DNA of 32,000 nucleotides, taken from positions 2,190,001-2,222,000 of the forward strand of contig JALDRA010000001.1 in assembly GCA_031316235.1 (NCBI GenBank), in the 5' to 3' direction. Source of the stretch: Candidatus Scalindua sp. Lineage in GTDB: Bacteria > Planctomycetota > Brocadiia > Brocadiales > Scalinduaceae. Positions within the stretch are counted from its first letter, which is position 1. Each line of letters opens with the position of its first letter. Shown in pieces: positions 1 through 32,000 of the stretch. Under the pieces are notes generated by a model. The model saw nothing but the letters and a program-made list of their open reading frames with translations, did no database searches and was not told where the DNA came from. Made by a program: the position numbers and the translations under genes.

Positions 1-881
1 CCTTCTAATGTCCACCATCCATGAGCAAAAATTTGATACGGTATTTCTATGCCTAACGACAGCAGCATTGCAGGCCATACAACACCATGGAACCACAGGA
101 TCTCCTTTCCTATTATCTGCACATCTGCCGGCCAATATTTCTTGAAGATCTCGGAGGCACTGGTATATTCAAGAGCTGTTATGTAATTGAATAGTGCATC
201 AACCCAGACATAAATAGTGTGGCTTGAATCCATTGGAACGGGAATACCCCATTCAACAGCAGCCCTGCTCACACTGATATCGTCTAAACCTTTTACGACC
301 CTTTTGTGTAGTTCGTTTCTCCGGGATTCAGGTTTTATGAAATCGGGATGTTCTTCAAGGTATTGTAAAAGGATTTTTTGAAATTTAGACAGCCTGAAAA
401 AATAATTTTTCTCCCTCAGTTTTTCCACTGAGCGATGGCATTCCGGGCAATTCCCGGAAATCAGCTGCATATCTGTCCAAAAACTTTCACATGGAACACA
501 ATACCACCCTTCATATTCTCCTAAATAAATATCGCCATTTTCGAAAAGTTTTTTACATATGCTTTCAACCTGCCTGATGTGACGCTCCTCAGAGGTCCTT
601 ATGAAGTCAGAGTGTAAAATATTACAGACTTCCCATAAGTGTTTGAAGACTTTTACCGTTCTGTCCGCTAACTCAACTGGCTTTTCATTATTTTCCCGGG
701 CAGCTTTCTCTATCTTTTGTCCATGTTCGTCTGTTCCGGTCAGGAAAAATACGTCATAACCCCTCATCCTCTTGTATCTCGCTAATACATCAGCAGCTAT
801 AGTCGTGTACGAATGGCCAATATGAGGTTTGTCATTAACATAATAAATCGGTGTTGTTACATAAAAGGTTTTTTTATTCAC
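1..881 (-). CDS. metG: methionyl-tRNA synthetase, N-terminal part (C-terminal part lies beyond the left window edge)
   Basis: Absent from the ORF track because it is open at the window edge. Reverse-strand translation from GTG at 881 reads VNKKTFYVTTPIYYVNDKPHIGHSYTTIAADVLA..., giving the class I HIGH motif. In the same frame come GWYCVPCESFWTDMQLISGNCPECHRSVEK (zinc knuckles, about 420-520) and FAHGWWT near position 20-50. The start overlaps the stop of the upstream gene by 8 nt (GTGAATAA). Confidence 0.9.
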   Translation of the reverse strand, partial: MNKKTFYVTTPIYYVNDKPHIGHSYTTIAADVLARYKRMRGYDVFFLTGTDEHGQKIEKAARENNEKPVELADRTVKVFKHLWEVCNILHSDFIRTSEERHIRQVESICKKLFENGDIYLGEYEGWYCVPCESFWTDMQLISGNCPECHRSVEKLREKNYFFRLSKFQKILLQYLEEHPDFIKPESRRNELHKRVVKGLDDISVSRAAVEWGIPVPMDSSHTIYVWVDALFNYITALEYTSASEIFKKYWPADVQIIGKEILWFHGVVWPAMLLSLGIEIPYQIFAHGWWTLE

Positions 882-1734
882 ATTCTTTCCCACAATTGGT
901 CGAACAGTTTTTTCTTACGTTAGTACGTTTTGTACTCTTTTTCTCTAAAATCTCACTATGAGACACCACCATTACCTTCTTATCCTTTGTTTCCATTGTT
1001 ACTTTTTGCTGAAGGACATCAAAATCAACAACTATGCCCTCACCTTTTGAAGTTTTTATAGAGGTCCCTCTTCTGGGAAGATGTTTTTTTAACGCTACAT
1101 ATGTATGATCTTCATATCGCAGGCAGCACATTAATCTGCCACATCTACCGGAAATCTTTGACGGATCAAGGGTCATTTTCTGGTTCTTTGCCATCCTCAT
1201 GGTGACAGGTTCCAGATCTTTCAAGAACGTTCTGCAGCAAAGTTCACGCCCACATTGCTGATACTCGGCCAACAATCTCGCCTCATCTCGAACACCTATC
1301 TGCTTGAGCTCAATCCTGGTTTTGTACTCCCTTGCCAGGTCTTTTACCAGCTCCCGGAAATCAATCCTGCCTTTTGCAAGAAAATAAAATATTATCTTTT
1401 TGCTTCCGAAAAGATGCTCTACCTTGGCAAGTTTCATTGGTAAATTATGCTCTTTAATTTTCTTCTTGCAGAAACGGTATTCTGAAGGTACAAGCTCTTC
1501 TTCTATATCCTGCTGTTTTTTTTTATCTTCTTCTGTTGCCTTGGAAAGAACCTCTCCCAGGGTTACCGACCCGGCTTCAACATTTTCTTGCTCATGCGAA
1601 ACAACTTCTCCAAATTCGATCCCGCGTGATGTCCGTATAATTATCTGGTCATCTTTCCTCAAAGCGGAAATCTTTGTAGTAAAATTGCCTATATTTTTTA
1701 AAATACCGTATCTTACGGTTATCTGGTAGTTCAT
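874..1734 (-). CDS. PSP1 C-terminal domain protein (B. subtilis YaaT/RicT-like)
   Basis: 286-aa ORF. The segment LAKVEHLFGSKKIIFYFLAKGRIDFRELVKDLAREYKTRIELKQIGVRDEARLL followed by the Cys pairs CGRELCC and CGRLMCC is the hallmark of the PSP1/YaaT family. It is coupled to metG by an 8-nt overlap. Confidence 0.8.
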   Translation of the reverse strand: MNYQITVRYGILKNIGNFTTKISALRKDDQIIIRTSRGIEFGEVVSHEQENVEAGSVTLGEVLSKATEEDKKKQQDIEEELVPSEYRFCKKKIKEHNLPMKLAKVEHLFGSKKIIFYFLAKGRIDFRELVKDLAREYKTRIELKQIGVRDEARLLAEYQQCGRELCCRTFLKDLEPVTMRMAKNQKMTLDPSKISGRCGRLMCCLRYEDHTYVALKKHLPRRGTSIKTSKGEGIVVDFDVLQQKVTMETKDKKVMVVSHSEILEKKSTKRTNVRKNCSTNCGKECE

Positions 1735-1980
1735 GATTATTTTATGTTATTTTTTCTACACGAATAACTTACTTCATACGTAAGGAAAATGAGAAAAACA
1801 TCACAATAATACCAATACTTCACTCATGTTACAATTTTAAAATGCTTTATCTTTATACTAGTCATAAATTTATCTTTTTGTCCAAACAAACTCGTTGATT
1901 ATCAATATGTTTTCTATATGATTAACAGTAAGTAAGACAGAAGCTTTGTTCAATTTGTCATAAAAAAGGTTAAGGAGAAT

Positions 1981-3018
1981 GTGTTAATGGGCCTATTAGT
2001 ACTATATTTTTTGCTGGCAATCGGTGTCTCTTTTCTGTGCTCCATCTTGGAATCAGTTTTGCTTTCTATCAACGTCTCGTATATCTCTGTTTTGGAAAAG
2101 GAGAGACCGAAAGTCGGAAAACTCTTAAAAATGTTAAAAAAAGATGTGAATAAATCTATCGCATCGATTCTGGTACTTAACACGATTGCAAACACGTTGG
2201 GTGCTACCGGTGTTGGTGCTCAGGCAGGGAGAATTTTTGGTAGCAGTATTGTGTTTTATGTATCTGTAGCATTAGTTTTTTCGATTCTTTTCATTTCAGA
2301 GATTATTCCAAAAACGATAGGAGCGATTTATTGGAGAAAATTAGCTCCGTTTTCGGCGTATTGCATAAAGTTTTTTTTATACATTACCTTTCCAATTGTT
2401 TTAATAACACTTTTTGTTACAAACAGAATTTCAAAAGACAAGAAAGATGTATATACTCTAACCAGGGCAGAACTTTTAGAGAGCACGTTTCTCAGTCAAT
2501 ATGAGGGCATTATTGATCAAAAAGAATCAGATGTCATAGAGAATGTGCTGCATATGGAGCAGATCAAGGTAAAGGAAGTCTTAACTCCCAAGTCAGTTAT
2601 GTTTGCTGTTGATGGCAGTAGGAAGGTGAAAGACATTATTACGGAAGAAGATATCTTTAATTTTTCAAGAATGCCCGTATATGATGGCACGATTGACAAT
2701 GTCACCGGCCTGGTGTTGGTCAAGAAACTATTTTCACAGGCATTTAAGGATGCGGACGTAACCATAGATGAGATAAAGAAAGATATCTACAAAATTAATG
2801 AAAATATTCCTGTTTCTAAAGTTTTAGACCTCTTCATCAAGAAAAAGGACCATATGTTCCTGGTAGTAGATGGTTATGATCAAACGGAAGGTATTGTAAC
2901 CCTTGAGGATTGTATTGAAACTTTGCTTGGTGTAGAGATAGTAGATGAAAGCGATAATGTTGAAGACATGAGACAATTTGCTAAACAGAAGATAAAGTTG
3001 AAACAGAAGGGGATGTAA
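1981..3018 (+). CDS. CNNM/DUF21 transmembrane domain + CBS-pair protein (CorB/hemolysin-like divalent cation transporter family)
   Basis: 345 aa with a GTG start at 1981 preceded by AAGGAG (1972-1977). The N-terminal half is hydrophobic with multiple TM segments. Two CBS-like modules follow (VKEVLTPKSVMFAV...; HMFLVVDGYDQTEGIVTLEDCIETLLG). The protein ends right after the CBS pair, with no CorC_HlyC-type tail. Confidence 0.8.
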   Translation: MLMGLLVLYFLLAIGVSFLCSILESVLLSINVSYISVLEKERPKVGKLLKMLKKDVNKSIASILVLNTIANTLGATGVGAQAGRIFGSSIVFYVSVALVFSILFISEIIPKTIGAIYWRKLAPFSAYCIKFFLYITFPIVLITLFVTNRISKDKKDVYTLTRAELLESTFLSQYEGIIDQKESDVIENVLHMEQIKVKEVLTPKSVMFAVDGSRKVKDIITEEDIFNFSRMPVYDGTIDNVTGLVLVKKLFSQAFKDADVTIDEIKKDIYKINENIPVSKVLDLFIKKKDHMFLVVDGYDQTEGIVTLEDCIETLLGVEIVDESDNVEDMRQFAKQKIKLKQKGM

Positions 3019-3080
3019 TACCTCTCGCAATAACGATGGAAACCTGTAGCCTTTATCTCTACGTGAAACATTCCGAACCA

Positions 3081-3170
3081 CTTCGTTGCTCTTGACTTAC
3101 TGAATCCTCAGTGCAGGTCAGGCTATCCGCTTGTCCCGTTCGTTCAGACCTGACCTGAAACGGGGAGCGG
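3081..3170 (+). repeat. Post-stop structured repeat, copy A (deletion variant of the family also seen at 18782-18868 and 19941-20052)
   Basis: It shares CTTCGTTGCT (10/10) with 19961-19970, then TCCTCA, TATCCGCTT (versus GTTCCGGTT) and GTTCGTTCAGA (versus GTTTCGTTCAAG) in the same order. It carries its own perfect 9-bp stem, CAGGTCAGG 3114-3122 / CCTGACCTG 3149-3157. It starts 63 nt after the stop of the CNNM gene. Confidence 0.6.
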
Positions 3171-3322
3171 TAAATTACCAAAATTTTTTTCTGAGCCCGA
3201 AGGCTATTCTTATCTCTAATTTTTCCTCTCCTTGCATCAAGTTTTCATTACACTCATGTATGCCTCTTCCAGAAATCATTTTGCAATGGGCATAAGAAGA
3301 AAACGACAGATATACTAAAACC

Positions 3323-3355
3323 GATCTGGTTTCCGGTTTTACCGGAAACCAGATC
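3323..3355. other. Perfect 15-bp hairpin/palindrome (GATCTGGTTTCCGGT ttt ACCGGAAACCAGATC), function unknown
   Basis: Read directly: 3323-3337 is the exact reverse complement of 3341-3355, with a 3-nt spacer. It is flanked by a further 5-bp complement, TATAC 3311-3315 / GTATA 3365-3369. It lies in a 540-bp gene-free gap. Confidence 0.9.
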
Positions 3356-3385
3356 TTGGTGAAGGTATACTCGCTCAATTTTATC

Positions 3386-3422
3386 TCGGATTTTATCCGA
3401 ACACCCTTATGAGATGAGTATA
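3386..3422 (+). repeat. Hairpin-plus-box repeat, copy 1 (TCGGATtttATCCGA + ..TATGAGATGAGTATA)
   Basis: A 16-nt exact match (TCGGATTTTATCCGAA) to 21985-22000, followed by 15/21 identities ending in AGATGAGTA. Same orientation as copy 2. It lies about 175 nt upstream of the orphan gene starting at 3595. Confidence 0.75.
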
Positions 3423-3594
3423 GTTGGCAATTATTATCTCTCAAGTTTTTGCCAAACTTTCCGATATTGAGAGCAGTTAAAAGTCATAAATATTTTATCT
3501 GAAGGAAAAGTGTCCTACGGTGGAGTGACTGTCATGCCGGAACATCTTAATTTTTAATTGAGTGAAAAATTTTTTTGAGAACAGGGGGTATTGT

Positions 3595-3810
3595 ATGGAA
3601 GCAAACAGATTTTTTCAAAATGATTATCAATCTGAAATTTTGAGTGAAGAAGAGAACAACGAAGAGGAAAATGCATTTAAAAAGATATTACATGAAGAAT
3701 ATAAACAGCTTATGCAGTTGGTCAACGACGCACAGGAAAATGGAACAACCGTACAGTTATACCAACAATGTCATCCCAGAGATTTTGGGAATTTGTTTTC
3801 CGAAGAATAG
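3595..3810 (+). CDS. hypothetical small acidic protein (71 aa from ATG 3595)
   Basis: The ORF track gives 3562-3810. ATG at 3595 is preceded by AGGGGG. The sequence is Glu/Asn-rich (SEEENNEEENAF) with no recognisable family. The local region is AT-rich. Confidence 0.35.
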   Translation: MEANRFFQNDYQSEILSEEENNEEENAFKKILHEEYKQLMQLVNDAQENGTTVQLYQQCHPRDFGNLFSEE

Positions 3811-3848
3811 TCTATTTCAATTATATAATTTGTCTCTATGATTTTATT

Positions 3849-4490
3849 ATGAGTATTTTAAAAAAGCTGAGTACAGGGTTTTTCAATAAAACGAACAATG
3901 TTTTTTACAAAAGAAGAGCAGTAGACGGCTATATTCATATGTGTGAAAGCCTGTACGCGAATTGTGAACCCCTTCTGCCAAACAAAGACCCCCATGAATA
4001 TTTGATGACAGTGCTGGGATTAATCTGGATTAAGTCTGGAGCGCTTAAAGAAACTCAACTGGGAGAACCCGACCAATTTGGAGAAATTCTCAACTATACG
4101 TTAATTCCTGCCTGTATAACGCCTCCTTTTCAACAAAGCATACTTGCATATAAACTGATAAGGGAGGACAAGGAACTTTTTGCATACCTGATGTCAGAAT
4201 ATCCAAGTTTTCATAAAGAGAGCACTAAACTCATGCAAACAGTATTGGATGTAAAAAAAAATGGTTCCCTGAAGGAGCTCTATGCTCGATATAACAAAAA
4301 CCAGGCATACTTACAATTACTTTTCTCTTCTGATAAGGGGGGGAACAATAGACTTTATTGCTTTGATCATGATGGGAGCAGGAAGAGTAATGCATGCATA
4401 TCGTATAATAATATAGGTGCCGAGATAATACAATCTATCGGTAAGGCTGAGAAAATAATAGATACAGAGCATCTCATTTTCTTCAGATAA
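3849..4490 (+). CDS. hypothetical protein (213 aa from ATG 3849)
   Basis: Long ORF (track 3768-4490). The likely start is MSILKKLSTGFF at 3849, because the upstream in-frame part overlaps the previous ORF. No motif recognised. Confidence 0.5.
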   Translation: MSILKKLSTGFFNKTNNVFYKRRAVDGYIHMCESLYANCEPLLPNKDPHEYLMTVLGLIWIKSGALKETQLGEPDQFGEILNYTLIPACITPPFQQSILAYKLIREDKELFAYLMSEYPSFHKESTKLMQTVLDVKKNGSLKELYARYNKNQAYLQLLFSSDKGGNNRLYCFDHDGSRKSNACISYNNIGAEIIQSIGKAEKIIDTEHLIFFR

Positions 4491-4563
4491 AAAAAGATAC
4501 CCATGAAGTTCCCCTCAATAACCCGCTCTGTTCCAAGCGGATAGATTGCCTTGAGAGGTGACA

Positions 4564-6126
4564 TTATACAGCATATCTTTGAACAAAAATCATTGATAAT
4601 AAAATTGCTCCAAAATAGATAACCAGGAGCAGATAAAATACTATCCACCGTCGTTCTGCTTTTAAAATATCATTCCCCTTCAGCGTGTACTTGTTTACCT
4701 GATCCCATCGGGGAGGTGTCGTCCACTGGCTTATGATTAAGGTGACAAGTACCGACACCGCCATTCCAAGCAGATTCCACCACATCCAGAACAACTCTTG
4801 GATCTTGAGCCACAGAAAGAGGTTGAAGGCCACACCGGCCACAACACCGATAAAGATACCTTTCGCTGTTGCCCGTTTTGTCAATACTCCCATCAGAAAT
4901 GAAGCCAGAATCGGGCCATAAAAGGCAGAACCGATCATATTGATACTCTCAAGAATCGTTTTGGAGATATTCCCGACGATAAATGCAAAACCTGAAATAA
5001 TAAGGCCCCACATGATTGTAGAGAGTTTACTCAGCAGCAGGATCCGCTTTTCTGAAAGACCTTGCTTCCTTTCAACAAAGTCACGCATCGTGCAAGCGGA
5101 GAGAGAGTTAAGGGCGGAATCCAGGCTGGACATCGCTGCAGCTAATATTGCAGCAAAGAGAATTGCTCGTACACCGGGAGGCACGTACATTAGTATAAAC
5201 TGCGGAACAAGGTAATCCAGATGATCGGCAGGTACAGCTTTCTGTAAGTCGACCGAATGGAGAAAGACCGCACCAACAGCTATCCCCAGAATAATGTAAC
5301 AAATTGTCAGTGGGAAGCGGGCAAAGCCGTTAAAGAAAAGTGACCGCTTGGTGTCATCCAGTGAAGGTGCTGAGAGTTCACGTTGTACCTGACTCTGGTC
5401 CGTACCATAATAGGATATATAGAGAAAAAAACCACCGACAAGAAATCCCCAAAATGTCGACATATCAATAGTATGGCAACGTTCTGGGGGAAATGACTCT
5501 AACATGATCCAAAAACCGCCCTGGTCAGCTGCCGCATACGCTACGCACAAAGTTATTCCACAAAGGAGAATAACCATCTGAACTACGTCAGAATACACTA
5601 CCGCTGCTATTCCACCAATAGTATCATAAATAATTGTTACGATACCGATAATCAAGATATTTAACCAGAGGGGAGTGTTCATGCAGACGGAAAGTACGAT
5701 GGCAATAGCATAAACACCTACACCGGTTGCCAGTGCCCGACTTATCAGGAAAACACTGCTCACCAGATAACGTACTGACAGCCCGAACCGTAATTCCAGA
5801 TATTCATATACGCTGACGAGTTCCAGTTTTCGGAAAAAGGGAATAAGACATACCATGACTACAATCATTGAAAGAGGTACGGCCATCTCATACTGCAGCA
5901 GGGTGAGGCCTCCAACCGGGGATAGTGCTACAAAGGCGGGGATAGAGATAAAGCTGACCGCTGAGGTTTGAGTTGCCATGGTAGACGTACCAACTGCCCA
6001 CCAGGGAAGGTTTCTCCCCCCAACGTAATAATCATCCTGATTTGATTGCTTCCGTCCGAGAAAGACGCTTAAACCGATCATACCTGTGAGATATACAGCA
6101 ATAATAGACCAGTCAAATGTATTCAT
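4564..6126 (-). CDS. sodium:solute symporter family (SSF/SLC5-type) transporter
   Basis: 520 aa, polytopic. The N-terminal signature DDYYVGGRNLPWWAVGTSTMATQTSAVSFISIPAF is typical of SSF transporters. Substrate not assignable. Confidence 0.85.
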   Translation of the reverse strand: MNTFDWSIIAVYLTGMIGLSVFLGRKQSNQDDYYVGGRNLPWWAVGTSTMATQTSAVSFISIPAFVALSPVGGLTLLQYEMAVPLSMIVVMVCLIPFFRKLELVSVYEYLELRFGLSVRYLVSSVFLISRALATGVGVYAIAIVLSVCMNTPLWLNILIIGIVTIIYDTIGGIAAVVYSDVVQMVILLCGITLCVAYAAADQGGFWIMLESFPPERCHTIDMSTFWGFLVGGFFLYISYYGTDQSQVQRELSAPSLDDTKRSLFFNGFARFPLTICYIILGIAVGAVFLHSVDLQKAVPADHLDYLVPQFILMYVPPGVRAILFAAILAAAMSSLDSALNSLSACTMRDFVERKQGLSEKRILLLSKLSTIMWGLIISGFAFIVGNISKTILESINMIGSAFYGPILASFLMGVLTKRATAKGIFIGVVAGVAFNLFLWLKIQELFWMWWNLLGMAVSVLVTLIISQWTTPPRWDQVNKYTLKGNDILKAERRWIVFYLLLVIYFGAILLSMIFVQRYAV

Positions 6127-6171
6127 AATGGTGACCAGAAAATGGGGAGCAAATGTATTGTTTTACTGAAT

Positions 6172-6771
6172 TCAGATATCTTTCCAGTCAATAAATTTAG
6201 GAAGTGTTTCCGATGTATGGTGCTGAATCAGCATATCTAACAGTTTTTCCGGCGAATGAGACTTGAGGATTAAGTGTCGATATTTTGCTTGTACAAAACG
6301 TTCCTTGTGTACGTGATTGAGAAACTCCAGCAACAGGTCAAAAAATCCTTCCACATTGAGCAAACCTATAGGTTTGGAATGTAATCCTAACTGAGCCCAT
6401 GTTACGACTTCAAAAAGTTCCTCAAGGGTACCAAAACCACCGGGCATTGCAATAAACCCATCGGATAATTCTTCCATCATAGCCTTGCGTTCATGCATGC
6501 TTGCAACCAGTCGTAATTCTGTCAGGCCTGAGTGTGCAACCTCTTTCTTCGCCAGGGAATGAGGGATTACGCCGATAACTTCCCCCTTTTTCTGTAAAAC
6601 AGCATCTGCTATGATGCCCATAAGACCCACATCACCCCCACCATAGACAAGTCCCAGGCCCTTCGATACAATCGCCTTGCCAAGTTGCTGCGCAACATCT
6701 GTATACGCAATCCGGGCACCTCTGTTTGAACCGCAGAAGACGCAGATACGTTTCATTGTATTTGTTCCCAT
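6172..6771 (-). CDS. LOG family protein (TIGR00730 / cytokinin riboside 5'-monophosphate phosphoribohydrolase-like)
   Basis: Contains KRICVFCGS, GLVYGGGDVGLMG and the PGGFGTLEELFE motif (PGGxGTxxE). An alternative start is the Met six codons in (MKRICVF). Confidence 0.9.
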   Translation of the reverse strand: MGTNTMKRICVFCGSNRGARIAYTDVAQQLGKAIVSKGLGLVYGGGDVGLMGIIADAVLQKKGEVIGVIPHSLAKKEVAHSGLTELRLVASMHERKAMMEELSDGFIAMPGGFGTLEELFEVVTWAQLGLHSKPIGLLNVEGFFDLLLEFLNHVHKERFVQAKYRHLILKSHSPEKLLDMLIQHHTSETLPKFIDWKDI

Positions 6772-6795
6772 TTCTTTATCTTAATCCTGCACATG

Positions 6796-7770
6796 TTAGT
6801 GCGGGGTTCCTGTCCGCCCCTTTTTCCCAACAAGCTTCAGCAACTGGTGTTTCATGATACTCTTGATAACCCTTATGATGTCGAAGCCTATCGGTTTGAG
6901 TTCCGGAAGGATAAAATCTTCCACCCTCGCAGAAGAGAGTTCACTGCCGACAATTTCTATCCTGGAAAGATCCTGCTCCCCTGTTTGTAACCGTTCAGCT
7001 GCTCTGAGGACCGGAACGTTCTGTGGATTGACGAAAAGCAGCTCTGCAACAACACGGTCAAGGGCAATGCAGTCGATGGCCCCGACAAGGAGCGAGACAT
7101 CTTTCGGCAATCCACCTGTCGGCCCTTTTTCCTCCATGGCCATGATACTATCAAGGATGGTAAATGATGGTTTAACCATCTGATAATTGGCAATGAGCAT
7201 ATCTGCATACCACTCCAGATCATTCTTTGCCATAAAGTGTCTCCAGACTTTCCGCTTTCCGCTTACGCAACCGTACATATTCTTTATCCCTGCGGTATAG
7301 AGCAGTTGAACATGAGCCTTTAATTTCGGAAGATTGATTATGGCATCAACATCAAGCGCTTTTCCTGAAACCGTTAAGGTAAATTTTTTCCCTCCACATT
7401 CAACAGACACCTTACGTGGTTTGTCCAGCTCGATTATTTTGATACCTAAATTACGGGCAACCTTATCCAGCCCCACATAGCTCGTTATCTTCTTCATGGA
7501 TCCGAATGCCGGGCTGTCACCTATTACCGGCACGGCACCTGCGTCAAGGACCTTTCGTGCAACCGTTTCTATCACTACAGGATGTGTTATCACACATTTT
7601 CTCGGGCTGCTCGCTTTCAGGAAATTTGGTTTGAGAAGAACCTTGTCTCCTTGTTTGACAATACTTTCAATCCCGCCAAAATAAGAAAAGGTCTTATCTA
7701 TTGCATCAGAAACCTCTTTTTGAGAATAACTGCTGCATCGTACCAGTGAAATTTTATTCAAATTTGTCAT
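6796..7770 (-). CDS. DUF362 domain protein (cytoplasmic paralogue)
   Basis: 324 aa. GDKVLLKPNFL and LPKLKAHVQLLYTAGIKNMYGCV match the DUF362 pattern. It is paralogous to 20217-21218 (GDRVIIKPNIA / AKQHGTSRLSMALKNTLGMV). No signal peptide. Confidence 0.75.
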   Translation of the reverse strand: MTNLNKISLVRCSSYSQKEVSDAIDKTFSYFGGIESIVKQGDKVLLKPNFLKASSPRKCVITHPVVIETVARKVLDAGAVPVIGDSPAFGSMKKITSYVGLDKVARNLGIKIIELDKPRKVSVECGGKKFTLTVSGKALDVDAIINLPKLKAHVQLLYTAGIKNMYGCVSGKRKVWRHFMAKNDLEWYADMLIANYQMVKPSFTILDSIMAMEEKGPTGGLPKDVSLLVGAIDCIALDRVVAELLFVNPQNVPVLRAAERLQTGEQDLSRIEIVGSELSSARVEDFILPELKPIGFDIIRVIKSIMKHQLLKLVGKKGRTGTPH

Positions 7771-7793
7771 GTTATTTCCCCTTAACGAGATTC

Positions 7794-9230
7794 TTAGATA
7801 CTCTCATCGCTCAAGCCTGCAATCTCCTGCACTCTTCTTAGTGCATCCTCCTTTGTTGTTATCGTATTTTCTAATTGCTCGTCCTTTACCGTATCTAATA
7901 TCTCTGAAAAGATCCGTCCTGGCGTAAGCCCCAGTGCTATCAAATCGTGGCCCGTTATGAGTGGCTCTGGTTTCACTTCCTCTTCACCCAATTTCTCATA
8001 CATCTCCTGGCAGAAATTGTAGTCGTCCAGGTTCCCCGTGCTCGCCAGAGAATCAATCCGGTACAGCTCTGCAAGTTCGGGATATCCGTCATGAGCGAAG
8101 AGTCTCTTGAGTTTGCTCTCCCTCATCATCTGTGCGTTTTTCAGATATAAGTGTCTCTTTACCAGCCATACGATGCGCTCCCTTTCGACCTTTGACATCT
8201 TGAAACGTTCGCATATCTTTGCAGCCATGCGGGCGCCGACATTATCATGGTTCGTAAATCGTATGCGATCAGTTATTTCAAAGGTCACAGGTTTACCAAT
8301 ATCGTGGAGGAGCACCGCCATGGCAAGATCACGTGACCACACTGCCGCTCCTTTTGTTTTTATACTGTTATGAGGAAAATCAGTTGTCACATCCTGCCTT
8401 GGGTCAGATTTTTCTATCACAGGTGATCCTTGAGACCTGCGGGTAGCATCCAGTATGCTTAAGGCAAGCAGGGTATGCGTGAACACGTCGCCTTCCGGAT
8501 GAAAATTCTCGGGCTGCCTCACACCTTTCATGCTTGTTACTTCCGGAAGTATTTCGTTTAAGAGATTCAGTTCATCCAGCATCCTGATCCCCGTGTGCGG
8601 ATTAGGGCCTGCCAGGATCTTCTCCATCTCATCTTTAATTCGTTCCGTGCTGACCGTCAGAATCTTGTGAGAAAGATTCTTTATGGCCCCTGCTGTCTGA
8701 TCCTCAATTGTATAATCAAACTTGCAGGCAAAACGAACAGCCCGGATCATGCGCAACCTGTCTTCATTAAAACGTTCATATGGATCGCCAATAGCACGGA
8801 CAAGATTGTCGTGTAAATCCTTTTCCCCGCCAATATAATCGAAGTGTTTTTTTTCAAGAGGATCATAGAGCATTCCATTGATAGTAAAATCCCGCCTTAA
8901 AGCATCTCCCTTTGCGTCGCAGAAGGTTACTGAATCCGGATGTCTGCCATCAGAGTAGACACCATCAGACCGGAATGTGGCAACTTCAAATTCGAAATTG
9001 TTTTCTCTTACCAGAATAACGCCGAATTGAGCACCCACCGGAATAGTCCGTTTAAATATTTTCTCAATATCCTCCGGACGTGCTTCTGTTGCGATATCGT
9101 AATCTTTCGGGATACTGCCCAATAGCATATCACGAACGCAGCCGCCGGCAAACAAGGTCTTAAAACCTCTTTCATTGAGACGTTTCACTATATCTATTGC
9201 CGTTTTCTTCCGCAGATCATTTTCCATCAT
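7794..9230 (-). CDS. cca: CCA-adding enzyme / poly(A) polymerase-family tRNA nucleotidyltransferase with HD domain
   Basis: Contains FAGGCVRDMLLG, DYDIAT and RRDFTINGM (class II nucleotidyltransferase head), plus a C-terminal HD domain (H252 ... LLHDIGKP). The spacing between H and HD is unusually long. Confidence 0.85.
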   Translation of the reverse strand: MMENDLRKKTAIDIVKRLNERGFKTLFAGGCVRDMLLGSIPKDYDIATEARPEDIEKIFKRTIPVGAQFGVILVRENNFEFEVATFRSDGVYSDGRHPDSVTFCDAKGDALRRDFTINGMLYDPLEKKHFDYIGGEKDLHDNLVRAIGDPYERFNEDRLRMIRAVRFACKFDYTIEDQTAGAIKNLSHKILTVSTERIKDEMEKILAGPNPHTGIRMLDELNLLNEILPEVTSMKGVRQPENFHPEGDVFTHTLLALSILDATRRSQGSPVIEKSDPRQDVTTDFPHNSIKTKGAAVWSRDLAMAVLLHDIGKPVTFEITDRIRFTNHDNVGARMAAKICERFKMSKVERERIVWLVKRHLYLKNAQMMRESKLKRLFAHDGYPELAELYRIDSLASTGNLDDYNFCQEMYEKLGEEEVKPEPLITGHDLIALGLTPGRIFSEILDTVKDEQLENTITTKEDALRRVQEIAGLSDESI

Positions 9231-9247
9231 TATTTTTCAATTAATTT

Positions 9248-10729
9248 CTAAGGGCTACAAATATCCAACCGGCCAACGAGTTCTTTAAATCTGTTCCCTC
9301 TCTCTTCGTAATTGGTGAACATACCGTAACTGGCACATGCCGGAGAGAGTAATACTACATCTCCCTGCCGGGCGATTTGTGATGCTTTTCGGACCGAATC
9401 ATCAAGGGATGCCTCAATATATACCTCCGGTTTCCCCTTGACACCATTCATACCTAGAATCTGTTTTCTTATGCTTTCCGCAGTATTCCCCATCAAGATG
9501 GCGCATTTGGTGCCTTTCGCACACTCTTGTGCAAACTGATTCAGACTTACCCCCTTATCGTAGCCGCCTGCTATTACTATTATCCCTCCTTCAGGGGGGG
9601 GAGAGCTGGTGGTGTTTTCCTCCCGTCGTTGTTTACATTCTCGTGCGTTGCTGAATGCCCTTATACCGGCAATTGCAGCCTCCGGCGTTGTTGCCTTGGA
9701 GTCATTATAGTATGAAACACCATGGATACTCCTTACGAACTCCAACCTGTGTTTCAGACCTGAGAAACTTTTTATGACCTTCTCGACGGACCTGTTCTGC
9801 GCACCTGATACCTTTGCTGAACAAACCGCTGCCAGTATGTTCTGCACGTTATGAAGGCCTTTTAATGTCGTCTCCGATAAACCGGAAATTACACTCTCAT
9901 TGGAATCAAGATTGAAAATAATTTTATTTCTGCTCAGGAATGCACCCTGTTCCAATACCTTCTTTACGCTAAACCAGAGAACGTGTCCCCTGCACTCTAC
10001 TGCCCACTTTTTGACTATTGGATCATCATAATTCAGGATAGCATAACTTTCCTTATCCTGAAAACAAACAATTGATTTCTTGGCATCAATATATTCTTCA
10101 AATGTCTTGTGCCTGTCTAAATGATTTGGAACGATGTTGGTTATGACGCTTATGCGGGGACTCAGCATTGTATTCCGGAGATCTTCCAGATGAAAGCTTG
10201 ACAACTCAAGAACTACGGCATCACCAGGTTTTATCTCATCAACATGTTCCAGCAGTGAAACTCCTATGTTCCCTCCAACCCACGTCTTAATCCCCGATCT
10301 TTTCAGCATCTCTCCCGCGAGTGAGGTCGTAGTTGATTTCCCGTTACTCCCCGTAATTCCTGTAATTGGTGCAGGACAATGCCTGAAAAAGATATTCATC
10401 TCGGTATCAATGGGAATAGCGTTATTGCGTGCTATTTGCAGGAATCTTGACTCCTTAGGGACAGCAGGATTGCCGATTACCAGGTCTACGTTGGAGAAAT
10501 CCTCATCAAGGTGCTTCCCGAGCTTAAACCGAACAGGCAGACCTTCAAGTAATTTGAGAGAGTGTGATAGCTCATTGGCTCCCTTCAAATCGGTTACCGT
10601 TACATCCGCCCCCCGGGATACCAGAAACCGGGTAACTCCCACACCGCCACCAAACAGTCCCAGTCCCATTACGGTTACCCGTTTGTTTTTTAAACACTCA
10701 TTTTTCATCGGTCTTCTATCCATGAACAA
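9248..10729 (-). CDS. murD: UDP-N-acetylmuramoylalanine--D-glutamate ligase
   Basis: Contains an N-terminal Rossmann segment VTVMGLGLFGGGVGVTRFLVSRGADVTVTD, the Mur ligase P-loop GITGSNGKSTTTS, and NDSKATTPEAA and LLSPACASYGMF at the C-terminus. No other dcw-cluster genes are adjacent. Confidence 0.9.
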   Translation of the reverse strand: MFMDRRPMKNECLKNKRVTVMGLGLFGGGVGVTRFLVSRGADVTVTDLKGANELSHSLKLLEGLPVRFKLGKHLDEDFSNVDLVIGNPAVPKESRFLQIARNNAIPIDTEMNIFFRHCPAPITGITGSNGKSTTTSLAGEMLKRSGIKTWVGGNIGVSLLEHVDEIKPGDAVVLELSSFHLEDLRNTMLSPRISVITNIVPNHLDRHKTFEEYIDAKKSIVCFQDKESYAILNYDDPIVKKWAVECRGHVLWFSVKKVLEQGAFLSRNKIIFNLDSNESVISGLSETTLKGLHNVQNILAAVCSAKVSGAQNRSVEKVIKSFSGLKHRLEFVRSIHGVSYYNDSKATTPEAAIAGIRAFSNARECKQRREENTTSSPPPEGGIIVIAGGYDKGVSLNQFAQECAKGTKCAILMGNTAESIRKQILGMNGVKGKPEVYIEASLDDSVRKASQIARQGDVVLLSPACASYGMFTNYEERGNRFKELVGRLDICSP

Positions 10730-11010
10730 CTTCCTCTTTCAGCTGCCCGCCCAAAAGTCGTAGTCAATCTGTCAGGGGCGGGAAAAAACTACTGGCCAGC
10801 ATGATAAATCTCCTGACTGCAACCACATGTTAATACGGTTGCTCAATGTATAAGGCCTGTGAAAATTATTAAAATTCCTCCCTGTTGCATTAACCTCATC
10901 CGGGCGGGTGGGATGAGGAATATTACGGGTAAATATTAAAGCAGATTGGCATACACTTGCAAACCATTAAATTTTATAAATTAAATGCTCAATAAACAGT
11001 CCGTCAACTA

Positions 11011-11039
11011 TTGACATTTCCTGTGGATTCGATTACCAT
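11011..11039 (+). promoter_or_regulatory. candidate sigma70-type promoter for the DUF2868/GTPase pair
   Basis: TTGACA (11011-11016), a 17-nt spacer, then TACCAT (11034-11039). It lies about 120 nt upstream of the TTG start at 11158, which is preceded by GGAGA (11146-11150). The -10 box is weak. Confidence 0.3.
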
Positions 11040-11157
11040 TTTTGTTTGGCAGTAAAACTGGTGTAACAAAAAGAAGACATCTGACTGTCATTTTGGATAT
11101 TACACGGTAAGTTCCCCTGTACAAGGACCTCTTGGTTTTTTTTGTGGAGACACTCAC

Positions 11158-12711
11158 TTGAATGAGTCTGACGCTCGTAAGGTCCTATTTGTAAGGGCCA
11201 TAGAAAAGGGAGATCCTGCCGGATTGGTTTTGCCCAAGGCAGATAGATTAGTAGCAACTCGAAAAGCACGCCGCCCTGAAATAGTTGTTTGTGAAGAAAA
11301 AACAGAATCCCGCCCCCTCAACCAGGAAGAGGAATCATTCCTTGTCAGACGTGCTGAGTCACTCATACAAACCTTGAATCAGTGCTGTCCCGGTGCTCGA
11401 ATAGATCCCGGAGAATTGCAATGGAAAGGCTGGCTCACGGTTTTGTGCTTTATTCTGGCCTTTTTTTTGGGTTTCATTGCCAATGAGTTTGAATCCGGTA
11501 AACGATTAAATCTGTTGGCTTTTCCCGTCATGGGCATGCTCATATGGAACCTTGCTGTATACGGGTATATCGGATTTTCGCACATCCAGAGTGCTTTTAA
11601 GAAGGATTCCTGTGCGACATTCAACGGACCTATTATTCATGTTTTGTCAAGTGTGGCAACCCGGCATCTGAATAAAAACAGAGCTTCTGCTGATCGGTCA
11701 TCGATTCTCAGCAGGTGTTTCCAGAATTTTATCATTGAGTGGTCCCGACTCGCTTCCTCGATCTATAAAAGCCATGCTGCAAGGGTAATGCACGTGTGTG
11801 CCTTACTTTTTGCTGTTGGGATTATTGGAGGTATGTATATAAGGGGCGTAACGACGGAATATTATGCTGGTTGGGAGAGTACCTTTTTGGAGCCTGAAAC
11901 CGTACAAAAGCTCATGAATGTTGTTTTTATGCCAGCCGCTCTCCTTACCGGTCAGCAACTTCCAACAGTCGAACGAATAAAGGCTATCCAGTGGAGAGAC
12001 CGACGAGTCGGGGAAAACGCTGCAGAGTGGATACATCTCTTTTCAAAGACACTGTTTCTTTTCATTGTCATCCCGAGGGGATTTCTTTTTTTTATGGCAT
12101 TGAAACGGGAAAGGAAATTTCGAGCGCATTTTCCTATTCCGTCCGCGGCTGATTCCTATTTTAGAGAGCTGTTAACAGCCAGACCGGGACAGAGGGAACA
12201 CGTTCTCGTAATACCATACACAATTGAGCTTGCAGAGAAACAAATGGAGGTATTGTGCTCACTGTTTGATCAAAGCTTCGGTTGGAAGACGCAAGTCGAA
12301 TTCCACGATACCATACCCTATGGAGGTGAGAATAAATTGTTCAAAGAGCTTGTAGCTCGTACGATGACTTCTGCTGAATATTTGATAATTCTTTTCAATC
12401 TGTCATCTACTCCTGAATATGAGATTCATGGTGCTTTCATACATAATCTTAAGGAAGCCATTGCTATCGGCAATTCAACGAAAAAAATTCTCGTTACGAT
12501 TGATGAATCTCATTTTGTGTCCCGGTTCTCTCGTCTGTTGAATGGAGAAGAGAGGCTCGCATCACGCAAGAAATTATGGGAAAAAACAATTGCAGGAGAT
12601 ATCCTCAGACCCATCTTTGTCAATCTGCACAATCCTGATGTGGAAGAGTGGCAATTAAATATCGGTAAAGTTCTCACGTCTTTAAATGATCATGTCTGGA
12701 AATATGAATAA
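11158..12711 (+). CDS. DUF2868-like polytopic membrane protein with C-terminal alpha/beta domain
   Basis: 517 aa with a TTG start 7 nt after GGAGA. It has a soluble N-terminus of about 90 aa. Hydrophobic segments are WLTVLCFILAFFLGFIANEF, LLAFPVMGMLIWNLAVYGYIGF, VMHVCALLFAVGIIGGMYI and LFSKTLFLFIVIPRGFLFFMAL. A soluble tail of about 190 aa with an alternating beta/alpha pattern follows. Family assignment is from memory of the family and its usual pairing with DUF3482 GTPases, and needs HMM confirmation. Confidence 0.6.
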   Translation: MNESDARKVLFVRAIEKGDPAGLVLPKADRLVATRKARRPEIVVCEEKTESRPLNQEEESFLVRRAESLIQTLNQCCPGARIDPGELQWKGWLTVLCFILAFFLGFIANEFESGKRLNLLAFPVMGMLIWNLAVYGYIGFSHIQSAFKKDSCATFNGPIIHVLSSVATRHLNKNRASADRSSILSRCFQNFIIEWSRLASSIYKSHAARVMHVCALLFAVGIIGGMYIRGVTTEYYAGWESTFLEPETVQKLMNVVFMPAALLTGQQLPTVERIKAIQWRDRRVGENAAEWIHLFSKTLFLFIVIPRGFLFFMALKRERKFRAHFPIPSAADSYFRELLTARPGQREHVLVIPYTIELAEKQMEVLCSLFDQSFGWKTQVEFHDTIPYGGENKLFKELVARTMTSAEYLIILFNLSSTPEYEIHGAFIHNLKEAIAIGNSTKKILVTIDESHFVSRFSRLLNGEERLASRKKLWEKTIAGDILRPIFVNLHNPDVEEWQLNIGKVLTSLNDHVWKYE

Positions 12712-14182
12712 ATTGAATGAATCCATTACGTTGAGCCTTATCTCACATACCAATGTTGGAAAAACAACTCTCGCACGCACATTGCTGAGAAAGGAAATTG
12801 GGGTAGTACGGGACGGTGCTCATGTGACGGATTTGAATGAATTATACATTATGCTGGAGACTTCCGGAGGTCATGTTCTACGCCTTTGGGATACCCCGGG
12901 ATTTGGTGATTCGGCGAAGCTGCTTAATCATTTAAAGAGTATACCCAGGCCAACAGGGTGGTTTCAAGATGAAGTATGGGATCGTTTTCATGATCGCTCA
13001 CAGTGGTGCAATCAACAAGCTATCCGTAATGTACGGGAGGAAGCGGATGTCATACTCTACCTTGTCAATGCTGCCGAAGATCCTGCACAGGCGGGGTATG
13101 TAGATTGTGAAATGCAGATACTCGATTGGCTGAGTAAACCGGTTATTGTCCTCTTGAACCAGATGGGTCCGCCACGAGAAGCCGAGATTGAAGCTGGAGA
13201 AGAAAAGTCCTGGAAAGTGCACCTTCAGCGGTTTGAAGTTGTGAAGTATGTAATGGGTCTGGATGCCTTTGCACGGTGCTGGGTCCAGGAAGATCTGCTC
13301 ATGAGAACAATCGAAGGGGTGCTTCCATTTGCAAAGCGGAAACCATTTGCTGCTATCAGTAAAGAGTGGAGAAATAACAATCATTCGATTTTTGAGAGAG
13401 CAATGGATTCTCTTGCGAGGCAGATCTCCGCTGCATGTTGCGACCGGGAGACAGTTTCCAAAACATCGATGTTTCGGCTGGTTCAATTTAAATTGCCGGT
13501 TCCGGGAACATTTTCAGAAAATAGAAAAGAGAAAGAAGTCGCCATGAAAAGGTTGGCTGAAAGGCTGCAGAACAACGGTAGACAGTCACTCGCAGAATTG
13601 ATCCACCTGCATCAGCTCGAAGGGCGTGCCGTGACAGAGATCATCAAACGGATGTCCAGTGATTTTTCATCGAACAAACCCATAAACGAGGGTATCTCGG
13701 CGATAATTGGAGGTTTTGTAACCGGGGCAATAGGCGGAGTGAGTGCCGATTTTCTATCAGGAGGTTTGACGTTCGGCGGTGGCGCTGTTGTAGGTGGAGT
13801 GTTGGGGGCAGTCGGCGCTGGGGGACTGGTCAAAGGGTTTAATTTTATTCGTGGAGATACCAGTGCATTTATCCGCTGGTCATTACCATTGTTTCAGGAG
13901 TTGTTTCGAATTTCCCTGCTACGCTACCTTGCAGTTGCTCATTTTGGAAGAGGAAGAGGAGAGTATACAGAAAGTGAATATCCCGAATTCTGGAAAACTG
14001 CAGTCCGTCAAATTGTTGCAGAGTATCACAATGAAATCAAGGCCCTTTGGGATGCAGGTAAACGGGAGCTGAATTCTTCAAAACTAGATTTACGTACAAA
14101 AGAGATCGTCTCGAAAATTATAAGGGAGTTATTGGAAGGGTTTTATGCTGAAGCACATACTTCTGGATCAGTATTCCAGTAG
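12686..14182 (+). CDS. P-loop GTPase (MMR_HSR1-like) fused to a DUF3482-like region with glycine-rich membrane segment
   Basis: G1 is SHTNVGKTT and G3 is WDTPGFGDS. The G4 position reads LLNQMG. A helical middle part is followed by GISAIIGGFVTGAIGGVSADFLSGGLTFGGGAVVGGVLGAVGAGGLVKGF (13691-13840) and then LAVAHFGRGRGEY. Candidate starts ATG 12686, 12692 and 12704 all overlap the end of the upstream gene; 12704 gives ATGAATAA coupling. Confidence 0.75.
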   Translation: MIMSGNMNKLNESITLSLISHTNVGKTTLARTLLRKEIGVVRDGAHVTDLNELYIMLETSGGHVLRLWDTPGFGDSAKLLNHLKSIPRPTGWFQDEVWDRFHDRSQWCNQQAIRNVREEADVILYLVNAAEDPAQAGYVDCEMQILDWLSKPVIVLLNQMGPPREAEIEAGEEKSWKVHLQRFEVVKYVMGLDAFARCWVQEDLLMRTIEGVLPFAKRKPFAAISKEWRNNNHSIFERAMDSLARQISAACCDRETVSKTSMFRLVQFKLPVPGTFSENRKEKEVAMKRLAERLQNNGRQSLAELIHLHQLEGRAVTEIIKRMSSDFSSNKPINEGISAIIGGFVTGAIGGVSADFLSGGLTFGGGAVVGGVLGAVGAGGLVKGFNFIRGDTSAFIRWSLPLFQELFRISLLRYLAVAHFGRGRGEYTESEYPEFWKTAVRQIVAEYHNEIKALWDAGKRELNSSKLDLRTKEIVSKIIRELLEGFYAEAHTSGSVFQ

Positions 14183-14225
14183 TTTTGCTGATCAGTGCCT
14201 GCACGGAAACCCTGTAGTTTTGGAA

Positions 14226-14546
14226 TCAGTAGTGAATAGCCAGCCATACGGTTTCGGCATCAGGTTCCGTCCACTCTACCCTGTGTTTTTGATGAGCGGG
14301 GATATTTACGTAGTCTCCTGGGCTCATAATGACAGCTGTGTCGTTACCTTCGAACAATAAACCCGCACTGCCTTTGAGCACGATCACCCATTCATCCTGA
14401 TCCTGATCATACCATTCATCCTGGTCAGTGGAATGGCCGTGAGAAATAATTCGCTCAATTCTGAAGTGTTCGGTCTTCATGATCTCTTCCAGCACCTCGT
14501 CCGGGATCTGTTTTGGTATGTCTGCAAAGATGTTTTTGTGGTTCAT
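14226..14546 (-). CDS. cupin domain protein
   Basis: 106 aa. GHSTDQDEWYDQDQDEWVIVLKGSA ... GDYVNIPAHQKHRVEW matches the two-motif cupin beta-barrel pattern. Confidence 0.7.
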   Translation of the reverse strand: MNHKNIFADIPKQIPDEVLEEIMKTEHFRIERIISHGHSTDQDEWYDQDQDEWVIVLKGSAGLLFEGNDTAVIMSPGDYVNIPAHQKHRVEWTEPDAETVWLAIHY

Positions 14547-14597
14547 AAAGAGTCCCGGTTTTCTAAGGGCTCCGGAAAAAATACCGAGTTGTTTTTT

Positions 14598-15089
14598 TCA
14601 GTACACAGAATTAGGTTTTCCCTCCTCAGGGTACTGGGCTAATTCCAGTAATATCCCGTCAGGCCCATAAAAATATACTAACCGTTTACCGGTTTTGGGG
14701 TACGTCTGAATAGGACTTAAAAATGTGACACCTTTTTCTTTCAAGTCTTGAACTGTTTTTTCCAGGTTCTCTACTTGAAAGGCGATATGGCGAAATCCAA
14801 GTTGGTTTGACTTATTTATCTTTTGATCCTTTTCGGAAGCTGGAGTGTAATACTGAATCAATTCAAGATTTGTTCCGGCGCCTCCCAAAGAGAGTGTTAC
14901 ATACCTGGCTTTCACATCTTTAAGGCCCACTATTGCAGATATCCACTCTCCCTCAAGGTTGCCCTCATTACCTACCGAGAATCCCAGTTGTGTAAAAAAC
15001 GTCTTGGCTTCATCAAGATCGCTGACAACGGCATTTACATGGTCTATTGTATTTAGCATTTTCTCTTGGCCATAAAGATACGTACTCAT
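14598..15089 (-). CDS. VOC family protein (glyoxalase/bleomycin resistance/dioxygenase fold)
   Basis: IDHVNAVVSDLDEAKTFFTQLGF and GFRHIAFQVENLEKTVQDLKEKGV are typical VOC beta-alpha-beta-beta-beta modules. An alternative start is Met11 (15059). Confidence 0.75.
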   Translation of the reverse strand: MSTYLYGQEKMLNTIDHVNAVVSDLDEAKTFFTQLGFSVGNEGNLEGEWISAIVGLKDVKARYVTLSLGGAGTNLELIQYYTPASEKDQKINKSNQLGFRHIAFQVENLEKTVQDLKEKGVTFLSPIQTYPKTGKRLVYFYGPDGILLELAQYPEEGKPNSVY

Positions 15090-15233
15090 TTAGCCTGCAT
15101 GTCTTCATAAGATAACTCATCCGAATCCCATAAGAACAGAGCAAGCTTGTAAGAAGAAGCCTGGAAGTCGTGTTGTGCCCGTAAAATCTTTTTTGATAAT
15201 TTTATGTAGTTATCTTTCAAGGACAACCCTTGA

Positions 15234-16577
15234 TTACTCTTTTGTCAACTTCTTTTCCTCTTCCTGTATCCTCTTCTGCATCTCTCCTGCCCATTTTGTA
15301 ATACTTTTTGCATCTACAGGTTCTCCGCCCGTAAGAATCTTCAGCTGTCTTCCCTCAAGAACTTCTTGTTCTTCTCCTCCTCTTACAACGGTTGCACTGC
15401 CCCTCGTTGGTGTTATCTGAATCATAAATTCTGATACCTTGATGTCAATTTCTGCTTCATGTACACGTACACTGCTGGTATGGGCTGTTACGATAAATGG
15501 CTCTTTATCCCCAGAAATCTTTGCTAATATCTGCCCCTGTACAATGTCAAGCTTTCTTTTTTCTACCAGTTTGATATTAGTATCCACGTCCATAATGATA
15601 TACGTACCGTCCTTTAGAACAAAAGAGGCTTTACTTCCTTTTCCCGTCTGCAGGATTGCCCCTTTCTGGATTTTCGATTTATCGTTTACTACCCGCCATT
15701 TATTGTCAACTGAAGAACGCGTTTTTACGACACCTGTTGATTCTACAAGCTTTGCTTTGGCGGGCAGCGTAAAAAATAAAAAAATGATATAGACACACAG
15801 GGCACCAAAACCCAACAAAAGGCAGAATCTGCCAACAGCCTTTTTTGTCGGCCTTATCAGTATTATGCCTATTTCGTACAGGGCGATCATCGGCAATGCC
15901 GTCATAACCTGCGTAAAAGGGTCCGGCGGTGTAATGACAGCTGCGATTATAAAAATGATAAGGATAGCGTACTTTCTCCATTTCGCAAAATCTTCGCCCT
16001 TCAGTACTCCAATCTTTGCAATAAGCAACATGACAAGGGGAAGTTGAAATACGATGCCAAGGGCGATTGTCAACAGGAAGACAAGAGAAATATACTGACT
16101 CATCGTAATCACAGGTTCTATACTTGAGCCCAGAATTTTGATCAAAAACTGCAGTCCATATGGAATCAGTAAAAAGTATCCGAACAAGATACCTGATACG
16201 AATGCAATAAGGGAAAAAGGAACAAAAATTATTACGTACCTGCGTTCTTTCCTGTACAAACCGGCTTCGACAAATTTCCAGATTTGATATACAATAACAG
16301 GGTAAGCCATAAACAGCGATGCTATGAGGCAGAGCTTTATATAAGCATAAAAACCCTCCTGATAACTTAAAACCTGAAGTGATTGAGGCAGACCCAGGTT
16401 CTCCATCGCAAAATTGTGTGGTTTTTTGACGATATACAGGATCTTTGATTTAAATAACCAGCTGATAAAGAAGAAACCGGCAACAGCAATAATCGATTTT
16501 ATAATCCTTGATCGCAGCTCCTCAAGGTGCTCACTTATCGGTAACCTTTTCTCCTGGGTCTCTTGATTTTCTACCAT
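15234..16577 (-). CDS. tatC: TatC (twin-arginine translocase subunit) fused to an extra TM helix and a C-terminal FecR-like domain
   Basis: The N-terminal about 245 aa has the ISEHLEELRSRIIKS start and six hydrophobic segments typical of TatC. A seventh TM follows (FCLLLGFGALCVYIIFLFFTL). Next comes KIQKGAILQTGKGSKASFVLKDGTYIIMDVDTNIKLVEKRKLDIVQGQILAKISGDKEPFIVTAHTSSVRVHEAEIDIKV, which follows the FecR-domain pattern (G-x-l-x-T-g..s-x-a-x-l-x-l-x-dG-s...f-x-V-x-T). It is one uninterrupted 447-aa ORF. Confidence 0.8.
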   Translation of the reverse strand: MVENQETQEKRLPISEHLEELRSRIIKSIIAVAGFFFISWLFKSKILYIVKKPHNFAMENLGLPQSLQVLSYQEGFYAYIKLCLIASLFMAYPVIVYQIWKFVEAGLYRKERRYVIIFVPFSLIAFVSGILFGYFLLIPYGLQFLIKILGSSIEPVITMSQYISLVFLLTIALGIVFQLPLVMLLIAKIGVLKGEDFAKWRKYAILIIFIIAAVITPPDPFTQVMTALPMIALYEIGIILIRPTKKAVGRFCLLLGFGALCVYIIFLFFTLPAKAKLVESTGVVKTRSSVDNKWRVVNDKSKIQKGAILQTGKGSKASFVLKDGTYIIMDVDTNIKLVEKRKLDIVQGQILAKISGDKEPFIVTAHTSSVRVHEAEIDIKVSEFMIQITPTRGSATVVRGGEEQEVLEGRQLKILTGGEPVDAKSITKWAGEMQKRIQEEEKKLTKE

Positions 16578-16883
16578 CTCTGTTTTTCCATCTGTTTGTT
16601 TGAAGACGTACCTGTTTTTAATAGCGTGATATGATACTAGGACGGGTGTAAAATTACAAGATTCAATCTTTCTCCGATTTTTTTCCTGAAACAGGGCTGC
16701 CTGTTCTTCCTCCCGGGGGCAACCGGTCTGTGCATGGAGATGTCCGGGCTTTCCAGTGGGTTTCTCATGCGGTTTTTTCCAGGCTCCAGGGTATCAGAAA
16801 AGCCTTGAAAGGGTTTACTCTTTCTGATATTATCGATTCTCAAGTACGGTTTCGGTCCTTTTTTACTCAGGAAAGGTAATACG

Positions 16884-17357
16884 ATGGTTAGATCATTTGC
16901 AGGCAGCCTTATTGGTACTGGTAAGACTTTTGGTATTATTGTTAGCAGATTTAACAGTTTCATTACAAAACAGTTGCTGGAGGGGGCGCAGGACTGTCTG
17001 ATAAGACACGGAACCGATGAAAAGGATATTGATGTTTTCTGGGTTCCAGGGTCTTATGAAATACCGATTACGGCCATGAAGCTGACCAAAAATGGCAAAT
17101 ACGATGGCGTCATCTGTCTGGGTGCAGTAATACGCGGAGAAACACCACATTTTGATTATGTTTCCAGTGAATCTGCCAAGGGAATTACCGAGGTTGGTCT
17201 TGCAACCGGTGTTCCCACAACATATGGAATCATCACAACCGATACCCTGGAACAAGCCATAGATAGAGCAGGTACCAGAAGCGGCAATAAGGGTGCAGAA
17301 GCCGCATTGACAACGCTGGAAATGGTAAATTTATTTGAAACGATAAAGAATGGGTAA
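16884..17357 (+). CDS. ribH: 6,7-dimethyl-8-ribityllumazine synthase
   Basis: 157 aa. Contains FGIIVSRFNSFITKQLLEGAQDCLIRHG, WVPGSYEIP and GAVIRGETPHFDYV. Confidence 0.92.
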   Translation: MVRSFAGSLIGTGKTFGIIVSRFNSFITKQLLEGAQDCLIRHGTDEKDIDVFWVPGSYEIPITAMKLTKNGKYDGVICLGAVIRGETPHFDYVSSESAKGITEVGLATGVPTTYGIITTDTLEQAIDRAGTRSGNKGAEAALTTLEMVNLFETIKNG

Positions 17358-17401
17358 CATGTACGAATATTTCGGGCATACACATCCCTGGAGATCTGAG
17401 T

Positions 17402-18724
17402 TTGCGAAAAAGAACAGTCTCTCGTGAAATAGCGTTACAGGCGCTTTACCAGCTGGAGATCCGCGGTGATGAAATCATGAGCGAGATAGACTCCTTCTGC
17501 AGGAACCAGAGTAGCGAAGAAGAGATATGGAAATTTGCCTTGATGCTCGTTAAGGGGTGTTTTAAGAACATTGAAGAAATAGACAGGAAGATTGTTTCCG
17601 TGTCAGAAAATTGGAGTATGCACAGGATGCCCGTAGTAGATAAAAACATATTACGCTTAGCATGTTATGAGCTTTTCTTTCTGGAAGATATTCCTCCCAA
17701 GGTGACCATTAACGAAGCAATCGATCTTGCAAAGAAATTCAGCACGGAGAAATCAGGATTATTTGTAAATGGTGTATTGGATAAGGTATATTCGGCCTAT
17801 CTCAGCGAGAATAAAAACGATAGCCAACAGGGTACACCGGATTTGTGTGGACACCGTAATGGAGAGGCAGCCAAACGTATATATACAGGTACCGGTGCAG
17901 ACCTTCATATCCATACAGAGTTCTCTGACGGAACTTTTACCCCGGAACAGGTAGTTGAAGAAGCAGTAAAACAAGGCCTTCGAACTATTGCCGTCACAGA
18001 CCATGATAACATTGATGCGCTGGAGGCAACCCGGGAGATCTGTGATCAAAAAGGGATACAGTTCATACCTGCAGTTGAGCTCTCTTCTTTTTATGATCCG
18101 GTGGATATTCATATCTTGGGCTATTACATAGACATAAAGAGTATCGCGCTGAGAGAAAAATTAGCAGAACTGAGGCATGAAAGGATCGAACGAATAAAGA
18201 AAATCTCGGCAAAACTGCACAAGTTGAAAATTGATATTGACCCACAGGAAGTTTTAGATGTTGCAGGAAAAGGGGTGGCCGGCAGGGTACATGTAGCGGA
18301 TGTTTTAGTTCGAAAAGGGTATTGCAGTACCATGCAGGAATGCTTTAATTCCTACCTGGCAGATTATGGGCCGGCCCACGTGCCTAAAGTCTCATTATCG
18401 CTGGAAGGTGCTATTGAGCTCGTAATATCTGCAGGCGGTGTCCCCGTTTTTTCACACCCGGGTCTTACGAAAAGAGATGATTTGATTCCAAAAATGATAG
18501 GATACGGTTTGCAGGGTATCGAGGCCTTTTACCCTTCTCATCATCCGGATGTTGTAAAGCGATATATCCGGTTGGCTCAGAAACATGATCTTGTAATTAC
18601 GGGTGGTTCTGACTGCCATGGTGATCGAAAGCCTGCTACCACGCTTGGTTGTATTACGATAGAAGATTGTCTCGTTGAAAAGATTGCAGAAAGATGCAAT
18701 AGCATGGTTGGCCTCTTCAGTTAG
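17402..18724 (+). CDS. nusB: NusB antitermination factor fused to a PHP-domain phosphoesterase (TrpH/YciV-like)
   Basis: TTG start at 17402 after GGAG (17390-17393). Residues 1-135 are SREIALQALYQLEIRGD ... VDKNILRLACYELFFLEDIPPKVTINEAIDLAKKFS ... FVNGVLDKV (NusB). After a linker of about 30 aa comes ADLHIHTEFSDGTFTPEQVVEEAVKQGLRTIAVTDHDN ... GGSDCHG (PHP, COG0613-type). It is a single 440-aa ORF, 44 nt after ribH. Confidence 0.85.
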   Translation: MRKRTVSREIALQALYQLEIRGDEIMSEIDSFCRNQSSEEEIWKFALMLVKGCFKNIEEIDRKIVSVSENWSMHRMPVVDKNILRLACYELFFLEDIPPKVTINEAIDLAKKFSTEKSGLFVNGVLDKVYSAYLSENKNDSQQGTPDLCGHRNGEAAKRIYTGTGADLHIHTEFSDGTFTPEQVVEEAVKQGLRTIAVTDHDNIDALEATREICDQKGIQFIPAVELSSFYDPVDIHILGYYIDIKSIALREKLAELRHERIERIKKISAKLHKLKIDIDPQEVLDVAGKGVAGRVHVADVLVRKGYCSTMQECFNSYLADYGPAHVPKVSLSLEGAIELVISAGGVPVFSHPGLTKRDDLIPKMIGYGLQGIEAFYPSHHPDVVKRYIRLAQKHDLVITGGSDCHGDRKPATTLGCITIEDCLVEKIAERCNSMVGLFS

Positions 18725-18781
18725 CATCACAACAACTTGTCTGCTTTTTTATGCAGTGGTTGAGCGGAAATTATCTATCTG

Positions 18782-18868
18782 CCGCGTTGCCGCAATAAGC
18801 CCTTAATCATCAAGTACCTTGTCTGGTTCCGGTTGCAGAATGAAAGAACCCTCTGTCGGGGCAGTTTC
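18782..18868 (+). repeat. Post-stop structured repeat, copy C
   Basis: Ungapped alignment to 19961-20048 gives about 63% identity over the first 60 nt. The blocks CGTTGC (18785), GTTCCGGTT (18826) and GGGCAGTTTC (18859) have spacings of 41 and 33 nt, against 41 and 34 nt in copy B. It lies 58 nt after the nusB-PHP stop and about 100 nt before ftsY. Confidence 0.7.
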
Positions 18869-18964
18869 AGAGAGCCGAAGTTTTCTTTCCAGCGCTGTTA
18901 ATACTCTTTGGTTGTGACTTATCCAGGCCCTGGATGAGGAAGAAAAGTCATGTTCAGGTGAAAT

Positions 18965-19942
18965 ATGGGTTGGTTTTCAAAAAAAAAATCTGGTCTATCC
19001 AAAGAAAAGAAAACGGAAAATAGATCACTGTCATCTTTCCAGAGACTGAAGAACAGTCTTGAGAAGACACGCAGTAAACTATCTTCAAAGTTTAAGAACA
19101 TTGTTTCATTCAGAAAAAAGATTAACACAGCGGTCCTCGATGAAATAGAAGAGATACTGCTTGAATCTGATGTGGGAGTCGGCCCTACGACGAGGATCGT
19201 TCAGGAAATCAGAGACGCCTGGCAGGCCAAAGAGATTGAAGACACCTCTGATGTGTATGATTTCTTGAAAAATAAATTAAAGGAGGGTCTTAAGGGGTGG
19301 GATATTTCCTTAAATATTTCGTCTGTTTCACCAACAGTGATCATAGTTGCGGGCATCAACGGTGCTGGTAAAACGACCTCAATTGCTAAAATTGCCAATA
19401 TATTTATAAAACAGGGTAAGAAAGTTATGCTGTCAGCCAGCGATACTTTCCGTGCTGCTGCTGCGGAACAGCTTGATATCTGGAGTAAAAGAATCGGCTC
19501 TGATATTGTAAAACATCAGACAGGTGCAGATCCTGCTGCAGTCACGTTTGATGCACTTGATGCATGTTTGAAAAGAAAAGCAGATGTTTTGATCGTAGAT
19601 ACGGCAGGCCGTTTACATACTCATGATAATTTGATGAAAGAGTTGTCAAAGATTAAGCGGGTGATATCCAGCAAAATTGCGAATGCACCGCACGAAGTCC
19701 TCATGGTCCTGGATGCTACCACGGGGCAGAATGCGATATCGCAGGCGAAACTTTTCAAAGATGCGGTTGGTATTACGGGTATCATTTTATCAAAGCTGGA
19801 TGGTACAGCCAAGGGCGGTGTAATCCTGGGTATGCGTGATGAGATAGATATACCGGTAAAATTCATTGGTATTGGTGAAGGTGCAGATGATATCCAGGTA
19901 TTTGATGGAGATCAGTTCGTAGATGCTTTATTTGATGCGTGA
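18965..19942 (+). CDS. ftsY: signal recognition particle receptor FtsY
   Basis: 325 aa. It has a Lys-rich N-terminus, GINGAGKTTSIAKIA (G1), DTAGRLH (G3), SKLDGTAKGG (G4) and a PVKFIGIGEGADDI tail. Confidence 0.92.
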   Translation: MGWFSKKKSGLSKEKKTENRSLSSFQRLKNSLEKTRSKLSSKFKNIVSFRKKINTAVLDEIEEILLESDVGVGPTTRIVQEIRDAWQAKEIEDTSDVYDFLKNKLKEGLKGWDISLNISSVSPTVIIVAGINGAGKTTSIAKIANIFIKQGKKVMLSASDTFRAAAAEQLDIWSKRIGSDIVKHQTGADPAAVTFDALDACLKRKADVLIVDTAGRLHTHDNLMKELSKIKRVISSKIANAPHEVLMVLDATTGQNAISQAKLFKDAVGITGIILSKLDGTAKGGVILGMRDEIDIPVKFIGIGEGADDIQVFDGDQFVDALFDA

Positions 19943-20052
19943 ACGAAAACTACCCCTCTACTTCGTTGCTGTAAGAATTTTGTAGTCCTCACGTACTTGA
20001 GTACGTTCCGGTTCCAAAATTCTTACGCGCCTGCATCCGGGCAGTTTCGTTC
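19941..20052 (+). repeat. Post-stop structured repeat, copy B (best-preserved; three nested stems)
   Basis: It starts inside the ftsY stop codon. The outer stem is GAACGAAA(A)C 19941-19950 / GTTTCGTTC 20044-20052. The middle stem is a perfect 12 bp, GTAAGAATTTTG 19971-19982 / CAAAATTCTTAC 20015-20026. The inner hairpin is ACGTAC ttga GTACGT, 19991-20006. Confidence 0.8.
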
Positions 20053-20216
20053 AAGCACTATCTGATTACACTATGAGCAAAGAACACATCCTGCTACTCA
20101 TTTCAAACATTGAATCAATGGGGTTCTTCGTTTAGTACGGTGAAATAATTCATCAAACTCATGTTTTGCAAAGCAAAAATAACTATAAGTCAGCGTCCAG
20201 CGGGAGCAGAGGTATT

Positions 20217-21218
20217 ATGAAAAAGAATATTTCGAGAAGGACATTTCTGAAAACCGGCGCTGCCATCGGAGCAGGTCTTTATGGATTGGCATATCTTGGT
20301 TCAATTGAAAGACCAGAACCTTTAAAGAAATTAAAGGAAAATGCATTAAAAAAGAAGCTGGTTGTCGTACACGGTGATTATACCAGATGCAATACCGGCA
20401 AAATAGATGATGAAGGTTCCACCATAAAGGAAATGGTGCGAAGGGGTGTCCGTGCTCTTGGATCCCTTGATAAACTGATTTCTCAAGGAGACAGGGTCAT
20501 CATCAAACCGAATATTGCGTGGGACAGGAGACCTGAATTTGCGGTCAACACAAATCCATTTGTAGTTGCCGCGTTAATTGAGCTGTGTAAAGAGGCTGGT
20601 GCGGGCAGCATAAGGGTCCTCGATCATACCTGCTCTTCGAATCCGAAACCTTCATACCTGAATAGCGGGATTGAAAAAGCATCATTTGAAGCAGGTGCAG
20701 ACGTAAGATTTGTCAATCAGAGTTTATTTAGAAATATAACCATACCGGGCGGTAAGGTCCTCCGCTCATGGTCATTTTATGAAGAGTTGATACACCAGGA
20801 TGACATTGATGTCTTAATCAATGTACCCATTGCAAAACAGCATGGTACTTCCCGTTTATCCATGGCACTGAAAAACACATTGGGGATGGTAGGGGGAAAC
20901 AGGGGTGCTCTGCATAAAGACATACATCCTAAAATAGCCGATCTTAATAGAGTTGTCAAAGTTGATCTTACCGTGCTTGATGCATTCAGGACGTTAAGGC
21001 GGCACGGACCAACCGGCGGAAGATTGGAAGATGTCGATAACTCCTTTGAAACTGCAAGAAGAATCGTCATCAGCACTGATCCTGTTGCAGTGGATTCGTA
21101 TGGTGCCACCCTGTTCGGATTGAGAGGAGAGGACATCGGTTTTATACATGAGTCACATGAAGCAGAATTGGGAGAGATTGACTTCATGGCAAATGGTTTT
21201 GAAGAAATAACGGTTTAG
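20217..21218 (+). CDS. DUF362 domain protein with twin-arginine (Tat) signal peptide
   Basis: ATG at 20217 after GGAGCAGAGG. The N-terminus MKKNISRRTFLKTGAAIGAGLYGLAYLG fits the S-R-R-x-F-L-K Tat motif plus an h-region. DUF362 blocks are GDRVIIKPNIAWDRRPE and AKQHGTSRLSMALKNTLGMVGG. Confidence 0.8.
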   Translation: MKKNISRRTFLKTGAAIGAGLYGLAYLGSIERPEPLKKLKENALKKKLVVVHGDYTRCNTGKIDDEGSTIKEMVRRGVRALGSLDKLISQGDRVIIKPNIAWDRRPEFAVNTNPFVVAALIELCKEAGAGSIRVLDHTCSSNPKPSYLNSGIEKASFEAGADVRFVNQSLFRNITIPGGKVLRSWSFYEELIHQDDIDVLINVPIAKQHGTSRLSMALKNTLGMVGGNRGALHKDIHPKIADLNRVVKVDLTVLDAFRTLRRHGPTGGRLEDVDNSFETARRIVISTDPVAVDSYGATLFGLRGEDIGFIHESHEAELGEIDFMANGFEEITV

Positions 21219-21247
21219 ATAATGGAAAAATTTCGATTCAATACATA

Positions 21248-21946
21248 ATGGTATACTACCCGCACAGGTGCAGTCCAGTGCTTATTCTCGCTGCTGTTGT
21301 TGTTCTGTCCTCTGTTTCTTCATTTCTTGAAAAGACATATGCTGAAGAAGCTGATGAGAAAAAAACATGCCAATTGGGAGAACCCGCGAAAGAAAAGGTC
21401 CCCTTCTCAAAAGGTGATGAACCGCATATGATACCTGTTTATTTACGGTCTTCCCATAAGGCTTTAAATAATACTGAAGTAAAAACGATGTTGAAGGAGT
21501 ACAATTTTTTTTCAACGGATTCAAATATTGACGGGAATTTTGACAATGATTATGCAGGCAAGAGAGTGCATGGTGTTAACGTTGTCATCGACCGTGCAAC
21601 AGGTTTGATGTGGGATAAATCCGGATCGGCCAGGTTCATGAGCTGGAAAGATGCCAGGGAGTGGATAAATGATTTAAATCACAGTATGTATGGAGGTTAC
21701 AGCGACTGGAGATTACCAACTGCAGAAGAAGCTGCATCATTATTGGAGTCCGGAAAGAAATATGGGGGACTGTACATAGACCCCATCTTTGACAGGAGGC
21801 AACCCTATATCTGGACAGCTGATACCAGAGAGGGATCGGGTGGCGGTATTGCGTTAAGTGTTTATTTTGACGATGCAAAGATTCGCTGGGATGAAACAAA
21901 CTCCATTAACCGTAATTTTGTTCGTCCGGTTCGAACAGACAGATAA
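21248..21946 (+). CDS. secreted DUF1566 (Lcl C-terminal domain-like) protein
   Basis: It has an N-terminal hydrophobic signal-like segment (VLILAAVVVLSSVSS). TGLMWDKSGS ... SWKDAREWINDLNHSMYGGYSDWRLPTAEEAASLLE is the characteristic DUF1566 core. It starts 29 nt after the DUF362 gene. Confidence 0.7.
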   Translation: MVYYPHRCSPVLILAAVVVLSSVSSFLEKTYAEEADEKKTCQLGEPAKEKVPFSKGDEPHMIPVYLRSSHKALNNTEVKTMLKEYNFFSTDSNIDGNFDNDYAGKRVHGVNVVIDRATGLMWDKSGSARFMSWKDAREWINDLNHSMYGGYSDWRLPTAEEAASLLESGKKYGGLYIDPIFDRRQPYIWTADTREGSGGGIALSVYFDDAKIRWDETNSINRNFVRPVRTDR

Positions 21947-21984
21947 CGCTGTTTGCCAACCGCGATCTGGGCGCTGTTTTTTTT

Positions 21985-22021
21985 TCGGATTTTATCCGAA
22001 ATCCAGTATAAGATGAGTACA
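21985..22021 (+). repeat. Hairpin-plus-box repeat, copy 2
   Basis: TCGGATTTTATCCGAA is identical to 3386-3401, then ATCCAGTATAAGATGAGTACA aligns with CACCCTTATGAGATGAGTATA. It is preceded by a T9 run and lies about 190 nt upstream of the 22213 start. Confidence 0.75.
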
Positions 22022-22212
22022 TCATTCACCGTTACCTGTCAGCACCCTTGCAGGACCTGCACTATATAACAGTTCATAGTCCGGACTTTGTTTCCTTCCT
22101 GTACCTTTTTGATTGCTTCTTGTCATGCTTTCATGTATCATCAAAATTGTTTTTCAGTTTCATTTGCCGGTAAAAAAAACAATTTTAGACCTTGTATGGA
22201 GTAATACAATCG

Positions 22213-23709
22213 ATGCGAAATATGATAAAGATGCTACACGTAGCAGGCACTTTAGTGCTCTTTCAGTTCTGTTTTTCTGGTTCTTCGGTAAGTGCTGCTT
22301 CCATCTTAGAGGGTCTGAATAGCTTTCAGGAGTCGTTAGCCGGATGGGTTGAAAAGGTTGAAAAACTGGAAGAGAGATCTTCAACTGTTGAAAAAGATCT
22401 TGAAGCGAAAGACAAACAGCTGGCAGAGATAAATAGGAGTCTTTCAAACATAGAGTCTCTTCTCTCGAAGCTTGATTCCAAGCTTACCAGGGTTCAGAAT
22501 ATGCGTTCGGTCGAAGGAGTGAAAGAAACCTTGAAATCATACGAAGATGTATTGGATGTCATTAAGAAAAGATTTTCCGAGATGGTGAAGAGACTGGAAG
22601 ACCAGGAAGTGAAAGTCTCGGTCCTTGAAAGAGTGTATGAAGCTACACAGAATCCAGTCGAAACCATGTTACGTGAAATGGATAAGCAGAAAGTGATAAT
22701 CAGTGCTCTCACTGAAAAGATGGCAACACAGGATAAATCACTTCTGGTGATTATGGATGACTTCAAGAAAGGTACAAGTTCATCGGAAGATCTTGGTAAA
22801 AAGATTGAGAAATTAAACAAAAGGTTAGCCGAGCTGGAATCTGGAGCTGTTATCGTCAAGGGGGGCAGTGTGGCACAGAAAGGCCATGGGACAGAAAAAA
22901 AAGAAGGCTCTCAGGCGACAGGATCTAAGGATCAGGTTGCAGCCGACCATAAAACTGAAAGCCATGATACCGGCGAACATAAACAGGAATCTGATGAAAT
23001 GAAAGGATATATCGATATCGGTATGGGATTTTTTATTAATGATTTGAAATTTGTTTCGTTTGGCTCCTCATGCCGGGTACAGGGAGAAATAGTGAACAAA
23101 TCAAAAAGGTACTACAGTACGGCTGATTTTATCATAAAGGTGTTTGACAAGGTAGGTAAACAACTGGGCGGGCAGGGTTTTTCCTTGATAGGCCTCAGCC
23201 AGAACCATAAAGCGGACTTTGAAGAGATTTTGACCGGTGTAAATGAAGAGGAAATTACCAGCTATACCCTCTACTATGCTAAAATGCCATCACTTTTAGC
23301 CACGGGAGAGGGGGGATTGAAGATGCTGGAGCGAAAGCATGAGGGGGTGACAGCTGAAGAAGCAGCAGGCAGCCTGCATGATGAGAAAAAGGAAGAAGCG
23401 GAAGTGATAGAGGTGGCCAAAGATTTTAAAGAGATTGGCAACGGGTTTTATATAGGAAATGTCACTTTTTCCGGTTTTGGTTCATCTTCATCCGTGGCAG
23501 GTCTGATTCAAAATCATTCAGAGACGGACATCGGCCGCGCAGCCTTTCGTATGCAAATCTTCAGTAAGGAATACGGCCTGATTACGAAGCTGGATTTCGC
23601 AGTCAGGCACCTGAAGGCAGGAGAATCTCAGCACTTCGAAGAAATTATTACCGGCGTACGCCCTACAGATATCGATCGATATGAAGTACTATTCAAGGAT
23701 TCTTATTGA
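22213..23709 (+). CDS. secreted coiled-coil protein with two tandem copies of an unassigned about 90-aa domain
   Basis: The signal peptide is MRNMIKMLHVAGTLVLFQFCFSGSSVSA/AS (the track ORF begins at TTG 22192). About 190 aa are heptad-rich (EKLEERSSTVEKDLEAKDKQLAEINRSLSNIESLLSKLDSKL...), followed by a charged His/Lys/Glu linker. The two repeats are at 23005-23277 and 23422-23706. Confidence 0.7.
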   Translation: MRNMIKMLHVAGTLVLFQFCFSGSSVSAASILEGLNSFQESLAGWVEKVEKLEERSSTVEKDLEAKDKQLAEINRSLSNIESLLSKLDSKLTRVQNMRSVEGVKETLKSYEDVLDVIKKRFSEMVKRLEDQEVKVSVLERVYEATQNPVETMLREMDKQKVIISALTEKMATQDKSLLVIMDDFKKGTSSSEDLGKKIEKLNKRLAELESGAVIVKGGSVAQKGHGTEKKEGSQATGSKDQVAADHKTESHDTGEHKQESDEMKGYIDIGMGFFINDLKFVSFGSSCRVQGEIVNKSKRYYSTADFIIKVFDKVGKQLGGQGFSLIGLSQNHKADFEEILTGVNEEEITSYTLYYAKMPSLLATGEGGLKMLERKHEGVTAEEAAGSLHDEKKEEAEVIEVAKDFKEIGNGFYIGNVTFSGFGSSSSVAGLIQNHSETDIGRAAFRMQIFSKEYGLITKLDFAVRHLKAGESQHFEEIITGVRPTDIDRYEVLFKDSY

Positions 23710-25148
23710 GAGATCTGATACTCCTTCGTAAAACCTTTCCATTCTGAATCCAGGTCCATCTCACCTGGGGTCTGGGATAGAGGATTTTTTGATTTTGGTG
23801 TAAGGGACTCTCTAGGTTCACTTGGGGTTTGAGGGCTTTCGCCCTGCGTTCCATGAGTTTCAGGTAACTTGCCCTGCGTCGCACCTCCTGCCTCTGCATT
23901 ATCCTGAATCTCATTTTCTAGTTTATCTAGATCATAGCGTTTCGGTATTGCATCCTTAATATCCCTTTCGAGCTCTTCAGAAAGTTTCAATATAGTGGAT
24001 ATATCTGATTGCTTTCTATGATCCTCCCCTAGACCCGTTGACCTAAGCACTATATCTGTGTCCAGGTTTCCTCCCAGTTTTCTTACCATCTCAGCTATAT
24101 TCAGTAAATCAACATCTCTGGTTGAGACAATGATATCATTCAGGTTAATGTTGCGTGCAGCTTCTAATGCAACAATCAGGTCTCCGCCTAAACCCGTCAT
24201 GGCCTCTCTCCTCATCCTTTCACCTTCGGCCTTTGCCTTTTCAATGAGCAGTTTCCCCAGAGCTATCCGGATATGTTTATAGTTGTTGCCCTCAGCCACT
24301 TTTTCAACGCGAAACTTGTCTGCTGTAGCTACAATCTCGGTAACCTTGGTTTCAATGTCTGCTTTCAATGTAACCTTTGTTCCCTCTTTGTCAGACTGTA
24401 TTTTTTGTGCAAGTGCCTCTGTGCTGGCATCTATCGTCTGGGTAATACCACGCTCCTCTGCAGCCTTTGTCTTTGCGATATTTAATAACTCTTCCAACCC
24501 CGCAAGTTTAATATTCTTAATCTTTCTCTCCAGCTGTGGGTCAAATCTCATATCAAGAATGAGCCAATCGATAACTTCAACATTACAACGTGATTTAAGC
24601 CGATATGAGAGGAGCTTTTTCGCCTCTGAGCCCCTTTTTCGTTTCTCCTCAGGATCATAAAGATCTTTTTCACTCATCTTACCCAGAATGTTTCTGGCTA
24701 CGTCTTTGGTTTCGTTTTCCACAAACTGCTTATATCTTTCACCCGCTCCTATCTCCTGGCGGATCTTGTGCGCCTGTCCCTTGGCTATCTGATATTTAAC
24801 GATAATGTCAACGGTAACATCGTAGTCATCCGCAGTCCTGATTGGTATCTCCTTAGATTCCATAACTCCCTCTTTGTTACGAGCCTCCCTGGTCAAATTA
24901 AGGGTCTGTACGGTGCCATCAAACAGGTCCCAATACTCTGCTTTCCTGATATATCTGTGCCAACCAGGGCTATAGTCTTTTTGAACAACACCTCGCTTAA
25001 CACCCCATATCACCGTTCTCACACCAACCTGATCAATCCCAACCTTGATTATGCAAAACCTAAAAGTGGTAACAATGACAATTATGGCTACCACGATAAT
25101 TATTGGAACAAAATTTTTGGCCAAAAACCTGGCAAGAAACTTTACCAT
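23703..25148 (-). CDS. SPFH/Band 7 domain membrane protein, paralogue 2 (HflK/C- or flotillin-like)
   Basis: It has an N-terminal TM (FVPIIIVVAIIVIVTTF) and an SPFH core (VGIDQVGVRTVIWG ... IRTADDYDVTVDIIVKYQI). A long coiled-coil region and a Pro/Ser/Thr/Glu-rich tail follow. Its stop overlaps the stop of the convergent 22213-23709 gene by 7 nt. Confidence 0.8.
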   Translation of the reverse strand: MVKFLARFLAKNFVPIIIVVAIIVIVTTFRFCIIKVGIDQVGVRTVIWGVKRGVVQKDYSPGWHRYIRKAEYWDLFDGTVQTLNLTREARNKEGVMESKEIPIRTADDYDVTVDIIVKYQIAKGQAHKIRQEIGAGERYKQFVENETKDVARNILGKMSEKDLYDPEEKRKRGSEAKKLLSYRLKSRCNVEVIDWLILDMRFDPQLERKIKNIKLAGLEELLNIAKTKAAEERGITQTIDASTEALAQKIQSDKEGTKVTLKADIETKVTEIVATADKFRVEKVAEGNNYKHIRIALGKLLIEKAKAEGERMRREAMTGLGGDLIVALEAARNINLNDIIVSTRDVDLLNIAEMVRKLGGNLDTDIVLRSTGLGEDHRKQSDISTILKLSEELERDIKDAIPKRYDLDKLENEIQDNAEAGGATQGKLPETHGTQGESPQTPSEPRESLTPKSKNPLSQTPGEMDLDSEWKGFTKEYQISQ

Positions 25149-25190
25149 GAAAATAATCTCCTGAATTTCTTAAAAACGCAATGTTTTAAT

Positions 25191-26429
25191 TTACTTAGAA
25201 TGTCCGTCTGTCTGCCCCGTGGGGAATCCTTCCAGATGAGTTCCCTCTTCCTTTGCCTGTCCTTCGGAATCCCCGGGATTCGTCAATTGATCAAATAGAG
25301 GCTCAGGTTCTACTTCTGAGATCTGTTCCTTAATAACCTCTTTCATCCTGATTTGCGGTATTGACATGTCACTCTGTAAAACAGGTGTCCCCTTTACCTG
25401 TGCACTAATCAATCTCTTTGCGTACTCCAGCTTTACGAGATTAAGTCCACCCGCACCTTCGAGTGCATTTCGCAGGGCAAGCAGACCTTCAGCCTCAGCC
25501 TTTTTGGTGGCAAGGATTGTTTCAGCCTCTTTCAACAGTTTCTCGTATTCCGCATCACCATCCAGCTCTGCCTTCACAAGGTATTCTACCCCTTGTGACA
25601 TCAATTGGTGCGCCTTTGCCTTCGCCTCAATTTCTAAGCGGTCCAGCTCACCCTGGAAGCGGGATATGGTGACATCCAATTTCTTTGTCTCCTCGGTAAC
25701 GACCCTCTCCTGGTTTCTTTGAGCAGCCCGTTGTCTACGTGTCTGCTCCTCAACCTCTTTATCTGCAAGCCGTCTTTCCTGTATTTTCTCGGCGTATTCC
25801 CGATAGTATCGATAATCGATAAAGTCAATCGTGGTAACCAAGATACCATGTTCGTTTAAAAGCTCATTTAACACCTCTTGCGACTTGGATGACTTATTTT
25901 CCCTTTTTGTAGAATCGGGGAATTCATCCAGCGTTAGTTCACCGAATACATATCTGCAGATAGTCTTTGCATAGTCAAATATCCATTTTTCCTTAAATAA
26001 GTCACCTGTACCCGTATCCTGGACTACTTGGTTCGCTAATTCGGGAATGAGCCTGAAGTGTATGATTAAATCAAGGCTTATGTCACCACCGTCACGGGTC
26101 TTTAAGATTACTGAATTTCCTTCAGGGTAGTCTTTTGATATGTTTGCAGATGTCATGGGGATGAGTTGTTCCGTTTTATCGAGAATATAAAGGTCGTGCA
26201 CATAAGGATAATAAATAACAGCACCTGCGCGATTTATAGTCTTTATTTTTCCGGTGATGTTATTGATGATAACGGCAACCTCGTCTGCACCAACATCCTT
26301 CCATGTCAATCTGCGACCCCCCACGATAAGGACGATTACTATGATCACAATGATGGGGATTAAAAAAACAAAGAGTTTGTTCGTAAAACGGTTTTTCTTT
26401 TTGGCTTTAGGCTTAAAGTTCTTATCCAT
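25191..26429 (-). CDS. SPFH/Band 7 domain membrane protein, paralogue 1 (HflK/C- or flotillin-like)
   Basis: It has a basic N-terminus plus a TM (LFVFLIPIIVIIVIVLIVGG) and an SPFH core (VGADEVAVIINNITGKI ... LKTRDGGDISLDLIIHFRLIP). A coiled coil rich in E/K/A/R and an acidic tail follow. It ends 42 nt upstream of paralogue 2. Confidence 0.8.
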   Translation of the reverse strand: MDKNFKPKAKKKNRFTNKLFVFLIPIIVIIVIVLIVGGRRLTWKDVGADEVAVIINNITGKIKTINRAGAVIYYPYVHDLYILDKTEQLIPMTSANISKDYPEGNSVILKTRDGGDISLDLIIHFRLIPELANQVVQDTGTGDLFKEKWIFDYAKTICRYVFGELTLDEFPDSTKRENKSSKSQEVLNELLNEHGILVTTIDFIDYRYYREYAEKIQERRLADKEVEEQTRRQRAAQRNQERVVTEETKKLDVTISRFQGELDRLEIEAKAKAHQLMSQGVEYLVKAELDGDAEYEKLLKEAETILATKKAEAEGLLALRNALEGAGGLNLVKLEYAKRLISAQVKGTPVLQSDMSIPQIRMKEVIKEQISEVEPEPLFDQLTNPGDSEGQAKEEGTHLEGFPTGQTDGHSK

Positions 26430-26478
26430 TTTGTTTTTTGCTCACAGAATGATAACAGGTTTATTTTTTTAAAAAAGC

Positions 26479-26507
26479 ATTATAGACAAAAAATTGATGC
26501 TATTCAA
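26479..26507 (-). promoter_or_regulatory. near-consensus sigma70-type promoter for the SPFH pair
   Basis: The minus strand reads TTGAAT (26507-26502), a 17-nt spacer, then TATAAT (26484-26479). That places a start site about 40 nt upstream of the ATG at 26429. Confidence 0.55.
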
Positions 26508-26520
26508 TAGCTATTGAATA
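26501..26520. promoter_or_regulatory. perfect 20-bp palindrome TATTCAATAG|CTATTGAATA overlapping the -35 box (candidate operator)
   Basis: Read directly: 26501-26510 is the exact reverse complement of 26511-20. One half-site contains the -35 hexamer of the promoter above. Confidence 0.6.
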
Positions 26521-26588
26521 AAAGAATATCTCTTCACCATTCTTGTTAAAGACAAGTTGATCGTGAAGTTTCAGTTTGTATTCGCCAA

Positions 26589-27188
26589 TTACCGGTCGGC
26601 ATGTATCGGAAATGTTATACCAAGGATCTTGATTGCAAATCTCTTGTTCTTGAAGCCAAAACAGACTTTCCCTTTGTCGGTAATAAGGGTGACGATAGTT
26701 AAAAAAGGTATCAAGACAGGGAACGATATGACGAGAATGCAGAATAAGATCAAGATAATGGGTAACGCAATGGCAATTAAAAGAAAAACAAGTAATAGTA
26801 CACTCGTTAAGATAAGCAGTGCAAACAGAATTGTGGGCGGCAACAGAAAAATTGAAAATACTACTGTGATAAATTTTTTGAAACCACCCTGAATTTTATT
26901 GCCGAATATGAATACACCGGTGGGCGCCTCTTCTTCTGCAGCAGGAATCTCTTTAATCGCCTCCCTGGTCTGCTTCTGTTCTTCTTGAGGTGCTGTTTCC
27001 TCTGTTATCTTTTCAGCCTTATCCTCTTCCGGGCTTGAAGGAGATTTTTCATCTGACGCAGAAGCGGCTTCTTCTATCGAAGAAATAGTTTCTTCTCCCT
27101 CCTCTTCAGTAACCGTTTGTTCCTCTTCTGCGATAAAAGATTCTTTTTCAACATCTTCCGACTTCTTTTTCTTTTTCCACTTCCACAT
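26589..27188 (-). CDS. hypothetical membrane protein with highly acidic N-terminal region
   Basis: 199 aa. MWKWKKKKK is followed by about 90 aa rich in E/S/T/A. Two to three hydrophobic helices follow (ITVVFSIFLLPPTILFALLILTSVLLLVFLLIAIALPIILILFCILVISFPVLIPFLTIVTLI) and a short C-terminal tail. No family recognised. Confidence 0.6.
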   Translation of the reverse strand: MWKWKKKKKSEDVEKESFIAEEEQTVTEEEGEETISSIEEAASASDEKSPSSPEEDKAEKITEETAPQEEQKQTREAIKEIPAAEEEAPTGVFIFGNKIQGGFKKFITVVFSIFLLPPTILFALLILTSVLLLVFLLIAIALPIILILFCILVISFPVLIPFLTIVTLITDKGKVCFGFKNKRFAIKILGITFPIHADR

Positions 27189-27227
27189 CAGTACATATCC
27201 AAGTGAATTTTAAGCTGGTATCTTGCC

Positions 27228-27256
27228 TTGACATTAGATACCGTAGCCGATATTAT
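27228..27256 (+). promoter_or_regulatory. sigma70-type promoter for trpE with inverted repeat flanking the -35 box
   Basis: TTGACA (27228-27233), a 17-nt spacer, then TATTAT (27251-27256), about 95 nt upstream of the trpE ATG. A 7-bp inverted repeat, GGTATCT 27217-27223 / AGATACC 27236-27242, brackets the -35 box. Confidence 0.55.
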
Positions 27257-27349
27257 TAGTCTCAGAGTAGATTACTATTGATATTCTGAAATTTAAAGAC
27301 TGCGATTTTATGGAAAGAGCGCCACAAAGTCAAGGCTAAATTATAAGCT

Positions 27350-28858
27350 ATGAGTACTTACTATCCGTCACTTGAAAAATTTACAGAGCTTTCGCGTAAA
27401 GGGAATGTTGTTCCGGTATACCGCCAGCTTTTTGCAGATACGCTGACTCCGTTATCAGCATTTCAAAAGATTTCAGATACTGATTCTGCATTTCTTTTAG
27501 AAAGTGCAGATGGTGGTGAAAAGATAGCAAGATACTCTTTCTTGGGCAGCAATCCATTCCTGAGATTCAAATGTCGGGGGTTTAACGTTGAGAGTGAAAT
27601 GAACGGTGAGATGGTGTGTTATGAATCCCGTGACCCGTTTAGTGATCTGGAAAAACAGTTGAAGCGGTTTCTTCCGGTACCCGTCGAGGGACTGCCCAAT
27701 TTTTTTGGCGGAGCTGTCGGCTACATATCATATGACTCAGTGCGCTATGTTGAGGATCTGCCGGATTCTGCATCTGATGATTTAAAACTGCCGGATATAT
27801 ATTTTATGTTTTATGACATTGTGGTCATATTTGATCATTTACATAAGACGATAAAAGTCGTTTGCGCCGCACGTCTGGAAGAGAGAGACATTAAAGATGT
27901 GTATGAAGAATCAACAGGAAGAGTGGGCGCTCTTATAGAAAAATTGCGAACACCGGTAATGGAATTAAGTGGCGATATACCGGTTGAAAGAGAGGCAGAA
28001 TTGAAGTTTTCATCAAATTTCAAAAAGGAGGATTTTTTAAGCGCTGTGGCAACGTGTAAAGAGTATATTAAGGCCGGAGACATAATACAGGTCGTCATTT
28101 CTCAGCGCCTGAAGGCACAAACAACAGCAAAACCAATCAATATCTATCGAACCCTTCGGGTCATTAATCCATCGCCGTATATGTTCTATATGAAAATGGG
28201 AGAAATAGAACTTGTCGGTTCATCTCCTGAGGTTATGGTAAAGGTAGAGGGGGGAAGGGTGAATGTGAGACCAATTGCAGGGACACGGTGGCGAGGCCGG
28301 ACAGCAGCAGAAGATGAGCTGCTGGCTAAAGAACTACTCGCTGATCCGAAAGAGCGGGCAGAACATATCATGTTGCTTGACCTGGGAAGAAATGATGTGG
28401 GAAGGGTTTCAGAGTACGGGAGCGTTGCCATAGATGATAAGATGGTGGTAGAAAAGTACTCCCATGTGATGCATATCACATCAAGCGTCAGCGGAGATTT
28501 GCGCAAGGATAAAAATGCTTTTGACAGCATGAAGGCCTGTTTGCCTGCCGGTACCTTGTCCGGTGCTCCCAAAATAAGGGCTATGGAGATAATAGACGGG
28601 CTGGAGCCTACCCGCCGTGGGCCATATGGCGGGGCAGTAGGGTATATCGATTTCTACGGGAATATGAACACCTGCATTGCGATCAGAACAATTGTCTTGA
28701 AAAATGAGAAAGATGCATATATTCAGGCTGGTGCAGGCATTGTCGCGGACTCAATTCCAGAGAGAGAATACCAGGAAACACTTAATAAGGCTAAGGGGAT
28801 GCTGAAGGCCATTGAAGTGGCGGAGAGAATAGAAGATGGTGAAAACTTTAGTGCCTGA
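27350..28858 (+). CDS. trpE: anthranilate synthase component I
   Basis: 502 aa. Contains LESADGGEKIARYSFLG, GGAVGYISYD, IIQVVISQR, PSPYMFY, IAGTRWRG, RGPYGGAVGY and AGAGIVADS. Confidence 0.92.
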   Translation: MSTYYPSLEKFTELSRKGNVVPVYRQLFADTLTPLSAFQKISDTDSAFLLESADGGEKIARYSFLGSNPFLRFKCRGFNVESEMNGEMVCYESRDPFSDLEKQLKRFLPVPVEGLPNFFGGAVGYISYDSVRYVEDLPDSASDDLKLPDIYFMFYDIVVIFDHLHKTIKVVCAARLEERDIKDVYEESTGRVGALIEKLRTPVMELSGDIPVEREAELKFSSNFKKEDFLSAVATCKEYIKAGDIIQVVISQRLKAQTTAKPINIYRTLRVINPSPYMFYMKMGEIELVGSSPEVMVKVEGGRVNVRPIAGTRWRGRTAAEDELLAKELLADPKERAEHIMLLDLGRNDVGRVSEYGSVAIDDKMVVEKYSHVMHITSSVSGDLRKDKNAFDSMKACLPAGTLSGAPKIRAMEIIDGLEPTRRGPYGGAVGYIDFYGNMNTCIAIRTIVLKNEKDAYIQAGAGIVADSIPEREYQETLNKAKGMLKAIEVAERIEDGENFSA

Positions 28859-29534
28859 ATGAAGATATATTTGCCGATTACCGATCAAAAACGCAGGGAG
28901 TGTTTCCTCCGTCCGCCCGGCAGGGAAGTTCTGACGGGGGCAGGTCCACTGATGAGAACGGCGATGGTCAAACCCTTTACCGTGCAGATTGTCTGGAAAA
29001 CCAGCCCTGCAATTCAGCGAAAAGGAAGGATTGATACGTATTGATTCTGAGGTTTGTTCAAATTGTAGGTATGTTATTGGTAATTGAGGGTCTTTACCTC
29101 GGTATCGTTAGGCATTCAATGAATCTGGAAATGATATTTGTGGGGGCAGGCGTCTCTGTTTTTTATGGAAGCAGGTGGATTGCGAAAAAAAAAGAGTGAC
29201 GGTTCGGGGAAAAAGAGATTACAGCGTGAGAAAAACTTCCAGCATACAGGTCCCCTCACCTGGACCAATAGTCTTTATTTTTACTGTATCCGGAATATGG
29301 TGGCTTTTTCGAGCTTCAGGCGTTCAGGCTTTCAAGAGATGAGAGGATGCCTTGGACTTTGAAGTTTCACTCATTGGGCAGGCTACTGTCTGCGTTGTTG
29401 CTTTTTTGATGGGTTTCAGGATTCAGGATATCTCTGAAACGATATTTACGTTGATGTTTTTTCATAAACCTGCTATACTACTCCCTCAATTCGAGATATG
29501 AGGCATTTCAGAAATAGAGATCGGACCCCTAACT

Positions 29535-29837
29535 ATGGTAAAAAGAGTATCAAGCAAAGAGAGAATTCGCCAGAAAGCTGACGAAGCAGCTGCGGGTGAA
29601 AAAGAGAAGAGCAGGAAGAAGTCGGAAAAGAAAAAGAGTGTAACAAGTAGTACGAAAGCATCCGCATCCGCTAAAAGGCAGAAAGTAGTCTGGAAAGTCT
29701 TTGATGCGGCCTATAAGGAGGTAGCATCATTTCCTTATACTGGAAAGGCAGATGCTGACACGAAGGCTGGTGACCTTGCAAAAAAAAAGAACCAGAATTT
29801 CATGGTAAGGGGTATCAAGGTACCCATGGAAGAGTAA
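29535..29837 (+). CDS. hypothetical small basic protein (Lys-rich N-terminal half)
   Basis: 100 aa. MVKRVSSKERIRQKADEAAAGEKEKSRKKSEKKKSV... is followed by a more ordinary C-terminal 45 aa (VVWKVFDAAYKEVASFPYTGKADADTKAGD). No family recognised. It is flanked by long non-coding gaps. Confidence 0.45.
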   Translation: MVKRVSSKERIRQKADEAAAGEKEKSRKKSEKKKSVTSSTKASASAKRQKVVWKVFDAAYKEVASFPYTGKADADTKAGDLAKKKNQNFMVRGIKVPMEE

Positions 29838-30142
29838 GAGAGTTCCGGGAGGTCTTTGCAAGCGTTTCTCTATTTTTCCGAAGGGTGTTTTCATACCTGC
29901 TGAAAGAAAACATCTCCCCTGTGCCGCACTGCAGCAAGCCTGTAAATCCGCGTTTCAGATGAGAGAAGCACCGATAGAGTTATTTCATACTGTCGAGTCT
30001 GTTTTTTTATTGACAATAAAAAAGTTTCTTGATACCTTGTTGATCTTTAATTTTAGCTCCTGTCCCGTACGGTTGGAAGTTGTTCCGGTCGGCAGATGGG
30101 CAGCTGTGAATGGTGATTTTTTTCAATCAATACCGTAAAGTT

Positions 30143-31432
30143 ATGTTGTTAAGCGTCAAGTCAAAAGCGGCATTTAAACAAGCGTGTAAAACTATTCCTG
30201 GTGGTGTAAACAGTCCGGTTCGGGCGTTTGGGGCAGTGGGTAATGAGCCGCTCTTCATAGATTCTGGCCATGGTTGTCATATAACGGATATTGATGGCAA
30301 TACTTTTATCGATTATGTATGCTCCTGGGGTCCTTTGATCCTGGGCCATCTGGAAGATAGCGTACTTAAGGCGATAAAACATACCCTGGAAAAAGGAACA
30401 AGTTTCGGGGCGCCTACGGAGTTGGAAATTCAGCTTGCCGAGCTCGTCAGAGAAGCGGTCCCATCCATTGAGAAGGTAAGGATGGTCAATTCCGGAACTG
30501 AGGCTACCATGAGTGCTATTCGCCTGGCAAGAGGTTATACCGGAAGAGATCTGGTGGTAAAATTTGATGGCTGTTATCATGGACATGTTGATGGTCTTCT
30601 GGTGCAGGCCGGATCCGGTGCAACCACATTAGGTACTCCCACAAGTCCGGGTGTGCCGCAGGATTATATCAGGAACACCCTCACTATCCCCTTTAATGAC
30701 ATTGATGTTGTCAGGGAAGTGTGTGATAAAAGGGGGAAAGAGATTGCCTGTATCATTTTGGAACCAATTGCTGGGAATATGGGTGTGATTCCTCCGAAAA
30801 AAGGATATCTGGAGGGGTTGCGTGAGATAACAGACAGCCATGGTATTGTGCTTATCTTTGATGAGGTTATGACGGGTTTCAGGGTTGCGTATGGTGGTGC
30901 TCAGGAATTATATAATGTTACACCGGACTTGACAACGCTCGGTAAGATAATTGGTGGCGGTCTCCCGGTAGGCGCATATGGTGGTAAATCGCAGATAATG
31001 GATTTCATATCTCCCAATGGTTCCGTTTATCAGGCGGGGACATTATCGGGAAATCCTTTAGCGATGGCATCGGGCATAGCTACACTGAAGAAACTACAAG
31101 AGGAAGGTGTTTATCGTCGATTGGAGATGAGCTCAAAGAGACTGGCTGAAGGGCTTCGGAAAGCGGCTGTTGACGCAGGTGTCCCAGCGTACCATTCACG
31201 TGTCGGATCGATGCTGTGTCTGTTTTTTCATGATGGTGAAGTGACTGATTATGAATCTGCCAGGAGGAGTAATACGCAGAAATATGCCTCTTATTTTCAC
31301 GGTATGCTGGAAAAGGGTGTCTACCTGGCCCCTTCGCAATTTGAGGCAGCTTTTGTCTCGACTGCTCACGGAGAAGACGATATAGACGCTACTATTCAGG
31401 CGGGTTGTGAGGTTATGAAGTCTCTGAAATGA
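30143..31432 (+). CDS. hemL: glutamate-1-semialdehyde 2,1-aminomutase
   Basis: Start chosen at ATG 30143 ([29 protein letters not shown]); the track ORF starts at 30110. Also contains [34 protein letters not shown] and [16 protein letters not shown]. Confidence 0.92.
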
Positions 31433-31597
31433 TTACTGGTTGAGGGGCACTGCACATCCTGAGTACGGTAATTATTGGTGATATTCAGGTCCGGTTTCGG
31501 TATCGTGGTGTCGTGTGTTTCTGCTTAGGCGCTGATTAATTATAGAGGTGCGGCAGAACATGATTCTGCATCCGTATTTCCGGGTTCGGAGAAATTA

Positions 31598-31849
31598 TTG
31601 GAGTTTATATACGTTTTGAATCAGAATGATTCAGGCAGTACCTTTCGTGCCTTGAGTCTTACAAGTGGGATAGGGTTTATGCTCGCTGCTTGTCTGGCGG
31701 GTGGTTACTATGCAGGGAGTTATCTGGATTCGAAATTTGGTACCGAGCCCTGGTTGCTGATCACCGCTCTCCTTCTCTGTTTGGCTGGCGGGATTTTAGA
31801 GGTATGCTCTATGGTTAAAAAGGCGATGAAGGAAACGGAAAAAGATTAA
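31598..31849 (+). CDS. AtpZ/AtpI-family small membrane protein (first gene of an F-type ATPase operon)
   Basis: 83 aa (TTG start; an internal TTG at 31613 is also possible). ALSLTSGIGFMLAACLAGGYYAGSYLDSKFGTEPWLLITALLLCLAGGILEV is the two-helix AtpZ-like pattern. Confidence 0.6.
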   Translation: MEFIYVLNQNDSGSTFRALSLTSGIGFMLAACLAGGYYAGSYLDSKFGTEPWLLITALLLCLAGGILEVCSMVKKAMKETEKD

Positions 31850-31860
31850 GAGGAATGAGG

Positions 31861-32000
31861 ATGTTGGATCTGTATAATAGATCGCAGAAACTACTGGCTG
31901 TTAAGAAGAATTTTATCAAGCAGGTATTTTATACAACGCTGTTTGTCTCTTTCCTGATGGTGCTGGTCTCTTTGCGTTATAAGTCTTTAGAGCTGACTTT
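31861..32000 (+). CDS. probable ATP synthase protein I-like membrane protein, 5' part (runs off the right edge)
   Basis: ATG at 31861 after GAGGAATGAGG. It reads MLDLYNRSQKLLAVKKNFIKQVFYTTLFVSFLMVLVSL..., open to the window end. Assignment rests only on position after the AtpZ-like gene and its hydrophobic character. Confidence 0.35.
   Translation, partial: MLDLYNRSQKLLAVKKNFIKQVFYTTLFVSFLMVLVSLRYKSLELT

Follow-up and report, generated by a model that had tools for sequence, protein, structure and literature searches.

A DUF2868–GTPase gene pair of Candidatus Scalindua sp.: a candidate nucleotide-driven switch at the inner membrane

Introduction

In atlastin, an N-terminal G domain is followed by a helical bundle, two close hydrophobic helices and a cytoplasmic C-terminal tail. 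A different, two-gene logic is seen in YcjX–YcjF of Escherichia coli, where a stress-induced P-loop NTPase adjoins a polytopic membrane protein of the DUF697 family; this system is reportedly linked to the Psp and heat-shock responses. The bacterial dynamin-like proteins (BDLP1, LeoA/LeoBC, DynA, IniA and Campylobacter DLP1/2) combine a TRAFAC G domain, helices and a hydrophobic membrane-inserting segment, and their genes commonly form operon pairs (PMC4159319, PMC6104087); dynamins are defined by an extended G domain and by a neck, or BSE, assembled from helices on either side of it (PMC4159319). FeoB is the published precedent in which a G domain of the K+ type works together with a membrane transporter (PMC3153494, PMC3466195). 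The TEES-type cation-dependent HAS-GTPases (TrmE, Era, EngA and FeoB) carry, directly behind DxxG, a hydrophobic residue where the catalytic Gln would otherwise stand, a first, K+-binding Asn in the G1 motif GxxNxGK[ST], and a second Asn at P-loop Lys+5 that stabilizes the K-loop (PMC3466195).

Here we describe a pair of genes, ORF1 and ORF2, from a 32,000-nt stretch of Candidatus Scalindua sp. DNA (the window), for which the original prediction was a coupled module of dynamin-like architecture.

Results and Discussion

The locus

Two ORFs were predicted on the same strand, with every candidate start of the second lying inside the end of the first, and all of the coordinates were verified in the sequence (Table 1). 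ORF1 has a TTG start, which is supported by the retention of the N-terminus MNE..AR..L.VRA.E in 39/39 aligned homologues, and a TAA stop at 12709–12711. Three in-frame ATG codons (12686, 12692 and 12704) could initiate ORF2, giving overlaps of 26, 20 or 8 nt, respectively; the longest form (12686..14182, + strand) has 498 aa. A deposited protein (P0001) is 100% identical to ORF2 and has 492 aa, a length that corresponds to initiation at 12704 and thus to the overlap of 8 nt, ATGAATAA, through which the translation of the two ORFs may be coupled. The 428-nt intergenic region upstream of ORF1 matched no Rfam family, and promoter-like sites in the region do not exceed the number expected from shuffling. 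The next gene is convergent and, therefore, the operon consists of two genes.

Table 1. Coordinates of features of the ORF1–ORF2 locus, as positions in the window
Feature	Position	Strand	Basis
Promoter-like site TTGACA-17-TACCAT, ~120 nt upstream of ORF1	11011..11039	+	10/12 matches, weak evidence only
ORF1, DUF2868 membrane partner, 517 aa	11158..12711	+	Pfam PF11067, AF2, alignment
ORF1 N-terminal helical domain, predicted cytoplasmic, aa 1–90; E16 and R65 at least 95% conserved	11158..11427	+	Alignment, AF2
ORF1 TM1 (aa 91–111), short conserved outer loop (aa 112–121, ..SGxRLNLLAFP), TM2 (aa 122–147)	11428..11598	+	Alignment, AF2
ORF1 TM3 (aa 205–232), loop predicted non-cytoplasmic (aa 233–288), TM4 (aa 289–323)	11770..12126	+	Pfam, alignment
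ORF1 C-terminal alpha/beta domain, predicted cytoplasmic, aa 346–516	12193..12705	+	AF2, alignment
Overlap ATGAATAA, ORF2 start/ORF1 stop	12704..12711	+	Sequence and P0001 length
ORF2, membrane-anchored GTPase with DUF3482, 492 aa	12704..14182	+	Pfam, alignment, AF2; identical to P0001
ORF2 G domain, aa 1–190, canonical six-strand Ras-like order, beta1 aa 7–14	12704..13273	+	Pfam, AF2, Foldseek
ORF2 G1/P-loop, S14-H-T-N17-V-G19-K20-T21	12743..12766	+	Alignment
ORF2 G2, switch I threonine T42, invariant HVT	12827..12829	+	Alignment
ORF2 G3, D63-T-P-G66, then F67	12890..12901	+	Alignment
ORF2 atypical G4, N152-Q-M-G155	13157..13168	+	Aligned to Era NKID
ORF2 helical region, aa 191–320, long helices 209–246 and 269–302	13274..13663	+	AF2
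ORF2 Gly-rich hydrophobic hairpin, aa 321–377, 57 aa, 17 Gly	13664..13834	+	Alignment, AF2 (low pLDDT)
ORF2 post-hairpin domain: beta-hairpin, helix, HFGRGRG, C-terminal helices	13835..14179	+	Alignment, AF2
Weak terminator-like hairpin with T-rich tail, spanning the ORF2 stop codon	14163..14189	+	Sequence

Families, pairing and natural fusions

Judged by the curated gathering cut-offs of Pfam, the three predicted domain assignments all hold: ORF1 matches DUF2868 (PF11067; 50.2 bits, cut-off 26.8), albeit only over the TM3–loop–TM4 stretch (aa 201–328), and ORF2 matches MMR_HSR1 (PF01926; 40.7 bits, cut-off 21.9) followed by DUF3482 (PF11981; 51.6 bits, cut-off 29.2). PF11067 is also matched by 38/39 ORF1 homologues, and all 52 ORF2 homologues match both of its domains. 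Since these scores exceed the cut-offs and homologues number in the thousands (the DUF2868 family has ~1,900 clusters at 50% identity), the observation is not due to chance. Both DUF families had been described as lacking an assigned function; indeed, we found neither experimental work on, nor a function for, any member of the pair in the literature searched.

The adjacency of the two families in other phyla was confirmed by neighbourhood analysis: in 74/78 assessable GTDB loci (species loci from four phyla), the gene immediately upstream of the GTPase, and co-oriented with it, encodes DUF2868, the pair being found in Alpha-, Beta- and Gammaproteobacteria, Verrucomicrobiota and Methylomirabilota. 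Overlaps of 4 nt (ATGA, GTGA or TTGA) occur at 39/70 junctions in other genomes, and ORF1 and ORF2 likewise show the arrangement that defines the DUF2868–DUF3482 two-gene module, namely adjacent genes on one strand that touch or overlap. The neighbourhoods otherwise differ wholly between genomes, with no third gene recurring beside the pair; one Lautropia genome carries an insertion, an Abi_2 gene that separates the DUF2868 and GTPase genes. The pairwise-identity matrices of the two families are strongly correlated (r = 0.93; Mantel 0/500).

Moreover, there are natural fusions of 808–842 aa from independent metagenomes (L045 and clusters P0161–P0175), found in a gammaproteobacterial clade, which carry PF11067, PF01926 and PF11981 together in one chain. 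Their G domain begins about 20–30 aa after TM4, and the C-terminal alpha/beta domain of the ORF1 type is absent. With this layout, the chain leaving TM4 at its C-terminal side would be cytoplasmic. The absence of the ORF1 C-domain shows it to be dispensable, at least when the chains are tethered. The fusion of the two families also argues that the proteins work as one complex. Counting against the model proposed below, the GTPase lacks an adjacent DUF2868 partner at four Verrucomicrobia loci. Overall, ORF1 and ORF2 very probably constitute a single two-subunit membrane NTPase complex, and the widespread two-part system of the original prediction is not only borne out but strengthened by the fusions.

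ORF1, the polytopic partner

Four hydrophobic windows (aa 86–114, 116–138, 205–233 and 292–317) agree with the predicted 4-TM protein with soluble N- and C-terminal domains, and the AF2 model has a pLDDT of 80.6. Based on the charge bias and the cytoplasmic position of the GTPase in the fusions, both ends of ORF1 would be cytoplasmic and the loop of aa 233–288 non-cytoplasmic. Across 182 diverse DUF2868 proteins, ten polar or aromatic residues are at least 95% conserved (W130, N131 and Y135, all in TM2, together with H212, Y227, W239, S241, T242, W291 and H293), and all of them sit within or beside TM helices. Further conserved residues are G221 in TM3 (alongside H212 and Y227) and P306 and R307 in TM4, whereas the loop of aa 233–288 retains AGWESTFL ... 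GENAAxWIHL. The C-terminal domain has no P-loop and its invariants are TPE.E, D449, R466, R470 and W474. The most conserved residues of ORF1 lie in TM2–TM4 and the predicted non-cytoplasmic loop, and conservation values peak in the membrane and outer-loop parts, at 0.69, 0.61 and 0.61 for loop 1, TM3 and loop 3, respectively, against 0.46–0.48 for the soluble domains. Such a pattern points to a functional site in the membrane more readily than to simple anchoring. In a structure search, the ORF1 model gave no match to transporter or channel folds, and nothing at E <= 1e-3.

The G domain of ORF2

The ORF2 features named in the original prediction (SHTNVGKTT, DTPGFGD, a helical region, a Gly-rich hydrophobic segment and HFGRGRG) are all present. 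The G domain, of about 190–205 aa, has the AF2 secondary structure beta1-alpha1-beta2-beta3-alpha2-beta4-alpha3-beta5-alpha4-beta6-alpha5 over aa 7–206. Within the P-loop, Ser replaces the first Gly of GxxNxGK[ST], and N17, which is invariant, lines up with the Era Asn and occupies the site where MnmE and FeoB have their K+-contacting Asn (motif definition in PMC3466195). F67, at least 90% conserved as Phe, provides a hydrophobic residue where Ras has its catalytic Gln, as is typical of HAS-GTPases. The second K-loop Asn of the TEES-type GTPases (P-loop Lys+5) is replaced by R25, and G4 reads NQxG in place of NKxD, with the guanine-specifying Asp absent; R25 and the N, Q and G of G4 are invariant in 52/52 homologues. 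Profile searches matched Der (3.7e-5) and Era (1.5e-4), and Foldseek against the PDB returned G domains only (Era at 1e-5, Nog1, Der, EngB and Toc34). Judged by its sequence, the G domain is of the Era/TrmE-like TRAFAC class and HAS type, with an atypical G4.

The best sequence and structure matches, with an aligned G1 Asn, G2 Thr and DTPG plus hydrophobic residue, are to the Era/Der (EngA)/EngB/MnmE group, and the nearest relatives Era, Der, EngB and Nog1 are ribosome-assembly GTPases; Pfam, moreover, describes MMR_HSR1 as a '50S ribosome-binding GTPase'. It could be argued from this that ORF2 serves assembly or quality control in the manner of Era and Der while tethered to the membrane, with the ribosome, the translocon or another macromolecule at the membrane surface as its client and ORF1 as a mere membrane receptor. 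However, the similarity is confined to a generic G domain in a protein that, in contrast to that group, is membrane-anchored and has NQxG for NKxD; profile searches found no KH or other RNA-binding domain in ORF2, and its matches to the NCBIfam equivalogs all fall far below their cut-offs (27 bits against 306.7 for Der, for example). Nor would such a role account for the conservation, in both subunits, of residues that are embedded in the membrane or face outward, and we regard it as improbable.

The helices, the hairpin and the dynamin question

Conservation in ORF2 is about equally high in the Gly-rich hairpin (0.71), the G domain (0.72) and the post-hairpin domain (0.74). The invariants of the hairpin are G336, G341, G345, D349, G354, G358, G364 and G368; its AF2 pLDDT is 21–43, so that it is no more than a putative bilayer-spanning segment. 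In the post-hairpin domain, H413-F-G-R-G-R-G419 (nt 13940–13960) has H413, G415, R416, G417, R418 and G419 invariant in 52/52 homologues.

The order of GTPase, helices, hydrophobic segment and helices that had suggested a dynamin is real, but it is not dynamin-specific: atlastin has it just as much, as do TRAFAC GTPases anchored by a tail or a hairpin. A dynamin-like classification of ORF2 is not supported. Its G domain is small and, by AF2 secondary structure, canonical Ras-like rather than extended, and there can be no N-terminal neck/BSE helix, because beta1 begins at residue 7 with any of the three starts. Dynamin_N scores 12.2 bits (cut-off 27); sub-threshold matches in 24/52 family members (best E 3e-4) are comparable with those to Septin and GTP_EFTU. 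For a trunk or stalk with a paddle at its tip the picture is less clear-cut: ORF2 does have a hydrophobic segment flanked by helices, and Foldseek with the whole of ORF2 as query gave a single dynamin-like match, which ranked 48th (5oxf, a bacterial dynamin pair; prob 0.82, TMq 0.20, rmsd 52 Å), with no trunk or stalk fold matched in that search. The partner is not a second dynamin, ORF1 being an unrelated 4-TM protein, and G4 of ORF2 also differs in being NQxG. What is shared with the bacterial dynamin-like proteins is the TRAFAC G domain, the helices, the hydrophobic segment, the operon pairing and a weak G-domain sequence similarity (LeoBC, 40 bits).

The pair might nonetheless remodel membranes much as dynamin, mitofusin or atlastin do. 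Its G domains would dimerize in a nucleotide-dependent manner on the same or opposing membranes and, together with the wedge-like Gly-rich hairpin, bring about tethering, bending, fusion or repair of the inner membrane, with ORF1 serving as anchor or regulator. The run of G domain, about 130 aa of helices (two of 34–38 residues), a roughly 50-aa hydrophobic hairpin and further helices would suit such a machine, as would the operon pairing, the LeoBC and sub-threshold Dynamin_N matches, the presence of Irga6, GIMAP7, septin and Toc34 among the Foldseek G-domain matches, and the Gly/Ala-rich hydrophobic segment, which we take to resemble membrane-perturbing peptides. Apart from the missing dynamin features, however, the LeoBC match covers only profile positions 85–190 of 601, the post-hairpin helices (at most 22 residues) would appear too short to pair with those of 34–38 residues in dynamin-trunk fashion, and the most conserved part of the unrelated ORF1 would face away from the cytoplasm, where a cytoplasmic remodeller has no need of it. 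A remodelling role is, in our estimation, unlikely.

Other comparisons are similarly partial. Atlastin/Sey1 and mitofusin share the linear layout of ORF2, but the G domain of atlastin is of the GBP/dynamin type rather than the Era type, none of these proteins was recovered within the first 50 PDB matches of Foldseek or, at E <= 1, by profile search of the PDB, and in the present module the polytopic partner looks obligatory and has a conserved loop that would face outward. In Toc34/Toc159, GIMAP/AIG1, Irga6 and septin-like proteins, as in ORF2, a small TRAFAC G domain is followed by helices on its C-terminal side and the protein is anchored in the membrane (Foldseek E 2e-4 to 1e-3); the matches are, however, G-domain only (TMq 0.20–0.24), Pfam AIG1, IIGP and Septin are sub-threshold, and a single tail anchor holds these proteins, which lack a 4-TM partner. 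YcjX–YcjF follows an analogous two-gene logic, a soluble or peripheral NTPase with a small polytopic membrane protein, but in ORF2 the NTPase itself carries a membrane hairpin, and no DUF463 or DUF697 match was found at E <= 1 in profile searches.

The defence question

A link to phage tolerance, raised by the original prediction, found no support in PADLOC-DB 2.0 or in phage and plasmid records. A role in defence against phages, or in abortive infection, might be suggested by the LeoBC (40.4 bits, E 5e-11) and LeoA matches of ORF2, by the Abi_2 gene in Lautropia and by the published phage-defence role of DynA (PMC12998192). Yet both PADLOC matches are limited to the G domain, ORF1 has none, and no defence-system model is matched by the pair over its full length; no full-length relatives occur in 50,697 phage and 72,556 plasmid records; and the neighbourhoods are housekeeping or metabolic rather than defence islands. 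The strong co-divergence of the two families and the slow evolution of the GTPase (50% identity between Planctomycetota and Burkholderiales) are also unlike fast-turnover defence genes, and a defence function is most improbable.

A possible membrane switch

In its logic the pair would be closer to FeoB than to dynamin. In FeoB, as in ORF2, an N-terminal Era/TrmE-class HAS-type G domain with a P-loop Asn is followed by a helical domain and membrane helices; the DUF2868–GTPase fusions, too, are single polytopic proteins with a cytoplasmic G domain. The likeness has limits: the FeoB membrane domain is missing, the pair has only 2 + 4 TM helices over two chains, Arg25 takes the place of the second K+-signature Asn, and there is no Asp in G4. 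In Pfam, FeoB_N is not matched above threshold (it is sub-threshold in 7/52 members, best E 1.3e-3), and FeoB_C is not matched.

We tentatively propose that ORF1 and ORF2 are two subunits of one nucleotide-driven switch of the inner membrane. In ORF2, the helical bundle would link the cytoplasmic G domain to the Gly-zipper-like hydrophobic hairpin, which would lead into a membrane-proximal HFGRGRG domain, and the C-terminal alpha/beta domain of ORF1 would dock the G domain. Nucleotide binding and hydrolysis, probably with G-domain dimerization as in GTPases of the same class, would then drive the helical bundle and hairpin of ORF2 against the TM bundle of ORF1, and this motion would switch the state of a membrane assembly of six helices, whose task would be gating, transport or signalling across the inner membrane, a FeoB-like logic rather than polymer-based, dynamin-like remodelling. 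The data show the family memberships, the conserved adjacency and overlap, the natural fusion, the type and motifs of the G domain, the hydropathy and the lack of dynamin features; the physical contact between the subunits, the topology, the docking of the C-domain, how the motion reaches the membrane and which membrane process it serves are all inferred.

Several points count against a switch or gate, a reading that we rate, as against remodelling, at somewhat below even. The ORF1 model resembles no transporter or channel fold, and six TM helices per heterodimer are few for a transporter; the hairpin is modelled at low pLDDT; Gly/Ala-rich hydrophobic segments suit membrane-perturbing roles too, which favours the remodelling alternative; and the ORF1 C-domain, missing in the fusions, is dispensable at least when the chains are tethered. 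Additionally, the invariant NQxG counts against the model as a whole, in that nucleotide specificity is presumably not readable from such a G4. Overall, for families to which the literature searched assigns no reported function, the pair represents a widespread two-gene, and sometimes fused, membrane GTPase module.

Organization of the gene pair

The families originally proposed for the two overlapping genes proved correct: ORF1 encodes a DUF2868 protein (Pfam PF11067, 50.2 bits; cut-off 26.8), whereas ORF2 encodes an MMR_HSR1 G domain (PF01926, 40.7 bits; cut-off 21.9) and DUF3482 (PF11981, 51.6 bits; cut-off 29.2). NCBIfam adds for ORF2 only matches to Der, Era, MnmE, HydF and HflX, all far sub-threshold and confined to the first ~80 residues. 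The predicted coordinates and start/stop overlap also hold, each of three possible ATG codons of ORF2 preceding the TAA of ORF1 (see table; junction sequence, AATGATCATGTCTGGAAATATGAATAA). A deposited protein with the source name Candidatus Scalindua sp. (P0001) is 100% identical to ORF2 and has 492 residues, corresponding to a start at 12704 and to the overlap ATGAATAA; residue numbering is from this ATG. The TTG of ORF1 is its earliest in-frame start codon, with the next ATG >120 codons further downstream, and is supported by the N-terminus that it provides, MNE..AR..L.VRA.E, which is kept in 39 of 39 aligned homologues.

Coordinates of the features discussed (positions in the window, unless a relative's locus is named)
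Feature	Position	Strand	Description
Inverted repeat	10894–10918		Perfect 8-bp arms, CCTCATCC / GGATGAGG; loop 9 nt; murD/ORF1 divergent intergenic region
Promoter-like site	11011–11039		Upstream of ORF1
ORF1	11158–12711	+	DUF2868 protein, 517 aa; TTG start; TAA at 12709–12711
ORF2, first ATG	12686–14182	+	498 aa; 26-nt overlap with ORF1
ORF2, second ATG	12692–14182	+	20-nt overlap with ORF1
ORF2, third ATG	12704–14182	+	8-nt overlap with ORF1
ORF2 G4 motif	13157–13168	+	aa 152–155
TatC–FecR gene	15234–16577	−	TatC (PF00902), aa 16–229; C-terminal FecR domain (PF04773), aa 309–393
ribH	16884–17357		Lumazine synthase
NusB–PHP gene	17402–18724	+	NusB, aa 7–130; PHP phosphoesterase domain, aa 167–230
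Fusion gene, locus L045	4537–7407		Gammaproteobacterial MAG; DUF2868 membrane part with GTPase/DUF3482
Abi_2 gene, locus L028	4739–5860		Lautropia MAG; Abi-like, 187.5 bits

The genes upstream of the pair (murD and that for the CCA-adding enzyme) are divergent and those downstream (encoding a cupin, a glyoxalase-fold protein and a TatC fusion) are convergent, which delimits ORF1 and ORF2 as a two-gene unit; we infer that the two are translationally coupled. An Rfam search of the 428-nt region upstream of ORF1 revealed no regulatory RNA, a single match (E 0.77) having been dismissed as a riboswitch or leader. One promoter-like site lies upstream of ORF1, such sites being no more frequent there than expected from shuffled sequences. 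The same divergent intergenic region also contains an inverted repeat, which has neither a T-run nor an Rfam match. The fusion of TatC to a FecR domain is unusual for a core subunit of the Tat translocase; additionally, a NusB–PHP fusion gene directly follows ribH.

Conservation of the adjacency

The original prediction also held that the two families are neighbours across phyla, and the genomic survey bears this out. A scan of GTDB, using one genome per species, gave at least 273 confirmed relatives, of which the best 80 loci were analysed; when their six-frame ORFs were searched with a profile derived from the ORF1 alignment, a DUF2868 gene was found directly upstream, and on the same strand, in 74. 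Of the other six, two have no upstream DNA and four, from Verrucomicrobia, carry the GTPase alone. These 80 loci derive from Burkholderiales and other Betaproteobacteria, Sphingomonadales, Gammaproteobacteria, Verrucomicrobiota, one member of the Methylomirabilota and one record labelled Agromyces. Among them, the 3' end of the DUF2868 gene is complete at 70 junctions, 39 of which are 4-nt ATGA/GTGA/TTGA overlaps; the others include single overlaps of 8 and 1 nt and gaps that are mostly short (two thirds <80 nt), the choice of start codon being uncertain for some of these. Moreover, the pairwise identities of the DUF2868 and GTPase proteins correlate across 64 pairs (r = 0.93; Mantel 0 of 500), with means of 36 and 50%, respectively. 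The two proteins are co-inherited.

All-against-all clustering of the flanking ORFs in the best 80 loci yielded no recurring third gene; no real flank family occurs in more than seven loci, and the big clusters comprise alternative-frame ORFs lying over the pair. Four annotated neighbourhoods, from Glaciimonas, a gammaproteobacterial MAG, a Nevskiales MAG and Scalindua japonica, have only the pair in common. In the four verrucomicrobial loci with a lone GTPase/DUF3482 gene (L031, L075, L078 and L079), no DUF2868 relative is present even at E ≤ 10. One of these, L078, has an ORF for a CT398-like coiled-coil/zinc-ribbon protein directly upstream of the GTPase gene, which was rejected as an alternative partner because it is absent from the other three. 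In the Lautropia locus, an inserted Abi_2 gene separates the DUF2868 gene from the GTPase gene by 1.4 kb, the only wide gap at this junction among the best 80 loci. The record labelled Agromyces sp. (L040; Actinomycetota) is the sole monoderm record with the pair among the same 80, and its nearest relatives are betaproteobacterial MAGs (64 and 54% identity for the GTPase and DUF2868 proteins, respectively), suggesting either horizontal transfer or contamination.

Homologues of ORF2 form >7,000 clusters at 90% identity: relatives within the Brocadiales are 66–87% identical, and the next tier, at ~50%, is largely from Burkholderiales. ORF1 diverges faster, falling to ~33% identity outside the Brocadiales. 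Searching 1.84 billion representatives with a profile gave 1,897 DUF2868 clusters at 50% identity (E ≤ 1e-10), the best 150 of which are all ~410–540 aa in length with an identical layout. The pair is present in anammox Planctomycetota, Proteobacteria, Verrucomicrobiota and Methylomirabilota; the Proteobacteria include Pseudomonas aeruginosa, where the two proteins have consecutive IMG gene IDs (PMC12864544). Pfam lists both families, and NCBI records carry their annotation; in keeping with the function-unknown status first ascribed to them, no function is reported for either in the literature searched. Queries with the DUF names and the Pfam and InterPro accessions returned gene-list entries only, and no functional study, the DUF names occurring in just four papers. 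Neither 72,556 plasmid nor 50,697 phage records contain full-length relatives. A mobile-element or defence origin was rejected, given that the phage and plasmid matches are at the level of the G domain only and that the PADLOC LeoBC match to ORF2 (40.4 bits) is partial, spanning just profile positions 85–190 of 601, i.e. the G domain.

Natural fusions of the two proteins

In a gammaproteobacterial MAG (L045), a single ORF encodes the DUF2868 N-domain and four transmembrane (TM) helices (profile positions 1–331) and, ~30 residues past TM4, continues with LSLISHTNAGKTTLARTLL and a complete GTPase/DUF3482 protein; the C-terminal α/β domain of DUF2868 is missing. Searching with this fusion recovered 15 more clusters (P0161–P0175) of 737–922 aa (most 808–842) and 49–80% identity, originating from JGI, ENA, Logan and NCBI and belonging to the Steroidobacteraceae and Nevskiales. 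PF11067, PF01926 and PF11981 are all precomputed for 14 of the 15, with PF11067 lacking in P0175. Two were confirmed with Pfam scores above the cut-offs: the DUF2868 match covers only profile positions 10–158 of 315, and MMR_HSR1 starts 20–30 residues later. In this Steroidobacteraceae/Nevskiales clade, the GTPase/DUF3482 protein is fused straight onto the membrane part of DUF2868, the C-terminal domain of which has been lost. As Rosetta-stone evidence, the fusions argue for joint action of the two proteins in a single complex, and the position of the GTPase directly after TM4 fixes the membrane side on which this helix ends. They also show that the C-domain is dispensable when the chains are tethered, which suggests a docking role for this domain in ORF1. 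A 1326-residue protein, P0278, was rejected as a second type of fusion: it consists of complete DUF2868 and GTPase proteins separated by an Arg/Pro-rich low-complexity linker, and probably arose by a frameshift or as a read-through artefact; it also has a long spurious N-terminal extension.

Anatomy of the ORF2 protein

In the AF2 model of ORF2 (pLDDT 74.8, pTM 0.76), a canonical six-strand Ras-like G domain (aa 7–206, with β1 from residue 7) is followed by helices 209–246, 269–302 and 308–320, a Gly-rich segment (321–377) of very low confidence, a β-hairpin (379–392), a helix (394–412), the HFGRGRG loop and three C-terminal helices. The Gly-rich segment contains 17 glycines in 57 residues, two moderately hydrophobic windows and the invariant residues G336, G341, G345, D349, G354, G358, G364 and G368; presumably, it forms a two-helix glycine-zipper-like hairpin, the flanks of which would be cytoplasmic. 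This hairpin is conserved (0.71) to a similar degree as the region beyond it (0.74) and the G domain (0.72).

When aligned to Era, the G1 motif of ORF2 is S14-H-T-N17-V-G-K-T, G2 is T42, G3 is D63-T-P-G followed by F67, and G4 is N152-Q-M-G155, in place of N-K-I-D. The N-Q-x-G pattern is invariant in 52 homologues, as are the other G1–G4 residues except F67 (≥90% conserved). A hydrophobic residue after DxxG is the mark of HAS-GTPases (PMC3466195) and, by this definition, F67 places ORF2 among them. In MnmE and FeoB, the G1 Asn at the position of N17 contacts K+ (PMC3466195); the second signature position (P-loop Lys+5) is an invariant Arg25, and not the Asn typical of K+-dependent GTPases. Moreover, the whole family lacks the Asp of NKxD that specifies guanine, such that the term GTPase is, for ORF2, an assumption.

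The original reading of ORF2 as a dynamin-like protein is not supported. The dynamin family is defined by an extended GTPase domain, a neck/BSE to which both N-terminal and C-terminal helices contribute, and a paddle-tipped trunk/stalk (PMC4159319), whereas the G domain of ORF2 is canonical in size and starts at residue 7, leaving no N-terminal helices. The Dynamin_N score is 12.2 bits (cut-off 27), and sub-threshold Pfam matches across 52 family members are to GTP_EFTU (40), Septin (37), Dynamin_N (24), Roc (13) and FeoB_N (7). Profile and single-sequence searches of the PDB returned only the G domains of Der, Era, RbgA, GIMAP7 and septins. With Foldseek, the model matched Era (1e-5), Nog1, Der, EngB, Toc34, Irga6, septins and GIMAP7, essentially over the G domain alone; the bacterial dynamin pair 5oxf ranked 48 (TMq 0.20, rmsd 52 Å). 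The likeness to dynamins lies only in the linear order of G domain, helices, hydrophobic insert and further helices; atlastin-type and tail-anchored TRAFAC GTPases show this order too. Judged from these sequence and model comparisons, ORF2 appears Era-like, not dynamin-like.

The membrane partner

Hydropathy places the TM windows of ORF1 at aa 86–114, 116–138, 205–233 and 292–317, and its AF2 model (pLDDT 80.6, pTM 0.72) has an N-terminal helical domain, four long helices and a C-terminal α/β domain (aa 346–516). Loop 148–204 contains nine Lys/Arg versus three Asp/Glu, and KRERKFR comes right after TM4; this charge bias points to a cytoplasmic location for both termini and loop 2, in agreement with the fusions. 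Conservation is 0.69 in loop 1, 0.61 in TM3 and 0.61 in loop 233–288 (containing AGWESTFL and GENAAxWIHL), and 0.46–0.48 in the soluble domains; with this topology, the best-conserved parts would be the short outer loop 1, TM3 and outer loop 233–288. Across 182 diverse members, the residues conserved at ≥95% are E16, R65, G105, P123, W130, N131, Y135, W195, H212, A215, G221 and Y227; A237, W239, S241, T242, F243, P269, A288, W291, H293, L294, P306, R307 and L310; and G389, T418, P419, E420, E422, D449, R466, R470 and W474. Sequence and profile searches of the PDB found no related structure, and Foldseek no fold match at E ≤ 1e-3. A bis-His haem site, considered in view of a weak Ni_hydr_CYTB match (E 0.03) and of the invariant H212 and H293, was rejected: with the predicted topology, H212 would lie close to the cytoplasmic end of TM3, and H293 at the outer end of TM4.

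One possibility is that the C-domain of ORF1 is a pseudo-G domain, devoid of a P-loop, and pairs with the G domain of ORF2. There are individually weak hints of this in its Ras-like order of secondary structure (AF2), in local Foldseek matches to the G domains of Rag, IFT27 and Nog1 (E 0.002–0.18; probability ≥0.96 for the Nog1 and Rag chains, 0.66 for IFT27), and in the natural fusions, where a real G domain takes its exact position. Its β4 and β5 align in register with the ORF2 G domain in hhalign, albeit non-significantly (E 0.24); this value, the lack of a PDB profile match and the lack of a Walker A motif in 182 family members keep the degenerate G domain conjectural.

Functional implications

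The proposal of a widespread two-part system is upheld by the adjacency and the natural fusions, in the form of a two-subunit membrane NTPase module, and ORF1 and ORF2 very probably constitute one inner-membrane NTPase complex. We tentatively favour a switch working within or across the membrane: in both subunits, conserved residues gather in the TM helices, in the Gly hairpin, in the HFGRGRG region next to the membrane and in the outward-facing loop, and the ORF2 G domain is of the class by which FeoB controls a transporter. However, ORF1 lacks a transporter-fold match, and six TM helices per heterodimer are few. A polymerizing membrane remodeller seems less likely, no feature resembling a self-assembling stalk having been detected, although perturbing the membrane is another role that the Gly/Ala-rich hairpin could fill. 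It is conceivable, if doubtful, that the pair represents an unrecognized class of membrane machine, unlike either dynamins or FeoB, in which an NQxG Era-type NTPase of altered base recognition would pair at the membrane with the pseudo-G domain of a 4-TM partner and use the Gly-zipper hairpin to gate or drive a conserved six-helix assembly with an outward-facing active loop.

The module is catalogued but uncharacterized, and no characterized system is closely alike; its notable features are the atypical invariant G4 motif and the natural fusions. Overall, these results provide a corrected starting point for experiments, namely the co-inheritance, coupling and fusion of the two proteins, an Era-like G domain and its odd but invariant G4, and direct attention to a membrane- or periplasm-directed role and away from dynamin-type polymerization. 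If the pair does turn out to be a membrane device gated by a GTPase, FeoB would be the only earlier example of this design in bacteria.

What the first reader, a model, noticed from the sequence alone, without database searches (positions are those of the whole stretch)
15234..16577. TatC fused through a 7th TM helix to a FecR-like sensor domain
A single uninterrupted 447-aa ORF contains a complete six-TM TatC. It continues (about 15234-15845) with one more hydrophobic helix and a beta-rich domain of about 150 aa whose pattern matches FecR-type domains, then a short charged coiled tail.

TatC has both termini in the cytoplasm, so a seventh TM would put the FecR-like module on the trans side of the membrane, where folded Tat substrates emerge. 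FecR domains normally act as periplasmic signal-receiving or protein-binding modules of anti-sigma factors.

I am not aware of a described TatC-FecR fusion. It suggests either substrate- or partner-specific docking on the exit side, or sensing coupled to Tat transport. No tatA/tatB is adjacent.
Basis: partly seen in the sequence, partly recalled or inferred. Interest (0 to 1): 0.7.

Follow-up and report, generated by a model that had tools for sequence, protein, structure and literature searches.

The report
TatC fused to FecR-like domain
The protein-export receptor TatC of this anammox bacterium (Candidatus Scalindua) really does carry a seventh membrane helix and an outward-facing FecR-like beta domain, but the fusion was already described in 2010 for the related bacterium Kuenenia and its function is still untested.

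Summary
The 447-aa ORF at 15234-16577 (-) is a complete TatC (Pfam 221.7 bits) followed by a seventh TM helix (aa 245-272), a FecR-type all-beta module (aa 273-422; Pfam FecR 37.9 bits, cut-off 24) and a charged terminal helix. AlphaFold2 (pLDDT 89.9) plus Foldseek match TatC structures and the FecR-like domains of PupR (6OVK) and 4M0N.

It is not an assembly artefact. More than 200 independent assemblies carry the same ORF, and dN/dS of the module is 0.16.

It is not new. Medema et al. 2010 described this TatC-FecR fusion in Kuenenia (kustc0286), predicted the non-cytoplasmic location and speculated on anammoxosome sorting.

What I add:
- The fusion occurs in Scalindua, Brocadia, Jettenia and Anammoxibacter, and also in a 67-71% GC lineage (SM23_32 type) that lies outside the anammox order as far as I can tell. 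That weakens the organelle-sorting idea.
- The module has only the FecR "CJM" subdomain. It lacks the anti-sigma domain, the STN subdomain, the Gly-Thr self-cleavage site and any sigma factor or TonB-transducer neighbours. A FecR-style signalling role is therefore unsupported.

Most likely it is the lineage's resident TatC with a structural or partner-docking appendage on the exit face.

The parts
15234..16577 (-). Whole gene: tatC fused to TM7 and a FecR-like module (447 aa plus stop codon)
   Evidence: Uninterrupted ORF. 100% identical to P0001, named by NCBI 'MAG: twin-arginine translocase subunit TatC [Candidatus Scalindua sp.]'. An independent assembly has the identical ORF.
15846..16550 (-). 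TatC core, aa 10-244: six TM helices with both ends in the cytoplasm
   Evidence: Pfam TatC 221.7 bits and TIGR00945 190.2 bits. phmmer to A. aeolicus TatC 4B4A gives E 4e-37 over aa 12-242; E. coli 9DZZ_A residues 5-234 align to window 10-242. Foldseek target-normalised TM-score is 0.88 to 4B4A. E20, E111, T216 and Q223 correspond to E. coli E15, E103, T208 and Q215 and are invariant or nearly invariant in the family.
15762..15845 (-). TM6-TM7 turn and seventh TM helix, aa 245-272 (KKAVGRFCLLLGFGALCVYIIFLFFTLP)
   Evidence: Highest hydropathy peak of the protein, preceded by a basic loop. AF2 helix 245-270. The family junction motif is P-[ST]-[RK]-x-[TA]-[LF]-x-x-F-x-[RK]-F-x-G, with P243, F251 and G256 conserved in 92-98% of 102 sequences (P243 100/102, F251 94/102, G256 94/102). 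An RR pair occurs in only 18 of 102.
15312..15761 (-). FecR/CJM-like all-beta module, aa 273-422, predicted on the trans side. The Pfam FecR match is aa 309-393 (nt 15399-15653). The module ends in the conserved motif GGEPVD.
   Evidence: Pfam FecR 37.9 bits against a cut-off of 24. The family profile hits PupR 6OVK_R with E 1.2e-9 and 4M0N with E 2.7e-5 by sequence. Foldseek gives 4M0N E 5.7e-6 and 6OVK_R E 6.1e-5, rmsd 3.1 A over 122 columns. AF2 predicts 16 strands with pLDDT mostly above 85. dN/dS is 0.16 against L001.
15237..15311 (-). Terminal charged helix, aa 423-447, containing the near-invariant W429
   Evidence: AF2 helix 423-446. W429 is present in 99% of 102 sequences, while the tail beyond it is variable (7% identity to the distant lineage).
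16578..16883 (.). Divergent intergenic region between tatC and ribH
   Evidence: ORF map. The divergent arrangement of tatC against ribH-nusB(PHP)-ftsY is conserved in Scalindua, Brocadia, Jettenia and unnamed Planctomycetota loci. Promoter-like matches here are consensus hits only.
16884..19942 (+). Conserved neighbours ribH (16884-17357), nusB-PHP fusion (17402-18724) and ftsY (18965-19942). These are context only, not part of the protein.
   Evidence: Pfam hits DMRL_synthase, NusB+PHP and SRP54/SRP54_N. Synteny in 12 of 20 fused loci.

Best explanation
This gene encodes the resident TatC of the organism, the signal-peptide receptor and core subunit of the twin-arginine (Tat) translocase. 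It is a lineage-wide variant found across the planctomycete class Brocadiia.

The six-helix TatC core is intact and should work as usual. It would bind twin-arginine signal peptides on the cytoplasmic face and assemble with a TatA-family partner encoded elsewhere in the genome.

After TM6 the chain turns at a conserved proline, crosses the membrane once more (TM7) and displays a beta-solenoid module of about 150 aa on the trans side. This module is of the FecR juxta-membrane (CJM) type. The trans side is the periplasm and, in anammox cells, probably the anammoxosome lumen.

Known Tat core complexes contain three TatC subunits, so a complex would carry three such modules around the exit face. 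I infer that the module is a constitutive structural or protein-docking appendage that packs on TatC's trans-side cap. It would stabilise the complex or hold a lineage-specific partner there, rather than act as a FecR-style signal transducer.

Shown here: the architecture, the fold, the predicted topology, conservation and purifying selection, the distribution, and the absence of FecR signalling features.

Inferred only: docking on the cap, three copies per complex, a structural or docking role, and insertion of TM7 by the Sec/YidC route.
For: Identity and integrity of the TatC half. The catalytic-site equivalents E20, E111, T216 and Q223 are conserved.

FecR/CJM fold of the module: Pfam, profile against PDB sequences and AF2 plus Foldseek.

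Trans-side topology: in agreement with three predictors run on the Kuenenia orthologue.

Resident, orthologous gene:
- The locus next to ribH-nusB-ftsY is conserved in Scalindua, Brocadia, Jettenia and related MAGs.
- Kuenenia has a single tatC and it is the fused one.

Retained by selection:
- dN/dS is 0.16 for the module and 0.07 for the core.
- The architecture is found in about 25 clusters at 50% identity.
- It is also found in a 67-71% GC lineage that includes 'Planctomycetes bacterium SM23_32'.
- That lineage's module is homologous by a TatC-independent profile comparison (hhalign 96.9%, E 1.4e-10).
- Its AF2 model (pLDDT 92.1, pTM 0.83) again matches 4M0N.

Structural rather than catalytic or ligand-sensing role: the residues conserved in the module are mostly glycines plus P420 and W429.

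Docking on TatC:
- pTM values of 0.74 and 0.83 for two-domain chains suggest a defined domain arrangement.
- The residues that are invariant in the fused family but uncommon in canonical TatCs are mainly trans-side (W40, G150; enriched H54, Y72, E74, P155).

Precedent: M. xanthus and N. salsuginis TatCs carry large periplasmic inserts, the M. xanthus insert trimerises and adds TatC-TatC contacts, and the core complex is (TatBC)3 (PMC13323110).
Against: - No experiment or multimer model was available. The packing of TM7 and the module could not be inspected because model coordinates and PAE are not exposed.
- The trimer-crown picture is an analogy with loop inserts of unrelated fold.
- Conservation of only fold-determining residues is also what a rapidly co-evolving binding surface, or a sensor with lineage-specific ligands, would show.
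- No conserved neighbouring gene points to a partner. The two sub-lineages have different neighbourhoods.
- Whether Scalindua has a second, canonical tatC could not be checked from a 32-kb window.
- The comparison set of 'canonical' TatCs holds the nearest sequence relatives only, and some of them share H54, Y72 or P155.
Confidence: 0.5

Rival explanations
1. Organelle-sorting device (the speculation of Medema et al. 2010). The lumen-facing FecR-like domain marks or adapts the Tat translocase for the anammoxosome membrane. It would be part of the way anammox bacteria sort proteins to their organelle with single-copy Sec and Tat systems.
For: - The fused TatC is the only TatC in Kuenenia, and 7 of its 9 predicted Tat substrates were predicted to be anammoxosomal.
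- The fusion is present in all anammox genera recovered here: Scalindua, Brocadia, Jettenia and Anammoxibacter.
- The module faces the trans side.
Against: - The same architecture, with a homologous module, occurs in a 67-71% GC lineage that includes SM23_32.
- GTDB-based usage places SM23-32 in class Brocadiae, whereas all known anammox bacteria belong to order Brocadiales.
- That lineage's loci carry heterotroph-type genes such as a 1022-aa GH106 rhamnosidase.
- The fusion therefore appears older and broader than anammox.
- Caveat: absence of hydrazine synthase or of an internal compartment in those MAGs was not tested here.
Confidence: 0.12
2. Trans-side sensor. The FecR-like module receives a signal (ligand, partner protein, envelope state) and regulates Tat transport or downstream signalling, as FecR-type regulators do.
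For: - PF04773 domains are best known from trans-envelope signalling proteins.
- The module is homologous to PupR and to a Bacteroides anti-sigma periplasmic domain.
- It is under purifying selection.
Against: - There is no cytoplasmic anti-sigma domain. The only cytoplasmic parts are TatC's own termini and loops.
- There is no STN subdomain, although PupR needs both CJM and STN to bind its transducer. Only a 25-aa helix follows the module.
- The Gly-Thr self-cleavage position reads H-E-A-E.
- No ECF sigma or TonB-dependent receptor gene lies within about 15 kb on either side.
- No polar residue cluster is conserved across the family apart from the GGEPVD...W end motif.
Confidence: 0.1
3. Built-in Tat passenger. 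TM7 plus the FecR-like domain descends from a FecR-like signal-anchored protein that is exported by Tat, as E. coli FecR is. The module would still be exported by the Tat machinery itself, in cis or by a neighbouring TatC. It might occupy the signal-peptide site as an autoregulatory or priming element.
For: - E. coli FecR is inserted via Tat, guided by R79-R80 just before its TM, and its periplasmic domain folds in the cytoplasm first (PMC12036975; Passmore et al. 2020 as cited).
- The TM6-TM7 junction has a conserved motif with some resemblance to a Tat motif (S/T-R-x-...-F), and some members read S-R-R-x-L-L.
Against: - A twin-arginine pair is present in only 18 of 102 family members. The window protein has T-K-K...G-R-F instead.
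- TM7 is the most hydrophobic segment of the protein. From my general knowledge of Sec/Tat dual-inserted proteins (Tooke et al. 2017, seen here only as a reference), high hydrophobicity favours Sec/YidC insertion rather than Tat.
Confidence: 0.06
4. Assembly or annotation artefact. A missed stop or frameshift joins tatC to a separate downstream FecR-domain gene.
For: One database 'stand-alone' FecR protein (P0271, 216 aa, 54% identical to the window's C-terminal part) at first looked like a split version.
Against: - P0271 starts inside TM6. Its contig has a 151-N scaffold gap splitting the gene, so the split is the artefact.
- The continuous ORF recurs in more than 200 independent assemblies from four data sources, at 30-100% identity.
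- The junction carries family-specific conserved residues (P243, F251, G256).
- dN/dS across TM7 and the module is 0.16-0.21.
Confidence: 0.01

Closest known systems
TatC-FecR of Candidatus Kuenenia stuttgartiensis, kustc0286 / CAJ71031 (Medema et al. 2010, BMC Genomics 11:299)
   Same: - Same architecture: TatC with a C-terminal PF04773 domain predicted to be non-cytoplasmic.
- It is the single tatC of the genome, with tatA/B encoded elsewhere and ftsY a few genes away (kustc0279).
- Brocadiaceae orthologues fetched here are 47-48% identical over the full length and share the ribH-nusB-ftsY neighbourhood.
   Different: - Different family (Scalinduaceae against Brocadiaceae).
- The Kuenenia sequence itself was not fetched, so orthology rests on Brocadia and Jettenia loci and on gene numbering.
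- The paper called the combination unique to Kuenenia TatC. Here it is class-wide.
Canonical TatC (E. coli, Aquifex aeolicus; PDB 4B4A, 4HTS, 9DZZ)
   Same: Six-helix glove fold (target-normalised TM-score 0.78-0.88), full-length HMM match, and conserved E15, E103, T208 and Q215 equivalents.
   Different: - Canonical TatC ends in the cytoplasm shortly after TM6. Here about 200 further residues add TM7, a beta module and a helix.
- W40, G150 and P243 are invariant in the fused family only.
Atypical TatCs with large periplasmic inserts (Myxococcus xanthus, Nitratifractor salsuginis; PDB 9E03, 9E02; Nat Microbiol 2026, PMC13323110)
   Same: An extra domain on the trans face of an otherwise normal TatC, tolerated within a (TatBC)3 core complex. 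The M. xanthus insert trimerises and augments TatC-TatC contacts.
   Different: Those are insertions within periplasmic loops and have other folds. Here the domain is appended C-terminally through an additional TM helix and is FecR-like. No structure or stoichiometry is known for it.
FecR / PupR / FoxR cell-surface-signalling sigma regulators (PDB 6OVK; 4M0N/4M0H)
   Same: A single N-in/C-out TM helix followed directly by the twisted beta-solenoid 'CJM' subdomain, which is Pfam FecR.
   Different: - No N-terminal anti-sigma domain.
- No STN subdomain.
- No Gly-Thr self-cleavage site.
- No conserved twin-arginine motif.
- No sigma-factor or transducer neighbours.
Other seven-TM TatCs of Planctomycetota with non-FecR C-terminal extensions
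   Same: TatC followed by a seventh hydrophobic segment and a C-terminal extension of about 190-230 aa. L022 is labelled an uncultured Planctomycetia bacterium.
   Different: The extensions do not match FecR. Five of 25 hit HEAT_2 and the rest hit no Pfam family. They are not alignable to the window's module (one search aligns only aa 5-245).

Membership tests
TatC (PF00902 / TIGR00945) | Full-length match to the family models above curated cut-offs | tested here: met
   PF00902 221.7 bits (cut-off 25.1), model positions 1-208 of 208. TIGR00945 190.2 bits (cut-off 132.7).
TatC (PF00902 / TIGR00945) | Six-TM glove fold with N- and C-termini of the core in the cytoplasm | tested here: met
   Hydropathy and positive-inside pattern. 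The AF2 model matches 4B4A (target-normalised TM-score 0.88) and the cryo-EM TatCs 9DZZ, 9E01, 9E02 and 9E07. No dedicated topology predictor was available.
TatC (PF00902 / TIGR00945) | Conserved signal-peptide-binding glutamates (E. coli E15, E103) and polar-cluster residues (T208, Q215) | tested here: met
   E. coli chain residues 5-234 align to window 10-242. Window E20, E111, T216 and Q223 are invariant or at least 98% conserved in the fused family and conserved in canonical TatCs.
TatC (PF00902 / TIGR00945) | A TatA-family partner in the same genome, and transport activity | not testable with these tools
   No tatA-like ORF in the 32-kb window, and only 1 of 20 fused loci (L016) has one nearby. 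Kuenenia encodes one tatA/B elsewhere. Activity needs experiments.
Anammox TatC-FecR fusion (Kuenenia kustc0286 type) | Single polypeptide with TatC followed by a C-terminal PF04773 domain | tested here: met
   All 120 closest database proteins carry PF00902 plus PF04773.
Anammox TatC-FecR fusion (Kuenenia kustc0286 type) | FecR domain on the non-cytoplasmic side, via an extra TM helix | tested here: met
   TM7 follows a basic cytoplasmic loop and is AF2 helix 245-270. The result matches Phobius, TMHMM and HMMTOP on the Kuenenia protein. This is a prediction only.
Anammox TatC-FecR fusion (Kuenenia kustc0286 type) | Orthologous locus in anammox genomes | tested here: met
   tatC lies divergent from ribH-nusB(PHP)-ftsY in Scalindua, Brocadia, Jettenia and Brocadiales loci. 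The Kuenenia locus was not fetched; the proximity of kustc0279 (ftsY) and kustc0286 (tatC) is taken.
FecR-type sigma regulator (cell-surface signalling anti-sigma factor) | Periplasmic FecR/CJM beta-solenoid subdomain after a single TM helix | tested here: met
   PF04773 37.9 bits. 6OVK_R E 1.2e-9 by profile. Foldseek gives 4M0N 5.7e-6 and 6OVK_R 6.1e-5.
FecR-type sigma regulator (cell-surface signalling anti-sigma factor) | N-terminal cytoplasmic anti-sigma domain | tested here: not met
   The whole N-terminal 244 aa is TatC, and no other Pfam or NCBIfam domain appears at E up to 10.
FecR-type sigma regulator (cell-surface signalling anti-sigma factor) | C-terminal STN subdomain, needed with CJM to bind the transducer's signalling domain | tested here: not met
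   Only about 25 residues, a single helix, follow the beta module. Matches to 6OVK_R cover chain residues 16-105, the CJM part only. There is no FecR_C/STN-type Pfam hit. The requirement is taken from PMC7186176.
FecR-type sigma regulator (cell-surface signalling anti-sigma factor) | Gly-Thr self-cleavage site (FecR G181/T182, FoxR G191/T192) | tested here: not met
   hhalign places the 'V-G-T-S' of the canonical FecR-like protein P0274 opposite window H373-E374-A375-E376. The family consensus at this position is A/G-E. PMC7186176 calls these residues non-conserved among regulators, so this row alone is weak.
FecR-type sigma regulator (cell-surface signalling anti-sigma factor) | Genomic association with an ECF sigma factor and a TonB-dependent transducer | tested here: not met
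   Pfam annotation of the ORFs of 100 aa or more that I took as the likely genes of the window (25 of the 41 listed; the rest overlap these on other frames or strands) shows neither. The same holds for the called genes around the high-GC relatives.
FecR-type sigma regulator (cell-surface signalling anti-sigma factor) | Twin-arginine motif before the TM helix (Tat-dependent insertion, as in E. coli FecR) | tested here: not met
   The window reads RPTKKAVGRF. RR occurs in 18 of 102 family members and any dibasic pair in 37 of 102.
Atypical TatC with periplasmic insert (M. xanthus / N. salsuginis type) | Extra domain inserted within a periplasmic loop of TatC | tested here: not met
   The loops are of normal length; aa 12-242 align to the 249-residue A. 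aeolicus chain without large gaps. The extra domain is C-terminal, after TM7.
Atypical TatC with periplasmic insert (M. xanthus / N. salsuginis type) | Insert forms a trimer on top of the (TatBC)3 complex | not testable with these tools
   No multimer prediction and no model coordinates were available. This is an analogy only.

The most novel reading that the evidence does not exclude
The seven-TM TatC with its FecR-like module defines a distinct Tat translocon variant across the class Brocadiia. In this reading the three modules form a trans-side crown that takes an active part in transport. Possible roles are receiving or gating emerging folded substrates, recruiting a lineage-specific partner such as a maturation or anchoring factor, or being a Tat-exported element that primes or autoregulates the receptor. 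In anammox bacteria this ancestral appendage may then have been co-opted for targeting the translocase or its cargo to the anammoxosome.
Probability: 0.15. Interest if true: 0.7.

Novelty: already known. Interest (0 to 1): 0.35.

Why it matters
The fusion itself has been in the literature since 2010 and is visible in precomputed Pfam annotation, so finding it again in Scalindua is not a discovery. It still marks an unexplained modification of a core, otherwise very uniform, protein-export machine.

If the module takes part in transport or in holding a partner at the exit face, it would be a natural handle for two things. One is studying what happens on the trans side of Tat, the least understood part of the mechanism. 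The other is structural work, where extra-membrane mass helps cryo-EM; this was the reason given for choosing the M. xanthus and N. salsuginis complexes.

The distribution result reported here has a practical consequence. The fusion is also present in a high-GC, apparently non-anammox Brocadiia lineage. The popular link to anammoxosome sorting should therefore not be assumed. The ancestral function is better sought in ordinary envelope biology of this class.

Tried and rejected
- **C-terminal-only profile search of the 5.8-billion protein database.** It returned only 4 hits because of the word-index prefilter, so it was of little use for distribution. One hit (P0271) looked like a stand-alone module but proved to be a gene split by a 151-N scaffold gap.
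- **Genome scan with the 23-sequence alignment.** I repeated it with a closer 10-sequence alignment.
- **Cluster look-ups for organism names.** These gave almost no names.
- **Cis twin-arginine signal before TM7 (suggested).** Tested on 102 sequences and not supported as a conserved feature.
- **Position of TM7 relative to the TatA/TatB binding helices, and docking of the module.** Could not be examined because model coordinates and PAE are not exposed. Only pTM and residue-conservation arguments remain.
- **dN/dS against more distant Scalindua loci.** Synonymous sites were saturated, so only the L001 comparison is usable.
- **Weak Pfam hits.** DUF7534, DUF7354 and Head_fiber_dimeric are below their cut-offs and I disregarded them.
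- **Rfam and tRNA scans of the window.** Nothing found.
- **Promoter and terminator scan.** It gave only consensus-level matches, which I do not interpret.
Full report
**1. What is in the sequence**

- Positions 15234-16577 on the minus strand hold one uninterrupted 447-aa ORF starting with ATG.
- The window comes from an anammox planctomycete. The protein is 100% identical to a database entry that NCBI names 'MAG: twin-arginine translocase subunit TatC [Candidatus Scalindua sp.]', found on a 4.15-Mb contig.
- An independent Logan assembly of run SRR28338162 contains the identical ORF between the same neighbours.

**2. The two halves**

- Pfam TatC matches aa 16-229 over the entire model (E 1.2e-65, 221.7 bits). 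NCBIfam's tatC equivalog scores 190.2 bits against a cut-off of 132.7.
- Pfam FecR matches aa 309-393 (E 2.5e-9, 37.9 bits, cut-off 24).
- The TatC part aligns end to end with solved TatCs: A. aeolicus 4B4A at E 4e-37, and E. coli 9DZZ_A residues 5-234 to window 10-242.
- It keeps the residues that in E. coli are E15, E103, T208 and Q215. These are window E20, E111, T216 and Q223, invariant or nearly so in the family.
- A profile of the C-terminal region from 16 family members hits the periplasmic domain of the sigma regulator PupR (6OVK_R, E 1.2e-9). It also hits a Parabacteroides putative anti-sigma factor (4M0N/4M0H, E about 3e-5).

**3. Structure and topology**

- AlphaFold2 with a 102-sequence alignment gives a confident model (mean pLDDT 89.9, pTM 0.74). 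It shows the TatC helices, a further helix at 245-270, sixteen strands between 273 and 415, and a terminal helix at 423-446.
- Foldseek against the PDB returns TatC structures first (4B4A, target-normalised TM-score 0.88; the 2025 cryo-EM TatBC/TatAC complexes). The FecR-like domains follow: 4M0N (E 5.7e-6) and 6OVK_R (E 6.1e-5, rmsd 3.1 A over 122 columns).
- Hydropathy shows that the loop after TM6 is short and basic (RPTKKAVGR) and that the next segment (aa 251-273) is the most hydrophobic in the protein. The loops that should be cytoplasmic are the basic ones.
Three predictors gave the same result for the Kuenenia protein.

**4. Not an artefact**

- All 120 best hits (64-100% identity, 439-454 aa) carry both Pfam domains.
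- An exhaustive search of 1.84 billion cluster representatives finds about 25 further clusters that align over aa 8-430 at 30-46% identity.
- The one apparent 'stand-alone' module (P0271) starts inside TM6 and lies on a scaffold with a 151-N gap through the gene.
- Against the closest DNA relative (L001, dS about 0.7), dN/dS is 0.07 for the TatC core, 0.21 for TM7 and 0.16 for the beta module.

**5. Already described**

- Medema et al. [quoted passage not shown]
- They reported that Phobius, TMHMM and HMMTOP all put the domain outside the cytoplasm, and that tatC and tatA/B are single-copy.
- They speculated on a role in sorting to the anammoxosome.
- I found no later paper in the held library that takes this further.

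**6. Distribution and orthology**

- A scan of GTDB species-representative genomes finds the full-length architecture in Scalindua, Brocadia, Jettenia, Anammoxibacter, unnamed Brocadiales/Brocadiaceae and several unnamed Planctomycetota MAGs. Below these, only canonical TatCs of about 250 aa appear (Desulfobacterales and others).
- In 12 of these 20 loci the gene lies divergently next to ribH, a nusB-PHP fusion gene and ftsY, as in the window. In Kuenenia, ftsY (kustc0279) is likewise a few genes from tatC (kustc0286).
- A second, more distant group of about 95 proteins (27-35% identical to the window protein) has the same length and layout. Names given by sources are 'Candidatus Brocadiia bacterium', 'Planctomycetota bacterium' and 'Planctomycetes bacterium SM23_32'.
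- Their loci are 67-71% GC, against 37-54% for the anammox-type loci. They share a different neighbourhood, dnaX-ybaB-recR-rpoN-tatC followed by a 1022-aa GH106 glycosidase.
- Pfam sees only TatC in most of them. However, a profile built only from their post-TM7 regions aligns to the window's post-TM7 region with hhalign probability 96.9% (E 1.4e-10, 144 columns). Its best PDB sequence hit is 4M0H/4M0N.
- An AlphaFold2 model of the SM23_32 protein (pLDDT 92.1, pTM 0.83) has the same layout, and its best non-TatC structural match is 4M0N (E 4.9e-4, rmsd 3.1 A over 133 columns).
- A GTDB-based table in PMC11123730 lists 'Planctomycetota/Brocadiae/SM23-32'. PMC8862662 states that all known anammox bacteria belong to order Brocadiales.
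- I infer that the fusion predates, or at least extends beyond, the anammox lineage. Absence of hydrazine synthase in those genomes was not tested here.

**7. What the module is not**

- In PupR the periplasmic region has two parts: a juxta-membrane twisted beta-solenoid (CJM, residues 110-238) and an STN subdomain (250-324). Both are needed to bind the transducer's signalling domain (PMC7186176).
- The TatC-fused module corresponds to the CJM part only. The matches cover 6OVK_R residues 16-105, and only a 25-residue helix follows the strands.
- There is no anti-sigma domain.
- FecR self-cleaves between G181 and T182, and FoxR between G191 and T192. Opposite the 'V-G-T-S' of a canonical FecR-like protein, the window has H-E-A-E.
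- No ECF sigma factor or TonB-dependent receptor gene lies in the window or around the distant relatives.
- A FecR-style signalling mechanism is therefore not supported.

**8. An idea tested and mostly rejected**

- E. coli FecR is itself inserted by the Tat pathway, guided by R79-R80 just before its TM helix, after its periplasmic domain has folded in the cytoplasm (PMC12036975).
- This raised the possibility that TM7 plus the module is a built-in Tat passenger.
- The TM6-TM7 junction does carry a conserved motif, P-[ST]-[RK]-x-[TA]-[LF]-x-x-F-x-[RK]-F-x-G. However, a twin-arginine pair occurs in only 18 of 102 sequences and not in the window protein.
- TM7 is also strongly hydrophobic. From general knowledge of Sec/Tat dual-inserted proteins, that favours Sec/YidC insertion.
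- I keep this as a low-probability rival.

**9. Most likely function**

- The 2026 structures show the Tat core complex as a trimer of TatBC heterodimers. [quoted passage not shown]
- TatCs of M. xanthus and N. salsuginis carry large periplasmic loop inserts. The M. xanthus insert forms a homotrimer that adds TatC-TatC contacts (PMC13323110). Trans-side decorations of TatC are thus compatible with function.
- In the fused family the residues conserved in the module are almost all glycines, plus P420 and W429. This pattern indicates constraint on the fold rather than on a catalytic or universal ligand site.
- Within the TatC core, W40 (outer end of TM1, 96% against 9%) and G150 (TM3-TM4 loop, 91% against 9%) are invariant in the fused family but rare in canonical TatCs. 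H54, Y72, E74 and P155, in trans-side loops, are enriched. P243 lies at the TM6-TM7 turn (94% against 0%). The cytoplasmic signal-binding residues are unchanged.
- Together with pTM values of 0.74-0.83 for two-domain chains, this suggests that the module packs in a defined way on TatC's trans-side cap.
- My best explanation is a normal, resident TatC with a constitutive structural or partner-docking appendage on the exit face, present in three copies per complex. The role itself is inferred, not shown.

**10. Related variation**

Other Planctomycetota TatCs of 430-480 aa also have a seventh hydrophobic segment and a C-terminal extension, but of different kinds. Five of 25 hit HEAT_2 and the rest hit no Pfam family. 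One is from an uncultured Planctomycetia bacterium. Extended seven-TM TatCs may therefore be a wider habit of the phylum, with the FecR-like version specific to Brocadiia.

**11. Verdict**

The architecture and topology are right, the novelty claim is wrong, the sensing role is unsupported and docking is plausible.
- The feature is already known as an architecture and remains functionally uncharacterised.
- Interest is moderate to low for a genome scan. Some value lies in the finding that the fusion is not confined to anammox bacteria.

Noticed in passing
window 17402-18724 (+): NusB (aa 7-130) is fused to a PHP phosphoesterase domain in one 440-aa ORF. The same long nusB-PHP ORF follows ribH in Scalindua, Brocadia, Jettenia and related loci, so it looks like a lineage-wide fusion of a transcription antitermination factor with a phosphoesterase.
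   Followed up: partly
window 18965-19942 (+), with tatC at 15234-16577 (-): The SRP receptor gene ftsY is kept within three genes of tatC in most anammox-type loci. In Kuenenia the two are kustc0279 and kustc0286. Two protein-targeting genes therefore share a conserved neighbourhood.
   Followed up: partly
window 20166-21218 (+) and 6796-7770 (-): There are two DUF362 proteins. The first has a Pfam TAT_signal match (23.9 bits, cut-off 22.7) and follows ftsY in Scalindua loci L001, L005 and L006 and in L017 and L018. The second has no such match at E <= 1e-4.
   Followed up: partly
L022 6001-7380 and L025 6001-7338; proteins P0146-P0264 (alignment A2): Other Planctomycetota TatCs have a seventh hydrophobic segment and 190-230 aa C-terminal extensions that are not FecR-like. 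Five of 25 hit HEAT_2 and the rest have no Pfam match.
   Followed up: partly
proteins with two matched stretches (e.g. P0172, P0181, P0188, P0200, P0210): Many TatC representatives of 400-460 aa carry an insertion of 100-250 aa between TM1 and TM2. This resembles the periplasmic-loop inserts described for N. salsuginis and M. xanthus TatC.
   Followed up: no
P0132, P0319 (635-636 aa): These are fused TatC-FecR-like proteins of the high-GC lineage with an additional N-terminal extension of about 160 aa and a long acidic, proline-rich C-terminal tail.
   Followed up: no
L084 918-1792: A 151-N scaffold gap splits a Scalindua-type tatC-FecR gene. As a result the database holds a spurious 216-aa 'FecR-only' protein (P0271).
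   Followed up: yes
L076 5470-6207: A MAG labelled 'Candidatus Brocadiia bacterium MAG_16' encodes a canonical 250-aa TatC that is 39% identical to the window's TatC core. Whether this is its only tatC or a second copy is unknown.
   Followed up: no
window 11158-14182 (+): An overlapping gene pair encodes a DUF2868 protein (517 aa) and a DUF3482 GTPase (498 aa, MMR_HSR1 domain).
   Followed up: no
window 23703-26429 (-): Two adjacent SPFH/Band 7 paralogues of 481 and 412 aa.
   Followed up: no

Follow-up and report, generated by a model that had tools for sequence, protein, structure and literature searches.

A NusB-PHP phosphoesterase fusion in anammox and related Planctomycetota: its probable origin from a wider nusB-PHP gene pair and a possible role in rRNA processing

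In the window analyzed here, a 32,000-nucleotide stretch of Candidatus Scalindua sp. DNA, a gene that begins as nusB continues without a stop codon into a phosphoesterase domain of the PHP type. The locus raises the question of how such an enzyme came to be joined to NusB and whether the union has any bearing on rRNA processing. The original prediction, made from the sequence alone, described a NusB that runs on into a full PHP domain of the TrpH/YciV type, with ribH upstream, and the ORF, the domain matches, and the gene order all agree with this description. The HIHTEFSDG and GGSDCHG motifs and the linker of about 30 aa at 17807-17896 were likewise found as claimed. The features of the locus are as follows:

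16805..16833, + strand: possible sigma-70-type promoter (weak evidence), upstream of ribH; 10/12 consensus, extended -10 TG
16884..17357, + strand: ribH (6,7-dimethyl-8-ribityllumazine synthase), 157-aa ORF, heading the ribH - nusB::PHP - ftsY block
17390..17393, + strand: Shine-Dalgarno-like GGAG, 8 nt 5' of the TTG start of the fusion, read from the sequence
17402..18724, + strand: nusB::PHP fusion ORF, 440 aa, stop codon included, TTG start
17402..17803, + strand: NusB domain, residues 1-134 (equivalog HMM, fold, conserved residues)
17804..17890, + strand: inter-domain linker, residues ~135-163, predicted flexible tether (low pLDDT, variable)
17891..18706, + strand: TrpH/YciV-type PHP domain, residues 164-435, including a helical insertion lobe (PDB matches, Foldseek, ligands)
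18965..19942, + strand: ftsY (SRP receptor), PF02881 and PF00448 on the identical gene

As read from the window sequence, the fusion ORF contains no internal stops, and the N-terminus of all fusion homologues reads MR[KN]R. Promoter-like sites are no more numerous in this region than expected from shuffled sequence. The identity of ribH is given by a PF00885 (DMRL_synthase) match on the identical gene at locus L001, and ribH precedes nusB in almost all of the Planctomycetota and Omnitrophota loci examined. On the other side, ftsY is the gene after nusB::PHP or after PHP in Brocadiia, Verrucomicrobiota, and loci L011 and L071, and in other Planctomycetota the gene directly after nusB.

One could suspect that the ORF is an artefact of assembly or sequencing, or a pseudogene made of two genes, and related phyla do keep nusB and PHP separate, sometimes a single stop codon apart. 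This account is refuted. The identical 440-aa protein was recovered in independent assemblies from SRR28338161, SRR28338162, and SRR28338169, which rules out the sequencing error that had been raised as a possible origin. Nor is the fusion confined to one assembly, as had also been considered: the proposed search for the NusB+PHP architecture returned more than 140 fused clusters at 90% identity across Scalindua, Brocadia, Kuenenia, Jettenia, and other Brocadiia/Planctomycetota, with complete genomes among them, and both domains were present in all 120 of the 120 best database matches, down to 47% identity. A second fused lineage in other Planctomycetota adds ~20 more clusters. Around the fusion, the gene order ribH - nusB::PHP - ftsY is always kept, divergent fusions included, and the complete Brocadia chromosome CP091279.1 carries the fused gene with synteny identical in arrangement. 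Both halves are under strong purifying selection, unlike the unconserved linker (column identities in 118 aligned fusions: NusB 0.75, PHP 0.71, linker 0.28), and selection of this kind also argues against an artefact. Among anammox bacteria the fusion is fixed, as it is in some other Brocadiia/Planctomycetota. It was also considered as a trait of anammox metabolism, an idea that was rejected in view of the PVC-wide gene pair described below and the second fused lineage.

The NusB half is a bona fide NusB at the orthologous position after ribH. It passed the TIGR01951 nusB equivalog model (143.8 bits vs a cut-off of 88.35), and Pfam NusB (PF01029) matched residues 7-130 (132 bits vs a cut-off of 23.1). 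NusB matches among PDB sequences covered residues 1-140, and the AF2-predicted structure places helices at 2-140 with a pLDDT of ~90. Foldseek aligned this half to NusB structures with TM scores of 0.84-0.91, the value for Aquifex aeolicus NusB in the NusE-BoxA complex (3r2c) being 0.91 at an rmsd of 1.7 Å. Like NusB (3r2c, 3d3b, 6tqn), the fusion has an all-helical fold, Y16, and the C-terminal FVNGVLDK motif, and in the 118 aligned fusions Y16, the PPKV.INEAI.LAK motif, and F121, N123, G124, L126, and D127 are invariant or nearly so. With Y16, D127, and others conserved, this half is predicted to heterodimerize with NusE/S10 and to bind BoxA. Unlike NusB, the fusion carries a 300-aa C-terminal extension consisting of the linker and the PHP enzyme; to our knowledge, no characterized NusB has a catalytic appendage.

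A NusB fold need not signify antitermination, as the rRNA methyltransferase RsmB is known to have one at its N-terminus. The NusB fold of the fusion might therefore have been re-purposed as an RNA-binding handle, as in RsmB/Sun, with a separate stand-alone NusB performing antitermination. Weak RsmB model matches and the presence of the Fmu structures 1sqf and 1sqg among the fold matches would fit this, but we consider it highly improbable. The RsmB models match the NusB part only and lie far below their cut-offs (29-59 bits vs 269-319), whereas the NusB equivalog model was passed, and, unlike in the RsmB/Sun type, no SAM-dependent methyltransferase domain was found in the fusion protein. Moreover, the fusion occupies the position of the ordinary nusB in at least 11 other Planctomycetota loci, and the upstream gene of the unfused pair in relatives is a normal 138-aa nusB, as at L011. 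Since these other Planctomycetota have ribH-nusB-ftsY without a PHP gene (11 loci among the matches listed), the fused gene holds the housekeeping nusB locus (ribH-nusB-ftsY). The comparison with RsmB (the 16S rRNA m5C967 methyltransferase) remains instructive, as both join a NusB-fold RNA-binding module to an enzyme, which in RsmB acts on rRNA. However, the module in the fusion is the orthologous NusB itself, whereas that of RsmB is a diverged paralogue beside a separate NusB, and the fused enzyme is a PHP hydrolase, not a methyltransferase.

The PHP half belongs to the TrpH/YciV class. Pfam PHP matched residues 167-230, together with a weak PHP_C match, and the TrpH/YciV-type PHP proteins 3e0f, 9etk, 7ug9, and 2yb1 matched residues 164-431 among PDB sequences. 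In Foldseek, the TM scores were 0.86 for 3e0f, 0.85 for Vibrio cholerae RNase AM (9etk, rmsd 2.0 Å), and 0.84 for 2yb1. The PHP (beta/alpha)7 barrel and the helical insertion lobe are thus shared with RNase AM/YciV/TrpH (Escherichia coli 7ug9, V. cholerae 9etk) and Cv1693 (2yb1), at TM 0.84-0.85, as are the nine ligands for three metals, the phosphate-binding Arg, and the base-stacking Phe. A lack of metal-ligand residues had been named as a possible objection; the alignment shows all nine (H169, H171, D176, H201, E226, H237, H352, D404, and H406) to be invariant in 118 fusions and equally so in 58 nusB-adjacent homologues. R261, R264, R295, H297, and F315 are likewise invariant, so that all catalytic and substrate-binding residues are strictly conserved in fused and adjacent forms alike. 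In the alignment to 2yb1, R264 corresponds to R101 of the Chromobacterium violaceum protein (Cv), which binds the 5'-phosphate, and F315 to Cv F154, which stacks the base (PMC11528712). The PHP half also keeps equivalents of C. violaceum H38, D39, E63, R101, F154, H194, and H253; Pseudomonas aeruginosa RNase AM requires the counterparts of these residues for activity (PMC11528712). We therefore predict a catalytically intact, trinuclear-metal phosphoesterase of the TrpH/YciV class.

Membership in this class does not extend to either of its equivalogs: the PHP half is an equivalog of neither RNase AM (NF047791, 153.1 bits vs a cut-off of 375) nor the pAp phosphatase (NF041577, 177.9 bits vs a cut-off of 400), although the latter was the best-scoring model. 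Because these scores lie far below the NCBIfam equivalog cut-offs, the substrate of the PHP half is extrapolated. Unlike RNase AM and Cv1693, it falls in a separate, widely distributed branch that has no characterized member. The PHPs nearest to it (~45% identity) stand alone and are spread over Firmicutes, Chloroflexota, Zixibacteria, and others, and in two of the three contexts inspected such genes do not adjoin nusB (L013 unlinked; L009 with ftsY only). The E. coli RNase AM/YciV gene lies near the trp operon and is unlinked to nusB, unlike the PHP gene here, which is fused or adjacent to nusB.

Between the two halves, AF2 predicts a disordered linker (pLDDT <50 at residues 137-162), and the whole model (pTM 0.65) consists of two confident domains with no confident inter-domain interface. 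Across the 118 fusions, the linker is rich in K/E/G/N/S and measures 17-47 aa, with a median of 25. In-frame ATG and GTG codons from which a separate PHP product could start are absent from the linker, and its sole in-frame TTG (codon 148) is not preceded within 15 nt by any Shine-Dalgarno-like sequence.

The GTDB locus scan, with the fusion alignment A6 as the query and patterns from NusB motifs, yielded at least 80 loci among the matches listed, which form a biased sample rather than a census. Separate nusB and PHP genes were directly adjacent, in this order, in 58 of 80 sampled loci among these matches, all from Omnitrophota, Verrucomicrobiota, and allied MAGs. In 30 of these 58 adjacent loci the two genes overlap by 1-17 nt, and in 5/58 a single in-frame stop lies between them (again among the matches listed). 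At L011, for instance, ribH, nusB, PHP, and ftsY are all separate, nusB and PHP sharing 8 nt in an ATG...TGA overlap. The nusB-to-PHP order and tight coupling persist in at least three phyla while the outer neighbors vary. Comparison of these loci indicates that an older nusB-PHP pair, tightly coupled and conserved in Omnitrophota, Verrucomicrobiota, and their allies, gave rise to the fusion. The original prediction had treated the fusion itself as the unit of novelty, and in this respect it needs to be revised, as the fusion is a lineage-specific derivative of the wider pair. A neighbor-joining tree separates three fused groups, but its deep nodes are unresolved and without support; the fusion possibly arose repeatedly, in one to three events by this tree. 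No account of a NusB-PHP fusion or of a nusB-PHP gene pair was found in the literature.

If the NusB half is to bring its partner to rRNA, the rRNA operons of these bacteria should carry BoxA. An Rfam scan of the window found no RNA families and no rRNA; therefore, BoxA was sought in other contigs. Fifteen rrn loci on metagenome contigs, from genomes other than that of the window, were recognized as anammox by probe-target sequences that we take to be correct, and all of these loci also had the Amx820/BS820 and Pla46 targets. The Amx368 target was not anammox-specific in the metagenome collection, where many gut contigs matched. In these 15 loci, BoxA-like G[CT]TCTTT[AG][AG]... sequences stand at conserved leader and spacer positions: GCTCTTTAAAAA or GTTCTTTGAAAA at -108 to -128 from the 16S start, and GTTCTTTGAAAA or GTTCTTTGGCAA in the 16S-23S spacer. 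The expectation that anammox rrn operons would have BoxA was borne out, with canonical forms in both leader and spacer. The fusion also follows ribH, as nusB does in most bacteria. NusB autoregulation through BoxA is known from Pseudomonas (PMC5725501); as a sign of it, BoxA was looked for upstream of ribH in the window, but none was found there, and the one relaxed match lies elsewhere, at chance level.

Our preferred reading, to which we assign a probability of roughly 45%, is that the BoxA-bound housekeeping NusB delivers a tethered PHP 5'-to-3' exonuclease/phosphatase to pre-rRNA. NusB and NusE would bind BoxA on the nascent pre-rRNA and remain with the elongating polymerase, which would hold the PHP active site within tether reach of leader and spacer RNA (at most ~90 Å for 25 residues). 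There, the PHP domain would act as a 5'-monophosphate-dependent 5'-to-3' exonuclease or phosphatase, and might (i) trim 5' ends left by endonucleolytic (RNase III-type) cuts beside BoxA or (ii) degrade released BoxA-containing leader and spacer fragments, so that NusB/NusE are recycled. In unfused relatives, translational coupling could bring about an equal stoichiometric co-delivery. Circumstantial support for this processing reading comes from the active site, kept under purifying selection, and the flexible tether, from the nusB-PHP linkage across PVC phyla at the housekeeping nusB locus, and from the canonical BoxA in anammox rrn leaders and spacers. Co-transcriptional rRNA 5' processing in one polypeptide is therefore plausible. 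The background on RNase AM/YciV supplied with the original prediction is correct (PMC7261194, PMC11528712). In E. coli, 16S, 23S, and 5S rRNA all have their 5' ends matured by RNase AM (PMC7261194). The E. coli rRNA transcription antitermination complex (rrnTAC) keeps BoxA/BoxC close to the RNase III site and to the RNA exit channel, and it boosts co-transcriptional processing, that by RNase III included (PMC10250234; bioRxiv 10.64898/2026.03.17.712431).

Several points count against the processing reading. The PHP half is only ~30% (22-33%) identical to the characterized RNase AM/Cv1693 and far below the equivalog cut-offs. Its nearest relatives stand alone, and AF2 shows no confident interface between the domains. 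The 5' end of a primary transcript is a triphosphate, and this is not the known substrate. Characterized TrpH/YciV members also favor very short oligonucleotides or pAp (PMC11528712). Finally, adjacency to nusB is by itself weak evidence, since ribH and ftsY are conserved beside nusB without a known functional link.

An alternative, which we regard as possible but rather unlikely, is that only co-expression is involved. The PHP enzyme would then be a general housekeeping nanoRNase/pAp phosphatase that removes short 5'-P oligoribonucleotides and pAp. It would happen to be encoded with nusB in a growth-rate-regulated housekeeping operon, and the overlapping genes would have fused neutrally once a stop codon was lost, with the long flexible linker leaving both halves to work independently. 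The breadth of the PHP branch, stand-alone in many phyla and not always near nusB, would accord with this, as would the top score of the pAp-phosphatase model NF041577, the unconserved linker without a predicted interface, and the equal conservation of ribH and ftsY as neighbors of nusB. An ATGA-type overlap or a single in-frame stop also makes the fusion mechanistically trivial. However, both halves stay intact in fusions down to ~32-34% overall identity, fusion may have happened more than once, and the nusB-PHP coupling outlasts changes of outer neighbors in at least three phyla. Fusion also imposes 1:1 stoichiometry and co-localization with a BoxA-RNA-bound protein.

That stoichiometric link to NusB could alternatively mean that the PHP domain, as a phosphatase-fold protein recruited for use as a scaffold, serves a PVC-type antitermination complex in a structural or regulatory capacity, with catalysis being secondary or used to sense a small molecule such as pAp. 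The precedent is SuhB, a phosphatase-family protein bound to Nus factors on rRNA transcripts (PMC4807359, PMC6614797), which the E. coli rrnTAC requires as a hub touching NusA, NusE, and NusG (PMC6614797, PMC6614801, PMC10250234). We judge such a role improbable. SuhB has an unrelated fold, that of inositol monophosphatase, attaches non-covalently via NusA/NusE/NusG, and serves as a structural hub in rrnTAC (PMC10250234), whereas the PHP domain keeps every catalytic and substrate-binding residue whether it is fused or adjacent to NusB. This speaks for catalysis being important; again, no interface is predicted by AF2.

The processing reading can be widened to the proposal that the PVC antitermination complex carries its own 5'-to-3' exoribonuclease, the NusB-linked PHP, fused in anammox bacteria and coupled through translation in other groups, being an integral, previously unrecognized subunit that trims or clears BoxA-proximal pre-rRNA during transcription. 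In this broad form, the proposal is tentative, and we would not expect it to hold, but if true, it would describe a bacterial counterpart of the coupling of polymerase to Rat1/Xrn2-type 5'-to-3' exonucleases in eukaryotic rRNA processing. We know of no nuclease that is a physical part of an rrn antitermination complex. The fusion and the gene pair in three phyla are comparative-genomic evidence for a physical link between rRNA transcription and a nuclease, and they bear on the general question of how the transcription of rRNA is coordinated with its folding and its processing by nucleases, with the single polypeptide offering a directly testable system. Should co-expression alone be involved, the locus would still illustrate cleanly how two overlapping genes can fuse when a stop codon is lost. 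In either case, 'NusB' annotations in genomes with the fusion hide an enzyme, and the processing reading would give a likely role to a large, uncharacterized branch of TrpH-like PHP proteins.

The original prediction described a NusB domain joined to a full PHP domain downstream of ribH, and the reading frame, the Pfam and TIGR01951 matches, and the alignments to PDB structures bear this out in every particular. The fused gene (nusB::PHP) is one 440-aa ORF with zero internal stops. It starts at a TTG codon with GGAG 8 nt 5′ of it, and this start is considered sound because the stop-to-stop frame reaches just 21 codons further 5′ and every homologue begins MR[KN]R. The gene, its conserved neighbors, and other genes of the window are as follows:

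6796-7770 (-): DUF362 protein
11158-14182 (+): overlapping pair, a 517-aa DUF2868 protein and a 498-aa GTPase-like protein with MMR_HSR1 + DUF3482
15234-16577 (-): 447-aa TatC (PF00902, 16-229) with a C-terminal FecR-like domain (PF04773, 309-393); a 448-aa TatC-FecR fusion occupies the corresponding position in Brocadia (L004/L005), also divergent from ribH
44 nt upstream of nusB::PHP: ribH, conserved neighbor
17402-18724 (+): nusB::PHP
240 nt downstream of nusB::PHP: ftsY, conserved neighbor
20166-21218 (+): second DUF362 protein, with a twin-arginine-like N-terminal signal (SRRTFLKTGAAIGAG)
22192-23709 (+): 505-aa ORF with zero Pfam match, convergent with the next pair
23703-26429 (-): two long SPFH/Band-7 domain proteins side by side, 481 and 412 aa

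A sequencing error, named with the original prediction as a possible source of the fusion, is contradicted by three sequencing runs that were assembled independently and gave contigs encoding an identical 440-aa protein, and by the complete Brocadia chromosome CP091279.1, where the gene is also fused within the block tatC-FecR, ribH, nusB::PHP, ftsY. A domain-architecture search among 5.8 billion proteins found both Pfam domains in 120 of the 120 best matches (365-462 aa, 47-100% identity), with source names including Ca. Scalindua, Brocadia, Kuenenia, Hypogeohydataceae, and Brocadiaceae. Therefore, an assembly or sequencing artefact is virtually inconceivable.

Judged by HMM score, predicted fold, and locus, the N-terminal half is a member of NusB, with binding of NusE and BoxA presumed. 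Pfam NusB covers residues 7-130 (132 bits), and the nusB equivalog model TIGR01951 scores 143.8 bits (cut-off, 88.35). Y16, the PPKV.INEAI.LAK motif, and FVNG.LDK are retained in alignments of 16, 17, and 118 fusions, and Foldseek superposes the predicted half on Aquifex aeolicus NusB from the NusE-BoxA complex with a TM score of 0.91 (rmsd, 1.7 Å). The nearest architectural precedent is RsmB, in which a NusB-like domain is joined to an rRNA methyltransferase; the NusB fold could likewise be a mere targeting handle, with a second nusB elsewhere in the genome, but the equivalog score and the orthologous locus make this very improbable.

Pfam PHP begins at residue 167, and the last 270 residues can be aligned over their full length with the TrpH/YciV-type PHP structures 3e0f, 9etk, 7ug9, and 2yb1, the last three of which are Vibrio cholerae RNase AM, Escherichia coli RNase AM, and Chromobacterium violaceum Cv1693, respectively. 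The PHP metal ligands are present as anticipated: all nine canonical positions (H169, H171, D176, H201, E226, H237, H352, D404, and H406) are invariant in the same three fusion alignments, and R261, R264, R295, H297, and F315 are also invariant in the fusions. In a direct alignment to 2yb1, H201/D202, E226, R264, F315, H352, and H406 correspond to C. violaceum H38/D39, E63, R101, F154, H194, and H253, which are AMP-site, phosphate-site, and base-stacking residues (PMC11528712). Alanine at the aligned AMP-site and phosphate-site residues abolishes Pseudomonas aeruginosa RNase AM activity, while F154 was identified from structure, no mutant having been made (PMC11528712). Nineteen fused, 58 adjacent, and 36 stand-alone sequences retain their catalytic and substrate-site residues. 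A SuhB-like scaffold role of the PHP domain has precedent (PMC6614797, PMC6614801), but a purely structural role fits poorly with such strict conservation of catalytic residues, and we regard the scaffold role as unlikely. From its ligands, insertion-lobe residues, and predicted fold (Foldseek TM score against V. cholerae RNase AM, 0.85; rmsd, 2.0 Å), the C-terminal half is judged to belong to the TrpH/YciV class of PHP phosphoesterases. Since it misses the equivalog cut-offs for both RNase RNM (153 versus 375 bits) and 3′,5′-nucleoside bisphosphate phosphatase (178 versus 400 bits), we file it as neither.

The two halves are joined by a hydrophilic linker of 17-47 aa (median, 25; 118 fusions) with a column identity of 0.28, versus 0.75 for NusB and 0.71 for PHP. 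An AlphaFold2 model built on the 118-sequence alignment (mean pLDDT, 88.5; pTM, 0.65) is confident for both domains and falls below pLDDT 50 across residues 137-162; the protein is thus modeled as two rigid bodies on a flexible tether, and no interface between them is confidently predicted. No in-frame ATG or GTG was found in the linker, so the PHP half is not obviously made as a separate product.

When 1.84 billion representatives at 50% identity were searched exhaustively with HMMER, the best 150 proteins included seven full or near-full fusion clusters: P0070, P0121 (Jettenia), P0122, P0123, P0124 (its cluster named Ca. Brocadiia bacterium), P0125/P0273, and P0134/P0274. Two more were fragments, and the remaining 141 were stand-alone PHP proteins (251-305 aa) sharing 36-46% identity with the PHP half; more distant fusions may rank lower than these 150. 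Divergent fusions contain both Pfam domains and are flanked by ribH upstream and ftsY downstream, with varying outer neighbors; a second fused lineage, headed by P0274, comprises ~20 clusters at 90% identity, among them one named Planctomycetota bacterium. In a rough neighbor-joining tree of the PHP domain, the core anammox fusions form one clade, P0122, P0123, P0124, and P0273 form a second fused group, and P0274 stands apart from both; because deep nodes lack resolution and support, the number of fusion events could be anywhere from one to three. L078 (CAYYAQ010000101.1), a MAG labelled 'uncultured candidatus Brocadiaceae bacterium', carries ribH-nusB-ftsY and no PHP. Its RibH, NusB, and FtsY score like their non-anammox Planctomycetota counterparts, which makes the label doubtful, and it probably does not represent a true exception among anammox bacteria.

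Gene neighborhoods indicate that the fusion derives from an older nusB-PHP gene pair. Patterns drawn from NusB motifs of the fusion alignment were run against GTDB genomes, one per species, and gave a sample of at least 80 loci, in which ORFs were called and searched with NusB, PHP, RibH, and FtsY profiles:

Fused, 3 of 80 sampled loci: two Scalindua and one Planctomycetota MAG grouping with Brocadia
Separate nusB with a PHP gene directly downstream, 58 of 80: 33 Omnitrophota, 13 Verrucomicrobiota, 9 TPA MAGs, Ca. Auribacter, Ca. Undivivens, and one unclassified
nusB without PHP, 19 of 80: including 11 Planctomycetota with ribH-nusB-ftsY

The nine TPA MAGs carry the label uncultured Planctomycetia/Planctomycetales; in the tree, they are intermingled with Omnitrophota. 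The arrangement is ribH-nusB-PHP in Omnitrophota and nusB-PHP-ftsY in Verrucomicrobiota, and all four genes occur together in the loci L011 and L071 and in Brocadiia. Taking the nearest start codon, nusB and PHP overlap by 1-17 nt in 30 of the 58 adjacent pairs, with ATGA the commonest form. Among the closest stand-alone PHPs, whose contigs were inspected, P0278 (280 aa) follows ribH and a 138-aa nusB and precedes ftsY, rpsO, and pnp; its ATG and the TGA of nusB overlap (8 nt, …AGCAATGCATGA). Five loci (L018, L019, L023, L026, and L028) hold both genes in the same frame with one stop between, e.g., …KSVS*SIVTKFADLHIHT, and one substitution there would create a fusion whose linker has a natural length. 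The genes of these Omnitrophota and Verrucomicrobiota loci are separated by the stop codon and 6-9 nt; in-frame junctions are no more frequent than the one-third that chance would give. Thirteen Verrucomicrobiota loci (L020, L021, L023, L026, L037, L044, L048, L051, L053, L058, L062, L064, and L070) have no ribH upstream, and their NusB matches the anammox profile only from position ~36 on, so that helix 1 and the basic N-terminus have either diverged or lie in a different place.

P0126 (L009/L010), at 46% identity among the closest relatives of the fusion's PHP half, has ftsY directly 3′ of it and an overlapping ParA/MinD-like ATPase gene 5′ in nusB's stead; PHP-ftsY linkage is therefore possible without nusB. 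P0131 is linked to neither. The breadth of this PHP branch, often unlinked to nusB, would suit mere co-expression of PHP and nusB with no mechanistic link, as would the best score of the PHP half, which is to the pAp-phosphatase model, and the equal conservation beside nusB of ribH and ftsY, which have no known functional tie to it. We consider this explanation possible, if rather doubtful.

An Rfam scan of the window found no rRNA or other RNA family, and no BoxA was found upstream of ribH there. Metagenomic contigs with the Amx368 16S probe target were fetched, and 15 that also held Amx820/BS820 and Pla46 targets were retained as presumed anammox loci, an identification that depends on these probe sequences. 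The Amx820/BS820 signature occurred in only 15 of the 120 listed Amx368-target loci (L095-L214); the 'anammox-specific' Amx368 18-mer target matches many human-gut and other metagenome contigs. The elements in the retained loci were:

Brocadia/Kuenenia rrn leader: a promoter-like element, TTGAC…TATACAAT, followed by a CTCTAC…GTAGAG hairpin and by TTGCTCTTTAAAAATTAG, which lies 108-111 nt upstream of the 16S start
Brocadia/Kuenenia 16S-23S spacer: GTTCTTTGAAAA, ~90 nt upstream of the 23S 5′ motif
Scalindua rrn leader: TTGACA…TATACT and, ~13 nt later, TGTTCTTTGAAAATTGACAAC at -127, with variants …TTTGGAAA and TGTTCATTGAAAA
Scalindua 16S-23S spacer: GTTCTTTGGCAA, ~75-80 nt before the 23S 5′ motif

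With 1-3 substitutions relative to the BoxA core GCTCTTTAACAA, conserved positions, and two copies per operon, these place the BoxA sought near rrn operons in both leader and spacer of all 15 loci, the classical arrangement (PMC10250234). In Scalindua-type leaders (L123, L192, L183, L209, and L127; roughly positions -140 to -115 relative to the 16S start), BoxA follows the predicted -10 TATACT so closely that, from the predicted start, it would lie at the very 5′ terminus of the primary transcript, without a BoxB-like hairpin. In the Brocadia type, a hairpin precedes BoxA.

NusB-NusE binds BoxA of the nascent pre-rRNA and stays with the modified polymerase. BoxC overlaps the RNase III site and, through the anchoring of BoxA, is kept close to the RNA exit channel (PMC10250234). 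RNase AM (YciV), a 5′-to-3′ exonuclease, matures the 5′ ends of E. coli 16S, 23S, and 5S rRNA (PMC7261194), and family members also hydrolyze pAp and short 5′-phosphorylated oligoribonucleotides (PMC11528712). A tether of ~25 residues from NusB would bring an intact PHP enzyme within reach of BoxA-proximal RNA ends. Its most economical roles could be the following: (i) the PHP domain trims 5′-monophosphate ends made next to BoxA or (ii) it degrades released BoxA-bearing leader or spacer fragments, so that NusB/NusE is recycled. In the unfused phyla, translational coupling may deliver NusB and PHP together. We give a probability of roughly 45% to the reading that the tethered enzyme acts on BoxA-proximal pre-rRNA via NusB, for which we infer both substrate and coupling; the architectural and evolutionary statements are near certain.

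Database names already on these proteins are NusB, PHP domain-containing protein, and pAp phosphatase. Our search of the accessible literature found no paper tying NusB to YciV, TrpH, RNase AM, or a PHP domain, and no description of the PVC-wide nusB-PHP gene pair underlying the fusion. The protein is neither a new fold nor new chemistry; what is new is NusB with a covalently tethered RNase-AM-class enzyme, which offers a concrete, testable lead on the coupling of rRNA processing to the antitermination complex.
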